Shown: piece by piece, positions 1 through 32,000 of the stretch | How the letters are laid out: the number at the start of each line of letters is the position of its first letter | Position numbering within the stretch: position 1 is the stretch's first letter | Assembly: GCF_000371965.1 (NCBI RefSeq) | Contig: NZ_AQUO01000001.1 | Location: forward strand, 1,359,331 to 1,391,330 | Source of the DNA: Paracoccus sp. N5 | GTDB lineage: Bacteria > Pseudomonadota > Alphaproteobacteria > Rhodobacterales > Rhodobacteraceae | Direction of reading: 5' to 3' | DNA length: 32,000 nucleotides | Translations under genes and position numbers: made by a program | The notes under the pieces: generated by a model | What the model was told of the DNA's origin: nothing | The model's database searches: none | What the model saw: only the letters and a program-made list of their open reading frames with translations

Positions 1-149
1 ACCCGCAGCAGCACGAGGCGATGTTCGAGGCGCCGGTTCCCGGCACGGTGGCGGGCAGCATCATCCAGGTCATGGACAATGGCTTCATGCTGCATGATCG
101 GCTTTTGAGGCCGGCCAAGGTCGGGGTCAGTTCGACACCGGCAAGCTGA
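1..149 (+). CDS. grpE: GrpE-like nucleotide exchange factor, C-terminal fragment (5' end outside window)
   Basis: The frame ending at TGA 147-149 reads ..HEAMFEAPVPGTVAGSIIQVMDNGFMLHDRLLRPAKVGVSSTPAS*. This fits my recollection of the conserved GrpE C-terminus (..G.V..V...G..L.DR.LRPA.V.V). A strong terminator follows. Confidence 0.5.
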   Translation, partial: PQQHEAMFEAPVPGTVAGSIIQVMDNGFMLHDRLLRPAKVGVSSTPAS

Positions 150-163
150 GATCGCTGAAACAG

Positions 164-192
164 AAAAAACCCCGGATTTCTCCGGGGTTTTT
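164..192. terminator. Bidirectional intrinsic terminator between grpE-like gene and parB
   Basis: Stem CCCCGGA (170-176) / TCCGGGG (181-187) with loop TTTC. It is flanked by an A-run (164-169) and a T-run (188-192), so it can act on both convergent genes. Confidence 0.85.
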
Positions 193-234
193 GTTTATCT
201 TGTATTGGCTTTTCGCCAGAATACAAAATGTGGT

Positions 235-1110
235 TCAGTTGCCGGCCAGCACTTGGCACAGCCGATCCAGTTGATCCAGGTCGCGATAGGTGATGACCAG
301 CTGCCCGCCGTCGTTCCCGGCATGGTTGATCGCCACTTTCATCTTGAGATGCGCGGAAAGATCGCCCTCGAGCGCGCGGGTATCGGCATCCTTTTCCGGC
401 TTCACGGCCTTGGGTTTCGCAGGCGTGCCTTCGGCTTGGCGGCGAACGAGTTCCTCGGTCTCTCGCACCGAGAGGTTCTTCTCGATCACCTTGCGCGCCA
501 GTTCCACCGCATTCGGCGCGGTGATCAGGGCACGGGCGTGGCCCGCAGTCAGCTTGCCCTCCTTGAGCCACGCCTGCACCTGTTCGGGCAGGTTCAGCAA
601 GCGCAGCAGGTTGGCGATATGGCTCCGGCTCTTGTTCAGAGCTTCGCCCAGCTTTTCCTGGGTGTGGCCGAAACGGTCCATGAGCTGGCGATAAGAGGCC
701 GCCTCCTCGATCGCATTCAGGTCGGCGCGCTGGATATTCTCGACAATCGCCACCTCCAGCACCTCGGTATCGCTGAAGTCGCGCACGATGGCCGGAACCT
801 CATGCAGTTGCGCGATCTGCGCGGCCCGCCAGCGCCGCTCTCCGGCGACGATCTGGTAAAGGCCCTGATCGGTCGGATGCGGCCGCACGATCAGGGGTTG
901 CAGCATGCCCCGCGCCTTCAACGAATCCGCCAGTTCCTGCAAGGCCTCCGGCGCAAAGCTGCGCCGCGGCTGGTCGGGATTGGGCGTCAGCTGCTCGACC
1001 GGAATGACCTGCCGCGGCGCCGGTCGTTCCGACGGAATCAGATCGACATCCGCCATCAGCGCCGACAGGCCGCGACCAAGGCCGCGCTTTTCCAGTTTAT
1101 GATCGGACAT
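235..1110 (-). CDS. parB: Chromosome partitioning protein ParB
   Basis: Reads MSDHKLEKRGLGRGLSALM... with the ParB box IVAGERRWRAAQIA. I place the start at ATG 1110, 8 nt downstream of the parA stop. The 427-aa track ORF (to 1518) runs out of frame through parA. Confidence 0.93.
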   Translation of the reverse strand: MSDHKLEKRGLGRGLSALMADVDLIPSERPAPRQVIPVEQLTPNPDQPRRSFAPEALQELADSLKARGMLQPLIVRPHPTDQGLYQIVAGERRWRAAQIAQLHEVPAIVRDFSDTEVLEVAIVENIQRADLNAIEEAASYRQLMDRFGHTQEKLGEALNKSRSHIANLLRLLNLPEQVQAWLKEGKLTAGHARALITAPNAVELARKVIEKNLSVRETEELVRRQAEGTPAKPKAVKPEKDADTRALEGDLSAHLKMKVAINHAGNDGGQLVITYRDLDQLDRLCQVLAGN

Positions 1111-1118
1111 GATCCCCC

Positions 1119-1895
1119 CTAGGCCGTGGCGAGTTGACGAGACAGAAATTCCTTGGCGAGTTCGCGATAGGCGGCGCTGCCCTTGGAATGCGGATCGTAT
1201 TGCAAGACCGGCATGGCATGCGACGGCGCCTCGGACAGGCGCACGTTCCGCGGGATGACGGTCTTGTAGACCAGGCCGGACAATGTGCTGCGGGCGTCCG
1301 CCTCGACCTGCTGCGAGAGGTTGTTGCGACTGTCTGACATGGTCAGCAAGATGCCCTCGATCCGCAGATCGGGATTGGCCGCTTGCCTGACTTCGCGCAC
1401 AGTCATCAACAGCTGCGAGAGACCCTCCAATGCATAGAACTCGGCCTGAAGGGGCACCAACACGCTGTCGGCGGCCACCATGGCGTTCACGGTCAGCAGA
1501 CCCAGTGCCGGCGGGCAATCAATAAGAATGTAATCGAATCCAGTGGCTTGCGACAGTTTGCGACGCAAAAGCTGGGTGCGGCCCGGGCGGCTGGAAAGCT
1601 GGAAATCGGCCGAGGCGAGATCATGGTTCGACGGCACGATACGCAGATTGTTGATATCCGTGTCCTGCAGCGTCTGCGCCAGATCCTGCTCGCCGGACAG
1701 CAGATCATAGGCATTGGTCTGGCGCTCTTCCAATGGAACGCCGAGACCGGTAGAGGCATTTCCTTGCGGGTCAAGGTCGATGATAATCACCCTTTGGCCC
1801 TGCTCGGCCAAGGCAGCCCCCAGGTTGATCGCGGTGGTGGTCTTGCCGACCCCACCCTTCTGGTTTGCCACCGCGACGATGCGAGCTTCAGACAT
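1119..1895 (-). CDS. parA: Chromosome partitioning ATPase ParA
   Basis: [21 protein letters not shown] is the deviant Walker A. Start chosen at ATG 1895 (alternative 1928). It overlaps the rsmG stop by 8 nt. Confidence 0.93.
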   Translation of the reverse strand: MSEARIVAVANQKGGVGKTTTAINLGAALAEQGQRVIIIDLDPQGNASTGLGVPLEERQTNAYDLLSGEQDLAQTLQDTDINNLRIVPSNHDLASADFQLSSRPGRTQLLRRKLSQATGFDYILIDCPPALGLLTVNAMVAADSVLVPLQAEFYALEGLSQLLMTVREVRQAANPDLRIEGILLTMSDSRNNLSQQVEADARSTLSGLVYKTVIPRNVRLSEAPSHAMPVLQYDPHSKGSAAYRELAKEFLSRQLATA

Positions 1896-2469
1896 GGCGG
1901 ATTCCCGTGATCTCCAGAATGGCAGCATCTGGATCAGTGCTGCTTTGATGCGCCTTCATGTCGAAACTCCAGGCTTGACGAGCTTCAGCGACTTCCTTCT
2001 GCCAATTCCGGCCCTTCATCAGCCAAGCCGTCCCCTGTGGCAAAAGATGCCGATCCACATATGCCATGAGCTGGGGCAGCGGGGCAAGCGCCCGCGCACT
2101 GATATTCGCGGCATTCTGCCCGTCAGTCACTTCGATGCGCTGACAAATCACGTCAGCATGCCCAAGCGCCAGTTCTCGAATCGCGTTGCGCAGAAATGCC
2201 GCTTTTCGGCGGTCGCTTTCAAGCAGCCGCACCGGACTCTCGGGATGTGCAATGGCAAGGACCAAGCCTGGCAGGCCGCCACCAGACCCGAGATCCAGCC
2301 AGAGGCCATCCGTCGGTCGCGAAAGGCGCGCGAGTTGAAGCGCATCGGCGATGTGTCTGGATTCGAGCTGATCCACCGTGCTCGGCGCGATCAGATTGAT
2401 AGCCGGATTCCACTTTCTGAGCAGTCCCGCGAACGCCTCAAGGCGCTCTGTTTCACGTGAAACAGTCAT
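1888..2469 (-). CDS. rsmG: 16S rRNA (guanine527-N7)-methyltransferase RsmG (GidB)
   Basis: 193 aa with [18 protein letters not shown]-binding motif. Conserved gidA-gidB-parA-parB order, and an ATGA overlap with the mnmG stop. Confidence 0.9.
2449..2464. other. parS: parS centromere-like site (perfect 16-bp palindrome)
   Basis: TGTTTCACGTGAAACA matches the canonical ParB-binding consensus exactly. It lies inside codons 2-7 of rsmG (TVSRET). Confidence 0.85.
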
Positions 2470-4325
2470 GCACTGCGCCGCTGCTCGGCCCGAACGAGCG
2501 CTAGAATGAGCGTCAAGGCGGCGGGCGTCATCCCCTCGATATGTCCCGCTGCCGCTAAGGTTTGCGGGCGGAAAAGTTGCAGCTTCGCCTTGAGTTCGTT
2601 GGAAAGCCCAGAAATCGCGGCATAGTCGAAATTCTCCGGGATGCGCACGGCTTCCTCCTTGCGAAGCATCTCTGCGTCACGTTCCTGCCGCTGCGTATAT
2701 TGCTGATACAGCGCGTCGGTTGCCAATTGCATGAGGATGCTCCGGTCTTCGCGCGCAAGCTGTTCATCCAGCTGCATAACCTGCTCTGTCGAAAACTCCT
2801 GCTGCGCGAGCAAGGCAAACACACTGCGCCGGGCTCCATCACGCCGAACCTCCAGGCCCAACCGCGCCAATTCGGTGGGCGTGAAGCTGACAGCTTCGGC
2901 ACGGGTTCGCGCCGCAGAATACCGCCGCATCTTTTCGGTGAAGGCGTCGCGTCGGACCTGTCCGACGCAGCCGATCTCCAGTCCCAACGGCGTAAGGCGC
3001 TGGTCGGCATTATCCGCGCGCAGGGAAAGTCTGAACTCGGCCCGGGACGTAAACATGCGATAGGGTTCGCTGACCCCGCGTGTCACCAGATCGTCGATCA
3101 TGACGCCGATGTAGCTTTGCGAACGACTGAAGACCTGGGCCGGCCGGCCTTGCGCAAGCAGGGCCGCATTCAATCCGGCGACGAGCCCCTGTGCCGCGGC
3201 TTCCTCATATCCCGTCGTACCGTTGATCTGTCCTGCCAAGAACAGACCGGCCAGCGATCTGACTTGCAAACTCGGCGTCAAGGCGCGGGGGTCGACATAG
3301 TCATATTCGACGGCATAACCGGGCTGCGCGATGACTGCGTCCTCAAGCCCCCGAATGGAGCGGACATAAGCCAGCTGGACTTCCTCAGGCAACGAGGTCG
3401 AAATGCCGTTGGGATAGACGAGGTGACTGTCCAAGCCCTCAGGCTCCAGAAAAATCTGGTGAGATTCCTTGTCGGCGAAGCGGACGACCTTATCCTCGAT
3501 TGAAGGGCAATAGCGCGGCCCAACCCCGTCGATGCGGCCGCCATACATCGCAGAGCGGCTCAGATTATCCTGTATGATCCGGTGCGTCCCGGCGTTGGTA
3601 TGGGTAATCGAGCAACTGATCTGCCGCACTTGCGGGCCGCTGTTCAAATAGGAGAATACGACCGGCTCTTCGTCCCCGGGCTGCTGCTCGAGAATATCCC
3701 AGTCGATGCTGTGCCGTTCGAGCCTTGGTGGCGTGCCAGTCTTCAGGCGCCCCAAAGGCAAATTCAGCGGGCGAAGCGAGGCGGCAAGGGATTGCGAAGC
3801 CGGATCGCCCCAGCGGCCTGCTTGGCGCGTTACATCGCCGATATGGATGAGCCCATTCAGGAATGTTCCTGTCGTCAGCACCACTTGCCGGGCGGCGAGT
3901 TCTCTGCCGTCGGCCAGCCGGACACCGTGAATCTGCCCTTTCTCATGCAGCAACTCGGCCACCTCGCCCGTGACAAGCGAAAGATTGGGCTGCGAGATCA
4001 CAACCGCCTGGGCGGCAGAACGGTAAAGTTGGCGATCCGCCTGAGCGCGCGGGCCTTGCACCGCCGGCCCCTTGCGGCGGTTCAGCAAGCGAAACTGGAT
4101 CCCGGCAGCATCAGCCAGTCGGCCCATGACGCCGTCCAGCGCGTCCACTTCACGCACCAGATGGCCCTTGCCCAGACCGCCGATCGCCGGATTGCAAGAC
4201 ATCGTGCCAAGGTCTTCCAGGCGCAGCGTAACCAGCGCCGTCTCCGCGCCCATGCGGGCCGAAGCCATTGCCGCCTCGACCCCGGCATGGCCGCCACCAA
4301 TTACTACGACATCGAATTGTTTCAC
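2466..4325 (-). CDS. mnmG: tRNA uridine 5-carboxymethylaminomethyl modification enzyme MnmG (GidA)
   Basis: 619 aa with N-terminal FAD fold [15 protein letters not shown] and GidA-family length. GTG start at 4325. Confidence 0.95.
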
Positions 4326-4334
4326 GTGAAACCC
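4319..4334. other. parS: parS-like site (15 of 16 match)
   Basis: TGTTTCACGTGAAACC. It covers the GTG start codon of mnmG (4323-4325) and touches the mnmE stop codon (4334-4336). Confidence 0.7.
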
Positions 4335-5590
4335 TACTTTCCGATGCAGAACGAGCTGAAGATCTCGTCCAGATAATCTTCCGCGCCGATCCGGCCAATC
4401 ATCGCCGCCAGGGCTTGAATGGCCTGCCGAAGCGATTCGGCAACGAACTCAGGCGACCGCATGGGCAGCTGAAGCGCATCAAGAGCGCGCTCCAGCGCTT
4501 CCGCCTGACGTTTGTGACTGATCAAGCCGGAATCAGCCGCCCGGATTCGCAACCGATCATAAACTAGGTCGAGAAGTTCTGCGACCCCTTCCCCGGTCAC
4601 TGCAGAGATTGACAGCCCCTCAGCCCGTGAAAGATCGCTCTTTGAGCGCACCACAAGGTCATCCGGCCCCAAAATTTCGCTCGTCATTCCTTCCGGCGAA
4701 AGATGGATGCGCAGGTCCGCGGCCTCGGCGCGGGCTCTGGCACGGGAAATGCCCATGGCCTCGATGACATCCTGGCTTTCGCGCAGCCCGGCCGTATCCA
4801 GAAATGTGACCGGCAGGCCGCGAAGGTCGGTGCGCAGTTCAAGAATATCGCGCGTCGTTCCAGCAATATCCGACACCAGCGCGACGTCTCTCTGCCCGAT
4901 CCGGTTGAGCAGCGTCGATTTCCCGGCATTCGGAGGCCCGATGATCGCCACTTCATATCCTTGCCGCAAGCGCTCGGTTGCGGGATAGCGAGCCAGCATC
5001 TGCCGGATTTCCGTCTGGACCGCCTCGACGATTTGAAACACCTCGTCGGGAATGTCGTCCGGAACCTCCTCATCGGCAAAGTCGATGCTGGCCTCGACCA
5101 GGGCGCCGGCGCGGATCAAGCTGGCTCGCAGGCTATCCGCCTTTTTGCTCAGCTCGCCCTCGGTGGCGCGCATGGCCAAGCGGCGTTGCGCCTCGGTTTC
5201 GGCAGAAAGCAAGTCCGCCAGACCTTCGGCCTCGGCCAGATCCATCCGTCCGTTCAGGAAGGCCCGCCGGGTGAACTCGCCGGGGTCGGCGCGCCGAAGG
5301 CCGCGTTGCAACAGGGCCTCGGTCAATCGGTTCGCAATGACCGGCGCGCCATGCAGATGCAGTTCCGCGACCTCTTCACCGGTGAAGCTGTGGCCTTCCG
5401 CAAACCAGATCACCAAGGCGCGGTCGATCAGATCGTCCCCGTCCCGCAATGGCCGTAAAACGGCCAGGCGCGGTTGCGCCAGCGGACCGGCAAGCGATTC
5501 CACCGCGGATCGCGCCTGCGGACCGCTCAGACGAACAACGGAAACGCCCCCCCGGCCGGGAGGCGTCGCCTCGGCAAAGATCGTGTCCAC
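4334..5590 (-). CDS. mnmE: tRNA modification GTPase MnmE (TrmE)
   Basis: 418 aa with G1 motif [16 protein letters not shown], and the C-terminal CIGK typical of MnmE. GTG start. Confidence 0.93.
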
Positions 5591-5606
5591 CGCATCCTCC
5601 GCGCCG

Positions 5607-6878
5607 TCAGGCGTTCATCGAATCGAAGAATTCGCTGTTGGTCTTGGTCTGCTTCAGCTTCGAGATCAGGAACTCGATCGCATCCGTGGTGCCCATCGGG
5701 TTCAGGATGCGGCGCAGCAGGTAGGTCTTCTGCAAGTCCTTGGAATCGACCAGAAGTTCCTCTTTCCGGGTGCCGGATTTCAGGATGTCCATGGCCGGGA
5801 ACACGCGCTTGTCGGCGACCTTGCGGTCCAGCACGATCTCGCTGTTGCCGGTGCCCTTGAATTCCTCGAAGATCACCTCGTCCATGCGCGAGCCGGTGTC
5901 GATCAGCGCCGTGGCAATGATGGTCAGCGAGCCGCCTTCCTCGATATTCCGCGCCGCGCCGAAGAACCGCTTCGGACGCTGCAAGGCGTTGGCATCGACA
6001 CCACCAGTTAGCACCTTGCCCGAGCTCGGCACCACGGTATTGAAGGCCCTACCAAGCCTGGTGATCGAATCAAGCAGGATCACCACATCTCGCTTGTGCT
6101 CGACCAGGCGCTTGGCCTTTTCGATCACCATCTCGGACACGGCGACGTGCCGGCTGGCCGGTTCGTCGAAGGTCGAGGAAACCACCTCGCCCTTGACCGA
6201 GCGCTGCATGTCGGTCACTTCTTCCGGCCGCTCGTCGATCAGCAGCACGATCAGATAGCACTCCGGATGGTTGTTGGCGATCGAATGCGCGATGTTCTGC
6301 AGCAGCACGGTCTTGCCGGTCCGCGGCGGCGCCACGATCAGCGAGCGCTGGCCCTTGCCGATCGGCGCCACCAGGTCGATGATCCGGGCCGAGCGATCCT
6401 TGATCGTCGGATCCTCGATTTCCATCTTCAGACGCTCGTTCGGATAAAGCGGCGTCAGGTTGTCGAAGGCGACCTTGTGGCGCGCCTTTTCCGGATCCTC
6501 GAAATTGATCCGCTCGACCTTGGTCAGGGCGAAGTAGCGCTCGTTCTCGCCCGGCGCGCGGATCACGCCCTCGACAGTGTCGCCGGTGCGCAGCGCGTGC
6601 TGGCGGATCATGTCGGGGCTGACATAGATGTCGTCGGGACCAGGCAGATAGTTCGCCTCGGTCGAGCGCAGGAAGCCGAAACCGTCCTGCACCACTTCCA
6701 GGACGCCGTCGCCGCCGATGTCGTAACCTTCTTCGGCATGCTCCTTGAGGATCGAGAACATCATCTCGCCCTTGCGCATGGTCGAGGCGTTCTCGATCTC
6801 CCATTCCTCGGCCATCGACAGCAGGTCGGCCGGGCTCTTGGCCTTGAGATCGGACAGGTTAAGACGTTCTTCGGTCAT
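5607..6878 (-). CDS. rho: Transcription termination factor Rho
   Basis: 423 aa with Walker [13 protein letters not shown], an N-terminal Rho RNA-binding region, and a conserved C-terminus. Confidence 0.96.
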
Positions 6879-6999
6879 GTCTCGCCTATGCGCGCAAGCG
6901 CCGGCATCGAGCCGGCCGCGCGAAAAACTGTGTCTGGAAAGATTCCGCCGGACGGCGGACAGCGCTCACATAGGCAGAATGCGGCCGCGAGTCAATTCT

Positions 7000-7446
7000 T
7001 CAGAACTTCACGATCACCGAGAGCACGATCAGCGCCATCAGCAGCGTCGGCACCTCGTTCATCATCCGGTAGCGGCGCCCGCTCAGCCCGCGCCCGGACA
7101 GCAGCGCCTTGCGCTGCCCGGCCAGCCACATGTGAAACCAGGTCATGCCCAGCACGCCCGCCGCCTTGGTCCAGGGCCAGACCATGCTCCAATCCACGAT
7201 GCCGGGCGTCATGACCAGCGCCAGCCCGGCCAGCCAACTGACCACCATGGCCGGGTTCATGATCATCCGCAGCAGCTTCTGCTCCATGATCGTGAAGGAT
7301 TGCGCTGGCTCTGCGCCGTTCTGGCCGCGTTCCGCATGATAGACGAAGAGCCTGGGCAGGTAGAACAGCCCGGCCATCCAGGAAATCACCGCCATGACAT
7401 GCAGCGCCTTCACCCAAGGGTAAGCGAGGGACAGGAAATCGGTCAT
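7000..7446 (-). CDS. hemJ: Protoporphyrinogen IX oxidase HemJ family membrane protein (UPF0093/CopD-like)
   Basis: 148 aa, multi-TM, with the motif KALHVMAVISWMAGLFYLPRLFVYHA. Strong SD GGAGGTG upstream of ATG 7446. Confidence 0.8.
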   Translation of the reverse strand: MTDFLSLAYPWVKALHVMAVISWMAGLFYLPRLFVYHAERGQNGAEPAQSFTIMEQKLLRMIMNPAMVVSWLAGLALVMTPGIVDWSMVWPWTKAAGVLGMTWFHMWLAGQRKALLSGRGLSGRRYRMMNEVPTLLMALIVLSVIVKF

Positions 7447-7854
7447 CGGGCACCTCCGGGGCCATCTCCTCTAACAAAAAAGAAAGAAGATAAAGAAAGA
7501 TGATGTTGTTGTTGGGCCTGTGGATGACGGGATTGCGCTGTTCCACGGCAGATCTCCCCAGCCGCAGCCGCTTGGGGAGAAAAATCCCGTTAACCTTTCG
7601 TTAAGGAATTATATAATTAAAATCAAAGCATTGCGGCAAAGACCTCTGTGGATAAGTTTGTGAAAGATTTTCTTGTCCACAGGCTGTTGACGGCGATCCG
7701 GCGGTTTTCGACATGGGGACAAACCCGTTTCGTTCACGCGGGCCGCGGCGGGGTCATGCACAGGCCGGCGCGGCAGGCCGGATCTCCACAATCCATGCCG
7801 GGTGAGTCGGGGCAGCTTATCCACAGGGTTATGCCGGACGGCCCGCGCGGGCCT
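7447..7854. other. oriC: Candidate chromosomal replication origin (oriC)
   Basis: 408-bp non-coding region. Perfect DnaA boxes TTATCCACA lie at 7647-7655 (reverse) and 7817-7825. One-mismatch boxes lie at 7519-7527 (reverse, TCATCCACA) and 7673-7681 (TTGTCCACA). A two-mismatch box lies at 7782-7790. AT-rich tracts sit at about 7472-7515 and 7601-7628, including the 12-bp palindrome AATTATATAATT at 7607-7618. The position next to the rho-mnmE-gidAB-parAB block is typical of alphaproteobacterial origins. Confidence 0.7.
7590..7604. promoter_or_regulatory. CtrA-type binding motif TTAA-N7-TTAA inside the origin candidate
   Basis: TTAA (7590-7593), CCTTTCG (7 nt), TTAA (7601-7604). This is an exact match to the spacing rule of the CtrA box known from Caulobacter Cori. 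Confidence 0.45.
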
Positions 7855-8877
7855 TTACTTCAGCAGGCCGGTCTCGCGGTAATAGCGCGTGGCGCCGGGA
7901 TGCAGCGGGATGCCGATGCCCTGCAACGCGCGGTCGGGCGCGATGTCGCGCCCCCGGGCATGGCCGGTGTCCAGCAGCCGGCGGCTGCGCGCGCTCCACA
8001 GCGCCCGGGTGATGTCGTGGATCAGCGCCTCGGGCTGGTCGGCCGAGGTGATCCATTGCGCGCCGACGCTGATCGTCGCGACTTCGGCCTCCTGTCCGTC
8101 ATAGGTGCCGGCGGGGATCGTGGCGCGGGCCAGGAAACCGTGCTCCTCCATCAGTTTCTGGGCCAGCGCGCCGTCGATGGGCAGGATGCGGACCGGTTGC
8201 TGGCTGGCGAGCTCCGCGATGGCGCCGGCCGGATAGCCGCCGACGAAGAACAGCGCGTCAAGCTGGCCCTGCTGCATCGCCGCGCCGGCCTTGTCCAGCG
8301 TCAGGTAGAGGGGCGAAATGTCCCGTTCGGACAGCCCGGCCCCGGCCAGGATGGCCCGCGCGTCGACCAGCGTGCCCGAGCCGGGCTCGTCCAGCGACAC
8401 CCGCTTGCCGCGCAGGTCGGCGACCGATTCGATCTGTGCGCCGTCGCGCACGACCAGATGGATGGCCTCGGGATAAAGATTGGCGATGGCGCGCAGCTCG
8501 TCGGCCTTGGGCCTGTCCTGCCAGATCCCGCCGCCGGAATAGGCCCAGGCGGCAACATCGCCCTGGACGAAGCCCGATTCCAGCGCACCGTCCTGCACCG
8601 CCTCGGCATTCGCCACCGATCCGGTCGAGGCCAGGGCCGAGGCGACCAGCCCCGGCACGCCGCATTCGCCCGGCTCGGCGCAGGCCCTTGCCCCCGGCGG
8701 CGCCGAAATCGCCTGGGCCAGCAATCCGCCGATGGGATAATAGGTGCCGGCCGTGCTGCCGGTGCCGATGCGAAAGAACGACGGCCCCGGATTGTCGGCC
8801 GCCTGCTGCGCCAGCGCGGTGCCGGCCAGAAGCAGCGCCAGCGCGGCGACGATTCCCAACCCTGTCCTGCGCCGCAT
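7855..8877 (-). CDS. TAXI-family TRAP transporter solute-binding protein
   Basis: Signal peptide MRRRTGLGIVAALALLLAGTALA, then FFRIGTGSTAGTYYPIGG, typical of TAXI receptors. Start set at ATG 8877 (SD AAGGA upstream) rather than 8910. Confidence 0.8.
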   Translation of the reverse strand: MRRRTGLGIVAALALLLAGTALAQQAADNPGPSFFRIGTGSTAGTYYPIGGLLAQAISAPPGARACAEPGECGVPGLVASALASTGSVANAEAVQDGALESGFVQGDVAAWAYSGGGIWQDRPKADELRAIANLYPEAIHLVVRDGAQIESVADLRGKRVSLDEPGSGTLVDARAILAGAGLSERDISPLYLTLDKAGAAMQQGQLDALFFVGGYPAGAIAELASQQPVRILPIDGALAQKLMEEHGFLARATIPAGTYDGQEAEVATISVGAQWITSADQPEALIHDITRALWSARSRRLLDTGHARGRDIAPDRALQGIGIPLHPGATRYYRETGLLK

Positions 8878-9090
8878 GGCCCGTCCTTTTCGCCCGGATC
8901 CCCGCGCCAAGCTTGCGCCGCGCCGCCGGGGCTGGCAACCCGGCCCGCCGGGGCTTTCGGGGGCCGCGCACGAAATCGCGCGCGGCGTGATCCGTTTCCG
9001 TCATCCATGCGTCGCATTTGATGAGCGCTGGCGGCGAAAACGGGTGCATTCCTCGGAACAGCACGTCCCCATAGCCAGCGGAATCAAGCC

Positions 9091-10329
9091 ATGCTGAACA
9101 CAGTCGAGATCCTGAACCAACTCGCCAACCGCCAGAAGAACTTCGCGCTGACCCGCGATCTTTACTGCGACGAGGGCGTTTTCCAGACCGACCTCGCGCA
9201 GATCTGGTACAAGGAATGGCTGTTCGCCGTTCCGGCCTGCGAGATTCCCAAGACCGGCAACTATGCCACCATGCAGGTCGGCGCCTATCCGGTGCTGATC
9301 GTGCGCGGCGGCGACGGCAAGGTGCGGGCCTTCCACAACGTCTGCCGCCACCGCGGCCAGCGCCTGTGCTCCAAGCCGAACGGCTCGACCCCGAAACTGG
9401 TCTGCCCCTATCACCAGTGGACCTACGAGCTGGACGGCAAGCTGCTCTATGCCCGCGACATGGGCGACGATTTCGACGCCTCGAAATTCGGGCTGAAGCC
9501 GGTGCATTGCGTGGACCTGAACGGCATGGTCTTCATCTGCCTGGCCGAGGTGCCGCCCGCGATCGCCGATGTGGCCAAGCAGCTGATGAGCTATCTGGCG
9601 CCCAGTGCGCTGGCCGATGCCAAGGTGGCCCATTCCTCGACCATCATCGAGAACGGCAACTGGAAGCTGGTGATCGAGAACAACCGCGAATGCTATCACT
9701 GCGGCGGCAGCCACCCCTCGCTCTGCCGGACCTATTCCGACAACCCGCGCATGACCGCGATGGAGGGCCCCGACAGCGCCAGCCCCGACATCCTGGCGCA
9801 TTGGAAGCGCTGCGAAGAGGCCGGCCTGCCCTCGCGCTTCGTCAACCACCCCAAGATGCAATGGCGCCTGGCCCGCATCCCGCTGCTGAACAACGCCGAA
9901 AGCTACACCATGAGCACCAAGGCCGCGGTCAAGAAGCGCATGGGCAGCATGCCCTTCAACGACGCCGGCAGCCTGCTGTTCTTCCATTATCCGAACACTT
10001 GGAACCACTTCCTGGCCGACCATGCCATCGTCTTCCGCGTGCTGCCGATCAGCCCGACCGAAACCCAGGTCACCACGAACTGGCTGGTGCACAAGGACGC
10101 GGTCGAAGGCGTGGACTACAATATCGAGGATCTGACCACCGTCTGGATCAACACCAATGACGAGGACCGCCAGGTCGTCGAGGAAAACCAGAAGGGCATC
10201 CTGTCGCCGGCCTATGAGCCCGGCCCCTATTCCTCGATCCAGGAAGAGGGCGTGGTGCAGTTCATCGACTGGTATGCCGACACCATGATCGGCCGCCTGT
10301 CCCCCACCCCGGCGATGGCAGCGGAATAA
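9091..10329 (+). CDS. Rieske [2Fe-2S] non-heme iron oxygenase, alpha subunit (GbcA/Stc2-like demethylase/monooxygenase family)
   Basis: C-R-H-x17-C-P-Y-H Rieske motif (CRHRG...CPYHQW) and mononuclear iron region NNRECYHCGGSHP. 412 aa. Confidence 0.85.
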   Translation: MLNTVEILNQLANRQKNFALTRDLYCDEGVFQTDLAQIWYKEWLFAVPACEIPKTGNYATMQVGAYPVLIVRGGDGKVRAFHNVCRHRGQRLCSKPNGSTPKLVCPYHQWTYELDGKLLYARDMGDDFDASKFGLKPVHCVDLNGMVFICLAEVPPAIADVAKQLMSYLAPSALADAKVAHSSTIIENGNWKLVIENNRECYHCGGSHPSLCRTYSDNPRMTAMEGPDSASPDILAHWKRCEEAGLPSRFVNHPKMQWRLARIPLLNNAESYTMSTKAAVKKRMGSMPFNDAGSLLFFHYPNTWNHFLADHAIVFRVLPISPTETQVTTNWLVHKDAVEGVDYNIEDLTTVWINTNDEDRQVVEENQKGILSPAYEPGPYSSIQEEGVVQFIDWYADTMIGRLSPTPAMAAE

Positions 10330-11405
10330 TGGCGGTCCTGGTCAAGGCATTCGGCGACCGGCCCTGGAAGGACGACGAGCCGCTGGAATGCGTGATGGTG
10401 GTGCCCGAGACATCGGACACCGCCACATTCACCTTTCGCGCGCCCTCGGGGGCCTATTTCGACTATCAGCCGGGGCAGTTCGTCACGCTGGACCTGCCGG
10501 TGCCCGGCGGCAACGTGCAGCGCACCTACACGATCAGCTCATCGCCCTCGCGGCCGCTGTCGATCTCGGTCACGGTCAAGGCGCAGGCGGGCAGCATCGG
10601 CACGCGCTGGATGCTGGACCACCTGCGGCCGGGGATGCGGCTGAAAGCCTTCGGCCCGGCCGGCATCTTTACCTTCGTGCGGCACGAGGCGCCGAAATAC
10701 CTGATGATCTCGGCCGGGTCCGGCATCACGCCGATGATGTCCATGACCACCTGGGCCTGGGATTCGGGCGAGATGCCGGACATCGTCTTCGTCCACGCCG
10801 CCCGCACCCCCAGCGAGATCATCTTCCGCCAGCGCCTGGAAGGCATGGCCGACCGCGTGCCCGGCCTGCAGCTGCGCTTCACGGTCGAGGAGGGCGACCC
10901 GTTCCGCACCTGGCACGGCTATCGCGGCCGGCTGAACCAGATCATGCTGGGCCTGATGGCGCCCGACTATCTGGAGCGCGAGGTGTTCTGCTGCGGCCCC
11001 GAGCCCTTCATGCAGGCGGTGCGCGACATGCTGATCGCGCTTGGCTTCGACATGGACCGCTATCACCAGGAAAGTTTCGGCGCCCCGGTCCGCAACGAAT
11101 CCGAGGCTCCGGTGCTGGACGACGTGGTGCTGGACGATGCCGCCGGCGCGCAGATCACCTTTGCCGCCTCGGGCATCACCGCGAAATGCGCCGAGACCGA
11201 CACCGTGCTGGCGGTGGCCAAGGCGAACGGGCTGAACATCCCCTCGGGCTGCACCTTCGGCCTGTGCGGCACCTGCAAGATCAGGAAGACCTCGGGCGAG
11301 GTGCATATGGTCCACAACGGCGGCATCACCGACGACGACATCGAGGCAGGCTATATCCTGGCCTGCTGCTCGCATCCGATGGGCGCCATCGCCGTCGAAG
11401 TCTGA
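10329..11405 (+). CDS. FNR-type flavin reductase with C-terminal plant-type 2Fe-2S ferredoxin domain (oxygenase reductase partner)
   Basis: RTYTISS flavin motif, GSGITPMMS nucleotide motif, and C-terminal CTFGLCGTCK...ILACCS cluster. TAATG overlap with the oxygenase gene. Confidence 0.85.
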   Translation: MAVLVKAFGDRPWKDDEPLECVMVVPETSDTATFTFRAPSGAYFDYQPGQFVTLDLPVPGGNVQRTYTISSSPSRPLSISVTVKAQAGSIGTRWMLDHLRPGMRLKAFGPAGIFTFVRHEAPKYLMISAGSGITPMMSMTTWAWDSGEMPDIVFVHAARTPSEIIFRQRLEGMADRVPGLQLRFTVEEGDPFRTWHGYRGRLNQIMLGLMAPDYLEREVFCCGPEPFMQAVRDMLIALGFDMDRYHQESFGAPVRNESEAPVLDDVVLDDAAGAQITFAASGITAKCAETDTVLAVAKANGLNIPSGCTFGLCGTCKIRKTSGEVHMVHNGGITDDDIEAGYILACCSHPMGAIAVEV

Positions 11406-11452
11406 GCTTGACGTTGTGTTCATTAAAGCATAACGAATGACGATCGGTTGAA

Positions 11453-11479
11453 GGCGCGCCCCCGGTGGGGCGTGCCTTT
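11453..11479 (+). terminator. Putative intrinsic terminator after the reductase gene
   Basis: 10-bp stem, 11453-11462 (GGCGCGCCCC) pairing with 11467-11476 (GGGGCGTGCC), with one G-U pair. Loop CGGT, followed by TTT. Confidence 0.55.
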
Positions 11480-11560
11480 CGGTGCTTGCGCTTGACAGCA
11501 CTACCATACCGCGCAATCCTGATCCCGTACCTATCTCTACGACAGGCAAAGGAGGGCGCG

Positions 11561-14500
11561 ATGAACATCGACCTCTCGCGGCGTGGCTTTCTGAAGCTGG
11601 CCGGCGCGGGTGTCGCGGCAACCTCGCTGGGAGCCATGGGCTTTGGCGAGGCAGAGGCGGCGGAGCAGGCGCATGTGCGTGCCTTCAAGCTGGCCTCGAT
11701 GACCGAGACGCGCAACACCTGCACCTATTGCTCGGTCGCCTGCGGCATCCTGATCTATTCCAAGGGCGACGTGGCGGCCGGCGAACAGGCCGTCATCACC
11801 CATATCGAGGGCGACGCCGACCACCCGACCAACCGCGGCACGCTTTGCCCGAAAGGCGCGGCGCTGAAGGACATCGTCCATTCCGAGACCCGCCTGACCG
11901 CGCCCCGCATCCGCCGCCCCGGCGCCGCCGCTTTCGAGGAGATCAGCTGGGACGAGGCGCTGGACAAGATCGCCCGCGCGCTGAAGGACGACCGCGACGC
12001 CAACATGGTGCTGACGAACGACCTCGGCGTGCCGGTCAACCGCTGGACCACCACGGGCTTCCTGGCCGCCTCGGCCACCACCAATGAAACCGCATGGCTG
12101 ACCTACAAGACGGTGCGCGCCATGGGGATCGTCGGATTCGACAACCAGGCGCGCGTCTGACACGGCCCCACGGTGTCCAGTTTGGGCCCGACATTTGGCC
12201 GCGGAGCGATGACCAACCCCTGGACCGACATCAAGAACACCGACCTGGTGATCGTGATGGGCGGGAATGCTGCCGAAGCCCATCCCTGCGGCTTCAAATG
12301 GGTGACCGAAGCCAAGGCGCGGCGCGGCGCCAAGCTGATCGTCGTGGACCCGCGGTTCACGCGCACGGCCTCGGTGTCCGATTATTACGCGCCGATCCGA
12401 CCCGGCTCGGACATCACCTTCCTGATGGCGCTGATCAACTGGATGATCCAGAACGACAGGGTCCAGTGGGACTATGTCCGGAACTTCACCAACGCGCCCT
12501 TCATCGTGAAGGACGAGTTCGGCTGGAGCGACGGGCTGTTCTCGGGCTACGACCCCGAAAAGCGCGACTATGACAAGTCGAGCTGGGATTACGTCATCGG
12601 CGAGGACGGCTTCGCCCAGGTCGACATGACGCTGGAGAACCCGCGCTGTGTCTGGAACCTGCTGAAAGAGCATGTCTCGCGCTATACGCCCGAGCTGGTC
12701 GAGCAGGTCTGCGGCACGCCCAAGGACCGTTTCCTGCATATCGCGCAGATGATCGGCGAATGCGCGGCGCCCGACAAGGCCATGACCTCGATGTATGCCC
12801 TGGGCTGGACCCAGCATTCCAAGGGCGCGCAGAACATCCGCGGCATGGCGATGCTGCAACTGGTGCTGGGCAATATCGGCGTGCGCGGCGGCGGCATGAA
12901 CGCCTTGCGCGGGCATTCGAACATCCAGGGCCTGACCGATATCGGGCTGATGTCGAACCTGCTGCCCGGCTACATGAACATCCCGACCGAGGCGGAGCCG
13001 GACCTGGCGACCTATATGTCCAGCCGTTCCTTCAAGCCGCTGCGGCCGGGCCAGACCAGCTATTGGCAGAACTATTCCAAGTTCTTCGTCAGCTTCATGA
13101 AGGCGATGTGGGGCGATGCCGCCACGGCCGGGAACGAATGGGCCTATCATTGGCTGCCCAAGCTGGACGTGCCGACCTATGACGTGCTGCGCATGTTCGA
13201 GCTGATGAAGGCGGGCAAGGTCAACAACTACTTCTGCCAGGGCTTCAACCCGCTTCTGGCCTTCCCCAACCGCGGCAAGCTGACCGAGGCCTTCGGCAAG
13301 CTGAAGCTGCTGGTCGTCATGGACCCGCTGGAGACCGAGACCGCCCGCTTCTGGGAAAACCACGGCGAACACAACGACGTGGACACCGCCGCGATCCAGA
13401 CCGAGGTGATCCAGCTGCCCACCACCTGCTTTGCCGAAGACGACGGTTCGCTGGTGAACTCGGGGCGCTGGCTGCAATGGCACTGGGCGGCGGGCACGCC
13501 GCCGGGCCAGTCGAAACGCGACACCTGGATCATGTCGCAGATCTTCCAGCGCGTCAGGAAACTTTACCAGGACGAGGGCGGCATCCTGCCAGAGCCGATC
13601 CTGAACCTGACCTGGGACTATGCCAACCCCGAGGAACCGACGGCCGAGGAACTGGCGAAAGAGATGAACGGCCGGGCGCTGGCCGATGTCCACGACATTC
13701 AGGACACCGCCAAGCTGCTGACGCCGGCGGGCAAGCTTCTGGCGAACTTCAGCCAGTATCGCGACGACGGCTCGACCATGGGCGCCTGCTGGATCTTCTC
13801 GGGCTCCTGGACCGAACAGGGCAACATGATGGCCCGGCGCGACAACGGCGACCCCGACGACGTCGGCCTGTTCCCGAACTGGACCTATGCCTGGCCGCTG
13901 AACCGGCGCATCCTCTACAACCGCGCCTCGGCCGACCTGCAGGGCAAGCCCTGGGATGCCAGCCGCAAGCTGATGGAATGGGACGGCGAGAAATGGGCCG
14001 GCTACGACGTGCCCGACATCGCCCCCACCTCGAAACCCGGCGAGGTCGGCCCCTTCATCATGAACCAGGAGGGCACCTCGCGGCTGTTCACCCGCGGCAT
14101 GATGCGCGACGGGCCCTTCCCGACCCATATGGAGCCGTTCGAAAGCCCCATCGCCAACGTCTTCAACCCCGAGATGCGGGGCAATCCGGTGGCGCGGGTC
14201 TTTGTCGACGATGCCGAGCAATTCGCCACCAGCGACGAATTCCCCTTCGTCGCCACCTCCTACCGGCTGACCGAGCATTTCCACTACTGGACCAAGAACA
14301 ACCGCATCAACGCGGCACTCCAGCCCGAATTCTTCGTCGAGATCAGCGAGGAACTGGCGGCGCTGAAGGGCATCACCCGGGGCGGCTGGGTGCGGGTCTG
14401 GTCCAAGCGCGGTTCGGTCAAGGCCAAGGCGCTGGTGACGAAGCGGCTGAAGCCGCTGCAATGCGGCGACAAGACCGTCTATGTCGTCGGCATCCCGCTG

Positions 14501-14644
14501 CATTGGGGCTTCGTCGGTGCGGCGCGCAAGGGCTGGGGGCCGAACAGCCTGACGCCCTTCGTCGGCGACGCCAATGTGGAAACGCCTGAATTCAAGGCCT
14601 TCCTCGTCAACATCGAACCGGCAACCGGGGAGGCGGTGTCATGA
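11561..14644 (+). CDS. fdnG: Formate dehydrogenase (FdnG/FdoG type) catalytic subunit, selenocysteine-containing, Tat-exported
   Basis: Tat signal [12 protein letters not shown] and 4Fe-4S motif CTYCSVAC. An in-frame TGA at 12158-12160 sits in the context [25 protein letters not shown], the conserved Sec site of FdnG. Track ORFs 11465..12160 and 12173..14644 share one reading frame. SD AAAGGAGGG lies before ATG 11561. Total 1027 codons. Confidence 0.92.
12172..12189 (+). promoter_or_regulatory. SECIS-like mini-hairpin 11 nt downstream of the UGA-Sec codon
   Basis: The sequence GGUGUCCAGUUUGGGCCC folds as G1-C18, G2-C17, bulged U3, G4-C16, U5-G15, C6-G14, C7-G13, with loop AGUUU. The distance from UGA, the bulged U on the 5' strand and the G-U in the loop all resemble the E. 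coli fdhF/fdnG SECIS upper helix. Confidence 0.55.
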
Positions 14645-15624
14645 CCACGGACCCCAAGCTTGACAGCCCGCGCACCGCGGTCGCCAATCCGCCGATCCAG
14701 CCGATGCCGGCGAACCTGGGCGCGGGCGACGTGATCCGCGCCTCGGCCATGCCCGACCTGGCTCCGCCCACGCGCGAGCTGACGCCGGTGGCGAAGCTGA
14801 TCGACGTCAGCAAATGCATCGGCTGCAAGGCCTGCCAGTCGGCCTGCGCCGAATGGAACGACACCCATCCCGAGATCGAGCACAACACCGGCGTCTATGA
14901 GAACCCCCACGACCTGACGCCCGAGATGTTCACGCTGATGCGGTTTTCCGAATACGAGAACCCCGAGACCGGCGATTTCGAATGGCTGATCCGCAAGGAC
15001 GGCTGCATGCATTGCGTCGATCCCGGCTGCCTCAAGGCCTGCCCGGCTCCGGGCGCCATCGTGCAATATTCGAACGGCATCGTCGATTTCATCCACGAGA
15101 ACTGCATCGGCTGCGGCTATTGCGTGACCGGCTGCCCGTTCAACATCCCGCGCATCAGCCAGAAGACCCATGTCAGCTACAAATGCACGCTCTGTTCCGA
15201 CCGGGTGGCGGTGGGACAGGGACCGGCCTGCGCCAAGGCCTGCCCGACCCAGGCCATCGTCTTCGGCCACAAGGAGGACATGATCGCCCATGCCGAAGAG
15301 CGCGTGGCCGACCTGAAGTCCCGCGGCTATGAAAACGCCGGCATCTACGACCCCGAGGGCGTCGGCGGCACGCATGTGTTCTATGTGCTGCACCATGCCG
15401 ACAAGCCGGCGCTTTATTCCAACCTGCCCGAGAACCCGCGCATCTCGCCCGTGGTCGAGGGCTGGAAGGGCGTCACCAAGACGCTGGGCCTGGCCGCCAT
15501 CGGCCTTGCCGCGGTCGGCTCGGTGCTGCACGGGCTTCTGGGCCGCGCCAATACCGTCAGCGCCGAGGACGAGCACGAGGCCGAGGAACTGGTCGATCCC
15601 AACCCCCCGCCCGAGAGGACATGA
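14641..15624 (+). CDS. fdnH: Formate dehydrogenase iron-sulfur subunit
   Basis: Four ferredoxin-type Cys clusters ([39 protein letters not shown]) and a C-terminal TM helix. ATGA overlap with fdnG. Confidence 0.92.
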
Positions 15625-16310
15625 TGGCAAAGCGCATCTTTTCCCAACCCGGCGACCATATCGAAACCACCGCTCCGGTGACGGTCAGCCGCTATCGCGG
15701 CTTTACCCGCGCCAACCACTGGGTGACCGCCGGCAGCCTGATCGTGCTGCTGCTGTCGGGCATGGCGCTGTTCCACCCGGCGCTGTTCTTCCTGACCGGG
15801 CTTTTCGGCGGCGGCCAAGCCACGCGCTGGCTGCACCCCTTCGTCGGCATCCTGCTGTTCTTCAGCTTCTTCATCCTGTTCCTGCAGCTCTGGCGCCTGA
15901 ACCTGCCGCGCGCCGAGGACGTGACCTGGGTCGAGAACATCGGCGACCTGCTCAAGGGCGACGAGGAAAAGCTGCCCGAGCTGGGCAAGTACAATGCCGG
16001 GCAGAAGTTCATCTTCTGGGGCATGTCGGCGCTGATCGTGGTGCTGATCGTCTCGGGCGTGATGGTGTGGGAGCAATATTTTCCGCAGCTGGTCTCGATC
16101 CCGGTGCGCCGCTGGGCCATGCTGGTGCATTCGCTGGCGGCGGTGGCGATCATCCTGGTCTTCATCCTGCACGTCTATGCGGCGTTCTGGACCCGCGGCA
16201 CGCTGCGCGCCATGACGCGCGGCACCGTCACCGGCGGCTGGGCCTGGAAGCACCACCGCAAATGGCTGCGGGAACTGGCTGGACGCGAGCGGCGCGGCCC
16301 GGCAGAGTAG
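15621..16310 (+). CDS. fdnI: Formate dehydrogenase cytochrome b556 subunit
   Basis: 229 aa, four predicted TM helices with conserved His residues. ATGA overlap with fdnH. Confidence 0.88.
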
Positions 16311-16347
16311 GGCCAGCCCGGCCGTCCCGGCCCGCGCAAGGGAAGCC

Positions 16348-17256
16348 ATGACTGCAAGCCTGAAACCCGACCCTTCCATGATCGGCGGCATCGCCCGGGT
16401 GCCGCTGGTGCATCTGCCCGATCCGCAGGCGCTGTTTGCCGCCCGCGCCGGGCGTTTCGATTTCCTGGCCGGGCATAATGCCAACCTGGCGCCCTATCTG
16501 CGCTTCCTGGCGGCGATCTGCCGGGCGCAGGCCCAGCTGGCCGCCGAGCTGCCCGCCCCCGCGCCCCTGCCCGATGCGACCATCGAGCAGGCCCGCGCCG
16601 CCCGCATGCCGCCCCTGGACCGCCAGGCGCTGCGCGCGCCGCTGGCCCAGGCGCTGGCCGCCCTGCTGCCCAGGCTGGAAGCCGTCGAGATGCCCGAGCC
16701 CGCCCGGCTGGCGCTGGCCGCCCTGGAAGCGGCCGAGGATGCGGACCGCGACTGGGTCATCGGCAACGTGCTCTCGGACAGCATCCCCGCCGACAGCGTC
16801 GCCCCGCATGTCTTTGCCGCCGCCGCCTTGCAGGTCGTGGCCAGCCTGCATGCCGCCGCCCTGCCCGGCGACAGGCTGGTGGCGATCCGCACCGGCACCT
16901 GTCCGGCCTGCGGCGGCCGCCCCGTCGCCAGCCTCGTCACCGAAAACATCGGTGCCGAGGGCGCGCGCTATTGCGCCTGCGCCACCTGCCAGGTGCTGTG
17001 GAACGAGGTGCGGGTGAAATGCACCTGCTGCGGCTCGACCAAGGGCATCACCTATCGCTCGGTCGAGACCGAAGAGGCCACGGTCAAGGCCGAATGCTGC
17101 CGGGAATGCGGTCAGTGGGTCAAGATCTTGTATCAGAACAAGAACCCGACCCTGGAAGTTGTAGCAGACGACGTGGCGAGCCTTGGTCTCGACCTGATGA
17201 TGCGCGACACGGAATGGCGGCGCGGCGGCTTCGACCCCTTCCTGGCGGGGTTCTGA
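16348..17256 (+). CDS. fdhE: Formate dehydrogenase accessory protein FdhE
   Basis: 302 aa with paired Cys motifs CPACGG, CATC, CTCCGS and CRECG, typical of FdhE. Confidence 0.88.
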   Translation: MTASLKPDPSMIGGIARVPLVHLPDPQALFAARAGRFDFLAGHNANLAPYLRFLAAICRAQAQLAAELPAPAPLPDATIEQARAARMPPLDRQALRAPLAQALAALLPRLEAVEMPEPARLALAALEAAEDADRDWVIGNVLSDSIPADSVAPHVFAAAALQVVASLHAAALPGDRLVAIRTGTCPACGGRPVASLVTENIGAEGARYCACATCQVLWNEVRVKCTCCGSTKGITYRSVETEEATVKAECCRECGQWVKILYQNKNPTLEVVADDVASLGLDLMMRDTEWRRGGFDPFLAGF

Positions 17257-18588
17257 ATGTCGCTGCGTGACCTGCCCTCGGTCGACCGGCTGCTGACCGA
17301 TTGCGGGGCGCTGATCGAAGAGCATGGCCGGGCGCAGGTCACTGATGCCTTGCGCGCCGAACTGGCCGCGATCCGCGAGGCCCGGCCCGATCCGCTGCCC
17401 GATGCGGCGGCGATCCTGGCGCTGGCGCAAGCCCGGCTGGCGCGGCTGGCGCAATCCCGGCTGCGCCCGGTGCTGAACCTGACCGGCACCGTGTTGCATA
17501 CCAACCTTGGCCGTGCCCTGCTGGCCGATGCCGCGATCGAGGCCGCAGTGGCCGCCATGCGCGCCCCCGCGGCGCTGGAATACGATCTCGACACAGGCGG
17601 GCGCGGCGAACGCGACAGCCACCTGCGCGGGCTTTTGTGCGAACTGACCGGGGCCGAGGATGCCACCGTGGTCAACAACAACGCCTCGGCGGTGCTGATC
17701 GTGCTGAACACGCTGGCGCGGGGCCGCGAGGCCGTGGTCTCGCGCGGGGAACTGATCGAGATCGGCGGCGCCTTCCGTATGCCCGCGATCATGGAACAGG
17801 CCGGCTGCCGGCTGCGCGAGGTCGGCACCACCAACCGCACCCATGCCAGGGACTACCGCGAGGCCATCACCGCCGAGACCGGCCTGTTGATGAAGGTCCA
17901 TACCTCGAACTACCGCATCGAGGGTTTCACCAAGCAGGTGCCGGCCCCCGAACTGGCGCAGATCGCGCATCAGGCGGGCCTGCCCATGGTCAACGACCTC
18001 GGCTCGGGCACGCTGGTGGATCTGCGCCGCTGGGGCCTCGCGCCCGAGCCGACCGTGGCCGAGGCGGTGGCCGAGGGCGCCGATGCCGTCACCTTCTCGG
18101 GCGACAAGCTGCTGGGCGGGCCGCAGGCGGGTTTCATCGTCGGCCGGCGCGAGATCATCGCCGCGATCAACAGGAACCCGCTGAAACGCGCCCTGCGCAT
18201 GGACAAGATCCGCATCGCCGCGACCGAGGCGACGCTGCGGCTCTACCGCGACCCCGACCGGCTGGCCGAGCGGCTGCCGACCCTGCGCCTGCTCTCGCGC
18301 CCGCTGGCCGAGATCCGGGCCCAGGCCGAACGGCTGGTGCCGATGGTCGCGCGCGCGCTCGGCTGCACCGTGACCGTGACCCCCTGCGCCAGCCAGATCG
18401 GCTCGGGCGCGCTGCCGACCGACACCATCCCCAGCGCCGGCCTCGCCCTGACCCCGCGTCCCGAGGCGCTGGCCGAAAGGCTGCGGGGCCTTGCCACCCC
18501 GATCATCGGCCGCATCCATGACGGCGCGCTGATCCTCGACCTGCGCTGCCTGCCCGATGACGCGGCGCTGACCCAAGCCCTGGCATGA
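17257..18588 (+). CDS. selA: L-seryl-tRNA(Sec) selenium transferase SelA
   Basis: 443 aa with PLP-lysine region [17 protein letters not shown]. Starts 1 nt after the fdhE stop. Confidence 0.92.
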
Positions 18589-20510
18589 TCGTCGGGACGG
18601 CCGGCCATATCGACCATGGCAAGACGGCGCTGGTCAAGGCGCTGACCGGCACCGACGCCGACCGCCTGGCCGAGGAAAAGGCCCGCGGCATCACCATCGA
18701 CCTGGGCTTCGCCTATGCCGACCTGGGTGCGGGCACAGTCACCGGCTTCGTGGATGTGCCGGGACACGAGAAATTCGTCCATACCATGCTGGCCGGCGCC
18801 GGCGGCATCGACCTGGCGCTGCTGGTCGTCGCCGCCGATGACGGCATCATGCCGCAAACCCGCGAGCATCTGGCCATCCTCGACCTGCTGGGCATCCGAC
18901 GCGGCATGGTCGCGCTGACCAAATCCGACCTGGCCGAGCCCGACCGGCTGGCCGCGCTGAGCGCCGAGATCGTCGAATTGCTGGCCCCGACCGGGCTTGA
19001 CGGCGCGCCGGTCTTCCCGGTCTCCGCGCTGACCGGCGCCGGCATCCCCGCCTTGCGCGAGGCCCTGGCCCGGGCCGAGGCCGAGACGGCCGCCCGCGCC
19101 ACCGGCGACCGCTTCCGCATGGCCATCGACCGCAGCTTCACCCTGGCCGGGGCCGGCACCGTCGTCACCGGCACCGTGCTCTCGGGCCGGGTGGCGACCG
19201 GGGACCAGGTGATGCTCAGCCCCTCGGGCCTGCCGGCGCGGGTGCGCGGCATCCATGCGCAGAACCGCAAGGCGGATCAGGGGCTTGCCGGCCAGCGCTG
19301 CGCCCTGAACCTTGCCGGCGAGGCGATCACGCGCGAGGCGATCCACCGCGGCGACCTGGCGCTGGACCCGGTGCTGCACGCGCCGACGCAGCGCATCGAC
19401 GCGACCCTGCGCGTGCTTGCCAGCGAGCCGAAGCCGCTGGCCAGCTGGTTTCCCGCCCGCCTGCACCTCGGCGCGGCCGAGACCGGCGCCCGCATCGTGC
19501 CGCTGCAAGGCCCGCTGGGTCCGGGCGAGACCGGGCTGGCGCAGATCGTGCTGGACCGCCCCGTCGCCGCAGCCTTCGGCGAGCGTTTCATCCTGCGCGA
19601 TACCTCGGCCCGGCGCACCATCGGCGGCGGCAGCCTGATCGACCTGCGCCCGCCCGCCCGCCACCGCTCGCGCCCCGAGCGGCTGGCGCAGCTCGCCGCC
19701 ATGGCCCTGCCCAACCCGGCCGAGGCCCTGGCCGCCATGGCGCGGCATGGCGCGGTGGACCTCGACGCCTTCGCCCGCGACCGCGCGCTGGCGCCGCCGG
19801 GTCTGGCCCAGGCCGTGGCCGCTTCGGGCGCCGCCGTGATCCCCGGCACCCGGCAGGCGCTGTCGCCCGACCTGCTCGACGCGCTGCGCCAAGGGGTCAC
19901 CGCCCAGCTCACCGCCTTCCACGCCGAGAATGCCGACCTGCAAGGCCTGGGCCGCGAGCGCCTGCGCCTGGCCGTGCATCCCCGCCTGTCGCGCCCCGAT
20001 TTCACCGCCCTTCTGCGCGCCGAGGCCGAGGCCGGCCGCATCGCGCTCGACGGCGCCTTCGTCCGCCTGTCCGGCCACCTGCCCCGGCTTTCGGACCAGG
20101 ACGAGGCGCTGCTGGCCCGGATCCTGCCGAGCCTGGACGGCGACGAACGGTTCCGCCCGCCCCGCGTCCGCGACTTCGCCACCGAAATCGGCGCCGACGA
20201 GGCCGAGATCCGCCGCATCCTGCGCATGGCCGCACGCCAGGGCCGCCTCGACCAGATCGCGCATGACCATTTCTTCGCCCGCGCCACCACGATCGAGATG
20301 GTCGCCATCATCCGCGATGTCGCGGCGCAGGCCCCGGACGGCTGGTTCACCGCCCCCGCCTTTCGCGACCGGGTCCAGAACGGCCGCAAGGTGGCGATCC
20401 AGATCCTGGATTTCTTCGACCGGCTGGGTCTGACCTTGCGCCGGGGCGATCTTCGTCGCATCAATCCGCATCGGATCGACCTGTTCCAGCCGGACGGGCC
20501 CGATATGTGA
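18585..20510 (+). CDS. selB: Selenocysteine-specific elongation factor SelB
   Basis: GTPase motifs [19 protein letters not shown] and TKSD, with a long C-terminal extension (641 aa). ATGA overlap with selA. Confidence 0.93.
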
Positions 20511-20516
20511 ACGCAG

Positions 20517-20559
20517 GGAAGAGAAGCGTCCCCGGTGGGGCGGCCGGACTTCAAATCCG
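20517..20559 (+). repeat. attL: displaced 5' fragment of tRNA-Sec (43 nt, non-functional)
   Basis: GGAAGAGAAGCGTCCCCGGTGGGGCGGCCGGACTTCAAATCCG is identical to 30093-30135. It begins 6 nt after the selB stop and ends inside the 3' strand of the anticodon stem. No variable arm, T-arm or acceptor 3' strand follows. Confidence 0.9.
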
Positions 20560-20738
20560 CCCGAAAAACCAGAAATTGCAGGCGTGGAAAGTTGCGGAAG
20601 CGGCTGGAACCTTTCCAGAACGCATCGTGAATGTTGCGACGGTCTGCCTTCTGATCGGCGGTCGCCTGACGGCCTCGGCCCATGGATCCCGAATGACTAT
20701 CGCGACCTGCGGGACCGCATCCTCGGGGAGGGTGCGGA

Positions 20739-21110
20739 ATGAGCCGAAAGGTTGCCACCCTCGTCTATGAACGCCGCGCCGGATCATCGGCCCGCAAGGC
20801 AGTCCTGGCCTATTTCGCCGACTGCGCCGACGACTACGGCCGCGGCATATGGGCGTCGAAGAAGACAATCGCCGATGAGACCGAGCTTGGTCGTTCGACC
20901 GTCATCCGCGTCGTCAACGAATTCGTCGCAGAGGGCATACTGATCGTGTCCGGCCACCGCCCTTGCCGCAACGGCGCGACGGTAAATTACGATATGAACC
21001 TCGACGCCATCCGAAACCTCCCCAGCATCAATGCTTCACCCGACCCGTCCCAGAGCGGGACCTCATGGGGTCCCAGAGCGGGACCCAAACCGTCCTTGAA
21101 CCGTCCTTGA
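20739..21110 (+). CDS. Winged-helix/HTH protein, phage replication-organizer-like
   Basis: 123 aa. The region ARKAVLAYFADCADDYGRGIWASKKTIADETELGRSTVIRVVNEFVAEGIL resembles the wHTH of phage/plasmid replication or DnaD-like proteins. SD GGGGAGGG precedes the ATG. The 3' end carries DNA repeats. Confidence 0.6.
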   Translation: MSRKVATLVYERRAGSSARKAVLAYFADCADDYGRGIWASKKTIADETELGRSTVIRVVNEFVAEGILIVSGHRPCRNGATVNYDMNLDAIRNLPSINASPDPSQSGTSWGPRAGPKPSLNRP

Positions 21111-21113
21111 ACC
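21047..21113 (+). repeat. Iteron-like repeats at the junction of the two replication-module ORFs
   Basis: GTCCCAGAGCGGGACC occurs twice (21047-21062 and 21070-21085), and each copy contains the hairpin GTCCC-AGAGC-GGGAC. A tandem ACCGTCCTTGA x2 plus ACC follows (21089-21113). Confidence 0.75.
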
Positions 21114-21616
21114 AAGATGATGATGACCGCGTGCGCGAGCCAGACCATTTTTGGGGAATGATCCTCGAGGCGATGGGGCTGGACCCGGCAGAGGCGACGG
21201 CGCTTGGCGGGCCGGCGGATATGGCTGAAGCACGGGGCTGGCTTAAGCTGCCGCATATCACCGAAGAGCTGGTTTGCGAGCAGATCCGCGTGGTCATAGC
21301 CCGGAAAGGCGACAGGCAAATTCACTGCCTGGCCTATTTCACCCCCGAGATGCAGCGCTTGAGCGCGAGCCTCGAGGCGAGCAAGGTTCCGCTGACGCCG
21401 GCGACGCGCAGGCAGCCGGGCAGAGGCGAGGCGGTTCCGATGGCCGCGAACTCGGGCAAGGTCGATCTGGACGGGTTGGCCGCGTTGTGGGCGCCGAAGG
21501 TGGCCGGCGGAGGATATGTCCCGTCCTCGGCCATCAGCCCGGCGTTGGCGCGGCACATGCTCGAAAAGGGTCTGGTTGCACCGGCCGATCTGCGGCGCGC
21601 CGGGGTGTCGACATGA
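21065..21616 (+). CDS. Hypothetical protein of the replication-like module (start uncertain; may once have been fused to 20739..21110)
   Basis: The open frame runs from 20963, with ATG candidates at 21065 and 21158. It overlaps the upstream ORF in the -1 frame. The C-terminal part has no family I can recognise. Confidence 0.45.
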   Translation: MGSQSGTQTVLEPSLNQDDDDRVREPDHFWGMILEAMGLDPAEATALGGPADMAEARGWLKLPHITEELVCEQIRVVIARKGDRQIHCLAYFTPEMQRLSASLEASKVPLTPATRRQPGRGEAVPMAANSGKVDLDGLAALWAPKVAGGGYVPSSAISPALARHMLEKGLVAPADLRRAGVST

Positions 21617-21804
21617 GCGCTGGCGCTGCCGGCCGCAGCGAAAAGCCCCCGACCTGCCCTGTGGCGGTCGGGTTTGCGGCGCTGGAGCTGGCGCGCGGCA
21701 GAGAGCAGACGCCGCCGATGGCCTTGCGCGGCACGTCCTGCATTGCAGGCTGGACGATCACGCCGCCGGGGCTGGGGGACGCCTGGCACCCCCCCTTTTC
21801 GTAG
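21613..21804 (+). CDS. Small hypothetical protein (63 aa)
   Basis: ATGA stop-start overlap with the preceding ORF, followed by a terminator. No recognisable motif. Confidence 0.35.
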   Translation: MSAGAAGRSEKPPTCPVAVGFAALELARGREQTPPMALRGTSCIAGWTITPPGLGDAWHPPFS

Positions 21805-21863
21805 GTTCTTCCGAGGCCCCCACGCCATGCGAGGGGCGTATCCCCGCAAATATTCGCATGTGC

Positions 21864-21888
21864 GTGCCCTTTCGGGCGGCACTTTTTT
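21864..21888 (+). terminator. Rho-independent terminator ending the replication-like module
   Basis: GTGCC (21864-21868) ... GGCAC (21878-21882), followed by TTTTTT (21883-21888). It sits in an unusually AT-rich spacer. Confidence 0.7.
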
Positions 21889-22087
21889 ATTACTTCCTGG
21901 GGTGCCGCCGTGGCCAATGTGGACCTGCTGCTTGACCGGGAATATCCTTTGATTTTTCATATGGCTGACCCGGCGTCGGTCGATGGCTGGATTGCCCGCA
22001 GACGACCCCCCCATGAAATCCCGCCAGAGGAACGGCACGGGATACCCCCGTAACGTCCGGTAAGCCACCACAAGGAAAGGCTTTGCC

Positions 22088-22291
22088 ATGCTGCCGCGCC
22101 TGAAAACCACCATCGAGATCGACGGCGAGACCGCGCAACGCGTCGAGGCAGAACGCGAGCGGATCGCGGCTGAAACCGGGCTGCCGAAGGTGTCGCTCGC
22201 TTCCGTTATCGCCGCCGTCCTGCGCCGGGGGCTGCCGGCCTCGCCCTGCGACGGGGCCAAGCCGCCCATGCAGCCGCGCCGCGCTCGCTGA
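22088..22291 (+). CDS. Small ribbon-helix-helix-like protein
   Basis: 67 aa. MLPRLKTTIEIDGETAQRVEAERERIAAETG has the beta-strand/helix pattern of CopG/Arc/MetJ proteins. SD AAGGAAAGG is present. Confidence 0.5.
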   Translation: MLPRLKTTIEIDGETAQRVEAERERIAAETGLPKVSLASVIAAVLRRGLPASPCDGAKPPMQPRRAR

Positions 22292-22312
22292 TTTTTCCAG
22301 CTAGGAACCGCC

Positions 22313-23491
22313 ATGAGTTTCAAGAACAATGCCCCCTTCGACCGCAGCCAGAGCCGCAATCGCAGCGTCGTCGGGCAATACCTGACCCGCAACCAGCAGC
22401 CCGCCGAAAGCGCGGCCATGCACCTGCTGCGCCTGGCGCATGAGGAAGCCAGCCGCGTCCAGTCGCTTGGCCCGTCAACGCCGGCGGCGGCCTCGGGGCA
22501 TGCCGGCCAGGTCGCGGATACCCCGGCTATGGAGCGGCTCACCGATGCCGTCGCGCAGGCGCGCCGCGCGCTGCCGTTTGCCGAGCATGCGCCGGGCGGC
22601 GACCTCGACCGCATCATGCGTATTCCGATGCCCGCAGCGCGCATGGTTCATCTGAATATCGGAACTGACCATCTGCCCGTCTTCGATGCCCCCGCGGGCA
22701 ACCAGCCCAGCGAGGCCATGACCCTGGCCGAAAGCCTGCTGACCCATGCCCGCACCTTCCAAGCCGGCGCGCGACTGCTGATCGAGCCCAAGGGCCGCGT
22801 CATCGAGACCGGCACCGGCGTGCCCGCGCTGCAGGTGGTGCCCATGGGCCTCGAGGTGGTGCGGGCCGCGCCCTTCGCGGTGGTGACGGACCCGGATGGC
22901 GACGATGATCCGGAAAACCCCGGCACGGCCCCGCTGATCCCGCTCGATACAATTCTGGCCGGCGCACGGATCGAAAGGCCCGACGATCTGAAAAACTATG
23001 CGATCCGGGTCTCGCTGACCCGGCGCGAACAGAAAGATCGCAACGACGGCGAGTTGCTGGCCGCTCTGCTGCATTCCATCACGCTGGGTCTGGCCCAGGC
23101 GGCCGATGCCGAGCTTCTGGGCGCGATCCTGGCGGCTGATCCGGGGACGTTCAGCCTGGGCGCTGCCGCGGCCAAGGGCGTGCGCTTTCACGAACTGCGC
23201 GCCATCGTCGGCACCGATGAGCCGGTGAGCGGGTCGGATTTCGGCCCGGGCTATGGCGACCAGCCCGGCCAGCTGTTCGTGCATTCGATCCCGGCCGAGC
23301 TGTGTGCCGCTGCCGCGCGGACGGTGATCGGCGCTTTCGATCGCTTTGGTCTGGCCATCGGCGGCGATATCCGGCTGCTGATCGATCGCACCGCCGTGGA
23401 TGGCAGCCTGACTGCCACCTGCTGGTGCGCGATGAAGGCTGTCCTGCCCGATCCGGGCTTTGCCTGGCGCTTTACTCCGGAGATGCCGTGA
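22313..23491 (+). CDS. Candidate HK97-fold major capsid-like protein (divergent)
   Basis: 392 aa. The segment IRVSLTRREQKDRNDGELLAALLHSITLGLAQAADAELLGAIL and the C-terminus ..LTATCWCAMKAVLPDPGFAWRF resemble the conserved central and C-terminal patterns of phage major capsid proteins. Small coupled ORFs and a gpZ-like gene follow, matching the lambda/HK97 head-to-tail gene order. This call rests on pattern recognition only. Confidence 0.45.
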   Translation: MSFKNNAPFDRSQSRNRSVVGQYLTRNQQPAESAAMHLLRLAHEEASRVQSLGPSTPAAASGHAGQVADTPAMERLTDAVAQARRALPFAEHAPGGDLDRIMRIPMPAARMVHLNIGTDHLPVFDAPAGNQPSEAMTLAESLLTHARTFQAGARLLIEPKGRVIETGTGVPALQVVPMGLEVVRAAPFAVVTDPDGDDDPENPGTAPLIPLDTILAGARIERPDDLKNYAIRVSLTRREQKDRNDGELLAALLHSITLGLAQAADAELLGAILAADPGTFSLGAAAAKGVRFHELRAIVGTDEPVSGSDFGPGYGDQPGQLFVHSIPAELCAAAARTVIGAFDRFGLAIGGDIRLLIDRTAVDGSLTATCWCAMKAVLPDPGFAWRFTPEMP

Positions 23492-23844
23492 TGGGCCTGC
23501 GGGACTGGTTCAGCCCCCGCGGCGCGCATCGGCCCGCACCCGCGGCGCCGGGGAACATGCTGCCGGCCGAGGTCGTGGCTGTGGTGCAGGCGGCAAGCAT
23601 CCGCAACGCCAACCGCCCGGATGCCGAGGGCAGCCCGATCATCCATGTGACGGCGCCGGCGCTGGGCCGGTTCCGCTGGGTCGATCTGGACAAGGCTGCC
23701 GACCGCATTTCGGATGCCTGGCCCGAGCTGACGCCCGCCCAGTGCTTCCGCGCCGCGCAGCTGATCGAGGCGGCGGTGGGCGACGCGGCCATTGCGAGCC
23801 TGCAGCGCGGGCAACCCCGGCGCAGCTGGGTCTGGGACTGGTGA
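23491..23844 (+). CDS. Hypothetical protein (117 aa), head-tail connector position
   Basis: TGATG stop-start overlap with the capsid-like gene. Its position is that of head completion/adaptor genes. Confidence 0.5.
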   Translation: MGLRDWFSPRGAHRPAPAAPGNMLPAEVVAVVQAASIRNANRPDAEGSPIIHVTAPALGRFRWVDLDKAADRISDAWPELTPAQCFRAAQLIEAAVGDAAIASLQRGQPRRSWVWDW

Positions 23845-24017
23845 TGGCGCGCAAGCCGCTGCCCGCGTCTCTGCGCCGCCTCGCCAAGCCCACGGCCGCG
23901 CTGGCGGTCGAGAATACACCCCCGCCCAAGGGCAAGAACCCCAGCGCCCGCCGGGTTCGGCGGCTGGCGCGCAAGGGCTGGCTGATCGGCTGGCCGTTTT
24001 CCAAAGGAGTGCTGTGA
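23844..24017 (+). CDS. Small basic hypothetical protein (57 aa)
   Basis: TGATG overlaps at both ends. Lys/Arg-rich. Confidence 0.45.
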   Translation: MARKPLPASLRRLAKPTAALAVENTPPPKGKNPSARRVRRLARKGWLIGWPFSKGVL

Positions 24018-24364
24018 TGGCGACACGCTATCAGCTGACGATCATCGGGGAAGCCGCCCAGGTTGCGCCTTCCATCATCGTGGACGGGCGCGCGTTGCAG
24101 GACGGCCAGAGGGTCGAGGTTGACCTTGCCACGGCCGTGGCCCTGGTCGAGCGCGGCCTTGCTATCCCGCGCGGCAGGATCGAGATCGAGCCGGTGCTGA
24201 AACCGAAACGCGGGCAGGCTGTCATGGTCGATGGCAGGGCCTGCTTTGACGGCGACACGGTCGAGGCCGGCTGGGCCGTCGCGCATGACCTGGTCGCGCG
24301 CGGCCGTGCCCGTCTGGCCGAGGGCGTCAGGCTGCCCCGCTTCAACCCGGATGCGCGCAAATGA
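24017..24364 (+). CDS. Hypothetical protein with two copies of a ~35-aa module
   Basis: Contains IIVDGRALQDGQRVEVDLATAVALVERGLA and VMVDGRACFDGDTVEAGWAVAHDLVARGRA. TGATG overlap upstream and ATGA overlap downstream. Confidence 0.55.
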   Translation: MATRYQLTIIGEAAQVAPSIIVDGRALQDGQRVEVDLATAVALVERGLAIPRGRIEIEPVLKPKRGQAVMVDGRACFDGDTVEAGWAVAHDLVARGRARLAEGVRLPRFNPDARK

Positions 24365-24576
24365 TGTTCGAAATCGAGATCATCGGCCAGCACCGGCCAG
24401 CCTCGCCCCTGCGCCCCGCACCGCGGGCAGGGATCATCCTGCATGGTCAGGCCCGCCTTGCCGGCGAGCGCATCAGCGTGGACTGGGCGACTGCGCGGCA
24501 CCTGATCGCCAACGGCCGCGCCAAGCCCGCGCCGGGCGTGACGATCCCGCTCTTGGACCCGGAGCGGCGCCAATGA
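24361..24576 (+). CDS. Hypothetical protein with a third copy of the same module
   Basis: IILHGQARLAGERISVDWATARHLIANGRA aligns with both repeats of the preceding ORF. ATGA overlaps on both sides. Confidence 0.55.
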   Translation: MMFEIEIIGQHRPASPLRPAPRAGIILHGQARLAGERISVDWATARHLIANGRAKPAPGVTIPLLDPERRQ

Positions 24577-25172
24577 GCCGATGGAGCCGCCGTATTCCCG
24601 GCCCGCAGGTTTCCATCGAGGTCGATCTCCGCCAGGTCAAGATGGTGATTGATGAGCTGAAAAGTACCAAGGAGGAGGTCGGCGCGTCCCTATCCAAAGC
24701 ACTGCGCCGCACCGCCAGCGCCTTGCGCGTCATGTCATCCAAGCGCCTGGTTCCCGAACTTCAGCTGCGCCGCGCAATGGACCTGCGCAAACGGCTGAAA
24801 ACCATGAAGGTACGGGCCAAGGGCAAGGACGCCGAACAGGTGATTGGCTTGTGGTTCGGGCTGTCCAGGATGCCGGTCTCGGCCTTCAAGGGCCGGCCCG
24901 TACAAACCGGCAAAGGCGTGAGCTTTCAAGGCAGAGAATATAAGGGCCGATTCCTGGCAACCATGCCAGGACAGACGCATGCCGGAATGTTCCGCCGCAA
25001 GGGTCGTGCGCGTTTGCCGATTGTCGGTCAGAACGTCGAGATCAAGGATGTGGTGGACCCGATCATCGAGGATGAAATCTTCCCGAAGGCCACGGAAATA
25101 TTCATCCGGAACTTCCTGCATGATCTGAAGTGGCGTGCCAGCCAGCGGAACAAGCCTTCAGCCGGGGAATAG
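24573..25172 (+). CDS. Phage minor tail protein Z-like / tail-completion protein
   Basis: 199 aa. The layout ..ALRRTASALRVMSSKRLVPELQLRRAMDLRKRLK.., ..MPVSAFKGRPVQTGKGVSF.., ..GMFRRKGRARLPIV.. parallels lambda gpZ as I recall it. It is the last gene of the virion-type operon. Confidence 0.5.
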   Translation: MSRWSRRIPGPQVSIEVDLRQVKMVIDELKSTKEEVGASLSKALRRTASALRVMSSKRLVPELQLRRAMDLRKRLKTMKVRAKGKDAEQVIGLWFGLSRMPVSAFKGRPVQTGKGVSFQGREYKGRFLATMPGQTHAGMFRRKGRARLPIVGQNVEIKDVVDPIIEDEIFPKATEIFIRNFLHDLKWRASQRNKPSAGE

Positions 25173-25182
25173 CATCGGGATA

Positions 25183-25212
25183 CCCGGCGCGCTGTTCATG
25201 GGGCGCGCCGGG
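25183..25212 (+). terminator. GC-rich hairpin, probable terminator of the virion-type operon
   Basis: 10-bp perfect stem CCCGGCGCGC (25183-25192) / GCGCGCCGGG (25203-25212) with a 10-nt loop. It starts 11 nt after the TAG stop. No U-tract. Confidence 0.5.
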
Positions 25213-25492
25213 CAGACGGGGCGGGATGCGCCTGGCTTTTATCCATGGGCCGAAGCAACCGGGCAAGTCGGCGAGTGCCCCATAACCCCGACATGGCGCG
25301 GCCGTGGCCTTGTCGGCGCGGCGCCACAGCCCCGGTGCAGCACATGCTGGCCGGGGCTTTCTCTTTGCGCCAGCGGCGTGCCATGGCACACCTGCCATTG
25401 GCGGACGTGCGCGCCGGGTTGTTCAACCTGCAATGCAGGATGTTGCATCTCTACCACACTCCCCATTGGGGGACGTCATCAATGTGAGGGCG

Positions 25493-25512
25493 TCAGACCC
25501 CGGCCAGCTTGC
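25493..25512. repeat. 20-bp direct repeat of the brnA 3' end
   Basis: TCAGACCCCGGCCAGCTTGC is identical to 25628-25647, which covers the stop codon and last 6 codons of brnA on the minus strand. Confidence 0.8.
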
Positions 25513-25627
25513 CAGAGGTGTTCCACCGGCGGTGGACGACATCCGCGCCGGGCAGAGCGCGAACGTCCTTCATCCTCGCTTTGAGGGCGGATCATTGCGA
25601 CAACCCCCATGGGGCTCGCCAGGCGGA

Positions 25628-25870
25628 TCAGACCCCGGCCAGCTTGCGCAGGGCGTCGTCTATGCGGCTTTGCCAGCCCGGGCCGCCGGCCTTGAAATAG
25701 GCGATCACCTCGGGGCTAAGCCGGATGGTGGTGCTGACCTTGGCGTTTTCCAGCTTCGGCCGGCCGCGCTGGACCGTGGCCTTGGCGGCGCGCTTTTCCC
25801 AATAGGGCGTCGCCAGGTCGGGCGCGTCGTCGTCAAAATCGGGGGGCATAGGCTTTCTGTTCGCGGTCAT
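25628..25870 (-). CDS. brnA: BrnA-family antitoxin
   Basis: 80 aa. ..RGRPKLENAKVSTTIRLSPEVIAYFKAGGPGWQSRIDDALRK.. matches the BrnA (COG3514) signature. It overlaps the brnT 3' end. Confidence 0.8.
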   Translation of the reverse strand: MTANRKPMPPDFDDDAPDLATPYWEKRAAKATVQRGRPKLENAKVSTTIRLSPEVIAYFKAGGPGWQSRIDDALRKLAGV

Positions 25871-26105
25871 TGGCCTTCCTCATGCTGATGACGTGGGCGG
25901 TGTCGCTGCGCGGCGTCCAGACCATCACCACCATGCGGCCGCGCAGGAAGCCGATGCTGATGAGGCGGGTTTCGCCATAGTCGAAGCGATCATCCTCGAA
26001 CGTCAGTGTCGCGCCAGCCAGAACCTCGGCGCCGTCCGCTTCAAGATCGATCCCCCGCTCTGCAAGGGTCTTGGCGCGCTTCGCCGGGTCGCTGGTGCAT
26101 TTCAT
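25833..26105 (-). CDS. brnT: BrnT-family (DUF497) ribonuclease toxin
   Basis: 90 aa. DPAKRAKTLAERGIDL...DDRFDYGETRLISIGFLRGRMVVMVWTPRSDTAHVISMRKANDRE matches the BrnT pattern, including ISMRKA..E. Confidence 0.8.
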   Translation of the reverse strand: MKCTSDPAKRAKTLAERGIDLEADGAEVLAGATLTFEDDRFDYGETRLISIGFLRGRMVVMVWTPRSDTAHVISMRKANDREQKAYAPRF

Positions 26106-26153
26106 GTAGTAACAATAATTATGAGGGGCGCGGGCGTCAATATCTGTAGTAAC
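26105..26153. promoter_or_regulatory. Candidate brnTA operator: two TGTAGTAAC boxes 40 bp apart
   Basis: TGTAGTAAC at 26105-26113 (abutting the brnT start codon) and at 26145-26153, within an AT-rich 60-bp spacer. Confidence 0.4.
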
Positions 26154-26165
26154 GGAAAGTCGTGG

Positions 26166-26540
26166 TCAGGGCTTGAGGCGACGCTTGCGGCGTCTGCGCG
26201 GCAACAGAAGCTGCGGGAGGGCATGATAGCAACCCAGCCGCAAGCTTATAATCAGCGGAGGCGTCCATCCCGGTATCCAGGGTTCGGTCTCTTTGGCGGT
26301 GATCACTCCGTGCATCACATGCTCCACCTTGTTCACCGCTCCGCCGCGAACAATGAAGGCGACCCTTGCCCCCTCGACCACGCCCCACAACGCCAGCACA
26401 TCGGGACAGTAGTGGGTCAATAGCAGGGATATTTCCATGCTCTCTTGTTCCGCGTCTAGGTGCGCGGGCGGGGTGAAATCTATGATATGCCCGGCATAGC
26501 CCTTGTCAGCGACAGATAGGAACATGGTCGACAAAGGCAT
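26166..26540 (-). CDS. Hypothetical protein (124 aa), unknown function, lower-GC cargo gene
   Basis: The ORF lies 6 nt downstream of the Arc-like gene on the same strand. It has a basic C-terminal tail RRRRKRRLKP. I recognise no family. Confidence 0.45.
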   Translation of the reverse strand: MPLSTMFLSVADKGYAGHIIDFTPPAHLDAEQESMEISLLLTHYCPDVLALWGVVEGARVAFIVRGGAVNKVEHVMHGVITAKETEPWIPGWTPPLIISLRLGCYHALPQLLLPRRRRKRRLKP

Positions 26541-26546
26541 TGGCGG

Positions 26547-26945
26547 TCAGGGCTTCAGGCGCTGGGCGAGCTTGTCTGCCAGCAGGTTGGCAAAGCTCTC
26601 AATGTCATCTGCAGCCCGCAGCTTTCTCAATACCTGTCCGATCGGCATTTTCCCGACATCTGGCACCCCCTTCAGGGCATCGCCGATGCCCTCACTCTGC
26701 CGATCCAAGGCTGCTACAGGCTCCCCGCTTTCTTCATGCTTTGCCAACATATCGCCGACCGTGTTGGGGCGATCTTCGTCATGCCAATCGTAATACTTCT
26801 GGAGCGCCATCAGAATTTCTGAATGAAGGCTGCGCCCATGCAGATCAGCCTCCTCCTGAATAAACTCCTTCAAGGCCGGCGGGATGCGCAAGCCATAGGG
26901 TGCCAGGCGGGTGGGGTATTTTCGAGAGTCAGCCATAGCGGCCAT
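26547..26945 (-). CDS. Arc/MetJ-type ribbon-helix-helix regulator with a ~80-aa C-terminal extension
   Basis: YGLRIPPALKEFIQEEADLHGRSLHSEILMALQKYY is an Arc-family RHH motif. The start is uncertain (ATG 26945, 26936 or 26978). Confidence 0.65.
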   Translation of the reverse strand: MAAMADSRKYPTRLAPYGLRIPPALKEFIQEEADLHGRSLHSEILMALQKYYDWHDEDRPNTVGDMLAKHEESGEPVAALDRQSEGIGDALKGVPDVGKMPIGQVLRKLRAADDIESFANLLADKLAQRLKP

Positions 26946-27006
26946 TGGTAACCAATTTTTCCTTGACTGAAAATACATACCAATGGTAACTAACTACCAA
27001 TGGTAG
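26942..27006. promoter_or_regulatory. Divergent promoter/operator region with three CCAWTGGTA boxes
   Basis: CCATTGGTAA at 26942-26951, CCAATGGTAA at 26980-26989, and CCAATGGTAG at 26997-27006. The AT-rich spacer contains TTGACT (26963-26968). The region lies between two divergently oriented Arc-family genes. Confidence 0.55.
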
Positions 27007-27024
27007 TTGATGGAGAGCACCCAG

Positions 27025-27183
27025 ATGGAAAAATATGAGCAGATCTCGCTGCGCCTACCCGACGGTTGGCGCCGTGCGCTGAAGATCGCCGCCGCCGTGA
27101 ACGGCCGCAGCATGAACGCCGAGATCGTGCAGCGTCTGCGCCCGACCCTCGAAGCCGCCGATGCCCAGCGCCCGCAATCCTGA
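27025..27183 (+). CDS. Arc-family ribbon-helix-helix repressor (not in the supplied ORF track)
   Basis: My own translation gives MEKYEQISLRLPDGWRRALKIAAAVNGRSMNAEIVQRLRPTLEAADAQRPQS*. The motif LRLP....L...A...GRSMNAEIV..L is the Arc-domain signature. SD GGAGAG precedes ATG 27025 (alternative ATG 27010). Confidence 0.7.
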   Translation: MEKYEQISLRLPDGWRRALKIAAAVNGRSMNAEIVQRLRPTLEAADAQRPQS

Positions 27184-27253
27184 AATGAAAGCGGCCGGGC
27201 AGCGTTGCACCGCTGACACCGGCCTTGATGCCCCCGAGAAAGGACATTTCCCC

Positions 27254-27478
27254 ATGAATATCCCTGAAAATCCCTGCAAAGGCAACCTGCCGGTTTCGCC
27301 AGCGCCCCGCCGCCGGCCCGGCCAGCCCAAGCGCAAGGCCACCGAAAAGCGCGTCAGCCGCGCCGCCAGCCTGATCCAGGACCATATCGCTGTGCTGACT
27401 GCCCAGCGCATCACGCTGCCCGTCCTCGGTCTCGAGGTCGCGCTGGATGAGCTGCGCCAAATCGGGGGTGCGCAATGA
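27254..27478 (+). CDS. Small hypothetical protein (74 aa), ends ..RQIGGAQ
   Basis: SD AAAGGA upstream. The 3' end is junction cassette copy 1. The N-terminus MNIPENP parallels MNIQPNEP of ORF 31092..31313. Confidence 0.5.
   Translation: MNIPENPCKGNLPVSPAPRRRPGQPKRKATEKRVSRAASLIQDHIAVLTAQRITLPVLGLEVALDELRQIGGAQ
27461..27478 (+). repeat. Stop-start junction cassette copy 1 (ATCGGGGGTGCGCAATGA)
   Basis: 18-mer shared with 27808-27825 (identical), 28397-28414 and 28600-28617 (2 to 3 differences each), and with 31092-31109 on the minus strand. Confidence 0.85.
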
Positions 27479-27825
27479 ACCGCCGCGATCTGATCGCCCT
27501 GCCGGCCGCTGTCGCCTTCGCACCTGCGCCGGCGCTGGGCGCTGCAATCGCCCCGGTTTCCCTGCGGGCGCTGTGGCAGCATGCGAAAGCGCTGAATGAC
27601 CGCCTCGAGGCGACCGAGCGCGCCGAGGATCCGGTCGCCTGGGATGCCGGCATGGCGCAGCTCATCCATCTTCAGGACCGGATCGCCGCGGCACCGGCCT
27701 GCACGCCCGAGGCTTGGGCGATAAAGGTCTTGAGCGCCGACGATGGCGGCGCCATCGAGAATGCCAGCGATCTGGGCCGCGCCCTGGTCGAACAGGCGCG
27801 CAGCATGATCGGGGGTGCGCAATGA
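27475..27825 (+). CDS. Hypothetical protein with twin-arginine-like N-terminus (116 aa), ends ..SMIGGAQ
   Basis: MNRRDLIALPAAVAFAPAPALGAA is similar to MNRRALLKALPAAVVAGAAPAAA of ORF 30321..30674. ATGA overlaps at both ends. Confidence 0.55.
   Translation: MNRRDLIALPAAVAFAPAPALGAAIAPVSLRALWQHAKALNDRLEATERAEDPVAWDAGMAQLIHLQDRIAAAPACTPEAWAIKVLSADDGGAIENASDLGRALVEQARSMIGGAQ
27808..27825 (+). repeat. Stop-start junction cassette copy 2 (ATCGGGGGTGCGCAATGA)
   Basis: Identical to copy 1. Confidence 0.85.
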
Positions 27826-28202
27826 GCCGCCGTCCCACCGTGGCGCGTTTCTCGCTTTCCGCGTCCGCGCGCCAGCACATCGACGCCATCATGGCTACGG
27901 CACGCGACCAGATAGAAGCCGTTCTGCAACGAGAGGTGTCCCGCCTGATCGCAGATGCGCATGACGGCGCTAACCAAAAGGCTGCGCACCACCGCCCGGC
28001 GAAGCAGGAGGTTATGGCAACGCCCGCAGTCCCGCAGCCGATCTATATCCGCCCGGGCAAGGCGCAGCAGATGTTCGGCGTGCATCGCGCAACGCTATAC
28101 CGCTGGGCGAATGCCGGCCACATCACCATTCACAAGCGCGGCGCAGCGACCTTTGTCCGGCTGGACGAGGTGCGCGCCTTCATCGAAGGAAACCAGCCAT
28201 GA
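27822..28202 (+). CDS. Excisionase/AlpA-type HTH DNA-binding protein
   Basis: The C-terminal IYIRPGKAQQMFGVHRATLYRWANAGHITIHKRGAATFVRLDEVRAFIEG matches the MerR-like HTH_17/AlpA/Xis pattern. It lies upstream of int in the same operon. Confidence 0.65.
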   Translation: MSRRPTVARFSLSASARQHIDAIMATARDQIEAVLQREVSRLIADAHDGANQKAAHHRPAKQEVMATPAVPQPIYIRPGKAQQMFGVHRATLYRWANAGHITIHKRGAATFVRLDEVRAFIEGNQP

Positions 28203-28414
28203 TGACGCGCGACCTGCAACGCGCCGCGAACGACCAGACGGAGGCCGACGCCCAGGCTGAAGAGATCCTGCGCCGCGTCTATGCGCTGACCGCCCCTTAC
28301 CAGCGCCGCGTGGTCGAATGGCTGCGCGGGCATTCCGACCCCGACATGCGCGACCTCGCCACGCCGCTCGAGGAGGTGCTCACCCTTCGCCGACTGATCG
28401 GGGGTGAACAATGA
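28199..28414 (+). CDS. Small hypothetical protein (71 aa), ends ..RLIGGEQ
   Basis: ATGA overlaps on both sides. SD AAGGA upstream. Confidence 0.5.
   Translation: MMTRDLQRAANDQTEADAQAEEILRRVYALTAPYQRRVVEWLRGHSDPDMRDLATPLEEVLTLRRLIGGEQ
28397..28414 (+). repeat. Stop-start junction cassette copy 3 (ATCGGGGGTGAACAATGA)
   Basis: 16 of 18 identical to copy 1. Confidence 0.8.
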
Positions 28415-28617
28415 GCATTACCCGCATCATTCAGGTGGATACGCAAGGCAAGCCGCTTGACGGGCCAGACCTGATCTTCACGAACAAGTGGGCTGTCAAA
28501 GCCGGATTAATGGAAAATCGGCCGGTCGTTGTTCGGGCATTTGAAGCGCGAATCACGAAAAAGGGCTTGGCCGAAATCGCCCGTCAGATGGGCCGGCAGA
28601 TCGGGGGTGAACCATGA
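28411..28617 (+). CDS. Small hypothetical protein (68 aa), ends ..RQIGGEP
   Basis: ATGA overlaps on both sides. Locally lower GC. Confidence 0.5.
   Translation: MSITRIIQVDTQGKPLDGPDLIFTNKWAVKAGLMENRPVVVRAFEARITKKGLAEIARQMGRQIGGEP
28600..28617 (+). repeat. Stop-start junction cassette copy 4 (ATCGGGGGTGAACCATGA)
   Basis: 15 of 18 identical to copy 1. Confidence 0.8.
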
Positions 28618-28835
28618 CCCGGCTTGTCCATCCCTCCTCGCCGCTCCGGCACCAGACGCTGATCTTCGCCGGCTATGCTGCCCTTCTCTTGGCCTTCGGC
28701 GCCGCGGCGCTGGGCGCCCTGTTGGCCCCGCAGTTCGACTGGGCGGGCCTCTGGGGCGATCTGTCCGACTTTGCCGCCTCCACGGCCGCCCAGGCGCGCG
28801 CCGAGGGCTGGGCCGCGCTTTCCGAGAGGGCGTGA
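28614..28835 (+). CDS. Small membrane protein (73 aa, one TM helix)
   Basis: Hydrophobic stretch LIFAGYAALLLAFGAAALGALLA. ATGA overlap upstream. Confidence 0.5.
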   Translation: MTRLVHPSSPLRHQTLIFAGYAALLLAFGAAALGALLAPQFDWAGLWGDLSDFAASTAAQARAEGWAALSERA

Positions 28836-28838
28836 GCC

Positions 28839-29012
28839 ATGGGTGTCCGTACCAAGTTCAGCCAAGCCGACCTAGAGAAGGTGCTTCGCACGACCAGAGA
28901 GGCCGGCCTGCCGGTGACCGTAGTCAGGATAGGGCCGCAGGGGGAAATCGAAGTGCGCTGCGGCCCGCAGGAACCCGCAGACGAATTCGACGCGACGGAT
29001 ATGCGCCGATGA
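28839..29012 (+). CDS. Small hypothetical protein (57 aa; not in the ORF track)
   Basis: My own translation gives MGVRTKFSQADLEKVLRTTREAGLPVTVVRIGPQGEIEVRCGPQEPADEFDATDMRR*. SD GAGAGGG upstream, and an ATGA overlap with the int start. Confidence 0.5.
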   Translation: MGVRTKFSQADLEKVLRTTREAGLPVTVVRIGPQGEIEVRCGPQEPADEFDATDMRR

Positions 29013-30016
29013 CCAAGAAGGAACTGCCGAAACACGTCTATCGCAAGAAGGGCGGCAAGGTCTATTTTCAGCGCCGCGGCTTCAAGACGGTCCGTTTCAT
29101 CAGCGAACCGGGCACTTCGGAGTTCGCTGCGGAATATGCCCTGATCCTGCGCGGCCGCGCGCCGGTGCCCGAAGGGCGAACCCTGAAGGCATTGGCGATC
29201 AGTTACCAGCTCAGCGACCGCTTCACGGGCTTGGCGCCTAGAACGCGGCAGGATTATCTGCGCGTGCTGGACTATGTGAAGGAGAAGCTGGGCCACCTGC
29301 CGGCCGACAGAATGCAGCGCAAGGACGTGATCCGGGCACAGCAGGCCAACAAGGACGCGGTGCGCTTCGCCAACTACATCGTCCAGGTGCTTCGCGTCAT
29401 GTTCGAGCATGGGATCGATCAGGGCTGGCGTGACGACAATCCAGCCAAAGGCGTTCGCCTGCTGAAAAGCGGTCGGCCGCCCCGCTTGCCATGGCCGCCC
29501 GAGAAAATCACGGCGTTCCGTGAGGCTGCGCCCCTTGGGACCCGCGGCAGGTTGATCTTCGAGCTTCTGCTGGGCACCGGCCAGCGCATTGGTGATGTGC
29601 TCAAGATGCGGTGGAACGACCTCGAGGAAGGCGGGGTGAATGTCCGACAGGGCAAGACAGGAGCGGAGTTGTGGATACCGCTGACCAGCGGCTTGCGCGA
29701 GGCGCTGGGCGCGACGCCAAAGGCCGGACTGACCATCTGCGCGCAGCTGAACGGCAGCCCGACCAGCTACGACGGTGCGCATGCCATGATCATGGCCATT
29801 CGAAAGGAAATCGGCGCCGAGGCCTTCGACATTCACGCCTTGCGCCACACCGCGGCGCATGAGCTGGCTGCGGCCGGCTGCTCGGGCGAACTGATCCAGG
29901 CGATCACGGGGCATACGAACCTGGGGATGGTGAAGCACTATACTGGTTCCGCTAGCCAGAAGCCCCGTGCTAAGGAGGCGCAGTCGCGCCGCGAACAGAA
30001 CAGGTGCGAAACGTGA
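29009..30016 (+). CDS. int: Tyrosine recombinase / phage-type integrase
   Basis: 335 aa with catalytic signature LLLGTGQRIGD (Arg I), HALRHTAAH (H-x-x-R), ITGHTN and VKHY (Tyr). Start at ATG 29009, not at 28529 as in the track. It ends 76 nt before tRNA-Sec. Confidence 0.9.
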   Translation: MTKKELPKHVYRKKGGKVYFQRRGFKTVRFISEPGTSEFAAEYALILRGRAPVPEGRTLKALAISYQLSDRFTGLAPRTRQDYLRVLDYVKEKLGHLPADRMQRKDVIRAQQANKDAVRFANYIVQVLRVMFEHGIDQGWRDDNPAKGVRLLKSGRPPRLPWPPEKITAFREAAPLGTRGRLIFELLLGTGQRIGDVLKMRWNDLEEGGVNVRQGKTGAELWIPLTSGLREALGATPKAGLTICAQLNGSPTSYDGAHAMIMAIRKEIGAEAFDIHALRHTAAHELAAAGCSGELIQAITGHTNLGMVKHYTGSASQKPRAKEAQSRREQNRCET

Positions 30017-30092
30017 AAGTTGAGAAGCTGTTGCGAACGGCCCAAATCGGGGGCACGGATGCAGCGAACAAACCATTGGAAACGATGGTGAT

Positions 30093-30135
30093 GGAAGAGA
30101 AGCGTCCCCGGTGGGGCGGCCGGACTTCAAATCCG
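30093..30135 (+). repeat. attR core: 43-bp repeat forming the 5' part of the intact tRNA-Sec
   Basis: Identical to 20517-20559. The flanking bases differ on both sides (20516 G vs 30092 T; 20560 C vs 30136 G). Confidence 0.9.
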
Positions 30136-30188
30136 GTTGGGGCAGTCAGCCTGTCCCGGGTGGGTTCGACTCCCACTCTCTTCCGCCA
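30093..30188 (+). tRNA. selC: tRNA-Sec (anticodon UCA)
   Basis: 96 nt with an 8-bp acceptor stem GGAAGAGA/TCTCTTCC, discriminator G and encoded CCA. The anticodon stem is CCGGA/TCCGG with loop CTTCAAA (TCA at 30127-30129). It has a long variable arm and a T-arm GTGGG-TTCGACT-CCCAC, and overall closely parallels E. coli selC. Confidence 0.93.
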
Positions 30189-30291
30189 AAATGCCCATTT
30201 AACTGGTTGTTATTGCTAAATTATATCCTGGCATCACAGCGGCGTCCCGCCAATGCATCCCCCACGCGGAATTGGCCAGAATGACGGATTT

Positions 30292-30313
30292 GCCCCCGGC
30301 CGAAGCCAGGGGC
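30292..30313 (-). terminator. Stable hairpin with UUCG tetraloop downstream of ORF 30321..30674
   Basis: The minus strand reads GCCCCUGGC-UUCG-GCCGGGGGC, a 9-bp stem including one U-G pair. It begins 8 nt after the stop codon. No U-tract. Confidence 0.45.
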
Positions 30314-30320
30314 GTTGGTA

Positions 30321-30674
30321 TCAAGCAACGAGCGCTCGGGCCTCGGCCCAGAAAGCATGATCGTCATTCGGCAATTCAAATGTCCCGTAGCTCGTCCACG
30401 CCAGCGCCTTGGCGATCATGTCGCGCGCATCCTCTGCGGGCGCTTCCATAATCCGATTGCTCAACTCATTCTGAGCGAACAGGTCGGCGTTAAACTGGCT
30501 CTCGGGCATCGTGCGGCCTTCTTCGCCGTTCAGTCGGGTTTCCTCGGCAACCCACTGTCGAAACATCCGCATGACCGGCGTCTCAGCCAGGTCGACCACG
30601 CACAGCGCAGCAGCCGGCGCCGCACCCGCGACAACCGCCGCAGGCAGGGCTTTCAGAAGGGCACGGCGGTTCAT
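30321..30674 (-). CDS. Hypothetical protein with twin-arginine-like N-terminus (117 aa); paralog-like to 27475..27825
   Basis: Reads MNRRALLKALPAAVVAGAAPAAA.... SD AAGGAGG upstream and an ATGA overlap with the upstream ORF. Confidence 0.55.
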   Translation of the reverse strand: MNRRALLKALPAAVVAGAAPAAALCVVDLAETPVMRMFRQWVAEETRLNGEEGRTMPESQFNADLFAQNELSNRIMEAPAEDARDMIAKALAWTSYGTFELPNDDHAFWAEARALVA

Positions 30675-30895
30675 TGTCCGGCCTCCTTGCGCTGGATCTG
30701 ATACTCGGCCTCAAGCAGCTCCTGCGCCTTCTTGACGCGATCCGCGACCACTTGGATCAGGTTGATGATGCCCGAGGCGATGGGCGCGTCGTCTTGCGTC
30801 AGGTGGTCGAGGGCCACTTCATCAAGGACGCACAGCAGCGCCCCGATGGTATGAAGCTCGGCTTCGGTTTCGCTATGCGCTTTGAAATAGCTCAT
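30671..30895 (-). CDS. Small hypothetical protein (74 aa)
   Basis: ATGA overlaps at both ends. SD GGAGGG upstream. Confidence 0.5.
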   Translation of the reverse strand: MSYFKAHSETEAELHTIGALLCVLDEVALDHLTQDDAPIASGIINLIQVVADRVKKAQELLEAEYQIQRKEAGQ

Positions 30896-31095
30896 GCCTC
30901 GCCCTCCTTCGGCAGGTTGATGCTGTCGAGATTGTTGTTCACCTCAAGCGCCATTTCCTTGGCGAGTTGCACCAGGGTCGGCTGAGCGTTCGGGACCACG
31001 CCATCGAGCGCGCAGGCTTCCAGAAGTTCCAGCAGATCGCACAGCCGCCCCATGATGGTCTGCTGGTCTTGGATATGTCGGGTAAGCGCGCTCAT
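30892..31095 (-). CDS. Small hypothetical protein (67 aa)
   Basis: ATGA overlaps at both ends. The junction cassette GATCGGGGGTGCGGCATGA precedes it on the minus strand. Confidence 0.5.
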   Translation of the reverse strand: MSALTRHIQDQQTIMGRLCDLLELLEACALDGVVPNAQPTLVQLAKEMALEVNNNLDSINLPKEGEA

Positions 31096-31109
31096 GCCGC
31101 ACCCCCGAT
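31092..31109 (-). repeat. Stop-start junction cassette, fifth copy, inverted relative to the island copies
   Basis: The minus strand reads ATCGGGGGTGCGGCATGA, 16 of 18 identical to 27461-27478. The upstream protein ends ..SLIGGAA. Confidence 0.8.
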
Positions 31110-31313
31110 CAGGCTGACGGTGTAGCGCTTCGCGGCGCGAAGGTAGCGGCGCAGTTCCTTTTCCCGCTGGGTGTAATCACCGCTGTCCTTGTGGCTCACG
31201 TCGAGCGCCAGCGACAGGCTGTCGTCCAATTCGTAGAGGTCCGCGAGCGACATGCTGGGGGCCGGGACGGCGGGCGCCCCAACCATACGCGGTTCATTCG
31301 GTTGGATGTTCAT
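31092..31313 (-). CDS. Small hypothetical protein, ends ..SLIGGAA (start ATG 31313; alternative GTG 31325)
   Basis: The N-terminus MNIQPNEP parallels MNIPENP of ORF 27254..27478. The C-terminus is encoded by the junction cassette. Confidence 0.5.
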   Translation of the reverse strand: MNIQPNEPRMVGAPAVPAPSMSLADLYELDDSLSLALDVSHKDSGDYTQREKELRRYLRAAKRYTVSLIGGAA

Positions 31314-31346
31314 TTCAGTTCTCACAGTTCTGGCTTTCCACAGCCG

Positions 31347-31589
31347 TCACTGGTTGCGGACCAGCGGCCGGGGGTTGGAAACCTGCTGTGAGACAGGTCG
31401 GACGACTTTAAGGTTTCCCTCTGGACATAGCATCCGCCCCCGGCCTATAAAGGTCGGGACGCAGATGCCCGCCAAGGCATCCGTCATTTCGACCGCGAGC
31501 TTCCGCGCCAACGGATGCTCAACCTGCCAAGGTATGCGGTCTATCACAGTCAGGGTTTCCACACCCACTGACCACGCTACACCCGACAT
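31347..31589 (-). CDS. Hypothetical protein (80 aa), weakly supported
   Basis: Same strand, 21 nt upstream of the next ORF. No clear SD and no motif. Confidence 0.3.
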   Translation of the reverse strand: MSGVAWSVGVETLTVIDRIPWQVEHPLARKLAVEMTDALAGICVPTFIGRGRMLCPEGNLKVVRPVSQQVSNPRPLVRNQ

Positions 31590-32000
31590 GCCGAAAAGGT
31601 CAAGCCTGCCCCTCGGGGCGGTGGCATGCGTTTGTGCCGCATCGGTCGTTTCTCGACGCGGGCGTAACCTCTCTGCGCGCAGTTCAGCGCGCTACATTGG
31701 AATGAGGTTACACATGACCATCCAAAAGAAATTGCGTGTGCCCAGCGGAGTGCAGATCTGGGTCAACGACGGGCATTTGGCACCGGATTGGGTTGCTGAG
31801 GCTGTCCAAGAGGAACGGGCGTGCAACGGCTCACTGCTCCTGCGAACGCAACTAGGCGTTGCCCGGGTTCACAGAGGCATGTCGTGATCAGATGACGACT
31901 GCCTTTCCTGCCGAAGCCCCGAGGACCTGGACGAGTTCCTTCGCGGCCTGACGCAAGAAGCGGCGCCGGTCATTGCGGCCATCGGCCCTGGTAAATCGGC

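Follow-up and report, generated by a model that had tools for sequence, protein, structure and literature searches.

A 9.6-kb segment of the Paracoccus sp. N5 genome is probably an integrated, excision-competent mobile element at selC, and its gene content suggests a PICI-like phage satellite. It spans positions 20517-30135 of the window, i.e., the whole 32,000-nt stretch that was analysed (GCF_000371965.1 NZ_AQUO01000001.1:1359331-1391330). This reading builds on a flanking repeat, an intact tRNA, an empty site, recurrence at the same site, protein families and a protein fold. Going by its genes, the element is probably a parasite of a bacterial virus. Unusually, it would rebuild the front (5') half of selC instead of the back half; there are documented, though rare, cases of elements that integrate into the 5' half of a tRNA gene.

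The element is bounded by two identical 43-nt copies (43/43; 20517-20559 and 30093-30135; offset 9576), and identity breaks at both flanks, so that a repeat comparison confirms the perfect repeat reported in the initial annotation. The copies correspond to nt 1-43 of tRNA-Sec, and an 18-mer of this core has no occurrences besides these two when as many as 3 mismatches are allowed, versus 0.03 expected by chance. The right copy (attR core) belongs to a complete tRNA-Sec (selC, 30093-30188, + strand), which ARAGORN calls as tRNA-SeC(tca) and which matches Rfam RF01852 with 81.5 bits (gathering score, 47). The left copy (attL core, + strand) is a displaced 5' stub at which ARAGORN calls no tRNA. 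Pfam places selA at 17257-18588 and selB at 18585-20510, so the stub begins 6 nt past the selB stop, as had been noted. A further 3' tRNA-Sec fragment is absent from the window, also from the 1.8 kb that follow selC on the right. Unique DNA accounts for 9,533 bp of the element, and with one copy of the 43-bp core the unit measures 9,576 bp. The att identity spans the anticodon loop to the tRNA 5' end, and its distal limit lies 4 nt beyond the anticodon loop, within the anticodon stem-loop region. In terms of Islander-type criteria, there is an intact tDNA with a same-orientation displaced 5' fragment upstream and a tyrosine integrase gene between the two; a displaced 5' fragment upstream of the intact tRNA is permitted by the filters described for Islander (PMC4383910).

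The empty site that had been predicted from the repeat is matched exactly by a metagenome contig (L001, Logan SRR31189230), which equals window positions 19954-20559 joined to 30136-32000 with 0 mismatches over 2,471 nt, in the order selB, 6 nt, uninterrupted selC and then the same right flank. This contig stems from a short-read assembly, assumed to be based on a de Bruijn graph with k of about 31, in which a 43-bp repeat is a branch point, so that a mis-join is possible judging by this contig alone. The only record of the exact integrase protein is in SRR4046670, which is not the source of the empty-site contig. The same site is occupied by a discrete unit of 6,945 bp with a 44-bp repeat in P. 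yeei CP020442.2 and by one of 9,144 bp with a 43-bp repeat in P. simplex, and both have in common with the window the geometry of integrase stop, 76 nt and tRNA 5' end. Together with the empty site, these units uphold the 9.6-kb extent favoured initially. Two more attL junctions were found besides those of P. yeei and P. simplex. A search with the attL/attP-side pattern returned integrated copies only and found nothing among the viral contigs of IMG/VR; GenBank phages, searched by megablast, gave no matches either. In P. yeei, selC carries the relative of the element on its 5' side and, on its 3' side, a P4-type island with an Arm-DNA-bind_3 integrase, AlpA and a RepB_primase/VapE-like protein.

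The tyrosine integrase gene (335 aa; 29009-30016, + strand; PF00589 1.9e-26, phrog_1 3.6e-41) ends 76 nt from the right tRNA copy, in agreement with the initial annotation, and the catalytic-type residues R193, K216, H276, R279, H302 and Y311 are invariant across 21 homologues. Short motifs at both ends may serve as its arm-type sites. In the P arm (20591-20639, + strand), these are GTTGCGG (20591-20597) and GTTGCGA (20633-20639), of which the TTGC core of the first and TTGCGA of the second are invariant in five attL ends with divergent surroundings. The motif recurs twice past the integrase stop, in the P' arm (30017-30092, + strand), as the candidate sites GTTGAGA (30019-30025) and GTTGCGA (30030-30036), and these P' motifs are invariant across the window, P. 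yeei and P. simplex. The P' arm also contains an inverted repeat ACCAT...ATGGT (30072-30089), which is swapped for a different one (CGTCA...TGACG) in P. yeei; relatives at tRNA-Cys have two direct repeats in the corresponding position.

The integrase belongs to a large Rhodobacterales family, with 45-60% identity to those of small integrative elements and prophages that target tRNA-Cys(GCA), and the family mostly uses the 3' 44 nt of a convergent tRNA-Cys (45/80 species-representative loci). The tRNA-Cys elements resemble the selC element in having a homologous integrase, a rebuilt tRNA adjoining it, the succession of integrase stop, two short direct repeats, spacer and about 44 bp of tRNA identity, and a core that shares CGGA-N7-TCCG. 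They differ in that tRNA-Cys converges on the integrase gene, which leads to duplication of its 3' 44 nt, whereas tRNA-Sec is codirectional with the integrase gene, with duplication of its 5' 43 nt. The integrase is the only gene in common, except that two loci also have a 57-aa ORF of the selC element. In 23 tRNA-Cys relatives, att identity stops exactly at the end of the anticodon loop. The selC clade is nested among these 3'-half users in a neighbour-joining tree (no bootstrap), which suggests a flip within one integrase family in which the selC lineage kept the att geometry and the tRNA was turned around. In both cases, the block of identity ends at the symmetric anticodon stem-loop, which corresponds to the anticodon-loop sublocation class (Williams 2002, as summarised in bioRxiv 10.1101/2020.11.02.365908). 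The selC element departs from the description of this class in that its identity block extends from the loop towards the 5' end (nt 1-43).

Upstream of the integrase gene lies an early operon of small, translationally coupled genes (27254-29012, + strand), which encode proteins of 74 and 116 aa, an HTH_17 excisionase-like protein (27822-28202; HTH_17 4.6e-9, phrog_66 excisionase 8.7e-10) and proteins of 71, 68, 73 and 57 aa; the Xis-like gene mentioned in the initial annotation is thus part of the same + strand string of genes as the integrase. A recurrent junction motif, ATCGGGGGTGCGCAATGA, makes up the repeat families D2 and D5 in this operon. The operon is preceded by a divergent regulatory switch (26547-27183), formed by an Arc-like repressor (26547-26945, - strand) and an Arc/RHH protein (27025-27183, + strand) with Pfam Arc matches of 9e-5 and 7.9e-10, respectively. 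The palindrome TACCAATGGTA occurs twice in the intergenic region (26978-26988 and 26995-27005; 0.04 expected), with an imperfect copy at 26941-26951, and these sites are putative operators. At the other end of the element, a lambda-O/DnaD-like replication initiator with an N-terminal HTH_36 domain (20739-21616, + strand; Pfam HTH_36 1.7e-8, PHROG replication initiation/O-like families 8e-14) is interrupted by a tandem duplication of 11 bp (21090-21111), which shifts the frame and leaves two ORFs, 20739-21110 and 21065-21616. P. simplex and P. yeei have intact initiators of 302-329 aa, and because of the frameshift, the copy in the window may be replication-defective. The palindromic repeat GTCCCAGAGCGGGACC is present twice within the initiator gene, at 21047 and 21069. 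A BrnT toxin (25833-26105; Pfam 1.1e-18) and BrnA antitoxin (25628-25870; 4.3e-19) pair is encoded on the - strand (25628-26105).

The initiator is followed by a gene for a predicted HK97-fold major-capsid-protein homologue (392 aa; 22313-23491, + strand), which is extended at its N-terminus by about 90 helical residues. The protein has no match in Pfam, PHROG or NCBIfam, and its AlphaFold2 model (pLDDT 72.6, pTM 0.66) has only HK97-fold capsids as top Foldseek matches in PDB and BFVD (prob 1.00), including SaPIbov5 Ccm (7rwz) and that of the cf-PICI EcCI2 (9gyi). Longer members of the family bear an N-terminal Peptidase_S78 domain. Downstream, at 23491-24576 (+ strand), gene calls give four small genes (117, 57, 115 and 71 aa), of which the 115- and 71-aa products are paralogous (BLASTP 4e-10); the block accompanies the capsid homologue in L009 and L091, and its position between the capsid and gpZ-like genes suggests that it possibly encodes head-tail joining proteins. 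Next comes a gene for a lambda gpZ-like tail-completion protein (199 aa; 24573-25172, + strand; phrog_27 8.3e-28), whose homologues carry PF06763 Minor_tail_Z and which is 54% identical to the product of the gene after gpFII in a complete Paracoccus prophage; its model gave no structural match in the fold search. The order from capsid to gpZ matches the head-to-tail joining region of phages. Finally, a truncated tail-tube homologue (119 aa; 26166-26525, - strand; weak Pfam Phage_tube match, 0.024) shows 42% identity to the N-terminal part of a Phage_tube gene in prophage L180 and has no counterpart in the relatives in P. yeei, P. simplex and L091. The gene content, which had not been recognised as that of any described island family, is phage-satellite-like: a capsid homologue, a gpZ-like protein, an initiator, a repressor switch and a toxin-antitoxin pair.

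A portal or TerL would require a larger ORF than any in the element, whose unassigned ORFs do not exceed 183 aa, and no portal, terminase or protease family was matched. No terS family was matched in any ORF, several small ORFs being without assignment, no cos/pac site was identified, and no helper prophage is visible within the window. Apart from the gpZ-like and truncated tube genes, searches for lysis, sheath, baseplate and tape-measure genes found none.

The proposed mechanism is as follows. The arm-binding integrase would recombine at the selC anticodon stem-loop, presumably with crossover in the anticodon loop. The attP would carry a copy of tRNA-Sec nt 1-43 adjoining the integrase gene, so that a full hybrid tRNA-Sec, with the 5' part from the element and the 3' part from the host, would be rebuilt at attR, and the 5' part of the host tRNA would be left behind selB as a dead stub. 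The Arc-type divergent switch would control the early operon, from excisionase to integrase. After excision and circularisation, it would continue through attP to the replication initiator and then to a few morphogenesis genes, which encode the HK97-fold capsid homologue, the four small proteins and the gpZ-like tail-completion protein. The element presumably depends on a helper for portal, terminase, prohead protease, tail and lysis functions; this helper is likely of the kind found in Paracoccus CP102352.1, whose head is lambda-type and whose contractile tail is P2-type. The capsid homologue may redirect capsid formation.

The same phage-type genes, including the truncated tube homologue and the frameshifted initiator, would also be expected if a full-size temperate phage at selC had lost most of its structural, lysis and packaging genes and left capsid, gpZ and tube behind, and the same integrase family occurs at the ends of 30-60-kb predicted prophages (IMG/VR). 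Such decay is unlikely, since neither att site shows any mismatch, the empty site fits to the nucleotide, and the independent members are all small (5,128-10,600 bp) with a gene order in common. Moreover, in all four genomic contexts fetched, the capsid homologues are located in small integrase-bearing elements that differ in integrases and replication modules, and they form a distinct family of only 283 representatives among 1.84 billion, which has no similarity in sequence to the candidate helper's capsid gene.

An initiator with iteron-like repeats, a toxin-antitoxin pair and the failure to find a terS or pac site would also fit an integrative plasmid-like or mobilisable element that uses its Rep to replicate once excised and spreads by conjugation, vesicles or natural transformation, with its phage-derived genes as anti-phage cargo, e.g., with the lone tail-completion and truncated tube proteins as tail-assembly interference factors. 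However, none of the ORFs matched a relaxase, oriT-associated or coupling protein family, PADLOC gives no defence match, and the capsid-to-gpZ order is that of a phage head-to-tail joining region, which makes this explanation improbable. The initial annotation had also raised a larger element with a selC of its own, whose right end would lie outside the window; the 43-bp repeat would then be an internal feature only. The G+C content to the right of selC (about 0.60-0.62 versus 0.72-0.78 in selAB), small phage-style coupled ORFs there, and the variability of this side in Paracoccus, as exemplified by the P4-type island in P. yeei, are in line with it. Nevertheless, in the empty site the right flank stays with selC and selB in the absence of the 9.6 kb, no 3' selC fragment is present in the window, and the integrase gene is 76 nt from the core, as in all relatives; hence, a larger element is unsupported and very hard to credit.

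For a PICI-like satellite at selC, an effect on selC expression is conceivable. There is a slim chance that the element represents an undescribed alphaproteobacterial satellite type, which combines its own HK97-fold capsid and head-to-tail joining proteins (including the gpZ-like one) with the portal, protease, terminase and tail of a helper, and which also replaces the upstream region of selC. If true, selC would be uncoupled from the fdh-selAB operon and set downstream of the xis-int operon of the element, and the synthesis of selenoproteins (formate dehydrogenase) would depend on the state of the element.

In enterobacteria, selC is the attachment gene of islands and phages such as LEE, SHI-2, PAI-I536 and retronphage phiR73, which have P4-type integrases and insert at the 3' end, with the integrase gene downstream of selC. 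The comparison with these islands drawn in the initial annotation holds for the target gene; the likeness is loose because the 3' end of selC is used there, and the 5' half here. Integrative elements that recombine with the 5'-distal part of tRNA genes have been described (Zhao and Williams 2002, J Bacteriol 184:859, as cited in PMC6563490), e.g., upstream D-loop integration at arg2 in Klebsiella (bioRxiv 10.1101/2020.11.02.365908). They have in common with the selC element the reversed target polarity and the displaced 5' fragment upstream of an intact tRNA, and differ from it in target (selC here) and sublocation (anticodon stem-loop here versus D-loop).

Among phage-related systems, a complete temperate prophage was rejected on account of the 9.6-kb size without terminase, portal, tail and lysis modules, unlike the complete prophage L180, and a P4-like satellite for want of a match to P4-type integrase, alpha primase-helicase or Psu/Delta/Sid. 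Tail and lysis genes are listed as forbidden PICI components in SatelliteFinder (PMC10085698). The cf-PICIs resemble the element in having their own capsid gene followed by head-tail joining genes, with EcCI2 (9gyi) as a fold match; as described, they have 11 core components and also need TerL, portal, protease and TerS (bioRxiv 10.1101/2022.09.08.507074; PMC10085698), and membership was rejected on the missing portal, terminase and protease matches and the size of the ORFs. The layout of a PICI is seen in the integrase, switch and replication module within less than about 20 kb, with an O/DnaD-like Rep and not Pri-Rep and with Arc-type plus HTH_17 regulators, and the HK97-fold homologue would take the place of the capsid morphogenesis/redirection gene. 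The closest counterparts are PICIs with a capsid homologue, such as SaPIbov5, whose Ccm is a PICI-encoded capsid-protein homologue (PMC8569155). Like them, the element is a small integrase-bearing island that combines an HK97-fold capsid homologue with a repressor switch and a replication module. No portal or terminase gene was found in it and, beyond the gpZ-like and truncated tube genes, no tail gene. It differs from them in having no sequence relation, in an O/DnaD-like Rep instead of a primase-helicase, in Arc-type instead of Stl/AlpA-type regulators, and in its additional gpZ-like gene.

A single tRNA gene, tRNA-SeC(tca), was found in the window by ARAGORN, at 30093-30188 on the + strand, and it scored 81.5 bits against Rfam RF01852 (gathering score 47). 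Nucleotides 1-43 of this tRNA-Sec are perfectly duplicated at 20517-20559, at an offset of 9576 (repeat family D7), and identity breaks off at both flanks. By our own arithmetic, about 1e-17 perfect repeats of a 43-mer would be expected by chance in 32 kb, and an 18-mer from the core, with at most 3 mismatches allowed, matched only the two core copies in the window (0.03 expected by chance). Pfam placed selA at 17257-18588 and selB at 18585-20510, so that the left tRNA stub starts 6 nt past the selB stop. The initial annotation had described a perfect 43-bp repeat with selB 6 nt before the stub and the right copy within a complete tRNA-Sec, and every detail was confirmed by repeat search, ARAGORN, Rfam and Pfam. 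Further upstream of selAB, on the same strand, lie fdhE, fdhC, fdhB and the gene for the formate dehydrogenase alpha subunit (11465-14644), which is interrupted by an in-frame TGA and contains a SECIS_3 element at 12155-12213 (Rfam 79.7 bits). The entire selenocysteine machinery and its client are thus together in one place. Since fdhABC-fdhE-selA-selB-selC forms a single + strand cluster, the element separates the tRNA from its own client operon.

The empty site that had been predicted, i.e., selB, 6 nt and an uninterrupted selC, was matched by L001, a 2,576-bp contig from the Logan assembly of SRR31189230 that was retrieved by exact-protein look-up of a small ORF right of selC. It contains the selB C-terminus, TGA, acgcag, a complete tRNA-Sec and a right flank identical to that of the window, and corresponds to window positions 19954-20559 fused to 30136-32000 without intervening sequence (2,471 nt, 0 mismatches). 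L001 comes from a short-read assembly, and in its graph, assumed to be of the de Bruijn type with k of about 31, the 43-bp repeat would be a branch point at which a false join may arise. The only data set with a record of the exact integrase protein is SRR4046670, which differs from that of the empty site. In that assembly, the inside of the element is a contig by itself (9,593 bp), ending 30 nt inside the core at either side, and the left flank, on another contig, likewise stops in the core, which is the pattern expected of a short-read graph for an occupied site. The segment is almost certainly an integrative element. The junction of the excised circle (attP) would read …GAAACGATGGTGAT + 43-mer + CCCGAAAAACCAG…, and the restored attB would read …GATATGTGAACGCAG + 43-mer + GTTGGGGCAG…. 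A degenerate pattern for the attL/attP side had no match in IMG/VR; its only matches among metagenome contigs were two additional integrated copies. GenBank phages gave no megablast match to the element, and against plasmids the tRNA-Sec was the only match; one such plasmid copy was rejected as an empty site, as it sits behind putA. The alternative raised initially, that a larger element carries its own selC and has its right end beyond the window, is not supported: selC and the right flank stay together in the empty site, and no 3' selC fragment was found in the window, beyond which exact-protein look-up extended the flank by at most 105 nt (to 32105).

The integrases most similar to that of the window (82-91% identity) come from Paracoccus. 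In P. yeei CP020442.2 and P. simplex, selB, a tRNA-Sec 5' stub, a small element, the integrase and a complete tRNA-Sec follow each other in that order, and the integrase again ends 76 nt from the complete tRNA-Sec. The repeats (44 bp bounding a 6,945-bp unit in P. yeei, 43 bp bounding a 9,144-bp unit in P. simplex) stop at the same tRNA nucleotide as that of the window, and a P. yeei tRNA variant at position 10 is found in both repeat copies. With the two additional attL junctions noted above, this recurrence at the same site indicates a discrete, recurring, site-specific element, in support of the 9.6-kb reading proposed initially. In the P. yeei contig (11085-16352 of the fetched locus, L005), one selC is occupied from both sides, with the 6.9-kb relative of the window element on its 5' side and, beginning 113 nt past the tRNA 3' end, a P4-type integrase (487 aa), AlpA and a RepB_primase/VapE-like gene on its 3' side; no 3' selC fragment was found within the 10 kb fetched.

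Elements that integrate at tRNA genes normally duplicate the 3' part of the tRNA. A passage in PMC6563490, citing Zhao and Williams 2002, describes the 5'-distal part as used "considerably less frequent[ly]", while Islander permits an upstream 5' fragment (PMC4383910), and Klebsiella arg2 is reported as a site of upstream D-loop integration (bioRxiv 10.1101/2020.11.02.365908). Among 80 species-representative loci with integrase relatives (44-85% identity), tRNA-Cys(GCA) lies convergent to int, within about 640 nt downstream of it, in 45, and one locus is the P. simplex selC element. In 23 loci, namely 22 of these 45 plus L087, where the tRNA is cut off by the contig end, the element is bounded by a direct repeat of the 3' 44 nt of tRNA-Cys, from the 3' end to the last anticodon-loop base; these elements are mostly about 5-6 kb. 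The tRNA-Cys and selC elements have a layout in common, i.e., the int stop, two short direct repeats, a spacer and a tRNA identity block that ends at CGGA-N7-TCCG, and int is the only gene that they share, apart from a 57-aa ORF in two loci. The direct repeats are two copies of GTTTAGAC in many tRNA-Cys elements and GTTGAGA/GTTGCGA in the window element; GTTGCGR also occurs twice across the core from int and is conserved in five diverged left ends, and these repeats are candidate arm-type sites. From the shared layout it follows that the selC lineage retains the attP geometry with the tRNA turned round, the int-proximal tRNA block being the 5' part. A neighbour-joining tree without bootstrap, which is only suggestive, nests the selC clade among tRNA-Cys users, and the near-palindromic, similar anticodon stem-loops of tRNA-Cys and tRNA-Sec are a plausible route for a target switch. 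A possible second case of reversed polarity in the same integrase family is found in contig L088 (1-1309), another of the 80 loci, where an integrase relative (47% identity) has a co-directional tRNA-Cys at 91 nt; this contig breaks off 175 nt before int begins, short of any attL. Immediately before the 5' end of the tRNA (30072-30089), the window and P. simplex contain a 5-bp inverted repeat, ACCAT...ATGGT, which in P. yeei (L005, about 11066-11079) is kept in position with a different sequence, CGTCA...TGACG, and which might be a protein-binding or processing site.

Insertion at the 5' part would have consequences for the host genes at either side. The rebuilt tRNA-Sec would be a hybrid, with nt 1-43 from the element and the remainder from the host. 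In the empty site, selC, 6 nt behind selB, is probably co-transcribed with it; after insertion, the gene upstream of selC is int, 76 nt away. Neither this int-selC spacer nor the left end contains a sigma-70-type promoter according to a consensus scan, so selC expression may depend on read-through from the early operon of the element or on a promoter that such a scan misses. Transcription of selAB would in turn enter the Rep and capsid genes. The DNA right of selC is lower in G+C and, at 30321-31589 on the - strand, contains a set of small ORFs with translational coupling; the 117-aa ORF and 31347-31589 have homology to what lies right of selC in the P. yeei-like contigs L006/L007, where tRNA-Arg(CCG) is next. 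This flank was rejected as an inverted relative of the element, with its 117-aa ORF only 26% identical (E = 14) to the 116-aa ORF of the element. A likeness by length, RR-containing N-terminus and shared DNA motif was also rejected, as the motif is a Shine-Dalgarno sequence with an overlapping stop/start junction.

Gene calls were made on the SRR4046670 interior contig and converted to window coordinates. At the right end, a translationally coupled + strand string encodes proteins of 74 and 116 aa, an HTH_17/excisionase-like protein (27822-28202), proteins of 71, 68, 73 and 57 aa, and the integrase (29009-30016). The tyrosine integrase ending 76 nt from the right core copy and the Xis/AlpA-like gene in its operon, both noted initially, were thereby recovered, and integrase residues R193, K216, H276, R279, H302 and Y311 are invariant in 21 homologues. 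The string begins in a divergent region with an Arc/RHH gene (27025-27183, +) opposite an Arc-like repressor (26547-26945, -), where the intergenic DNA contains two copies of the palindrome TACCAATGGTA (0.04 expected) and an imperfect third. The junction motif ATCGGGGGTGCGCAATGA, a Shine-Dalgarno-like GGGGGTG with an overlapping stop/start, is repeated at 27452-27480, 27799-27827, 28388-28416, 28600-28624 and 20716-20744, so that several proteins end in ...IGGAQ or ...IGGEQ, and it is also present inverted at 31090-31116, on the opposite strand in the right flank of selC. Behind the repressor, the minus strand encodes BrnT/BrnA and a 119-aa protein that shares 42% identity with the N-terminal portion of a phage tail-tube protein. 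At the left end, a replication initiator (Rep) with an HTH_36 N-domain matches PHROG replication-initiation and lambda-O-like families. It is frameshifted and split by an 11-bp tandem duplication (two copies of CCGTCCTTGAA, 21090-21111), and with one copy removed, the restored frame encodes about 302 aa, comparable to the P. simplex Rep; the duplication is also present in the independent Logan contig L004. Shortly upstream of it, a palindromic 16-mer occurs twice within the Rep gene, reminiscent of an origin inside an initiator gene.

Rep is followed by two tiny ORFs and genes for proteins of 392, 117, 57, 115, 71 and 199 aa. The 392-aa protein had no match in Pfam, PHROG, NCBIfam or PDB sequences. 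Its AlphaFold2 model (17 homologues, pLDDT 72.6, pTM 0.66) matched HK97-fold capsid proteins only, with probability 1.00 and TM-scores of 0.2-0.55, including those of roseophage R4C, Rhodobacter GTA, HK97, cf-PICI EcCI2 and the SaPIbov5 Ccm procapsid. Judged by its modelled fold alone, the protein is an HK97-fold capsid homologue. An exhaustive profile search gave only 283 representatives of its family among 1.84 billion proteins, and six of the seven long members tested (about 500 aa) have an N-terminal prohead protease domain, Peptidase_S78, which is the fusion found in true capsid genes. In the four look-ups that covered genomic context, the capsid homologues are found in small integrase-bearing elements with differing integrases and replication modules, namely in P. 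simplex, in L091/L092 (37%-identical integrase, AAA_25 protein) and in L093/L094 (P4-type integrase, AlpA, VapE-like primase). L091 (ERZ25038564 NODE_61, 5884-20064) is an apparent tandem array of mini-elements bearing capsid genes, in which the member with the 37%-identical integrase has the same capsid-117-114-71-gpZ-BrnTA module as the window; beyond it follow an integrase fragment, Phage_capsid_4, Phage_cement_2 and Arc genes, and another integrase. For the 199-aa protein, there is a match to phrog_27 (tail completion/Neck1; 8.3e-28), and PF06763 (lambda minor tail protein Z) is present in its homologues; a fold search of PDB with its model had no significant result. The protein shares 54% identity with the product of the gene after gpFII in a complete Paracoccus prophage, in which a Nu1-like TerS, gpA TerL, a lambda-type portal and an S78-capsid fusion are followed by P2-type baseplate, sheath and tube genes.

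The element thus combines I) an integrase and excisionase, II) a repressor switch, III) a replication initiator, IV) a toxin-antitoxin pair and V) a short capsid-to-tail-joining module whose gene order is that of phages, and this combination is the pattern of a phage satellite. The main rival explanations are that the element is a prophage in decay or that it is integrative and plasmid-like, with interference genes as cargo. No ORF in the element is big enough for a portal or large terminase; apart from the gpZ-like gene and the tube homologue described above, its ORFs matched no tail, lysis, relaxase or defence families, and PADLOC found no match among the unassigned ORFs. A phage satellite, PICI-like by gene content, is the reading that we consider reasonably likely; dependence on a helper, packaging and a size-redirecting role of the capsid homologue may be part of it. 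The element is a tRNA-targeting integrative element with reversed target polarity and, by gene content, a probable PICI-like satellite with its own capsid homologue.

With both occupied and empty sites at hand, this is a clean natural example of an integrase lineage that apparently reversed its tRNA target polarity, in which the att geometry appears to have been kept while the target moved from the 3' half of tRNA-Cys to the 5' half of tRNA-Sec. It bears on how integrases switch targets at near-palindromic anticodon stem-loops, and on the usual preference for the 3' half, as insertion at the 5' half displaces the upstream region of the tRNA. Since selB and selC are only 6 nt apart in the empty site, within a cluster that also has a Sec-containing formate dehydrogenase and its SECIS element, a physiological read-out of this displacement is available. 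Two aspects deserve experiment, namely the reversal of polarity inside a single integrase family and the coupling to the selenocysteine operon. To our knowledge, phage satellites have hardly been described in Paracoccus, and the data point to a family of mini-elements there that bear capsid genes, with a small capsid-protein family outside the coverage of Pfam and PHROGs. Among known systems, the element is not P4-like, and it falls outside the cf-PICI definition, in which portal, TerL, protease and TerS are among 11 core components (PMC10085698). Unlike the marine VEIMEs, which are without capsid genes (PMC9618062), it has a capsid-homologue gene. By gene content, its closest parallel is a PICI with a capsid homologue, such as SaPIbov5, whose Ccm takes pentamer positions and imposes small capsids (PMC8569155).

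What the first reader, a model, noticed from the sequence alone, without database searches (positions are those of the whole stretch)
22088..25172. Minimal virion-gene operon (capsid-like, connector-position ORFs, gpZ-like) with no terminase, portal, protease, tail or lysis genes: satellite-like design
Seven tightly coupled genes (TGATG/ATGA overlaps at 23491, 23844, 24017, 24361 and 24573) run RHH, 392-aa HK97-like capsid candidate, four small ORFs, then a lambda gpZ-like tail-completion protein. That is the head-to-tail-joining segment of a siphovirus map and nothing else. The rest of the 9.6-kb element is fully occupied by regulatory, integration, replication-like and TA genes, so no packaging or tail machinery is encoded. 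Intact att repeats, an intact int and intact overlaps argue against simple decay. The design resembles capsid-forming phage satellites (cfPICI-like logic) but is smaller and has a different gene set. I am not aware of such elements being described for Rhodobacterales or at selC.
Basis: inference. Interest (0 to 1): 0.78.

Follow-up and report, generated by a model that had tools for sequence, protein, structure and literature searches.

The report
Minimal capsid-carrying phage satellite island
A 9.6-kb mobile island at the selenocysteine tRNA gene of a Paracoccus carries its own virus-shell gene and a few neck genes but no DNA-packaging, portal or working tail genes. It belongs to a widespread, apparently undescribed family of small islands that most likely ride on a helper phage.

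Summary
Seven co-directional genes (22088-25172) are joined by five start/stop overlaps. They lie inside a 9.6-kb element bounded by a perfect 43-nt repeat of the 5' part of tRNA-Sec.

- **Capsid gene.** The 392-aa protein hits no Pfam, PHROG, NCBIfam, PDB-sequence or phage-genome search. Its AlphaFold model matches only HK97-fold capsids and encapsulins.
- **Last gene.** It is a Neck1/lambda-gpZ-type protein (phrog_27, 8e-28).
- **Missing parts.** The island has no terminase, portal, protease or lysis gene.
- **Family.** The capsid protein defines a family of 283 clusters. In all 12 genomic contexts I could read, it sits in an 8-10 kb island with an integrase and a replication module, never in a prophage. 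Integrases, attachment sites, replication genes and toxin-antitoxin cargo differ between these islands.
- **Selection.** Capsid and gpZ-like genes are under purifying selection (dN/dS about 0.2).
- **New link to a helper.** An 18-nt box in front of the capsid operon recurs at the heads of late gene blocks in one rare group of phages with lambda-like heads and P2-like tails. That group also holds the closest gpZ homologue found in IMG/VR (54%).

Best reading: a new family of helper-dependent phage satellites that make their own shell. Transfer, the helper's identity and the source of a portal are all inferred.

The parts
20517..20559 (+). attL: displaced chromosomal copy of the first 43 nt of tRNA-Sec, 6 nt after the selB stop
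   Evidence: Perfect 43-nt direct repeat with 30093-30135. Weak tRNA-Sec match at 20516-20616. Identity ends after the anticodon loop.
20739..21110 (+). Winged-helix N-terminal part of a lambda-O-like replication initiator
   Evidence: Pfam HTH_36 1.7e-8. Hits PHROG replication-initiation / O-like families, best 8e-14. Fused with the next ORF into one 313-aa protein in L011.
21047..21084 (+). Two iteron-like copies of GTCCCAGAGCGGGAC (probable origin), inside the 3' end of the initiator ORF
   Evidence: Four copies at the same place in L002.
21107..21616 (+). C-terminal part of the initiator (169 aa, start uncertain, TTGA overlap with the previous ORF)
   Evidence: Conserved in L001, L002, L003, L011 and L014. 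No profile hit.
21785..21900 (+). Conserved non-coding block with a hairpin plus T-run (terminator-like, 21865-21878) and a 12-nt palindrome-like site (GCAAATATTCGC here; perfect GCGAATATTCGC in L003)
22015..22032 (+). 18-nt box GAAATCCCGCCAGAGGAA, 56 nt upstream of the first gene of the capsid operon. It is shared with the late gene clusters of one phage group and is a candidate helper-responsive promoter element.
   Evidence: Single copy in the window, 0.03 expected by chance. Present at the same relative place in all Paracoccus-group islands and as a variant in L007-L010. Four copies in L016, 0.01 expected. Found in only 10 of 2.9 million IMG/VR contigs.
22088..22291 (+). 67-aa first gene of the operon, probably a ribbon-helix-helix regulator (not confirmed by a profile)
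   Evidence: No significant Pfam hit. Homologues in the same position in L001, L005, L011 and L014.
22313..23491 (+). HK97-fold major capsid protein of a distinct, unannotated lineage (392 aa). About 70 extra helical N-terminal residues are absent from the short members of the family.
   Evidence: AF2 pLDDT 72.6, pTM 0.66. Foldseek top 50 in PDB and BFVD are all HK97-fold capsids or encapsulins, down to 2.5e-12. The family has 283 clusters, and its long members are fusions with the S78 prohead protease. dN/dS 0.20-0.24. RefSeq calls it a hypothetical protein.
23491..23844 (+). 117-aa partner of the capsid gene, function unknown (scaffold or decoration protein is a guess)
   Evidence: A homologous protein of about 120 aa follows the capsid gene across the whole family (alignment A5). 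No Pfam or PHROG hit. dN/dS 0.25-0.5.
23844..24017 (+). 57-aa basic ORF, present in some islands only
   Evidence: Homologues in L003, L011 and L014; absent from L001, L002 and L005.
24017..24364 (+). 115-aa protein made of two copies of a domain of about 55 aa
   Evidence: Internal repeat, paralogous to the next ORF. phrog_14235 and phrog_2616 at 1e-4. The same PHROG covers the small gene after the head gene of phage L016.
24361..24576 (+). 71-aa protein with one copy of the same domain
   Evidence: Weak similarity to L016_96, which has a sub-threshold DUF7210 hit; the related copies in s115-type proteins and L012_78 also match Arya gp06 weakly. The structure model is too poor to use.
24573..25172 (+). 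Neck1 / tail-completion protein of the lambda gpZ type (199 aa)
   Evidence: phrog_27 8.3e-28. About 40% identical to Neck1 of 52 phages. 54% identical to L016 Neck1, which hits Pfam Minor_tail_Z. dN/dS 0.21-0.24.
25219..25243 (+). Terminator-like hairpin with T-run that ends the operon
25628..26105 (-). BrnA/BrnT toxin-antitoxin pair (cargo or stabiliser)
   Evidence: Pfam BrnA_antitoxin 4e-19 and BrnT_toxin 1e-18. Replaced by HicAB in L011.
26166..26540 (-). Truncated homologue of the P2 FII-type tail tube protein (124 aa against 169 aa). Found in this island only.
   Evidence: 40% identical to the tube protein of L144, E 4e-26. That protein hits Pfam Phage_tube at 2.9e-55. No counterpart in L001-L003.
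26547..26978 (-). Arc-like repressor candidate
   Evidence: Pfam Arc 9e-5. Hits PHROG Arc-like families.
27161..28835 (+). Chain of six small overlapping ORFs, including an HTH_17 excisionase/AlpA-type regulator (27822-28202)
   Evidence: Pfam HTH_17 2e-9. phrog_66 excisionase 9e-10. Repeated junction sequence ATCGGGGGTGCGCAATGA.
29009..30016 (+). Tyrosine integrase
   Evidence: Pfam Phage_integrase 8e-27.
30093..30188 (+). attR and the restored tRNA-Sec gene. The first 43 nt come from the island.

Best explanation
The element 20517-30135 is a helper-dependent phage satellite of a family not described in the literature I could search.

**Shown by computation**
- It is a discrete 9.6-kb integrative element at selC. 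It has an integrase, an excisionase-type regulator, Arc-type and probably RHH-type regulators, and an O-like initiator with iterons.
- It carries one virion operon.
- The operon encodes an HK97-fold capsid protein of a lineage that all three sequence-profile libraries (Pfam, PHROGs, NCBIfam) miss, plus a co-inherited partner of about 120 aa.
- It also encodes small proteins with three copies of a domain found after the head gene of certain phages, and a gpZ/Neck1 protein.
- It lacks terminase, portal, protease, intact tail genes and lysis genes.

**Inferred mechanism**
1. A resident or infecting myovirus with a lambda-like head and a P2-like tail (the L016/L144 type) enters its late phase.
2. 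Its late-gene activator or sigma factor also fires the island's operon through the shared 18-nt box at 22015-22032. This resembles how P2 Ogr fires the late promoters of P4.
3. The island excises and replicates from its iterons.
4. Its capsid protein builds a small shell fitted to about 9.6 kb, probably T=3 or T=4, on a helper portal.
5. The helper terminase fills the shell.
6. The island's Neck1 protein and small proteins adapt the neck so that helper tails attach.

The toxin-antitoxin pair stabilises the island or serves as cargo.
For: - **Discrete element.** Intact att repeat, integrase and regulators.
- **Capsid fold.**
- **Prohead-protease link.** Long members of the capsid family are fusions with the S78 prohead protease. 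This ties the family to real virion heads rather than encapsulins.
- **gpZ/Neck1 identity.**
- **Nothing else virion-related.** Profile searches of all other ORFs found no terminase, portal, protease or lysis gene.
- **Twelve contexts.** All are compact islands flanked by housekeeping genes or tRNA genes: the window, L001, L002, L003, L005/6, L011, L014, L007-10, L012/13, L015, L137/8 and L139/40.
  - Each complete island carries an integrase; L001 and L014 are truncated. AlpA or HTH_17 regulators are present in most of them.
  - Replication modules are interchangeable: O-like, AAA_25, VapE or a helicase.
  - None carries a terminase or portal family.
- **Mobility.** Att repeats lie 9.1-9.8 kb apart at tRNA-Sec and tRNA-Cys, with integrases only 36% identical.
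- **Selection.** Purifying selection on the capsid and gpZ-like genes.
- **Shared cis element with one phage group.**
  - Window, one copy (0.03 expected by chance); L016, four copies (0.01 expected).
  - Only 10 IMG/VR contigs carry it.
  - Six are head or baseplate modules of the L016 type, with the box at conserved positions.
  - Three are matching tail modules, with the box just upstream of the sheath gene and often right after a terminator.
- **Gene flow with that phage group.** Neck1 is 54% identical, the tube fragment 40%, and the small repeat domain is shared.
Against: - No experiment or read-depth data show excision, packaging or transfer.
- No helper is present in the 32-kb window, and the rest of the genome could not be searched.
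- No cos or pac site and no small terminase were found.
- A shell made of a capsid protein with no sequence similarity to the candidate helper's head protein would still need that helper's portal, and possibly its protease and scaffold. I know of no precedent for that.
- The roles of the 117-aa protein and of the repeat-domain proteins are unknown.
- Some genomic copies are decaying. L001 has lost its integrase side, and L002 and L003 have disrupted capsid reading frames.
- The initiator is split into two ORFs.
- The contexts sampled are 12 out of 283 family clusters.
Confidence: 0.62

Rival explanations
1. It is a satellite, but the island's capsid homologue does not form the shell alone. It co-assembles with, or redirects, the helper's head protein to make small capsids, as Ccm of SaPIbov5 does. 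Alternatively the island is packed as a concatemer into helper-sized heads.
For: There is no portal, protease or scaffold in the island. The SaPIbov5 procapsid with Ccm is among the structural matches (7rwz). PICMI- and VEIME-type satellites travel as concatemers in full-size heads (PMC9618062).
Against: There is no detectable sequence similarity to the head protein of the candidate helper group, which makes mixed lattices less likely. Relatives of the capsid protein are fused to their own prohead protease, as expected for self-sufficient shells. The capsid gene and its 120-aa partner are inherited together across very different hosts.
Confidence: 0.15
2. It is mainly an anti-phage island. The capsid-like, Neck1-like and tube-like proteins are decoys that poison assembly of an invading phage. 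The island gains nothing, or little, in transfer.
For: Each lineage carries one odd, sometimes truncated, helper-type part: the tube fragment, the N-terminal third of a P2 gpI-type tail protein in L137, and tape-measure-like proteins in L012 and L139. Toxin-antitoxin and M78/DUF4411 cargo is present. Satellites are known to interfere with their helpers (established knowledge).
Against: Integrase, excisionase, replication origin and att sites are kept across lineages that have moved between tRNA genes. This points to selection for mobility. Interference and transfer are also not exclusive.
Confidence: 0.12
3. It is a decayed prophage remnant that happens to keep the capsid-to-neck segment.
For: The gene order (head gene, small genes, Neck1) mirrors that of complete phages such as Arya and L016. 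A tube gene fragment is present. Some sister copies are clearly decaying.
Against: The same compact layout recurs in 12 contexts with different integrases, att sites, replication and cargo modules. The capsid protein is unrelated in sequence to the head protein of the phages that share Neck1. Coding genes are under purifying selection and the start/stop overlaps are intact. No family member was seen next to a terminase or portal.
Confidence: 0.06
4. It is an autonomous tail-less, portal-less mini-virus or an encapsulin-like compartment carried on a mobile island. This is the reading proposed for 8.9-kb gut elements by Aguilar et al. 2025.
For: HK97 fold with encapsulins among the structural matches. 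No portal or terminase. The published gut elements have a similar size and gene mix (10.1101/2025.06.18.659913).
Against: A neck protein that joins heads to tails is conserved under selection. Tail-related genes occur in sister lineages. The operon shares a control box with a tailed phage group. No cargo enzyme lies next to the shell gene.
Confidence: 0.05

Closest known systems
Capsid-forming PICIs (cfPICI; Alqurainy et al. 2023; de Sousa et al. 2023, PMC10085698)
   Same: A small integrative island with an integrase, an AlpA-type regulator and a replication module that encodes its own HK97-fold capsid protein and depends on a helper for tails. The cf-PICI EcCI2 capsid is among the structural matches (9gyi).
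   Different: cfPICIs also encode terS, terL, HNH, a protease and head-tail adaptor and connector proteins. Their median size is 14 kb, and tail genes are forbidden in the model. This island has none of the packaging genes and no portal. It is 9.6 kb, carries a Neck1/tail-completion gene and a tube fragment, and its capsid lineage is missed by standard capsid profiles.
SaPIbov5-type cos satellites with the capsid homologue Ccm
   Same: A satellite without its own terminase or portal that carries an HK97-fold capsid homologue to obtain small heads (PDB 7rwz; the mechanism is from established knowledge).
   Different: Ccm is recognisably related to the helper's capsid protein and co-assembles with it. 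Here no similarity to the candidate helper's head protein is detectable. The hosts are Proteobacteria, and a co-inherited 120-aa partner and a Neck1 gene are present.
P4 / P2 satellite-helper pair
   Same: An island of about 10 kb at a tRNA gene, with an integrase, an AlpA-like regulator and its own replication. The candidate helpers have P2-type contractile tails. A short DNA box is shared between the satellite operon and several late transcription units of the helper type. This resembles the Ogr/delta-responsive late promoters of P2 and P4 (established knowledge).
   Different: No Psu, Sid, delta or alpha-primase homologues were found. P4 remodels the helper's own capsid protein, whereas this island brings a capsid gene. 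The function of the box is untested.
'Twilight' mini HK97 elements of the human gut (Aguilar et al. 2025, bioRxiv 10.1101/2025.06.18.659913)
   Same: Elements of about 8.9 kb with an HK97 capsid gene, integrase, excisionase, RepA or helicase genes and regulators. They have no terminase, portal or tail genes, and one carries a tape-measure gene.
   Different: Those come from gut metagenomes, are described as encapsulin-like, and are interpreted as possibly tail-less viruses. No homology with the present family was tested. Here the neck and tail parts and the shared control box point to a tailed helper.

Membership tests
HK97-fold major capsid proteins | HK97 fold (A and P domains, long spine helix, E-loop) | tested here: met
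   The AF2 model has a 30-residue helix at 245-274. All top 50 Foldseek matches in PDB and BFVD are HK97-fold capsids or encapsulins, with probability 1.00.
HK97-fold major capsid proteins | Match to a curated capsid sequence model (Pfam Phage_capsid and similar, PHROG head families, NCBIfam) | tested here: not met
   No hit at E <= 1 in Pfam, PHROGs or NCBIfam. No PDB sequence hit even with a 150-sequence profile. No tblastn hit in 50,697 phage genomes.
Lambda gpZ / Neck1 (Virfam Ne1) tail-completion proteins | Match to the family profile | tested here: met
   phrog_27 8.3e-28 over residues 14-192. There is no direct Pfam PF06763 hit, but the 54%-identical L016 protein scores 24.0 bits against a cut-off of 23.9.
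Lambda gpZ / Neck1 (Virfam Ne1) tail-completion proteins | Position after the head-closure gene and before the tail genes | tested here: not met
   In Arya and L016 it follows Hc1 and precedes the baseplate or tail genes. In the island no Hc1 homologue and no tail genes flank it.
cfPICI (SatelliteFinder model) | Integrase, regulator and replication gene | tested here: met
   Integrase 8e-27, HTH_17 2e-9 and an O-like initiator.
cfPICI (SatelliteFinder model) | Own packaging set: terS, terL, HNH, prohead protease | tested here: not met
   No such hit for any ORF of the island in Pfam, PHROGs or NCBIfam. Definition taken from PMC10085698.
cfPICI (SatelliteFinder model) | Head-tail adaptor and connector genes | tested here: inconclusive
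   Four small ORFs lie in the expected position, but none hits an adaptor or head-closure profile. One structure model was too poor to use.
cfPICI (SatelliteFinder model) | No tail-associated genes | tested here: not met
   A Neck1/tail-completion gene and a tube fragment are present.
P4-like satellites | Psu, Sid, delta and alpha primase core genes | tested here: not met
   No corresponding PHROG or Pfam hit in the island.
P4-like satellites | Late promoters that share an activator site with the helper's late promoters | tested here: inconclusive
   The 18-nt box is shared with the late clusters of L016-type phages at conserved positions, far above chance. Promoter or activator function is untested.
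Phage satellite (general) | Helper-dependent packaging and transfer | not testable with these tools
   This needs induction or infection experiments, or virion sequencing.
Phage satellite (general) | Compact mobile element with integration, regulation and replication genes plus a partial virion gene set, recurring as such in many genomes | tested here: met
   Twelve contexts, four of them with att repeats 9.1-9.8 kb apart.
Encapsulin systems | HK97-fold shell gene next to a cargo enzyme, with no phage morphogenesis genes | tested here: not met
   The neighbours are a Neck1 gene and small phage-related ORFs. Relatives are fused to the prohead protease.
Defective prophage | Derivation from a complete prophage of the same lineage by deletion | tested here: not met
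   No family member was found beside a terminase or portal. The capsid protein is unrelated in sequence to the head protein of the phages that share Neck1.

The most novel reading that the evidence does not exclude
These islands represent a widespread, unrecognised class of minimal satellites in Alpha- and Gammaproteobacteria.

- Each brings only its own HK97 shell protein (in some lineages fused to a prohead protease), a dedicated partner of about 120 aa, and a single neck or tail part matched to the helper.
- Each would assemble that foreign shell on the helper's portal.
- Each would plug into the helper's late transcription through a shared 18-nt promoter box.

That would be a hybrid-head mode of molecular piracy lying between P4 (no capsid gene) and cfPICI (a complete head and packaging set).
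Probability: 0.4. Interest if true: 0.85.

Novelty: new variant of a known kind. Interest (0 to 1): 0.72.

Why it matters
- **Taxonomic gap.** Phage satellites are known mostly from Enterobacterales, Firmicutes and Vibrio. SatelliteFinder's survey does not mention Alphaproteobacteria at all (0 occurrences in its text).
- **Scale of what is missed.** This island and its relatives form a family of at least 283 capsid clusters that current capsid profiles and satellite models miss. RefSeq calls the genes hypothetical. A sizeable layer of phage parasitism may therefore be invisible to standard annotation.
- **A mechanistic puzzle.** The gene set poses a sharp question: how does a shell protein with no own portal, protease or terminase get a portal vertex and DNA?
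- **A direct experiment.** The shared 18-nt box names a candidate helper group and a candidate control element. Both can be tested in a culturable host (Paracoccus).
- **A side question.** Insertion between selB and selC also raises whether tRNA-Sec expression depends on the island.

Tried and rejected
- **Sequence profiles for the capsid gene.** Pfam, PHROGs, NCBIfam, PDB sequences (single alignment and 150-sequence profile) and tblastn against 50,697 phage genomes all gave nothing. Only structure comparison worked.
- **Word-indexed homologue searches.** Deeper alignments added only three family members not already seen in that search: P0018, then P0162 and P0035, with P0062 and P0122 also retrieved.
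- **Metagenome scans.** A degenerate DNA pattern for the ELRAxVGT motif returned 120 stretches, of which one (L033) was a true homologue.
- **Structure of the 71-aa repeat protein.** A 3-row alignment gave pLDDT 56.6, and Foldseek found no match with E <= 0.001. Its function stays open.
- **Rfam on the island.** Only tRNA-Sec was found.
- **Iteron search with mismatches.** The overall hit count in the window was not above chance. The iteron call rests on the two exact adjacent copies and on the four copies in L002.
- **Search for a cos or pac site.** Comparing island DNA with L016 and Arya found no cos-like match. It did uncover the 18-nt box.
- **sigma54 or ECF-type reading of the box.** Considered and dropped, because the spacing to downstream conserved bases does not fit.
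- **Link to the RcGTA gene transfer agent.** The GTA capsid is among the structural matches but no closer than other HK97 capsids. No GTA-type genes are present, and 9.6 kb exceeds the roughly 4-kb GTA payload (established knowledge).
- **Paralogy of the 116-aa island ORF with the 117-aa ORF beyond selC.** Not significant.

Full report
**Setting.** The window comes from Paracoccus sp. N5. The capsid-like, 117-aa and gpZ-like proteins are exact matches to proteins on record for that strain; two have RefSeq accessions and are named only 'hypothetical protein'. Upstream lie formate dehydrogenase genes, selA (17257-18588) and selB (18585-20510). The only tRNA in the window is tRNA-Sec at 30093-30188.

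A perfect 43-nt direct repeat lies at 20517-20559 and 30093-30135 and equals the first 43 nt of that tRNA. Identity stops just after the anticodon loop. The 9.6 kb between selB and selC is therefore a discrete insertion. It carries the 5' part of the restored tRNA gene.

**The observation.** The TGA/ATG overlaps at 23491, 23844 and 24017, and the ATGA overlaps at 24361 and 24573, are kept in related loci. A terminator-like hairpin follows the last gene.

Pairwise dN/dS against relatives is as follows:

| Gene | dN/dS |
|---|---|
| Capsid gene | 0.20-0.24 in the unsaturated comparisons |
| gpZ-like gene | 0.21-0.24 |
| 117-aa ORF | 0.25-0.53 |
| 115-aa ORF | 0.18-0.69 |

These are real genes under constraint.

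**What the genes are.** The 392-aa protein hits nothing in Pfam, PHROGs or NCBIfam. It also finds nothing among PDB sequences or in 50,697 phage genomes.

Its AlphaFold model, built from a 17-sequence alignment, has pLDDT 72.6 and pTM 0.66. The model matches only HK97-fold capsids and encapsulins. PDB has 191 hits at E <= 0.001 and BFVD has 207, with a best value of 2.5e-12. The PDB matches include the roseophage R4C capsid, the RcGTA capsid, a cf-PICI capsid and the SaPIbov5 procapsid.

The last gene is a Neck1 / tail-completion protein of the lambda gpZ type:
- phrog_27 at 8.3e-28.
- About 40% identity to Neck1 of 52 phages.
- A 54%-identical phage homologue that reaches Pfam Minor_tail_Z.

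The 115-aa and 71-aa ORFs hold three copies of one domain of about 55 aa. The same domain occurs in the small gene that follows the head gene in phages Arya and L016. Its function is unknown, and my model of it was too poor to use.

The 117-aa ORF has no profile hit. The 67-aa first ORF looks like a ribbon-helix-helix protein, but no profile confirms that.

**The rest of the island**:
- An O-like initiator split at two iteron copies.
- A BrnT/BrnA toxin-antitoxin pair.
- An Arc-like protein.
- A chain of small ORFs that includes an HTH_17 excisionase-type regulator.
- A tyrosine integrase.

No terminase, portal, protease or lysis gene was found.

One correction to the finding concerns the ORF at 26166-26540 on the minus strand. 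It is a truncated homologue of a P2 FII tail tube protein, 40% identical at E 4e-26. It is absent from sister islands L001-L003.

**Is it a remnant or a design?** A full HMM search of 1.84 billion representative proteins found 283 clusters of this capsid family at E <= 0.001, and 225 at E <= 1e-30. The family has two size classes. One is 300-390 aa. The other is 490-560 aa, in which the capsid domain is fused to an S78 prohead protease. That fusion ties the family to true virion heads.

I could read 12 genomic contexts.

| Locus | Source | Attachment site | Notable features |
|---|---|---|---|
| window | Paracoccus sp. N5 | selC | O-like initiator, BrnTA |
| L001 | P. aminovorans | beside selB | Truncated; integrase side lost |
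| L002 | P. aminovorans | tRNA-Cys | Integrase only 36% identical to the window's |
| L003 | P. simplex | selC | Disrupted capsid reading frame |
| L005/6 | Metagenome | tRNA-Cys | AAA_25 replication gene |
| L011 | Metagenome | not resolved (contig ends match the window's selC att core) | HicAB in place of BrnTA |
| L014 | P. limosus | contig too short | HTH_36 initiator |
| L007-10 | Metagenome | tRNA-Ser at one end | P4-type integrase, AlpA, VapE primase |
| L012/13 | Metagenome | not resolved | AAA_25; 820-aa PhageMin_Tail protein |
| L015 | IMG/VR | not resolved | Protease-capsid fusion, integrase, helicase |
| L137/8 | Solilutibacter silvestris | between housekeeping genes | Protease-capsid fusion; N-terminal third of a P2 gpI-type tail protein |
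| L139/40 | Metagenome | between housekeeping genes | Protease-capsid fusion; 680-aa PhageMin_Tail protein |

Every context is an island of 8-10 kb flanked by housekeeping or tRNA genes. None has a terminase or portal. Att repeats lie 9,837, 9,144 and 9,411 nt apart in L002, L003 and L005.

A homologous protein of about 120 aa follows the capsid gene throughout the family. The third virion component differs from lineage to lineage. This is the signature of a mobile, modular element type, not of a one-off deletion.

**A link to a helper type.** The closest gpZ homologue found in IMG/VR (54% identity) lies in L016. That contig is a true head-neck-baseplate module: terL, a gpW-like gene, portal, a protease-head fusion, the small repeat-domain gene, Hc1, Neck1, then gpV-like and gp25-like genes.

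Comparing island DNA with L016 revealed an 18-nt box, GAAATC[C/G]CGCCAGAGGAA.
- **In the window.** It occurs once, at 22015-22032, which is 56 nt before the first gene of the operon (0.03 expected by chance).
- **In sister islands.** It sits at the same relative place in all Paracoccus-group islands. A one-mismatch variant sits in the distant L007-10 islands, upstream of the second alpA gene. A 30-nt repeat containing the same core also lies about 140 nt before the capsid gene there.
- **In L016.** It occurs four times on the coding strand (0.01 expected).
- **Across IMG/VR.** Only 10 of 2.9 million contigs carry it.
  - Six are L016-type modules with the box at the same positions: before the gpW-like gene, before the head gene, inside the head gene, and before the gp25-like gene.
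  - Three are tail modules with a P2-type sheath, tube and tape measure. There the box lies just upstream of the sheath gene, and in two of them it directly follows a hairpin with a T-run.

The box thus marks the starts of late transcription units in one phage group and also heads the island's virion operon. This parallels the shared late-promoter sites of P2 and P4 (established knowledge). Its function is untested.

The island's capsid protein has no sequence similarity to the head protein of this phage group.

**Interpretation.** I read the element as a helper-dependent satellite that makes its own shell. The element's structure, the gene identities, the recurrence of the layout, the selection and the shared box are shown. 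Derepression by a helper, excision, replication from the iterons, assembly on a helper portal, packaging by the helper terminase and attachment of helper tails are inferred.

The main weakness is the missing portal. No published system that I know of builds a foreign shell on a helper portal. The rivals are set out in their own section:
- Ccm-like co-assembly with the helper's head protein, or concatemer packaging.
- A decoy or defence island.
- A decayed prophage.
- A tail-less mini-virus or encapsulin.

**Comparison with what is known.** The island fails the cfPICI definition. It has no terS, terL, HNH or protease, it carries tail-associated genes, and it is 9.6 kb against a median of 14 kb. 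It also fails the P4 core set.

It resembles SaPIbov5 in carrying a capsid homologue without packaging genes. It resembles P4/P2 in its possible promoter wiring. In gene mix it resembles the 8.9-kb 'twilight' HK97 elements of the human gut. Marine VEIMEs lack capsid genes.

Literature searches found no description of such elements in Paracoccus, Rhodobacterales or Alphaproteobacteria. I therefore rate it a new variant of a known kind.

Noticed in passing
window 22015-22032; L016 2365, 5705, 6339, 10376; L141-L151: The 18-nt box GAAATCSCGCCAGAGGAA occurs in only 10 of 2.9 million IMG/VR contigs. It sits at conserved positions at the heads of late gene blocks in one group of phages with lambda-like heads and P2-like tails, and in front of the capsid operon of every Paracoccus-group island. 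A weaker CA-N3-TG lies about 20 nt downstream.
   Followed up: yes
window 26166-26540 (-): This ORF is a truncated homologue (124 aa against 169 aa, 40% identity) of a P2 FII-type tail tube protein. It sits between the toxin gene and the Arc-like gene, in the lowest-GC kilobase of the island (0.57), and is absent from sister islands L001-L003.
   Followed up: yes
window 20739-21616; L011 285-1226: The O-like replication initiator is one 313-aa ORF in L011. In the window, L002 and L014 it is split into two ORFs at the iteron repeats (TTGA overlap at 21107 in the window). It is unclear whether the split form works.
   Followed up: partly
window 20517-20559 / 30093-30135; L002 7813-7902 / 17650-17739: These elements duplicate the 5' part of the target tRNA gene, with the crossover after the anticodon loop. 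At tRNA-Cys they also duplicate 47 nt of upstream DNA. The island therefore supplies the 5' half and the promoter side of the restored tRNA, the reverse of the usual 3'-end arrangement. Expression of selC may depend on the island.
   Followed up: partly
window 27452-27480, 27799-27827, 28388-28416, 28591-28619, 20716-20744: A junction sequence of about 25 nt (ATCGGGGGTGCGCAATGA...) recurs at the stop/start overlaps of consecutive small ORFs. Four small proteins therefore all end in IGG(A/E)(Q/P). It is also conserved in L002 and L003.
   Followed up: no
L005 16741-20064: Directly after the island at tRNA-Cys lies a second mini-island. It has an integrase fragment, a 164-aa Phage_capsid_4 protein, a Phage_cement_2 protein, an Arc-like gene and another integrase. 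This suggests tandem accretion of small capsid-gene islands.
   Followed up: no
L012 6074-8536; L139 11833-13875; L137 12149-12745: Distant islands of the same capsid family carry a different single tail-related gene in place of Neck1. L012 and L139 have 680-820-aa PhageMin_Tail (tape-measure-like) proteins. L137 has only the N-terminal third of a P2 gpI-type tail protein.
   Followed up: partly
window 25493-25512 and 25628-25647: A 20-nt exact duplicate of the 3' end of brnA lies 135 nt downstream of the gene, in the spacer after the gpZ-like gene. It is probably a scar of cargo exchange.
   Followed up: no
window 30321-31095 (-): Three small overlapping ORFs just beyond selC lie in lower-GC DNA (0.60). 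The first has the same length as island ORF 27475-27825 and a similar N-terminus (MNRR.L...LPAAV). BLAST similarity is not significant (E 14). This may be a relic of an earlier island.
   Followed up: partly
L002 10001-11159; L003 2871-3937 and 5022-5329: Sister copies show decay. The capsid reading frame is broken in L002 (near the N-terminus) and in L003, and the gpZ-like gene is broken in L003. L001 has lost everything beyond brnA, including the integrase.
   Followed up: partly

Follow-up and report, generated by a model that had tools for sequence, protein, structure and literature searches.

A repeated ribosome-binding stop/start junction as a probable cassette boundary in a phage-derived element of Paracoccus sp. 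N5

Whether the mosaicism of phages reflects boundary homology or random illegitimate joins under selection is an old and unsettled question. The modular theory proposes that short conserved boundary sequences ('linkers') target homologous recombination to the gene junctions of mosaic phages (PMC3029335, PMC3974807); most mosaic joints have no boundary sequence (PMC3029335). The closest single example to the case described here is gene 68 of the mycobacteriophage Island3: the C-terminal 18 residues of its product and about 50 bp are common to the upstream gene 67 (PMC3029335). The PeSLs (promoter-early stem-loop cassettes) of T4-type phages shuffle small ORFan genes in a modular way and form mini-circles (PMC2839356, PMC4122927). 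Our literature search for recombination boundaries based on ribosome-binding sites found nothing specific. The junctions of Paracoccus sp. N5 described below are a variant of the known phage boundary-sequence idea, and the locus is a compact natural case: the boundary sequence is visible, is present in multiple copies and has an independent role in ribosome binding and gene overlap.

Within the window, i.e. the whole stretch of 32,000 nucleotides that was analysed, a phage-derived element of 9.6 kb is integrated in the gene for the selenocysteine tRNA. Its left attachment repeat (20517-20559, + strand), directly after selB, duplicates the 5' half of tRNA-Sec over 43 nt; it is 100% identical to the right attachment repeat at 30093-30135, the first 43 nt of the intact tRNA-Sec gene (selC, 30093-30188, +). 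An Arc-like repressor candidate (26547-26978, - strand) is divergent from a rightward operon that starts with an Arc/ribbon-helix-helix regulator (27025-27183, +) and includes the tyrosine integrase of the element (29009-30016, +). Between these two, all on the + strand, are the small ORFan g1 (27161-27478; 105 amino acids from the ATG at 27161, or 74 from 27254) with a conserved ELRQIGG tail, g2 (27475-27825, 116 amino acids) with an N-terminus (MNRRDLIALPAAVA) that resembles a twin-arginine signal peptide, g3 (27822-28202, 126 amino acids), an excisionase-like DNA-binding protein with an HTH_17 domain, the small ORFan g4 (28199-28414, 71 amino acids), g5 (28411-28617, 68 amino acids), the small hydrophobic ORFan g6 (28614-28835, 73 amino acids) and the small ORFan g7 (28839-29012, 57 amino acids). 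The NCBI entries for g1, g2 and g5 are hypothetical proteins of Paracoccus sp. N5. A second, related module of four overlapping small genes, r1 to r4, is encoded on the - strand to the right of tRNA-Sec (30321-31325), and its r4 is homologous to g2.

A first-pass annotation of this DNA had reported nearly the same 18-mer at four gene junctions, and this was confirmed: ATCGGGGGTGNNCNATGA has exact matches at 27461, 27808, 28397 and 28600, all on the + strand and the only four in the window, while shuffled windows had a mean of 0.10 matches and a maximum of 1. Copy 1 (27461-27478) and copy 2 (27808-27825) both read ATCGGGGGTGCGCAATGA and join the end of g1 (LRQIGGAQ) to the start of g2 and the end of g2 (SMIGGAQ) to the start of g3, respectively. 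Copy 3 (ATCGGGGGTGAACAATGA, 28397-28414) joins the end of g4 (RRLIGGEQ) to the start of g5, and copy 4 (ATCGGGGGTGAACCATGA, 28600-28617) the end of g5 (RQIGGEP) to the start of g6. We found a fifth copy with one mismatch, ATCGGGGGTGCGGCATGA, at 31092-31109 on the - strand, where r1 (SLIGGAA) ends over the start of r2. All five copies are ATGA stop/start overlaps in a small-gene operon with open reading frames on both sides: each consists of the last five codons and the stop of one reading frame and overlaps the ATG of the next, so that the upstream proteins end in IGGAQ, IGGAQ, IGGEQ, IGGEP and IGGAA, respectively. The single-gene units between copies are all 3n+2 bases long. The g3-g4 junction, at the 3' end of g3, and both ends of g7 lack the motif, and there is no copy of ATCGGGGGTGNNNNATGA in the approximately 20 kb of chromosomal genes within the window. 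In an all-against-all BLASTP comparison the only real relationship was the one between g2 and r4 (30% identity); the five upstream proteins match in their tails alone. The five are thus not detectable paralogs, and paralogy as the source of the shared ends was rejected.

Part of the motif is readily explained by translation. GGGGGTG sits 4 nt upstream of the ATG and pairs with CACCUCC of the 16S 3' tail with one G·U. Duplex energies were computed against a generic tail, CACCUCCUUUCU, which may differ from the tail of this genome: the five motif junctions range from -13.0 to -16.4 kcal/mol and are the strongest in the window, and fourteen host genes range from -1.4 to -14.9 kcal/mol. Both Gly codons of the motif are minor codons here (GGG 16-21% and GGT 8-12% of Gly codons), indicating constraint at the nucleotide level. 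Such a constraint had been proposed for all three invariant codons; it stands for GGG-GGT, which form the Shine-Dalgarno (SD) sequence, and falls for ATC, which makes up 78-90% of the Ile codons here and is thus uninformative beyond the choice of Ile. Additional pairing of ATC with 16S rRNA was rejected by inspection, as the facing bases of the rRNA tail (U/U/(A or U)) do not pair. The invariance itself is true within N5 only: orthologous junctions in relatives read GGGGGCG, GGCGGTG, GGAGGTG or GGGGTTG, with ATG or GTC replacing ATC. The C before NATGA, which had also been described as conserved, is absent from the fifth copy and from several relatives.

An ATGA stop/start overlap with an SD inside the upstream gene is the usual geometry of translational coupling in tightly packed operons. 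From this and from the anatomy of the junctions we infer that the core GGGGGTG-N4-ATGA is a generic coupling junction. The earlier suggestion of a termination-reinitiation module fits this anatomy (a strong SD, four bases, an ATGA overlap) but describes a generic property rather than one specific to this locus. Ordinary ATGA coupling junctions have the same geometry, anti-SD complementarity and overlap as the N5 motif; unlike it, they have no shared bases outside the SD and do not coincide with cassette indels. A programmed frameshift of the dnaX or prfB type was rejected by inspection: C GGG GGU is not of the form X XXY YYZ, CAA UGA gives no opportunity for +1 re-pairing and the downstream frame lies at -1 rather than +1.

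How far the motif extends beyond this family depends on how much of it is considered. At least 120 unrelated viral contigs carry the 15-mer GGGGGTGCGCAATGA at a stop/start junction; this 15-mer leaves out the preceding codon and served as a control for ATC against other preceding codons. Of the 108 distinct contexts listed, most have reading frames of at least 40 codons on both sides, on contigs with 41-71% GC, and the codon before the 15-mer is diverse: among the contexts listed it is ATC in only two, one of which is a relative of the N5 element. The flanks of the viral matches, about 1 Mb in total, contained no further ATC-type site. The 19-mer GATCGGGGGTGCGCAATGA has 22 loci among 185,579 species genomes, including unrelated phyla; 20 of these have reading frames of at least 40 codons on both sides and 7 are in Paracoccus or other Rhodobacterales-type genomes. 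In N5, ATC precedes the core in all five copies, and its rarity before the generic core indicates that ATC and the flanks are specific to the family: the shared non-SD bases of Paracoccus elements are ATC, often with CG(N)C(A/T)G before it, and the first ten bases of the motif, ATCGGGGGTG, recur with no more than one mismatch at about 15 types of gene adjacency across the family. Whether the motif is merely the preferred junction everywhere thus has a divided answer: the 15-nt core is common at phage junctions and the ATC-extended form is specific to the family.

These data bear on the explanation that the motif is an SD/overlap signal only, with junctions that converged independently and with illegitimate gain and loss of genes filtered by selection at gene boundaries. 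It is favoured by the recurrence of the 15-mer, and even of the 19-mer, at junctions of unrelated phages and phyla. It does not account for the non-SD ATC, which is found in five of five N5 copies but accompanies the same core at only about 2% of generic junctions, nor for the identity of copies 1 and 2 past the SD (24 of 25 bases, 27461-27485 versus 27808-27832).

In several cases, the gene content of related elements differs precisely at motif copies. Our comparison is a static one of about 15 elements, in which the key cases rest on one or two contigs each, several of them short metagenome or Logan contigs. Further searches added little: a distant blastn with 26500-30200 as the query found only the tRNA-Sec segment among 50,697 phage records, an integrase-based search of genome contigs found no relatives, a g1-profile search of viral contigs gave one contig, already known from other searches, and a metagenome scan with a 23-mer of the g1 end gave two loci. 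The clearest case is g5, a mobile cassette of 203 bp from motif to motif that has a GC content of 0.56, compared to 0.68 and 0.73 for its neighbours. N5 and the related element L246 have it between copies 3 and 4; it is absent from the elements of the P. aminovorans type, where g4 is joined straight to g6 via a single ATCGGGGGTGAACCATGA, as well as from those of P. simplex; the bounds of the difference are exactly copies 3 and 4. In a further element, L245, g5 occupies the g2 slot between a g1-like and a g3-like gene (g3') and is flanked by two copies of ATCGGGGGTGCGCAATGA. The P. denitrificans group differs in a 119-codon gene, which lies between two motif copies where it is present: the order is g1, ATCGGGGGTGCGGCATGA, an r4-like gene, ATCGGGGGCGCAGCATGA and the gene Y142 in element L274, and g1, ATCGGGGGTGCAGCATGA and Y142 in P. 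denitrificans L272. The L272 junction consists of the left part of the first and the right part of the second L274 copy, indicating, in this single case, a crossover inside the motif. P. limosus has an Ant-like anti-repressor gene between g1 and an r4/g2-like gene, with motif copies on either side of it, and in Fertoeibacter niger an r1-like gene and the motif are followed by a different gene. Conservation of the g1 end extends to all g1 homologues; in relatives, the gene behind it comes from five different families, and the end never has more than one mismatch to ATCGGGGGTG. The motif-less g3-g4 junction has kept its partner in five of six elements.

Not all changes follow this pattern. Mosaic breakpoints without motif are found in the family between g6 and g7 (P. 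aminovorans type) and between a g2-like gene and g4 (P. limosus), and in the element L275 a truncation of g3 lies 15 nt beyond the motif; illegitimate recombination with subsequent selection is thus also at work. Moreover, genes have persisted while their orthologous junctions changed from one SD-like variant to another: the copy 2 junction reads GGGGGCG in P. simplex and in the element L022, and junctions of more distant relatives have drifted to other SD-like sequences, indicating that the extended identity is not strongly maintained by selection. Both observations favour the explanation by SD and overlap alone. Against it are the two indels that end exactly in motif copies, the one empty site that is a hybrid of the flanking copies and the one gene that occupies two slots with motif copies around it in each, and we therefore consider it unlikely, while giving it some weight. 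The same evidence favours the recombination linker for cassette shuffling that the first-pass annotation had listed among several possibilities, and the breakpoints without motif restrict it. As expected of a linker, the motif occupies several non-orthologous boundaries (the five N5 copies, the approximately 15 adjacency types), breakpoints fall at the motif (the g5 indel, the r4-like indel, g5 in the g2 slot, the Ant-like insertion) and the similarity, in ATC and between copies 1 and 2, exceeds functional need.

From these comparisons it is probable that the 18-mer is a strong ribosome site with a stop/start overlap that also serves as short homology for gain, loss and exchange of cassettes. 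The SD would force Gly-Gly (GGG GGT) in the reading frame of the upstream gene and the overlap a final codon ending in A; the IGGxx tail would thus not be a functional peptide but a by-product of the junction. The copies are direct repeats that share one frame register, and those of L278 and N5 hint at concerted evolution within elements. If two copies recombined, a whole small gene would be deleted, and the same reaction in reverse, or exchange between related elements, would insert or swap one; as the repeats share one register, the neighbours would stay undamaged and coupling would persist after the change. The outcome would be an in-frame, plug-and-play cassette boundary. The pattern of indels and slots is apparent from the sequences themselves; for the enzymology, short-homology recombination of the general type, by host RecA or a helper-phage recombinase, or else replication slippage, is the most likely candidate. 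Repeats of 18-26 bp are at the lower limit of known substrates of RecA-type recombination. The direction is ambiguous, as insertion and repeat-mediated deletion are indistinguishable from these comparisons. The frame-preserving cassette changes, the hybrid junction and the change of slot make the recombination model directly testable in a culturable bacterium.

The likeness to Island3 and to boundary sequences in general is close: there is a short repeat at gene boundaries, direct repeats flank an inserted or deleted small ORFan, the C-terminal tail of that ORFan copies the tail of the upstream gene, and intramolecular deletion or intermolecular exchange explains the indel. The N5 repeat, at 18-26 bp, is shorter than the one of Island3 and, in contrast to it and to other boundary sequences, is itself the SD and the stop/start overlap; with this separate function, there is a reason for the linker to persist. 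It also differs in its numbers, with up to four copies per operon, a fifth in the neighbouring module and about 15 types of gene pair in the family, and in holding all cassettes in one frame register. PeSLs resemble the N5 motif in being repeated expression signals that flank small non-essential genes of unknown function, and in both, close relatives differ by insertions, deletions and replacements that have their ends in the repeats; recombination between neighbouring repeats would free a circle with one gene and one repeat, which for N5 is a prediction from sequence. PeSLs are, however, intergenic transcription signals, with a sigma-70 promoter and a terminator hairpin, of a lytic T4-type phage, whereas the N5 motif is a translation signal inside coding sequence, forms no hairpin that is stable or common to the five copies (z-scores between -0.8 and +0.8) and belongs to a temperate phage-derived island of an alphaproteobacterium. 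Integron cassettes are, like those of N5, promoterless single genes in one orientation that are gained, lost and reordered at a repeated boundary. The imperfect inverted repeat of attC and the IntI/attI system of integrons are absent at the N5 motif, the N5 integrase is phage-type, and the N5 boundary, unlike the one of integrons, lies within coding sequence and preserves the frame.

Two explanations assign the motif to a dedicated factor. The first is a cis-site in mRNA or DNA at which a protein or small RNA of the element would co-regulate translation of the cassettes, for example a repressor that recognises AUCGGGGGUG; a regulator binding site had been among the initial suggestions. The exact start-codon register of the repeats, and the presence of several DNA-binding proteins in the same operon, would agree with this. 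A structured RNA was rejected: a search of 20000-32000 found no Rfam family at the motif copies, with tRNA-Sec alone passing the threshold, and the five contexts fold differently and no better than shuffled sequences (z-scores of -0.8 to +0.8). Substitutions inside the motif are tolerated at orthologous sites, and across the family the presence of the motif is not paralleled by that of any candidate regulator. Together, these data leave the regulatory site without support and very unlikely.

The second is a site-specific or otherwise enzyme-directed cassette system, an integron analogue that uses the integrase of the element or another enzyme. Precise indels ending within an 18-bp sequence, in an operon that also encodes an integrase, are compatible with it. 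Nevertheless, it is highly improbable: the attachment site of the integrase is the 43-nt tRNA-Sec segment, which is unlike the motif; the same motif is found in elements with unrelated integrases (about 36% identity), which also speaks against arm sites; and there is no attC-like inverted repeat or hairpin. Integrase arm-type sites are not a match either, as the motif copies are 1.5-2.6 kb from the att core and in strict start-codon register. A related 12-mer, CCAAATCGGGGG, had been pointed out at 30042 in the spacer between the integrase gene and tRNA-Sec. This att-proximal sequence is not conserved in the P. simplex orthologue, and its 8-mer ATCGGGGG occurs 7 times in the window versus 2.6 expected, five of these being the motif copies and the other two fitting chance. 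The 12-mer is thus attributed to chance and was rejected as an integrase arm or att site.

A broader form of this idea, that the junction is maintained by selection or recognised by a dedicated factor and forms an in-frame, integron-like cassette system, is quite unlikely. If it were true, a motif-bounded gene could leave as a circle, re-enter at any motif junction and arrive already translationally coupled, and accessory genes would have a natural 'standard part' interface in the motif.

Finally, the C-terminal I-G-G-(A/E)-(Q/P) may itself be functional, for example in processing or degradation or as a ubiquitin-like GG tail, given that five unrelated proteins end in IGG plus two residues and that LRQIGG is kept over wide divergence in the g1 family. 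Both Gly residues, however, are encoded by minor codons that jointly spell the SD. The g4 tail, RRL(I/M)GG in the orthologues of P. aminovorans and P. simplex, is RRLMGMG in P. limosus; g4 orthologues end in MGGAP or MGMG, and r4 lacks the tail in N5 while its L274 relative has it. The residues after GG track the neighbouring gene: g5 ends in EP before g6 in N5 and in AQ before g3' in L245. A function of the tail is scarcely credible on these grounds. The recombination boundary suggests a reason for the odd C-terminal tails that small ORFans of temperate elements frequently share, and for annotation, a recurring GG(A/E)x before the stop codon of phage ORFans would be an SD footprint and not a protein motif.

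An exact pattern search of the window for the 18-bp junction sequence ATCGGGGGTGNNCNATGA returned four matches on the forward strand, at 27461, 27808, 28397 and 28600, and permitting up to two mismatches added one further real copy, ATCGGGGGTGCGGCATGA, on the reverse strand at 31092-31109; dinucleotide-preserving shuffled windows contained a mean of 0.10 matches and a maximum of one. In each copy one ORF contributes its final five codons and its stop codon TGA, which overlaps the ATG of the following ORF. The proteins encoded upstream of the five copies have the C-termini IGGAQ, IGGAQ, IGGEQ, IGGEP and IGGAA, and outside these tails no similarity among them was detectable. Because the matches are exact, rare in shuffled sequence and of the same junction anatomy, and the upstream proteins are alike in their tails only, the repeated 18-mer is real and no artefact: the first-pass annotation, which had described it at four junctions, is borne out, with five copies instead of four. 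Copies 1 and 2 are identical at 24 of 25 bases. Copies 1 to 4 occupy four of the seven gene junctions from g1 to the integrase, within the rightward operon of small genes g1-g7; copy 5 lies in a second module of small genes, r1-r4, on the opposite side of the tRNA. Just past the left att repeat, ahead of the replication-initiator gene, lies a junction-like sequence, CTCGGGGAGGGTGCGGAATGA (20716-20744, forward strand), with 72% identity to the 29-nt context of the motif; no convincing upstream ORF ends at this position.

The operon is part of a phage-derived 9.6-kb integrative element (20560-30092) inserted in selC and bounded by a 43-nt perfect direct repeat (20517-20559 and 30093-30135) that reproduces the 5' half of tRNA-Sec as far as the anticodon loop. 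In addition to g1-g7, of which g2 matches a hypothetical protein from Paracoccus sp. N5 at 100% identity and g3 encodes an HTH_17 excisionase-like protein, the element carries an O-like replication initiator gene (20739-21110), a tail-completion/Neck1 gene (24573-25172), a BrnT/BrnA toxin-antitoxin pair, two divergent Arc-like regulators and a tyrosine integrase; no capsid or terminase genes were found within the 9.6 kb, and the element may be a satellite or else a decayed prophage. The intact tRNA-Sec is at the integrase end, and the element therefore appears to donate the 5' part of the tRNA gene rather than the usual 3' part. The module r1-r4 (30321-31325, reverse strand), a set of four small genes that overlap, reads toward tRNA-Sec from the 3' side, and no integrase separates r4 from the tRNA. 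The final gene, r4, shares 30% identity with g2, and in Fertoeibacter niger an r1-like gene adjoins a 35%-identical integrase; the module probably represents what is left of a second, related element at this tRNA, or else its far end.

The core of the motif has the properties of a ribosome binding site. GGGGGUG pairs with CACCUCC using one G·U pair, and the computed duplex energies of the five motif junctions (-13.0 to -16.4 kcal/mol) are the strongest in the window. Both glycine codons are minor ones (GGG 16-21%, GGT 8-12%), as predicted for a Shine-Dalgarno (SD) sequence embedded within coding sequence, and the final codon must end in A because the ATGA overlap requires this. The isoleucine codon is a different matter: ATC makes up 78-90% of isoleucine codons here, so that ATC in all copies amounts to isoleucine in all copies. 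The proposed constraint on synonymous positions thus holds for GGG and GGT, but not for ATC. Junctions of distant relatives have drifted (GGGGGCG, GGCGGTG, GGAGGTG, GGGGTTG, GGAGGTC, with ATG or GTC replacing ATC) and still retain the SD-like G-run and the overlap, therefore selection holds these two features; taken alone, this part of the explanation is very probably correct. Judged from sequence comparison, identity beyond SD and overlap looks historical, refreshed by recombination or recent cassette movement.

The main rival explanation is pure convergence on an optimal SD. As a control, viral contigs were scanned for GGGGGTGCGCAATGA, a 15-mer without the isoleucine codon, which was found at stop/start junctions of unrelated genes at no fewer than 120 loci (at least 120; L128-L244). 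Most of the 108 distinct contexts listed are flanked on either side by ORFs of 40 codons or more, on contigs of 41-71% GC, and the preceding triplet is diverse (GAA 13, GCA 10, CAA 9, ATC 2); one of the two ATC contexts belongs to a relative of the N5 element. Triplets ending in A (GAA, GCA, CAA, AAA) are over-represented among the matches listed, which suggests an extended ribosome site, AGGGGGUG, and the GGAQ tails that result before the stop are widespread in phage ORFans as a footprint of the SD. The original 18-mer pattern has at least 120 viral matches, 81 of the 120 listed being junction-like, with at most one copy per locus; about 1 Mb of unselected flanks of these matches contained three other NNNGGGGGTGNNNNATGA sites, none of the ATC type. 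A full census of 185,579 species genomes identified the 19-mer GATCGGGGGTGCGCAATGA at 22 loci, and at 20 of these an ORF of 40 codons or more lies on either side. About 15 of the loci belong to unrelated phyla, and seven to Paracoccus (4), Fertoeibacter, Roseicyclus or related alphaproteobacterial genomes. Viral scan and census thus show that GGGGGTG-N4-ATGA is an ordinary, very common coupling junction, of which GG(A/E)x tails are the footprint. The concern that the motif is common at ordinary junctions therefore applies to the core, but not to the ATC-extended form in several copies per locus, which is peculiar to a family of Paracoccus phage-derived islands. Convergence accounts for neither the ATC in five of five copies (about 2% in the viral control) nor the 24/25 identity of copies 1 and 2, and it also leaves unexplained a hybrid junction in P. 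denitrificans.

This hybrid was found among relatives gathered via homologues of g2, g5 and g1 and via DNA patterns; the key cassette cases are represented by one or two contigs each. N5 and locus L246 have the order g4, copy 3, g5, copy 4, g6, whereas P. aminovorans-type elements join g4 straight to g6 via one ATCGGGGGTGAACCATGA; g5 is thus a 203-bp presence/absence unit ending exactly at copies 3 and 4. Its GC content is 0.56, compared with 0.68 and 0.73 in its neighbours. In L245, a g5 homologue (66% identity) flanked by ATCGGGGGTGCGCAATGA on either side sits between g1-like and g3-like genes, the slot of g2 in N5. In L274, a g1-like gene is followed by ATCGGGGGTGCGGCATGA, an r4-like gene (119 aa, ending ALIGGAA), ATCGGGGGCGCAGCATGA and the gene Y142, and in P. 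denitrificans (L272) the g1-like gene is joined to Y142 via ATCGGGGGTGCAGCATGA, which combines the T of the left L274 copy with the A of the right one, placing the crossover within the motif. In P. limosus, g1 and an r4/g2-like gene enclose an Ant-type anti-repressor gene that has the motif on either side, P. homiensis has the same Ant/motif/r4-like pair, and L280 has g2 and g3 homologues in reversed order. In 13 elements, genes of five different families follow the end of g1, and none of these junctions has more than one mismatch to ATCGGGGGTG, the ten bases that open the motif; at the g3/g4 junction, which has no motif, the partner is kept in five of six elements. The copies are direct repeats in one register and every single-gene unit between them has 3n+2 bases (347 and 203 in N5, 227 in L245, 710 in P. 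limosus), therefore loss or gain of a unit spares both neighbours and retains coupling. The suggestion of a recombination linker for cassette shuffling is supported by the g5 and r4-like indels, the slot change and the hybrid junction, all at motif copies; from the sequences, insertion and repeat-mediated deletion would fit the cassette differences alike.

Mosaic joints without the motif also exist: g6/g7 at the start of the aminovorans-type integrase module, g2-like/g4 in P. limosus, and a truncation of g3 15 nt past the motif in L275. Loci L278 and L279 encode P0005, an in-frame fusion of g1 and g2 with loss of junction 1, and P0020, with the N-terminus of g1 and an r4-like C-terminus; L270 (2416-2745) has an r4-like gene with the first ~12 codons of g2. 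These domain-level mosaics indicate that recombination also occurs within genes, near junctions. In P. simplex (L127, 6962-7130), a g6 homologue lacks ~70 nt directly after the junction ATGA, is out of frame with that start and looks like a decaying cassette.

Other readings of the motif were judged unlikely. Rfam models matched nothing at the motifs, whose folds are unshared and no stabler than those of shuffles; this speaks against a structured RNA or known riboregulator, and with it against the proposed binding site for an RNA regulator. The motif is unlikely to be an integrase site: the att core is the tRNA-Sec segment and elements with unrelated integrases also carry the motif. P. simplex does not conserve the related 12-mer noticed at 30042 in the integrase-tRNA spacer, and when the five motif copies are left aside, ATCGGGGG shows no over-representation. 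A functional peptide tail is contradicted by residues past GG that vary with the neighbouring gene (g4 orthologues end in MGGAP or MGMG), and inspection of the motif sequence identified no slippery site for frameshifting.

Phage mosaicism has two standard models, homologous exchange at short conserved boundary sequences and illegitimate recombination with selection, and the usual objection to the former is that at most joints no such sequence can be found (PMC3029335; PMC3974807). The nearest single described case to the N5 cassettes is gene 68 of mycobacteriophage Island3, an ORFan repeating the C-terminal 18 residues and ~50 bp of the upstream gene, interpreted as recombination between repeats (PMC3029335). 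The nearest system is that of the PeSLs, promoter-terminator cassettes of T4-type phages that delimit the ORFans being shuffled and give rise to mini-circles (PMC2839356). The N5 repeat works alike but is a translation signal inside overlapping coding sequence, which gives the linker a reason of its own to persist and makes all exchanges frame-preserving; by the defining tests of PeSLs and of integron attC sites it belongs to neither. The motif core is an ordinary, very common coupling junction, and the repetition of the motif with extra shared bases would stem from cassette turnover at this junction within a small family of phage-derived islands in Paracoccus, a combined explanation that we favour with moderate confidence.

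Three further observations concern the surroundings. A perfect 20-nt direct repeat, TCAGACCCCGGCCAGCTTGC (25493-25512 and 25628-25647, 135 bp apart), has as its second copy the 3' end of brnA on the reverse strand, suggesting a small duplication or the relic of a second antitoxin gene end. Just upstream of r1, the Rfam family sRNA-Xcc1 matches 31358-31445 (reverse strand) weakly and below threshold (30.7 bits, gathering score 53, E = 0.048). The chromosomal part (1-20510) carries parA, rsmG, mnmG, mnmE, rho, a formate-dehydrogenase-like operon, fdhE, selA and selB; the DmsA-family formate-dehydrogenase-like large subunit (11465-14644, forward strand) is split by an in-frame TGA (12158-12160) into two ORFs of the same frame, and this TGA is probably a selenocysteine codon, in keeping with the presence of selA, selB and tRNA-Sec a short way downstream.

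Follow-up and report, generated by a model that had tools for sequence, protein, structure and literature searches.

The window analysed here, a stretch of 32,000 nucleotides from Paracoccus sp. N5 (contig NZ_AQUO01000001.1), carries a formate dehydrogenase gene, the genes selA and selB, and the tRNA-Sec gene selC. The formate dehydrogenase alpha gene (11465–14644, + strand) contains an in-frame UGA (Sec) at 12158–12160. The open reading frames 11465–12160 and 12173–14644 lie in one frame, so the alpha ORF is unbroken through this TGA. A SECIS element for the codon was found at 12155–12213 (+; Rfam RF01989 SECIS_3, 79.7 bits with a gathering score of 63, E = 1.6e-17). Homologous loci yielded calls of the Molybdop_Fe4S4, Molybdopterin, and Molydop_binding domains. 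The alpha gene is a client of tRNA-Sec. Downstream lie selA, encoding selenocysteine synthase (17257–18588, +; Pfam SelA, E = 1.6e-165), and selB, encoding the Sec-specific elongation factor (18585–20510, +; Pfam GTP_EFTU, SelB beta-barrel, and winged-helix domains). The closest homologues of the selB product are Paracoccus SelB proteins, and selB is the final gene ahead of the native selC position.

The intact selC gene (UCA) is located at 30093–30188 (+). ARAGORN reports it, with the anticodon TCA, as the sole tRNA in the 32-kb window. The gene matches Rfam RF01852 over its full length with 81.5 bits (gathering score 47), and the cloverleaf is reproduced in the MFE fold. It is a chimera, its 5′ part being derived from an island and its 3′ part from the host. 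A BLAST comparison of the selC region with the window itself revealed an exact 43/43 direct repeat, 20517–20559 being identical to 30093–30135 (E = 1e-19), with a next-best self-match of only 13 nt. The repeat comprises tRNA-Sec nt 1–43, including the 5′ strand of the acceptor stem, the D arm, and the anticodon loop (nt 33–39), and ends 4 nt into the 3′ strand of the anticodon stem. Its left copy (attL; 20517–20559, +) is a displaced 5′ stub of selC that starts 6 nt past the selB stop and gives no tRNA call with ARAGORN. The same stub is seen beside selB in P. simplex (locus L002) and P. yeei (L082). The right copy is the attR identity block (30093–30135, +) within the working gene.

Between the two copies lies an integrative element of 9,533 bp (20560–30092, +) with intact int and xis. 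The N-terminal domain of a replication initiator is encoded at 20739–21110 (+; Pfam HTH_36, 1.7e-8; PHROG replication initiation families, 8e-14). The C-terminal part of rep is in another frame, at 21065/21161–21616, and has apparently been split from the N-terminal domain; the match to a 329-aa Rep of P. yeei is limited to residues 177–328 and lies in that other frame, at 21161–21610. A phage "tail completion/Neck1"-like protein (24573–25172, +; phrog_27, E = 8.3e-28, full length) constitutes cargo. The opposite strand encodes a BrnT/BrnA type II toxin-antitoxin pair (25628–26105, −; Pfam BrnA 4e-19, BrnT 1e-18) and a divergent ribbon-helix-helix (RHH, Arc-like) protein (26547–26978, −; Pfam Arc 9e-5). 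At this site, P. yeei FDAARGOS_252 (CP020442) and P. simplex carry mosaic relatives of the island, 6.9 and 9.1 kb in size. The Logan contig L001 was considered as an excised circle and rejected, since it spans window positions 20530–30122 and so takes in exactly k − 1 = 30 nt of either repeat copy. L091, too, breaks off 30 nt inside the repeat, and the ends of both contigs are de Bruijn graph breaks, not circular junctions.

The right-hand part of the island is a nine-gene co-oriented operon made up of an Arc-like gene and eight ORFs, int being the last. The first gene encodes an Arc-like repressor (27007–27183, +; Pfam Arc 1e-9, FitA-like RHH 1.5e-7). Seven small, mostly ATGA-coupled ORFs follow (27254–29012, +; based on the sequence and on gene calls on L001), and an excisionase-like gene is found at 27822–28202 (+; HTH_17 2e-9; phrog_66 excisionase 9e-10). 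The last protein gene encodes a tyrosine integrase of 335 aa (29009–30016, +; Pfam Phage_integrase PF00589, 1.9e-26), whose ATG overlaps the preceding stop as ATGA. The integrase has Phage_int_M and Phage_integrase as its only domain matches. The operon junctions comprise six ATGA overlaps, one 3-nt gap, and one 70-nt gap behind the Arc-like gene. The two RHH proteins flank a palindrome-rich divergent control region. A candidate promoter/operator of the int operon may be read there at 26943–27006 (+), with TTGACT (26963) and TAACTA (26987) 18 nt apart, overlapped by the palindromes ATTGGTAACCAAT and TACCAATGGTA (x2). This candidate obtained no score in either the generic consensus scan or the taxon PWM scan described below, and we infer its function from its sequence and position. 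A sequence-only reading of this DNA had described the stub as selC from nt 1 to the 3′ strand of the anticodon stem, the gene at 30093 as the only intact selC, and UGA 12158 as a codon for which the formate dehydrogenase needs this tRNA. These statements agree with the exact repeat, with the single ARAGORN call in the 32-kb window, and with the unbroken ORF and its SECIS_3 element. Its placement of the working tRNA-Sec 76 nt behind int, after a nine-gene Arc-headed operon, is likewise borne out by the coordinates and gene calls.

Empty sites and the polarity of integration

Related loci without the island, on contigs that encode the closest SelB proteins, show what the site looked like before the insertion. 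In L087, whose SelB is 89% identical, selB is followed after 5 nt by an intact selC and then by a flank matching window positions 30189–30344. In the alignment, window 20284–20559 (91.7%) is directly followed by 30091–30344 (82.8%), and 20560–30092 is missing. Three further empty loci (L088, L089, and L090, including Paracoccus sp. pheM1) have a selC that starts 0–1 nt past the selB stop, with genes for an aldo-keto reductase, NMO, and PhyR downstream; in L088, the native selC lies about 25 nt ahead of the next ORF. The occupied locus L086 has the same right flank as the empty loci L088 and L090, but with int ahead of selC. Since L087, L088, and L090, as empty sites, lack the segment 20560–30092, the 9,533 bp between the repeats are inserted DNA, and all DNA upstream of the working selC, together with nt 1 to about 32 of the gene itself, is derived from the element. 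The G+C content at the left junction falls from 0.745 to 0.633. The selAB transcription context in the island-bearing strain now ends in a dead 5′ stub. The sequence-only reading had proposed this structure, and the empty sites of L087, L088, L089, and L090 prove it.

The right flank of selC (30189–32000) is of low G+C content and contains small ORFs without Pfam matches. It is partly conserved in L083 and in L087, in the latter with phage tail and terminase genes after it, and is probably another mobile element 3′ of selC. Its gene-junction motif is the same as that of the island.

Homologues of the integrase number 591 and belong mostly to Rhodobacterales. A family survey covered 80 genomic loci encoding integrase relatives, all of which were scanned for tRNA genes and repeats. 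About 55 of the 80 have a tRNA-Cys(GCA) gene with its 3′ end towards the element. Some 38 of these ~55 hold a second repeat, which always corresponds to tRNA-Cys nt 31–74, i.e., to the textbook polarity. Reversed polarity was found in a handful of the 80 loci, and the selC arrangement is the mirror image of the family norm. The possibility that this polarity is common for the integrase family, which would have spoken against the sequence-only reading, does not hold for the surveyed loci. The selC-clade architecture (stub by selB, int, 76 nt, selC) recurs in P. simplex, P. yeei, and metagenomic contigs, with integrases 75–91% identical to that of the window. The nt 1–43 stub adjoins selB wherever a selC-clade contig extends that far.

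The block in selC (nt 1–43) and the block in tRNA-Cys (nt 31–74) share the anticodon stem-loop alone, which very probably puts the strand crossover in this structure, as judged from the repeat limits. In the window, it probably falls in the anticodon loop at 30125–30131. Both tRNA genes have the palindromic stem arms CGGA ... TCCG in common, and a single base distinguishes the anticodons, GCA vs. UCA. These two features suggest a target switch from tRNA-Cys GCA to tRNA-Sec UCA, from neighbour to neighbour.

The reversal is not confined to selC. The locus L073 contains a 5′ stub of tRNA-Cys (nt −3..42), and the DNA upstream of this stub has homologues ahead of the native tRNA-Cys gene in more than 30 other loci. 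A degraded integrase gene stands there ahead of an intact tRNA-Cys gene, and the reversal in L073b is fully verified. Two other tRNA-Cys elements, L070b and L080, are reversed by geometry only; no 5′ stub was found for them within the locus or contig, which ends first. Thus polarity reversal is rare and recurrent in this integrase family; it is a fixed trait of the selC clade and has appeared independently in other family members.

Neighbour-joining trees with 200 bootstraps resolved shallow clades alone. The integrases of the window and of P. simplex group together in 200/200 bootstraps. A single clade of reversed integrases was rejected, the four intact ones being monophyletic in 0/200. We also looked for a simple route, by way of a secondary site, that would turn a canonical tRNA-Cys attP into the reversed selC one, and found none that rebuilds a working gene in a single step. 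An ancestral attP bearing a full tRNA copy is conceivable.

Transcription of the rebuilt selC

Because the native selC begins 0–6 nt past the selB stop, there is no room for a promoter and the gene would be co-transcribed with fdh-fdhE-selA-selB. Given this spacing, the native tRNA-Sec would have to be cut out of that transcript. The source of the tRNA in the island-bearing strain is less obvious. A generic sigma-70 scan gave no + strand promoter in 26400–30600 or at the selB 3′ end, and a terminator scan gave no + strand site in 26400–30600 or after selB and the stub. The E. coli consensus was judged too strict for this taxon, so a position weight matrix (PWM) was built from Rhodobacterales tRNA-Cys promoters. 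The taxon-typical promoter, cTTGAC/cTTGCA, about 17 nt, and cTAnnn, ending 11–22 nt ahead of +1, is present in 49 of the 59 native tRNA-Cys upstream regions. For the matrix derived from these 49 promoters, the leave-one-out scores had their median at 17.3 and their minimum at 7.9; the matrix was then applied to the 120 nt upstream of the tRNA.

Within the reach of the matrix, which covers sigma-70-type promoters resembling the tRNA-Cys ones and leaves atypical and alternative-sigma types outside, the island DNA upstream of selC scored at shuffle level in the window (0.1), P. simplex (1.7), and P. yeei (−5.5). Ahead of the native selC, the 3′ ends of selB are likewise at shuffle level (−0.6 to 1.3), and no site of at least 8 was found inside int. 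In L086, the island DNA upstream of selC scored 13.3, a value reached by 0/300 shuffles; the site is AATTGCCC-N16-CTAACCA, 18 nt ahead of selC. A recognisable element-borne promoter is therefore missing in three of the four selC-clade lineages. In reversed tRNA-Cys elements, the spacer between int and the tRNA gene scored 16.3 (L080) and 15.4 (L073b). The promoter-like site of L086 and the promoters in L080 and L073b indicate that a dedicated element-borne promoter is used elsewhere in the family. The sequence-only reading had seen no convincing promoter in the spacer by eye and had proposed that selC may be wired to island transcription. The taxon PWM bears out the former, and its null result would make the latter more likely.

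The spacer between int and selC (30017–30092, +) is island-derived and is exactly 76 nt long in every selC-clade locus. When the four selC-clade spacers, which have diverged, are aligned, their sole conserved block is the tandem GTTGAGAA-N3-GTTGCGAA directly behind the int stop; in the window the boxes start at 30019 and 30030, 11 bp apart. No conserved −10 element was found downstream of the boxes in the four aligned spacers. The spacer of L080 has analogous tandem repeats (TGTGCAGAGACT x2), followed by a separate promoter. Their position, the 11-bp tandem spacing, the conservation, and the L080 analogy suggest that the boxes are probably arm-type Int sites. Under the arm-site reading, the invariant 76-nt length would be a constraint of attP geometry. 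Window-wide, GTTGMGRA boxes show no enrichment (7 matches vs. 3.85 expected, a number equalled by 12/100 shuffles). A hairpin was predicted by folding at 30072–30088.

The explanation that we regard as likely combines integration of 5′ polarity into selC with read-through expression from the xis-int operon. The repeat and the empty sites show that a small element carrying rep, a toxin-antitoxin pair, RHH repressors, xis, and int recombined site-specifically with selC at the anticodon stem-loop. Its attP holds selC nt 1–43 on the int-proximal arm, in the place where most elements of the family hold the 3′ part. Integration thus produced the dead 5′ stub behind selB and the rebuilt selC 76 nt past int. 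The fdh-fdhE-selA-selB transcript of the island-bearing strain would end in the stub, and the working tRNA-Sec would be the 3′ tail of the Arc/RHH-controlled xis-int transcript, from which RNase P and 3′ processing would free it. In effect, selC would have moved from the tail of one operon to that of another, and precise excision would bring the native arrangement back. Since the PWM reveals no promoter in the spacer and no terminator is predicted in the interval from int to selC, the most likely source of tRNA-Sec is read-through from the repressor-xis-int operon. The common orientation of int and selC and the fixed spacer length were also counted in favour of read-through. In the island-bearing genomes, selA, selB, and the UGA-bearing formate dehydrogenase gene are intact, which makes it evident that selC remains functional. 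Demand for tRNA-Sec is low, and hence modest autoregulated transcription could suffice. Under tight repression of the int operon, however, read-through might fall short.

A serious rival to read-through is a non-canonical promoter. The structure would be the same, and selC would be driven by a dedicated island promoter, located in the spacer or at the 3′ end of int, that is constitutive and independent of Arc. The promoter-like site of L086 and the native-type promoters in the equivalent spacers of L080 and L073b speak for this, as does the resemblance of the conserved boxes past the int stop (TTGAGA, TTGCGA) to −35 hexamers. The same boxes have no conserved −10 behind them, however, and their tandem spacing and the L080 analogy fit arm-type Int sites better; the generic scan is also empty on the + strand, and the window, P. 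simplex, and P. yeei stay at shuffle level. On balance, a dedicated promoter appears rather unlikely. Transcription may instead come from the host, with the fdh-selAB transcript reading through the stub and the entire island into selC. The lack of a predicted terminator and the mostly + strand orientation of the island genes are compatible with this. Such a transcript would have to cross 9.5 kb and meet convergent transcription from four opposite-strand genes at 25628–26978 (BrnTA, one unknown, one RHH). Rho-dependent termination is likely in untranslated stretches and the island differs in composition, so we consider host read-through extremely improbable. Finally, a second intact selC elsewhere in the genome would make the arrangement physiologically irrelevant. 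Other Paracoccus species do have tRNA-Sec genes on chromids and plasmids. Against this, selC is usually single-copy, the relatives examined all have it at the fdh-sel locus, and in P. yeei CCUG 32053 tRNA-Sec is on the chromosome only (PMC6209633). A second copy is thus very unlikely.

Read-through from the xis-int operon leads to a stronger proposal, which we put forward tentatively and hold to be doubtful: that the single tRNA-Sec gene is promoter-less and is expressed only through the tail of the RHH-repressed xis-int transcript, so that selenoprotein synthesis is coupled to the element. If true, formate dehydrogenase synthesis would depend on how the mobile element is regulated at the time, and the fdh-selAB transcript would pass the dead stub into the rep gene of the island. 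The repeated polarity flips around a palindromic anticodon-stem core would offer a natural system for studying the evolution of polarity and target switching. A regulatory consequence for host selenoprotein synthesis is plausible.

Relation to known tRNA-targeting elements

Islands with a 5′ tDNA fragment form a known minority. Of the 3919 islands in Islander, 3760 have a 3′ tDNA fragment and 159 a 5′ one (PMC4383910). The rarity of reversed polarity had thus been overestimated in the sequence-only reading, and the survey of 5′ vs. 3′ stubs that it had proposed already exists in Islander. Elsewhere, 5′-distal recombination is described as "considerably less frequent", with reference to Zhao and Williams (2002) and several archaeal cases (PMC6563490). 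The Paracoccus island shares with the 5′-fragment islands a tyrosine integrase inside the element, an intact tDNA at one end, and a 5′ fragment in direct orientation upstream, here at 9.5 kb. As in those islands, the element restores the 5′ part of the gene and replaces its upstream region. Islands of this kind, with a 5′ tDNA fragment, are reportedly what Zhao and Williams in 2002 (J Bacteriol 184:859) termed islands of "reversed target gene orientation". As far as these islands are portrayed in papers citing that study, the present case differs in having selC as the target, with a native gene that is embedded in an operon and has no promoter of its own. It differs from them, in the same second-hand comparison, also in that three of the four lineages have no recognisable element promoter.

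The functional logic proposed here, in which the tRNA comes from transcription of the integrase gene, is the same as in archaeal pTN3-like elements, which thus set a precedent for it. Their attB is a tRNA 5′ half, and transcription of the rebuilt tRNA is said to start at the integrase promoter, a situation met "seldom" in bacteria (PMC8371274). Unlike in the archaeal case, where the gene of the "suicidal" integrase overlaps attP and is cut in two by integration, int is intact here (335 aa). In contrast to the pTN3-like elements, attP lies downstream of int, which ends 76 nt ahead of the att block, and the host is a bacterium. Elements of the pTN3-like or TKV4 type are said to have been treated by Krupovic and Bamford in 2008 and by Cossu et al. 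in 2017.

As in the att sites of class A, one limit of the identity block lies in the anticodon stem-loop; here the block ends at nt 43, 4 nt past the loop. The class A norm is a block that runs from the loop to the 3′ end of the gene, whereas here it runs from the loop to the 5′ end. The anticodon-loop sublocation of att sites, site class A in Islander, reportedly goes back to Williams in 2002. The target is the same as that of the enterobacterial islands LEE and SHI-2, selC being a hotspot of mobile DNA. Islands of the LEE/SHI-2 type have integrases with the P4-type arm-binding domain and insert at the 3′ end of selC, which keeps its own promoter. Unlike in P4-type selC islands, the integrase of the window has no Arm-DNA-bind_3 match, int faces the 5′ end of selC, and the repeat is the 5′ part of the gene. 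With regard to tRNAs co-transcribed with mRNA, the island rebuilds behind int the layout of a tRNA as an operon tail. In distinction from the native selC after selB, the upstream operon is now that of a mobile element, under its own repressor.

Both the phenomenon and its logic are therefore already established, and the present case is a member of a rare known class. What it adds is the 5′ polarity at selC, the promoter-less and operon-embedded native gene, and the apparent absence of an element promoter, together with a mirror-image att at the same sublocation within one integrase family. The current understanding is not overturned; the locus provides a clean bacterial example of a known minority class and a directly testable system. 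It illustrates that a mobile element can capture the whole upstream context of a normally single-copy tRNA gene on which an entire protein class relies. With a native selC that has no promoter, the usual solution of a promoter brought by the element is not obviously applicable, and the tRNA may ride on the integrase transcript. Island-mapping pipelines that take 3′ fragments for granted would overlook such islands or place their limits wrongly.

Other elements at tRNA genes of P. yeei have been reported: one prophage occupies tRNA-Sec and has a terminal repeat of 15 nt, and another has 52-nt repeats where tRNA-Pro genes begin (PMC6209633). In the P. yeei locus L082, a P4-type int is located on the 3′ side of selC.

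Surroundings of selC

In the empty-site Paracoccus loci L088 (7933-8050) and L090 (7934-8050), the selB stop codon is separated from the start of selC by 0-1 nt, and an aldo-keto reductase gene has its start codon about 20-25 nt past the end of selC. Because of these short distances, the tRNA-Sec gene of the empty sites is embedded between two ORFs of apparently one transcript. In the window, a hairpin (ACCAUUG-GAAA-CGAUGGU) is predicted at 30072-30088, 4 nt upstream of the tRNA-Sec +1. A hairpin is found at the equivalent place in the island-bearing locus of P. yeei (L082, about 11064-11079), its sequence (CGTCA-GTAA-TGACG) being unlike that of the window, while no obvious equivalent is present in L086, an island-bearing locus of the selC clade. 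The structure before tRNA-Sec could be either a processing site or a site for Int or a host factor.

On its 3′ side, too, selC seems to border mobile DNA. In the window, the right flank (30189-32000) has a low G+C content, small ORFs, and a junction motif of the island type; its ORFs gave no Pfam matches. A homologous flank in the empty-site Paracoccus locus L087 (8028-13926) leads into phage tail and terminase genes, and in P. yeei a P4-type integrase gene (Arm-DNA-bind_3; L082 11293-12756) starts about 110 nt past selC. These features suggest that selC of Paracoccus may be sandwiched between two elements, one of 5′ polarity and the other of canonical 3′ polarity.

Control region and gene junctions of the island operon

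The divergent region 26943-27006, which separates the two RHH genes, contains three palindromes built from TGGTA/TACCA half-sites, as read from the sequence: ATTGGTAACCAAT at ~26945 and two copies of TACCAATGGTA at 26978 and 26995. The palindromes overlap a promoter-like pair, TTGACT-N18-TAACTA, and probably constitute an operator array of the Arc-like proteins.

A scan of the window for the 18-nt motif ATCGGGGGTG(M)(R)C(M)ATGA gave five copies, against a chance expectation of zero matches. Four lie on the plus strand (27461-27478, 27808-27825, 28397-28414, and 28600-28617), where they mark successive gene junctions within the island operon, and the fifth, on the minus strand (31092-31109), is at a junction between genes of the right flank. 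Since the motif recurs at their gene junctions, four small island proteins share the C-terminus ...IGG(A/E)(Q/P). A sequence akin to the motif, AATCGGGGG, occurs in the int-selC spacer at ~30047. The motif could serve as a common translational-coupling cassette or, alternatively, mark the boundary of a recombination module.

Island cargo

The replication initiator of the island appears to be split, being encoded by two overlapping ORFs in different frames (20739-21110 and 21065/21161-21616). Its counterpart in the P. yeei island is a single 329-aa ORF (HTH_36 plus DnaD_N-like). The split may represent a frameshift by which autonomous replication of the window's island is disabled. HTH_36 is also the kind of Rep encoded by pYEE7 and pYEE8, small plasmids of P. 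yeei (PMC6209633). The 199-aa protein encoded at 24573-25172 aligns along its entire length with phrog_27 (8e-28), a phage 'tail completion / Neck1' family, whereas no other virion genes were recognisable in the 9.5-kb island. Such a gene in such an element hints at a phage (or GTA) satellite rather than a plain integrative plasmid.

Other layouts within the integrase family

In L003 (4672-4830) and L005 (4610-4770), two loci of integrase relatives with 57-60% identity, a 3′ fragment of tRNA-Cys in forward orientation lies 83 nt past int. By this gene order, int is at the stub end of a canonical island as opposed to the intact-tRNA end, which makes the layout a third att/int geometry inside one integrase family. 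The MAG to which L003 is assigned is a gammaproteobacterial one, Luminiphilus, which may mean either that the contig was mis-binned or that the hosts are more diverse.

Five canonical tRNA-Cys loci (L028, L031, L034, L045, and L070) carry at about 4200-5800 a second, more distant integrase, 33-37% identical, the end of which lies immediately ahead of the 3′ stub. This position indicates that, at several canonical loci, two different elements are arranged in tandem arrays at one tRNA-Cys.

L073, a Maritimibacter MAG locus, bears a fixed insertion of reversed polarity at tRNA-Cys (11376-12065 and 20381-20726). The tRNA-Cys stub has diverged (93% identity) and retains the native upstream region, and the adjacent integrase contains stop codons. 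A promoter borne by the element (GCTTGACG...CTATCAA) is what the intact tRNA-Cys now depends on. L073 is a domesticated case of the same rewiring as at selC of the window, with tRNA-Cys as the target.
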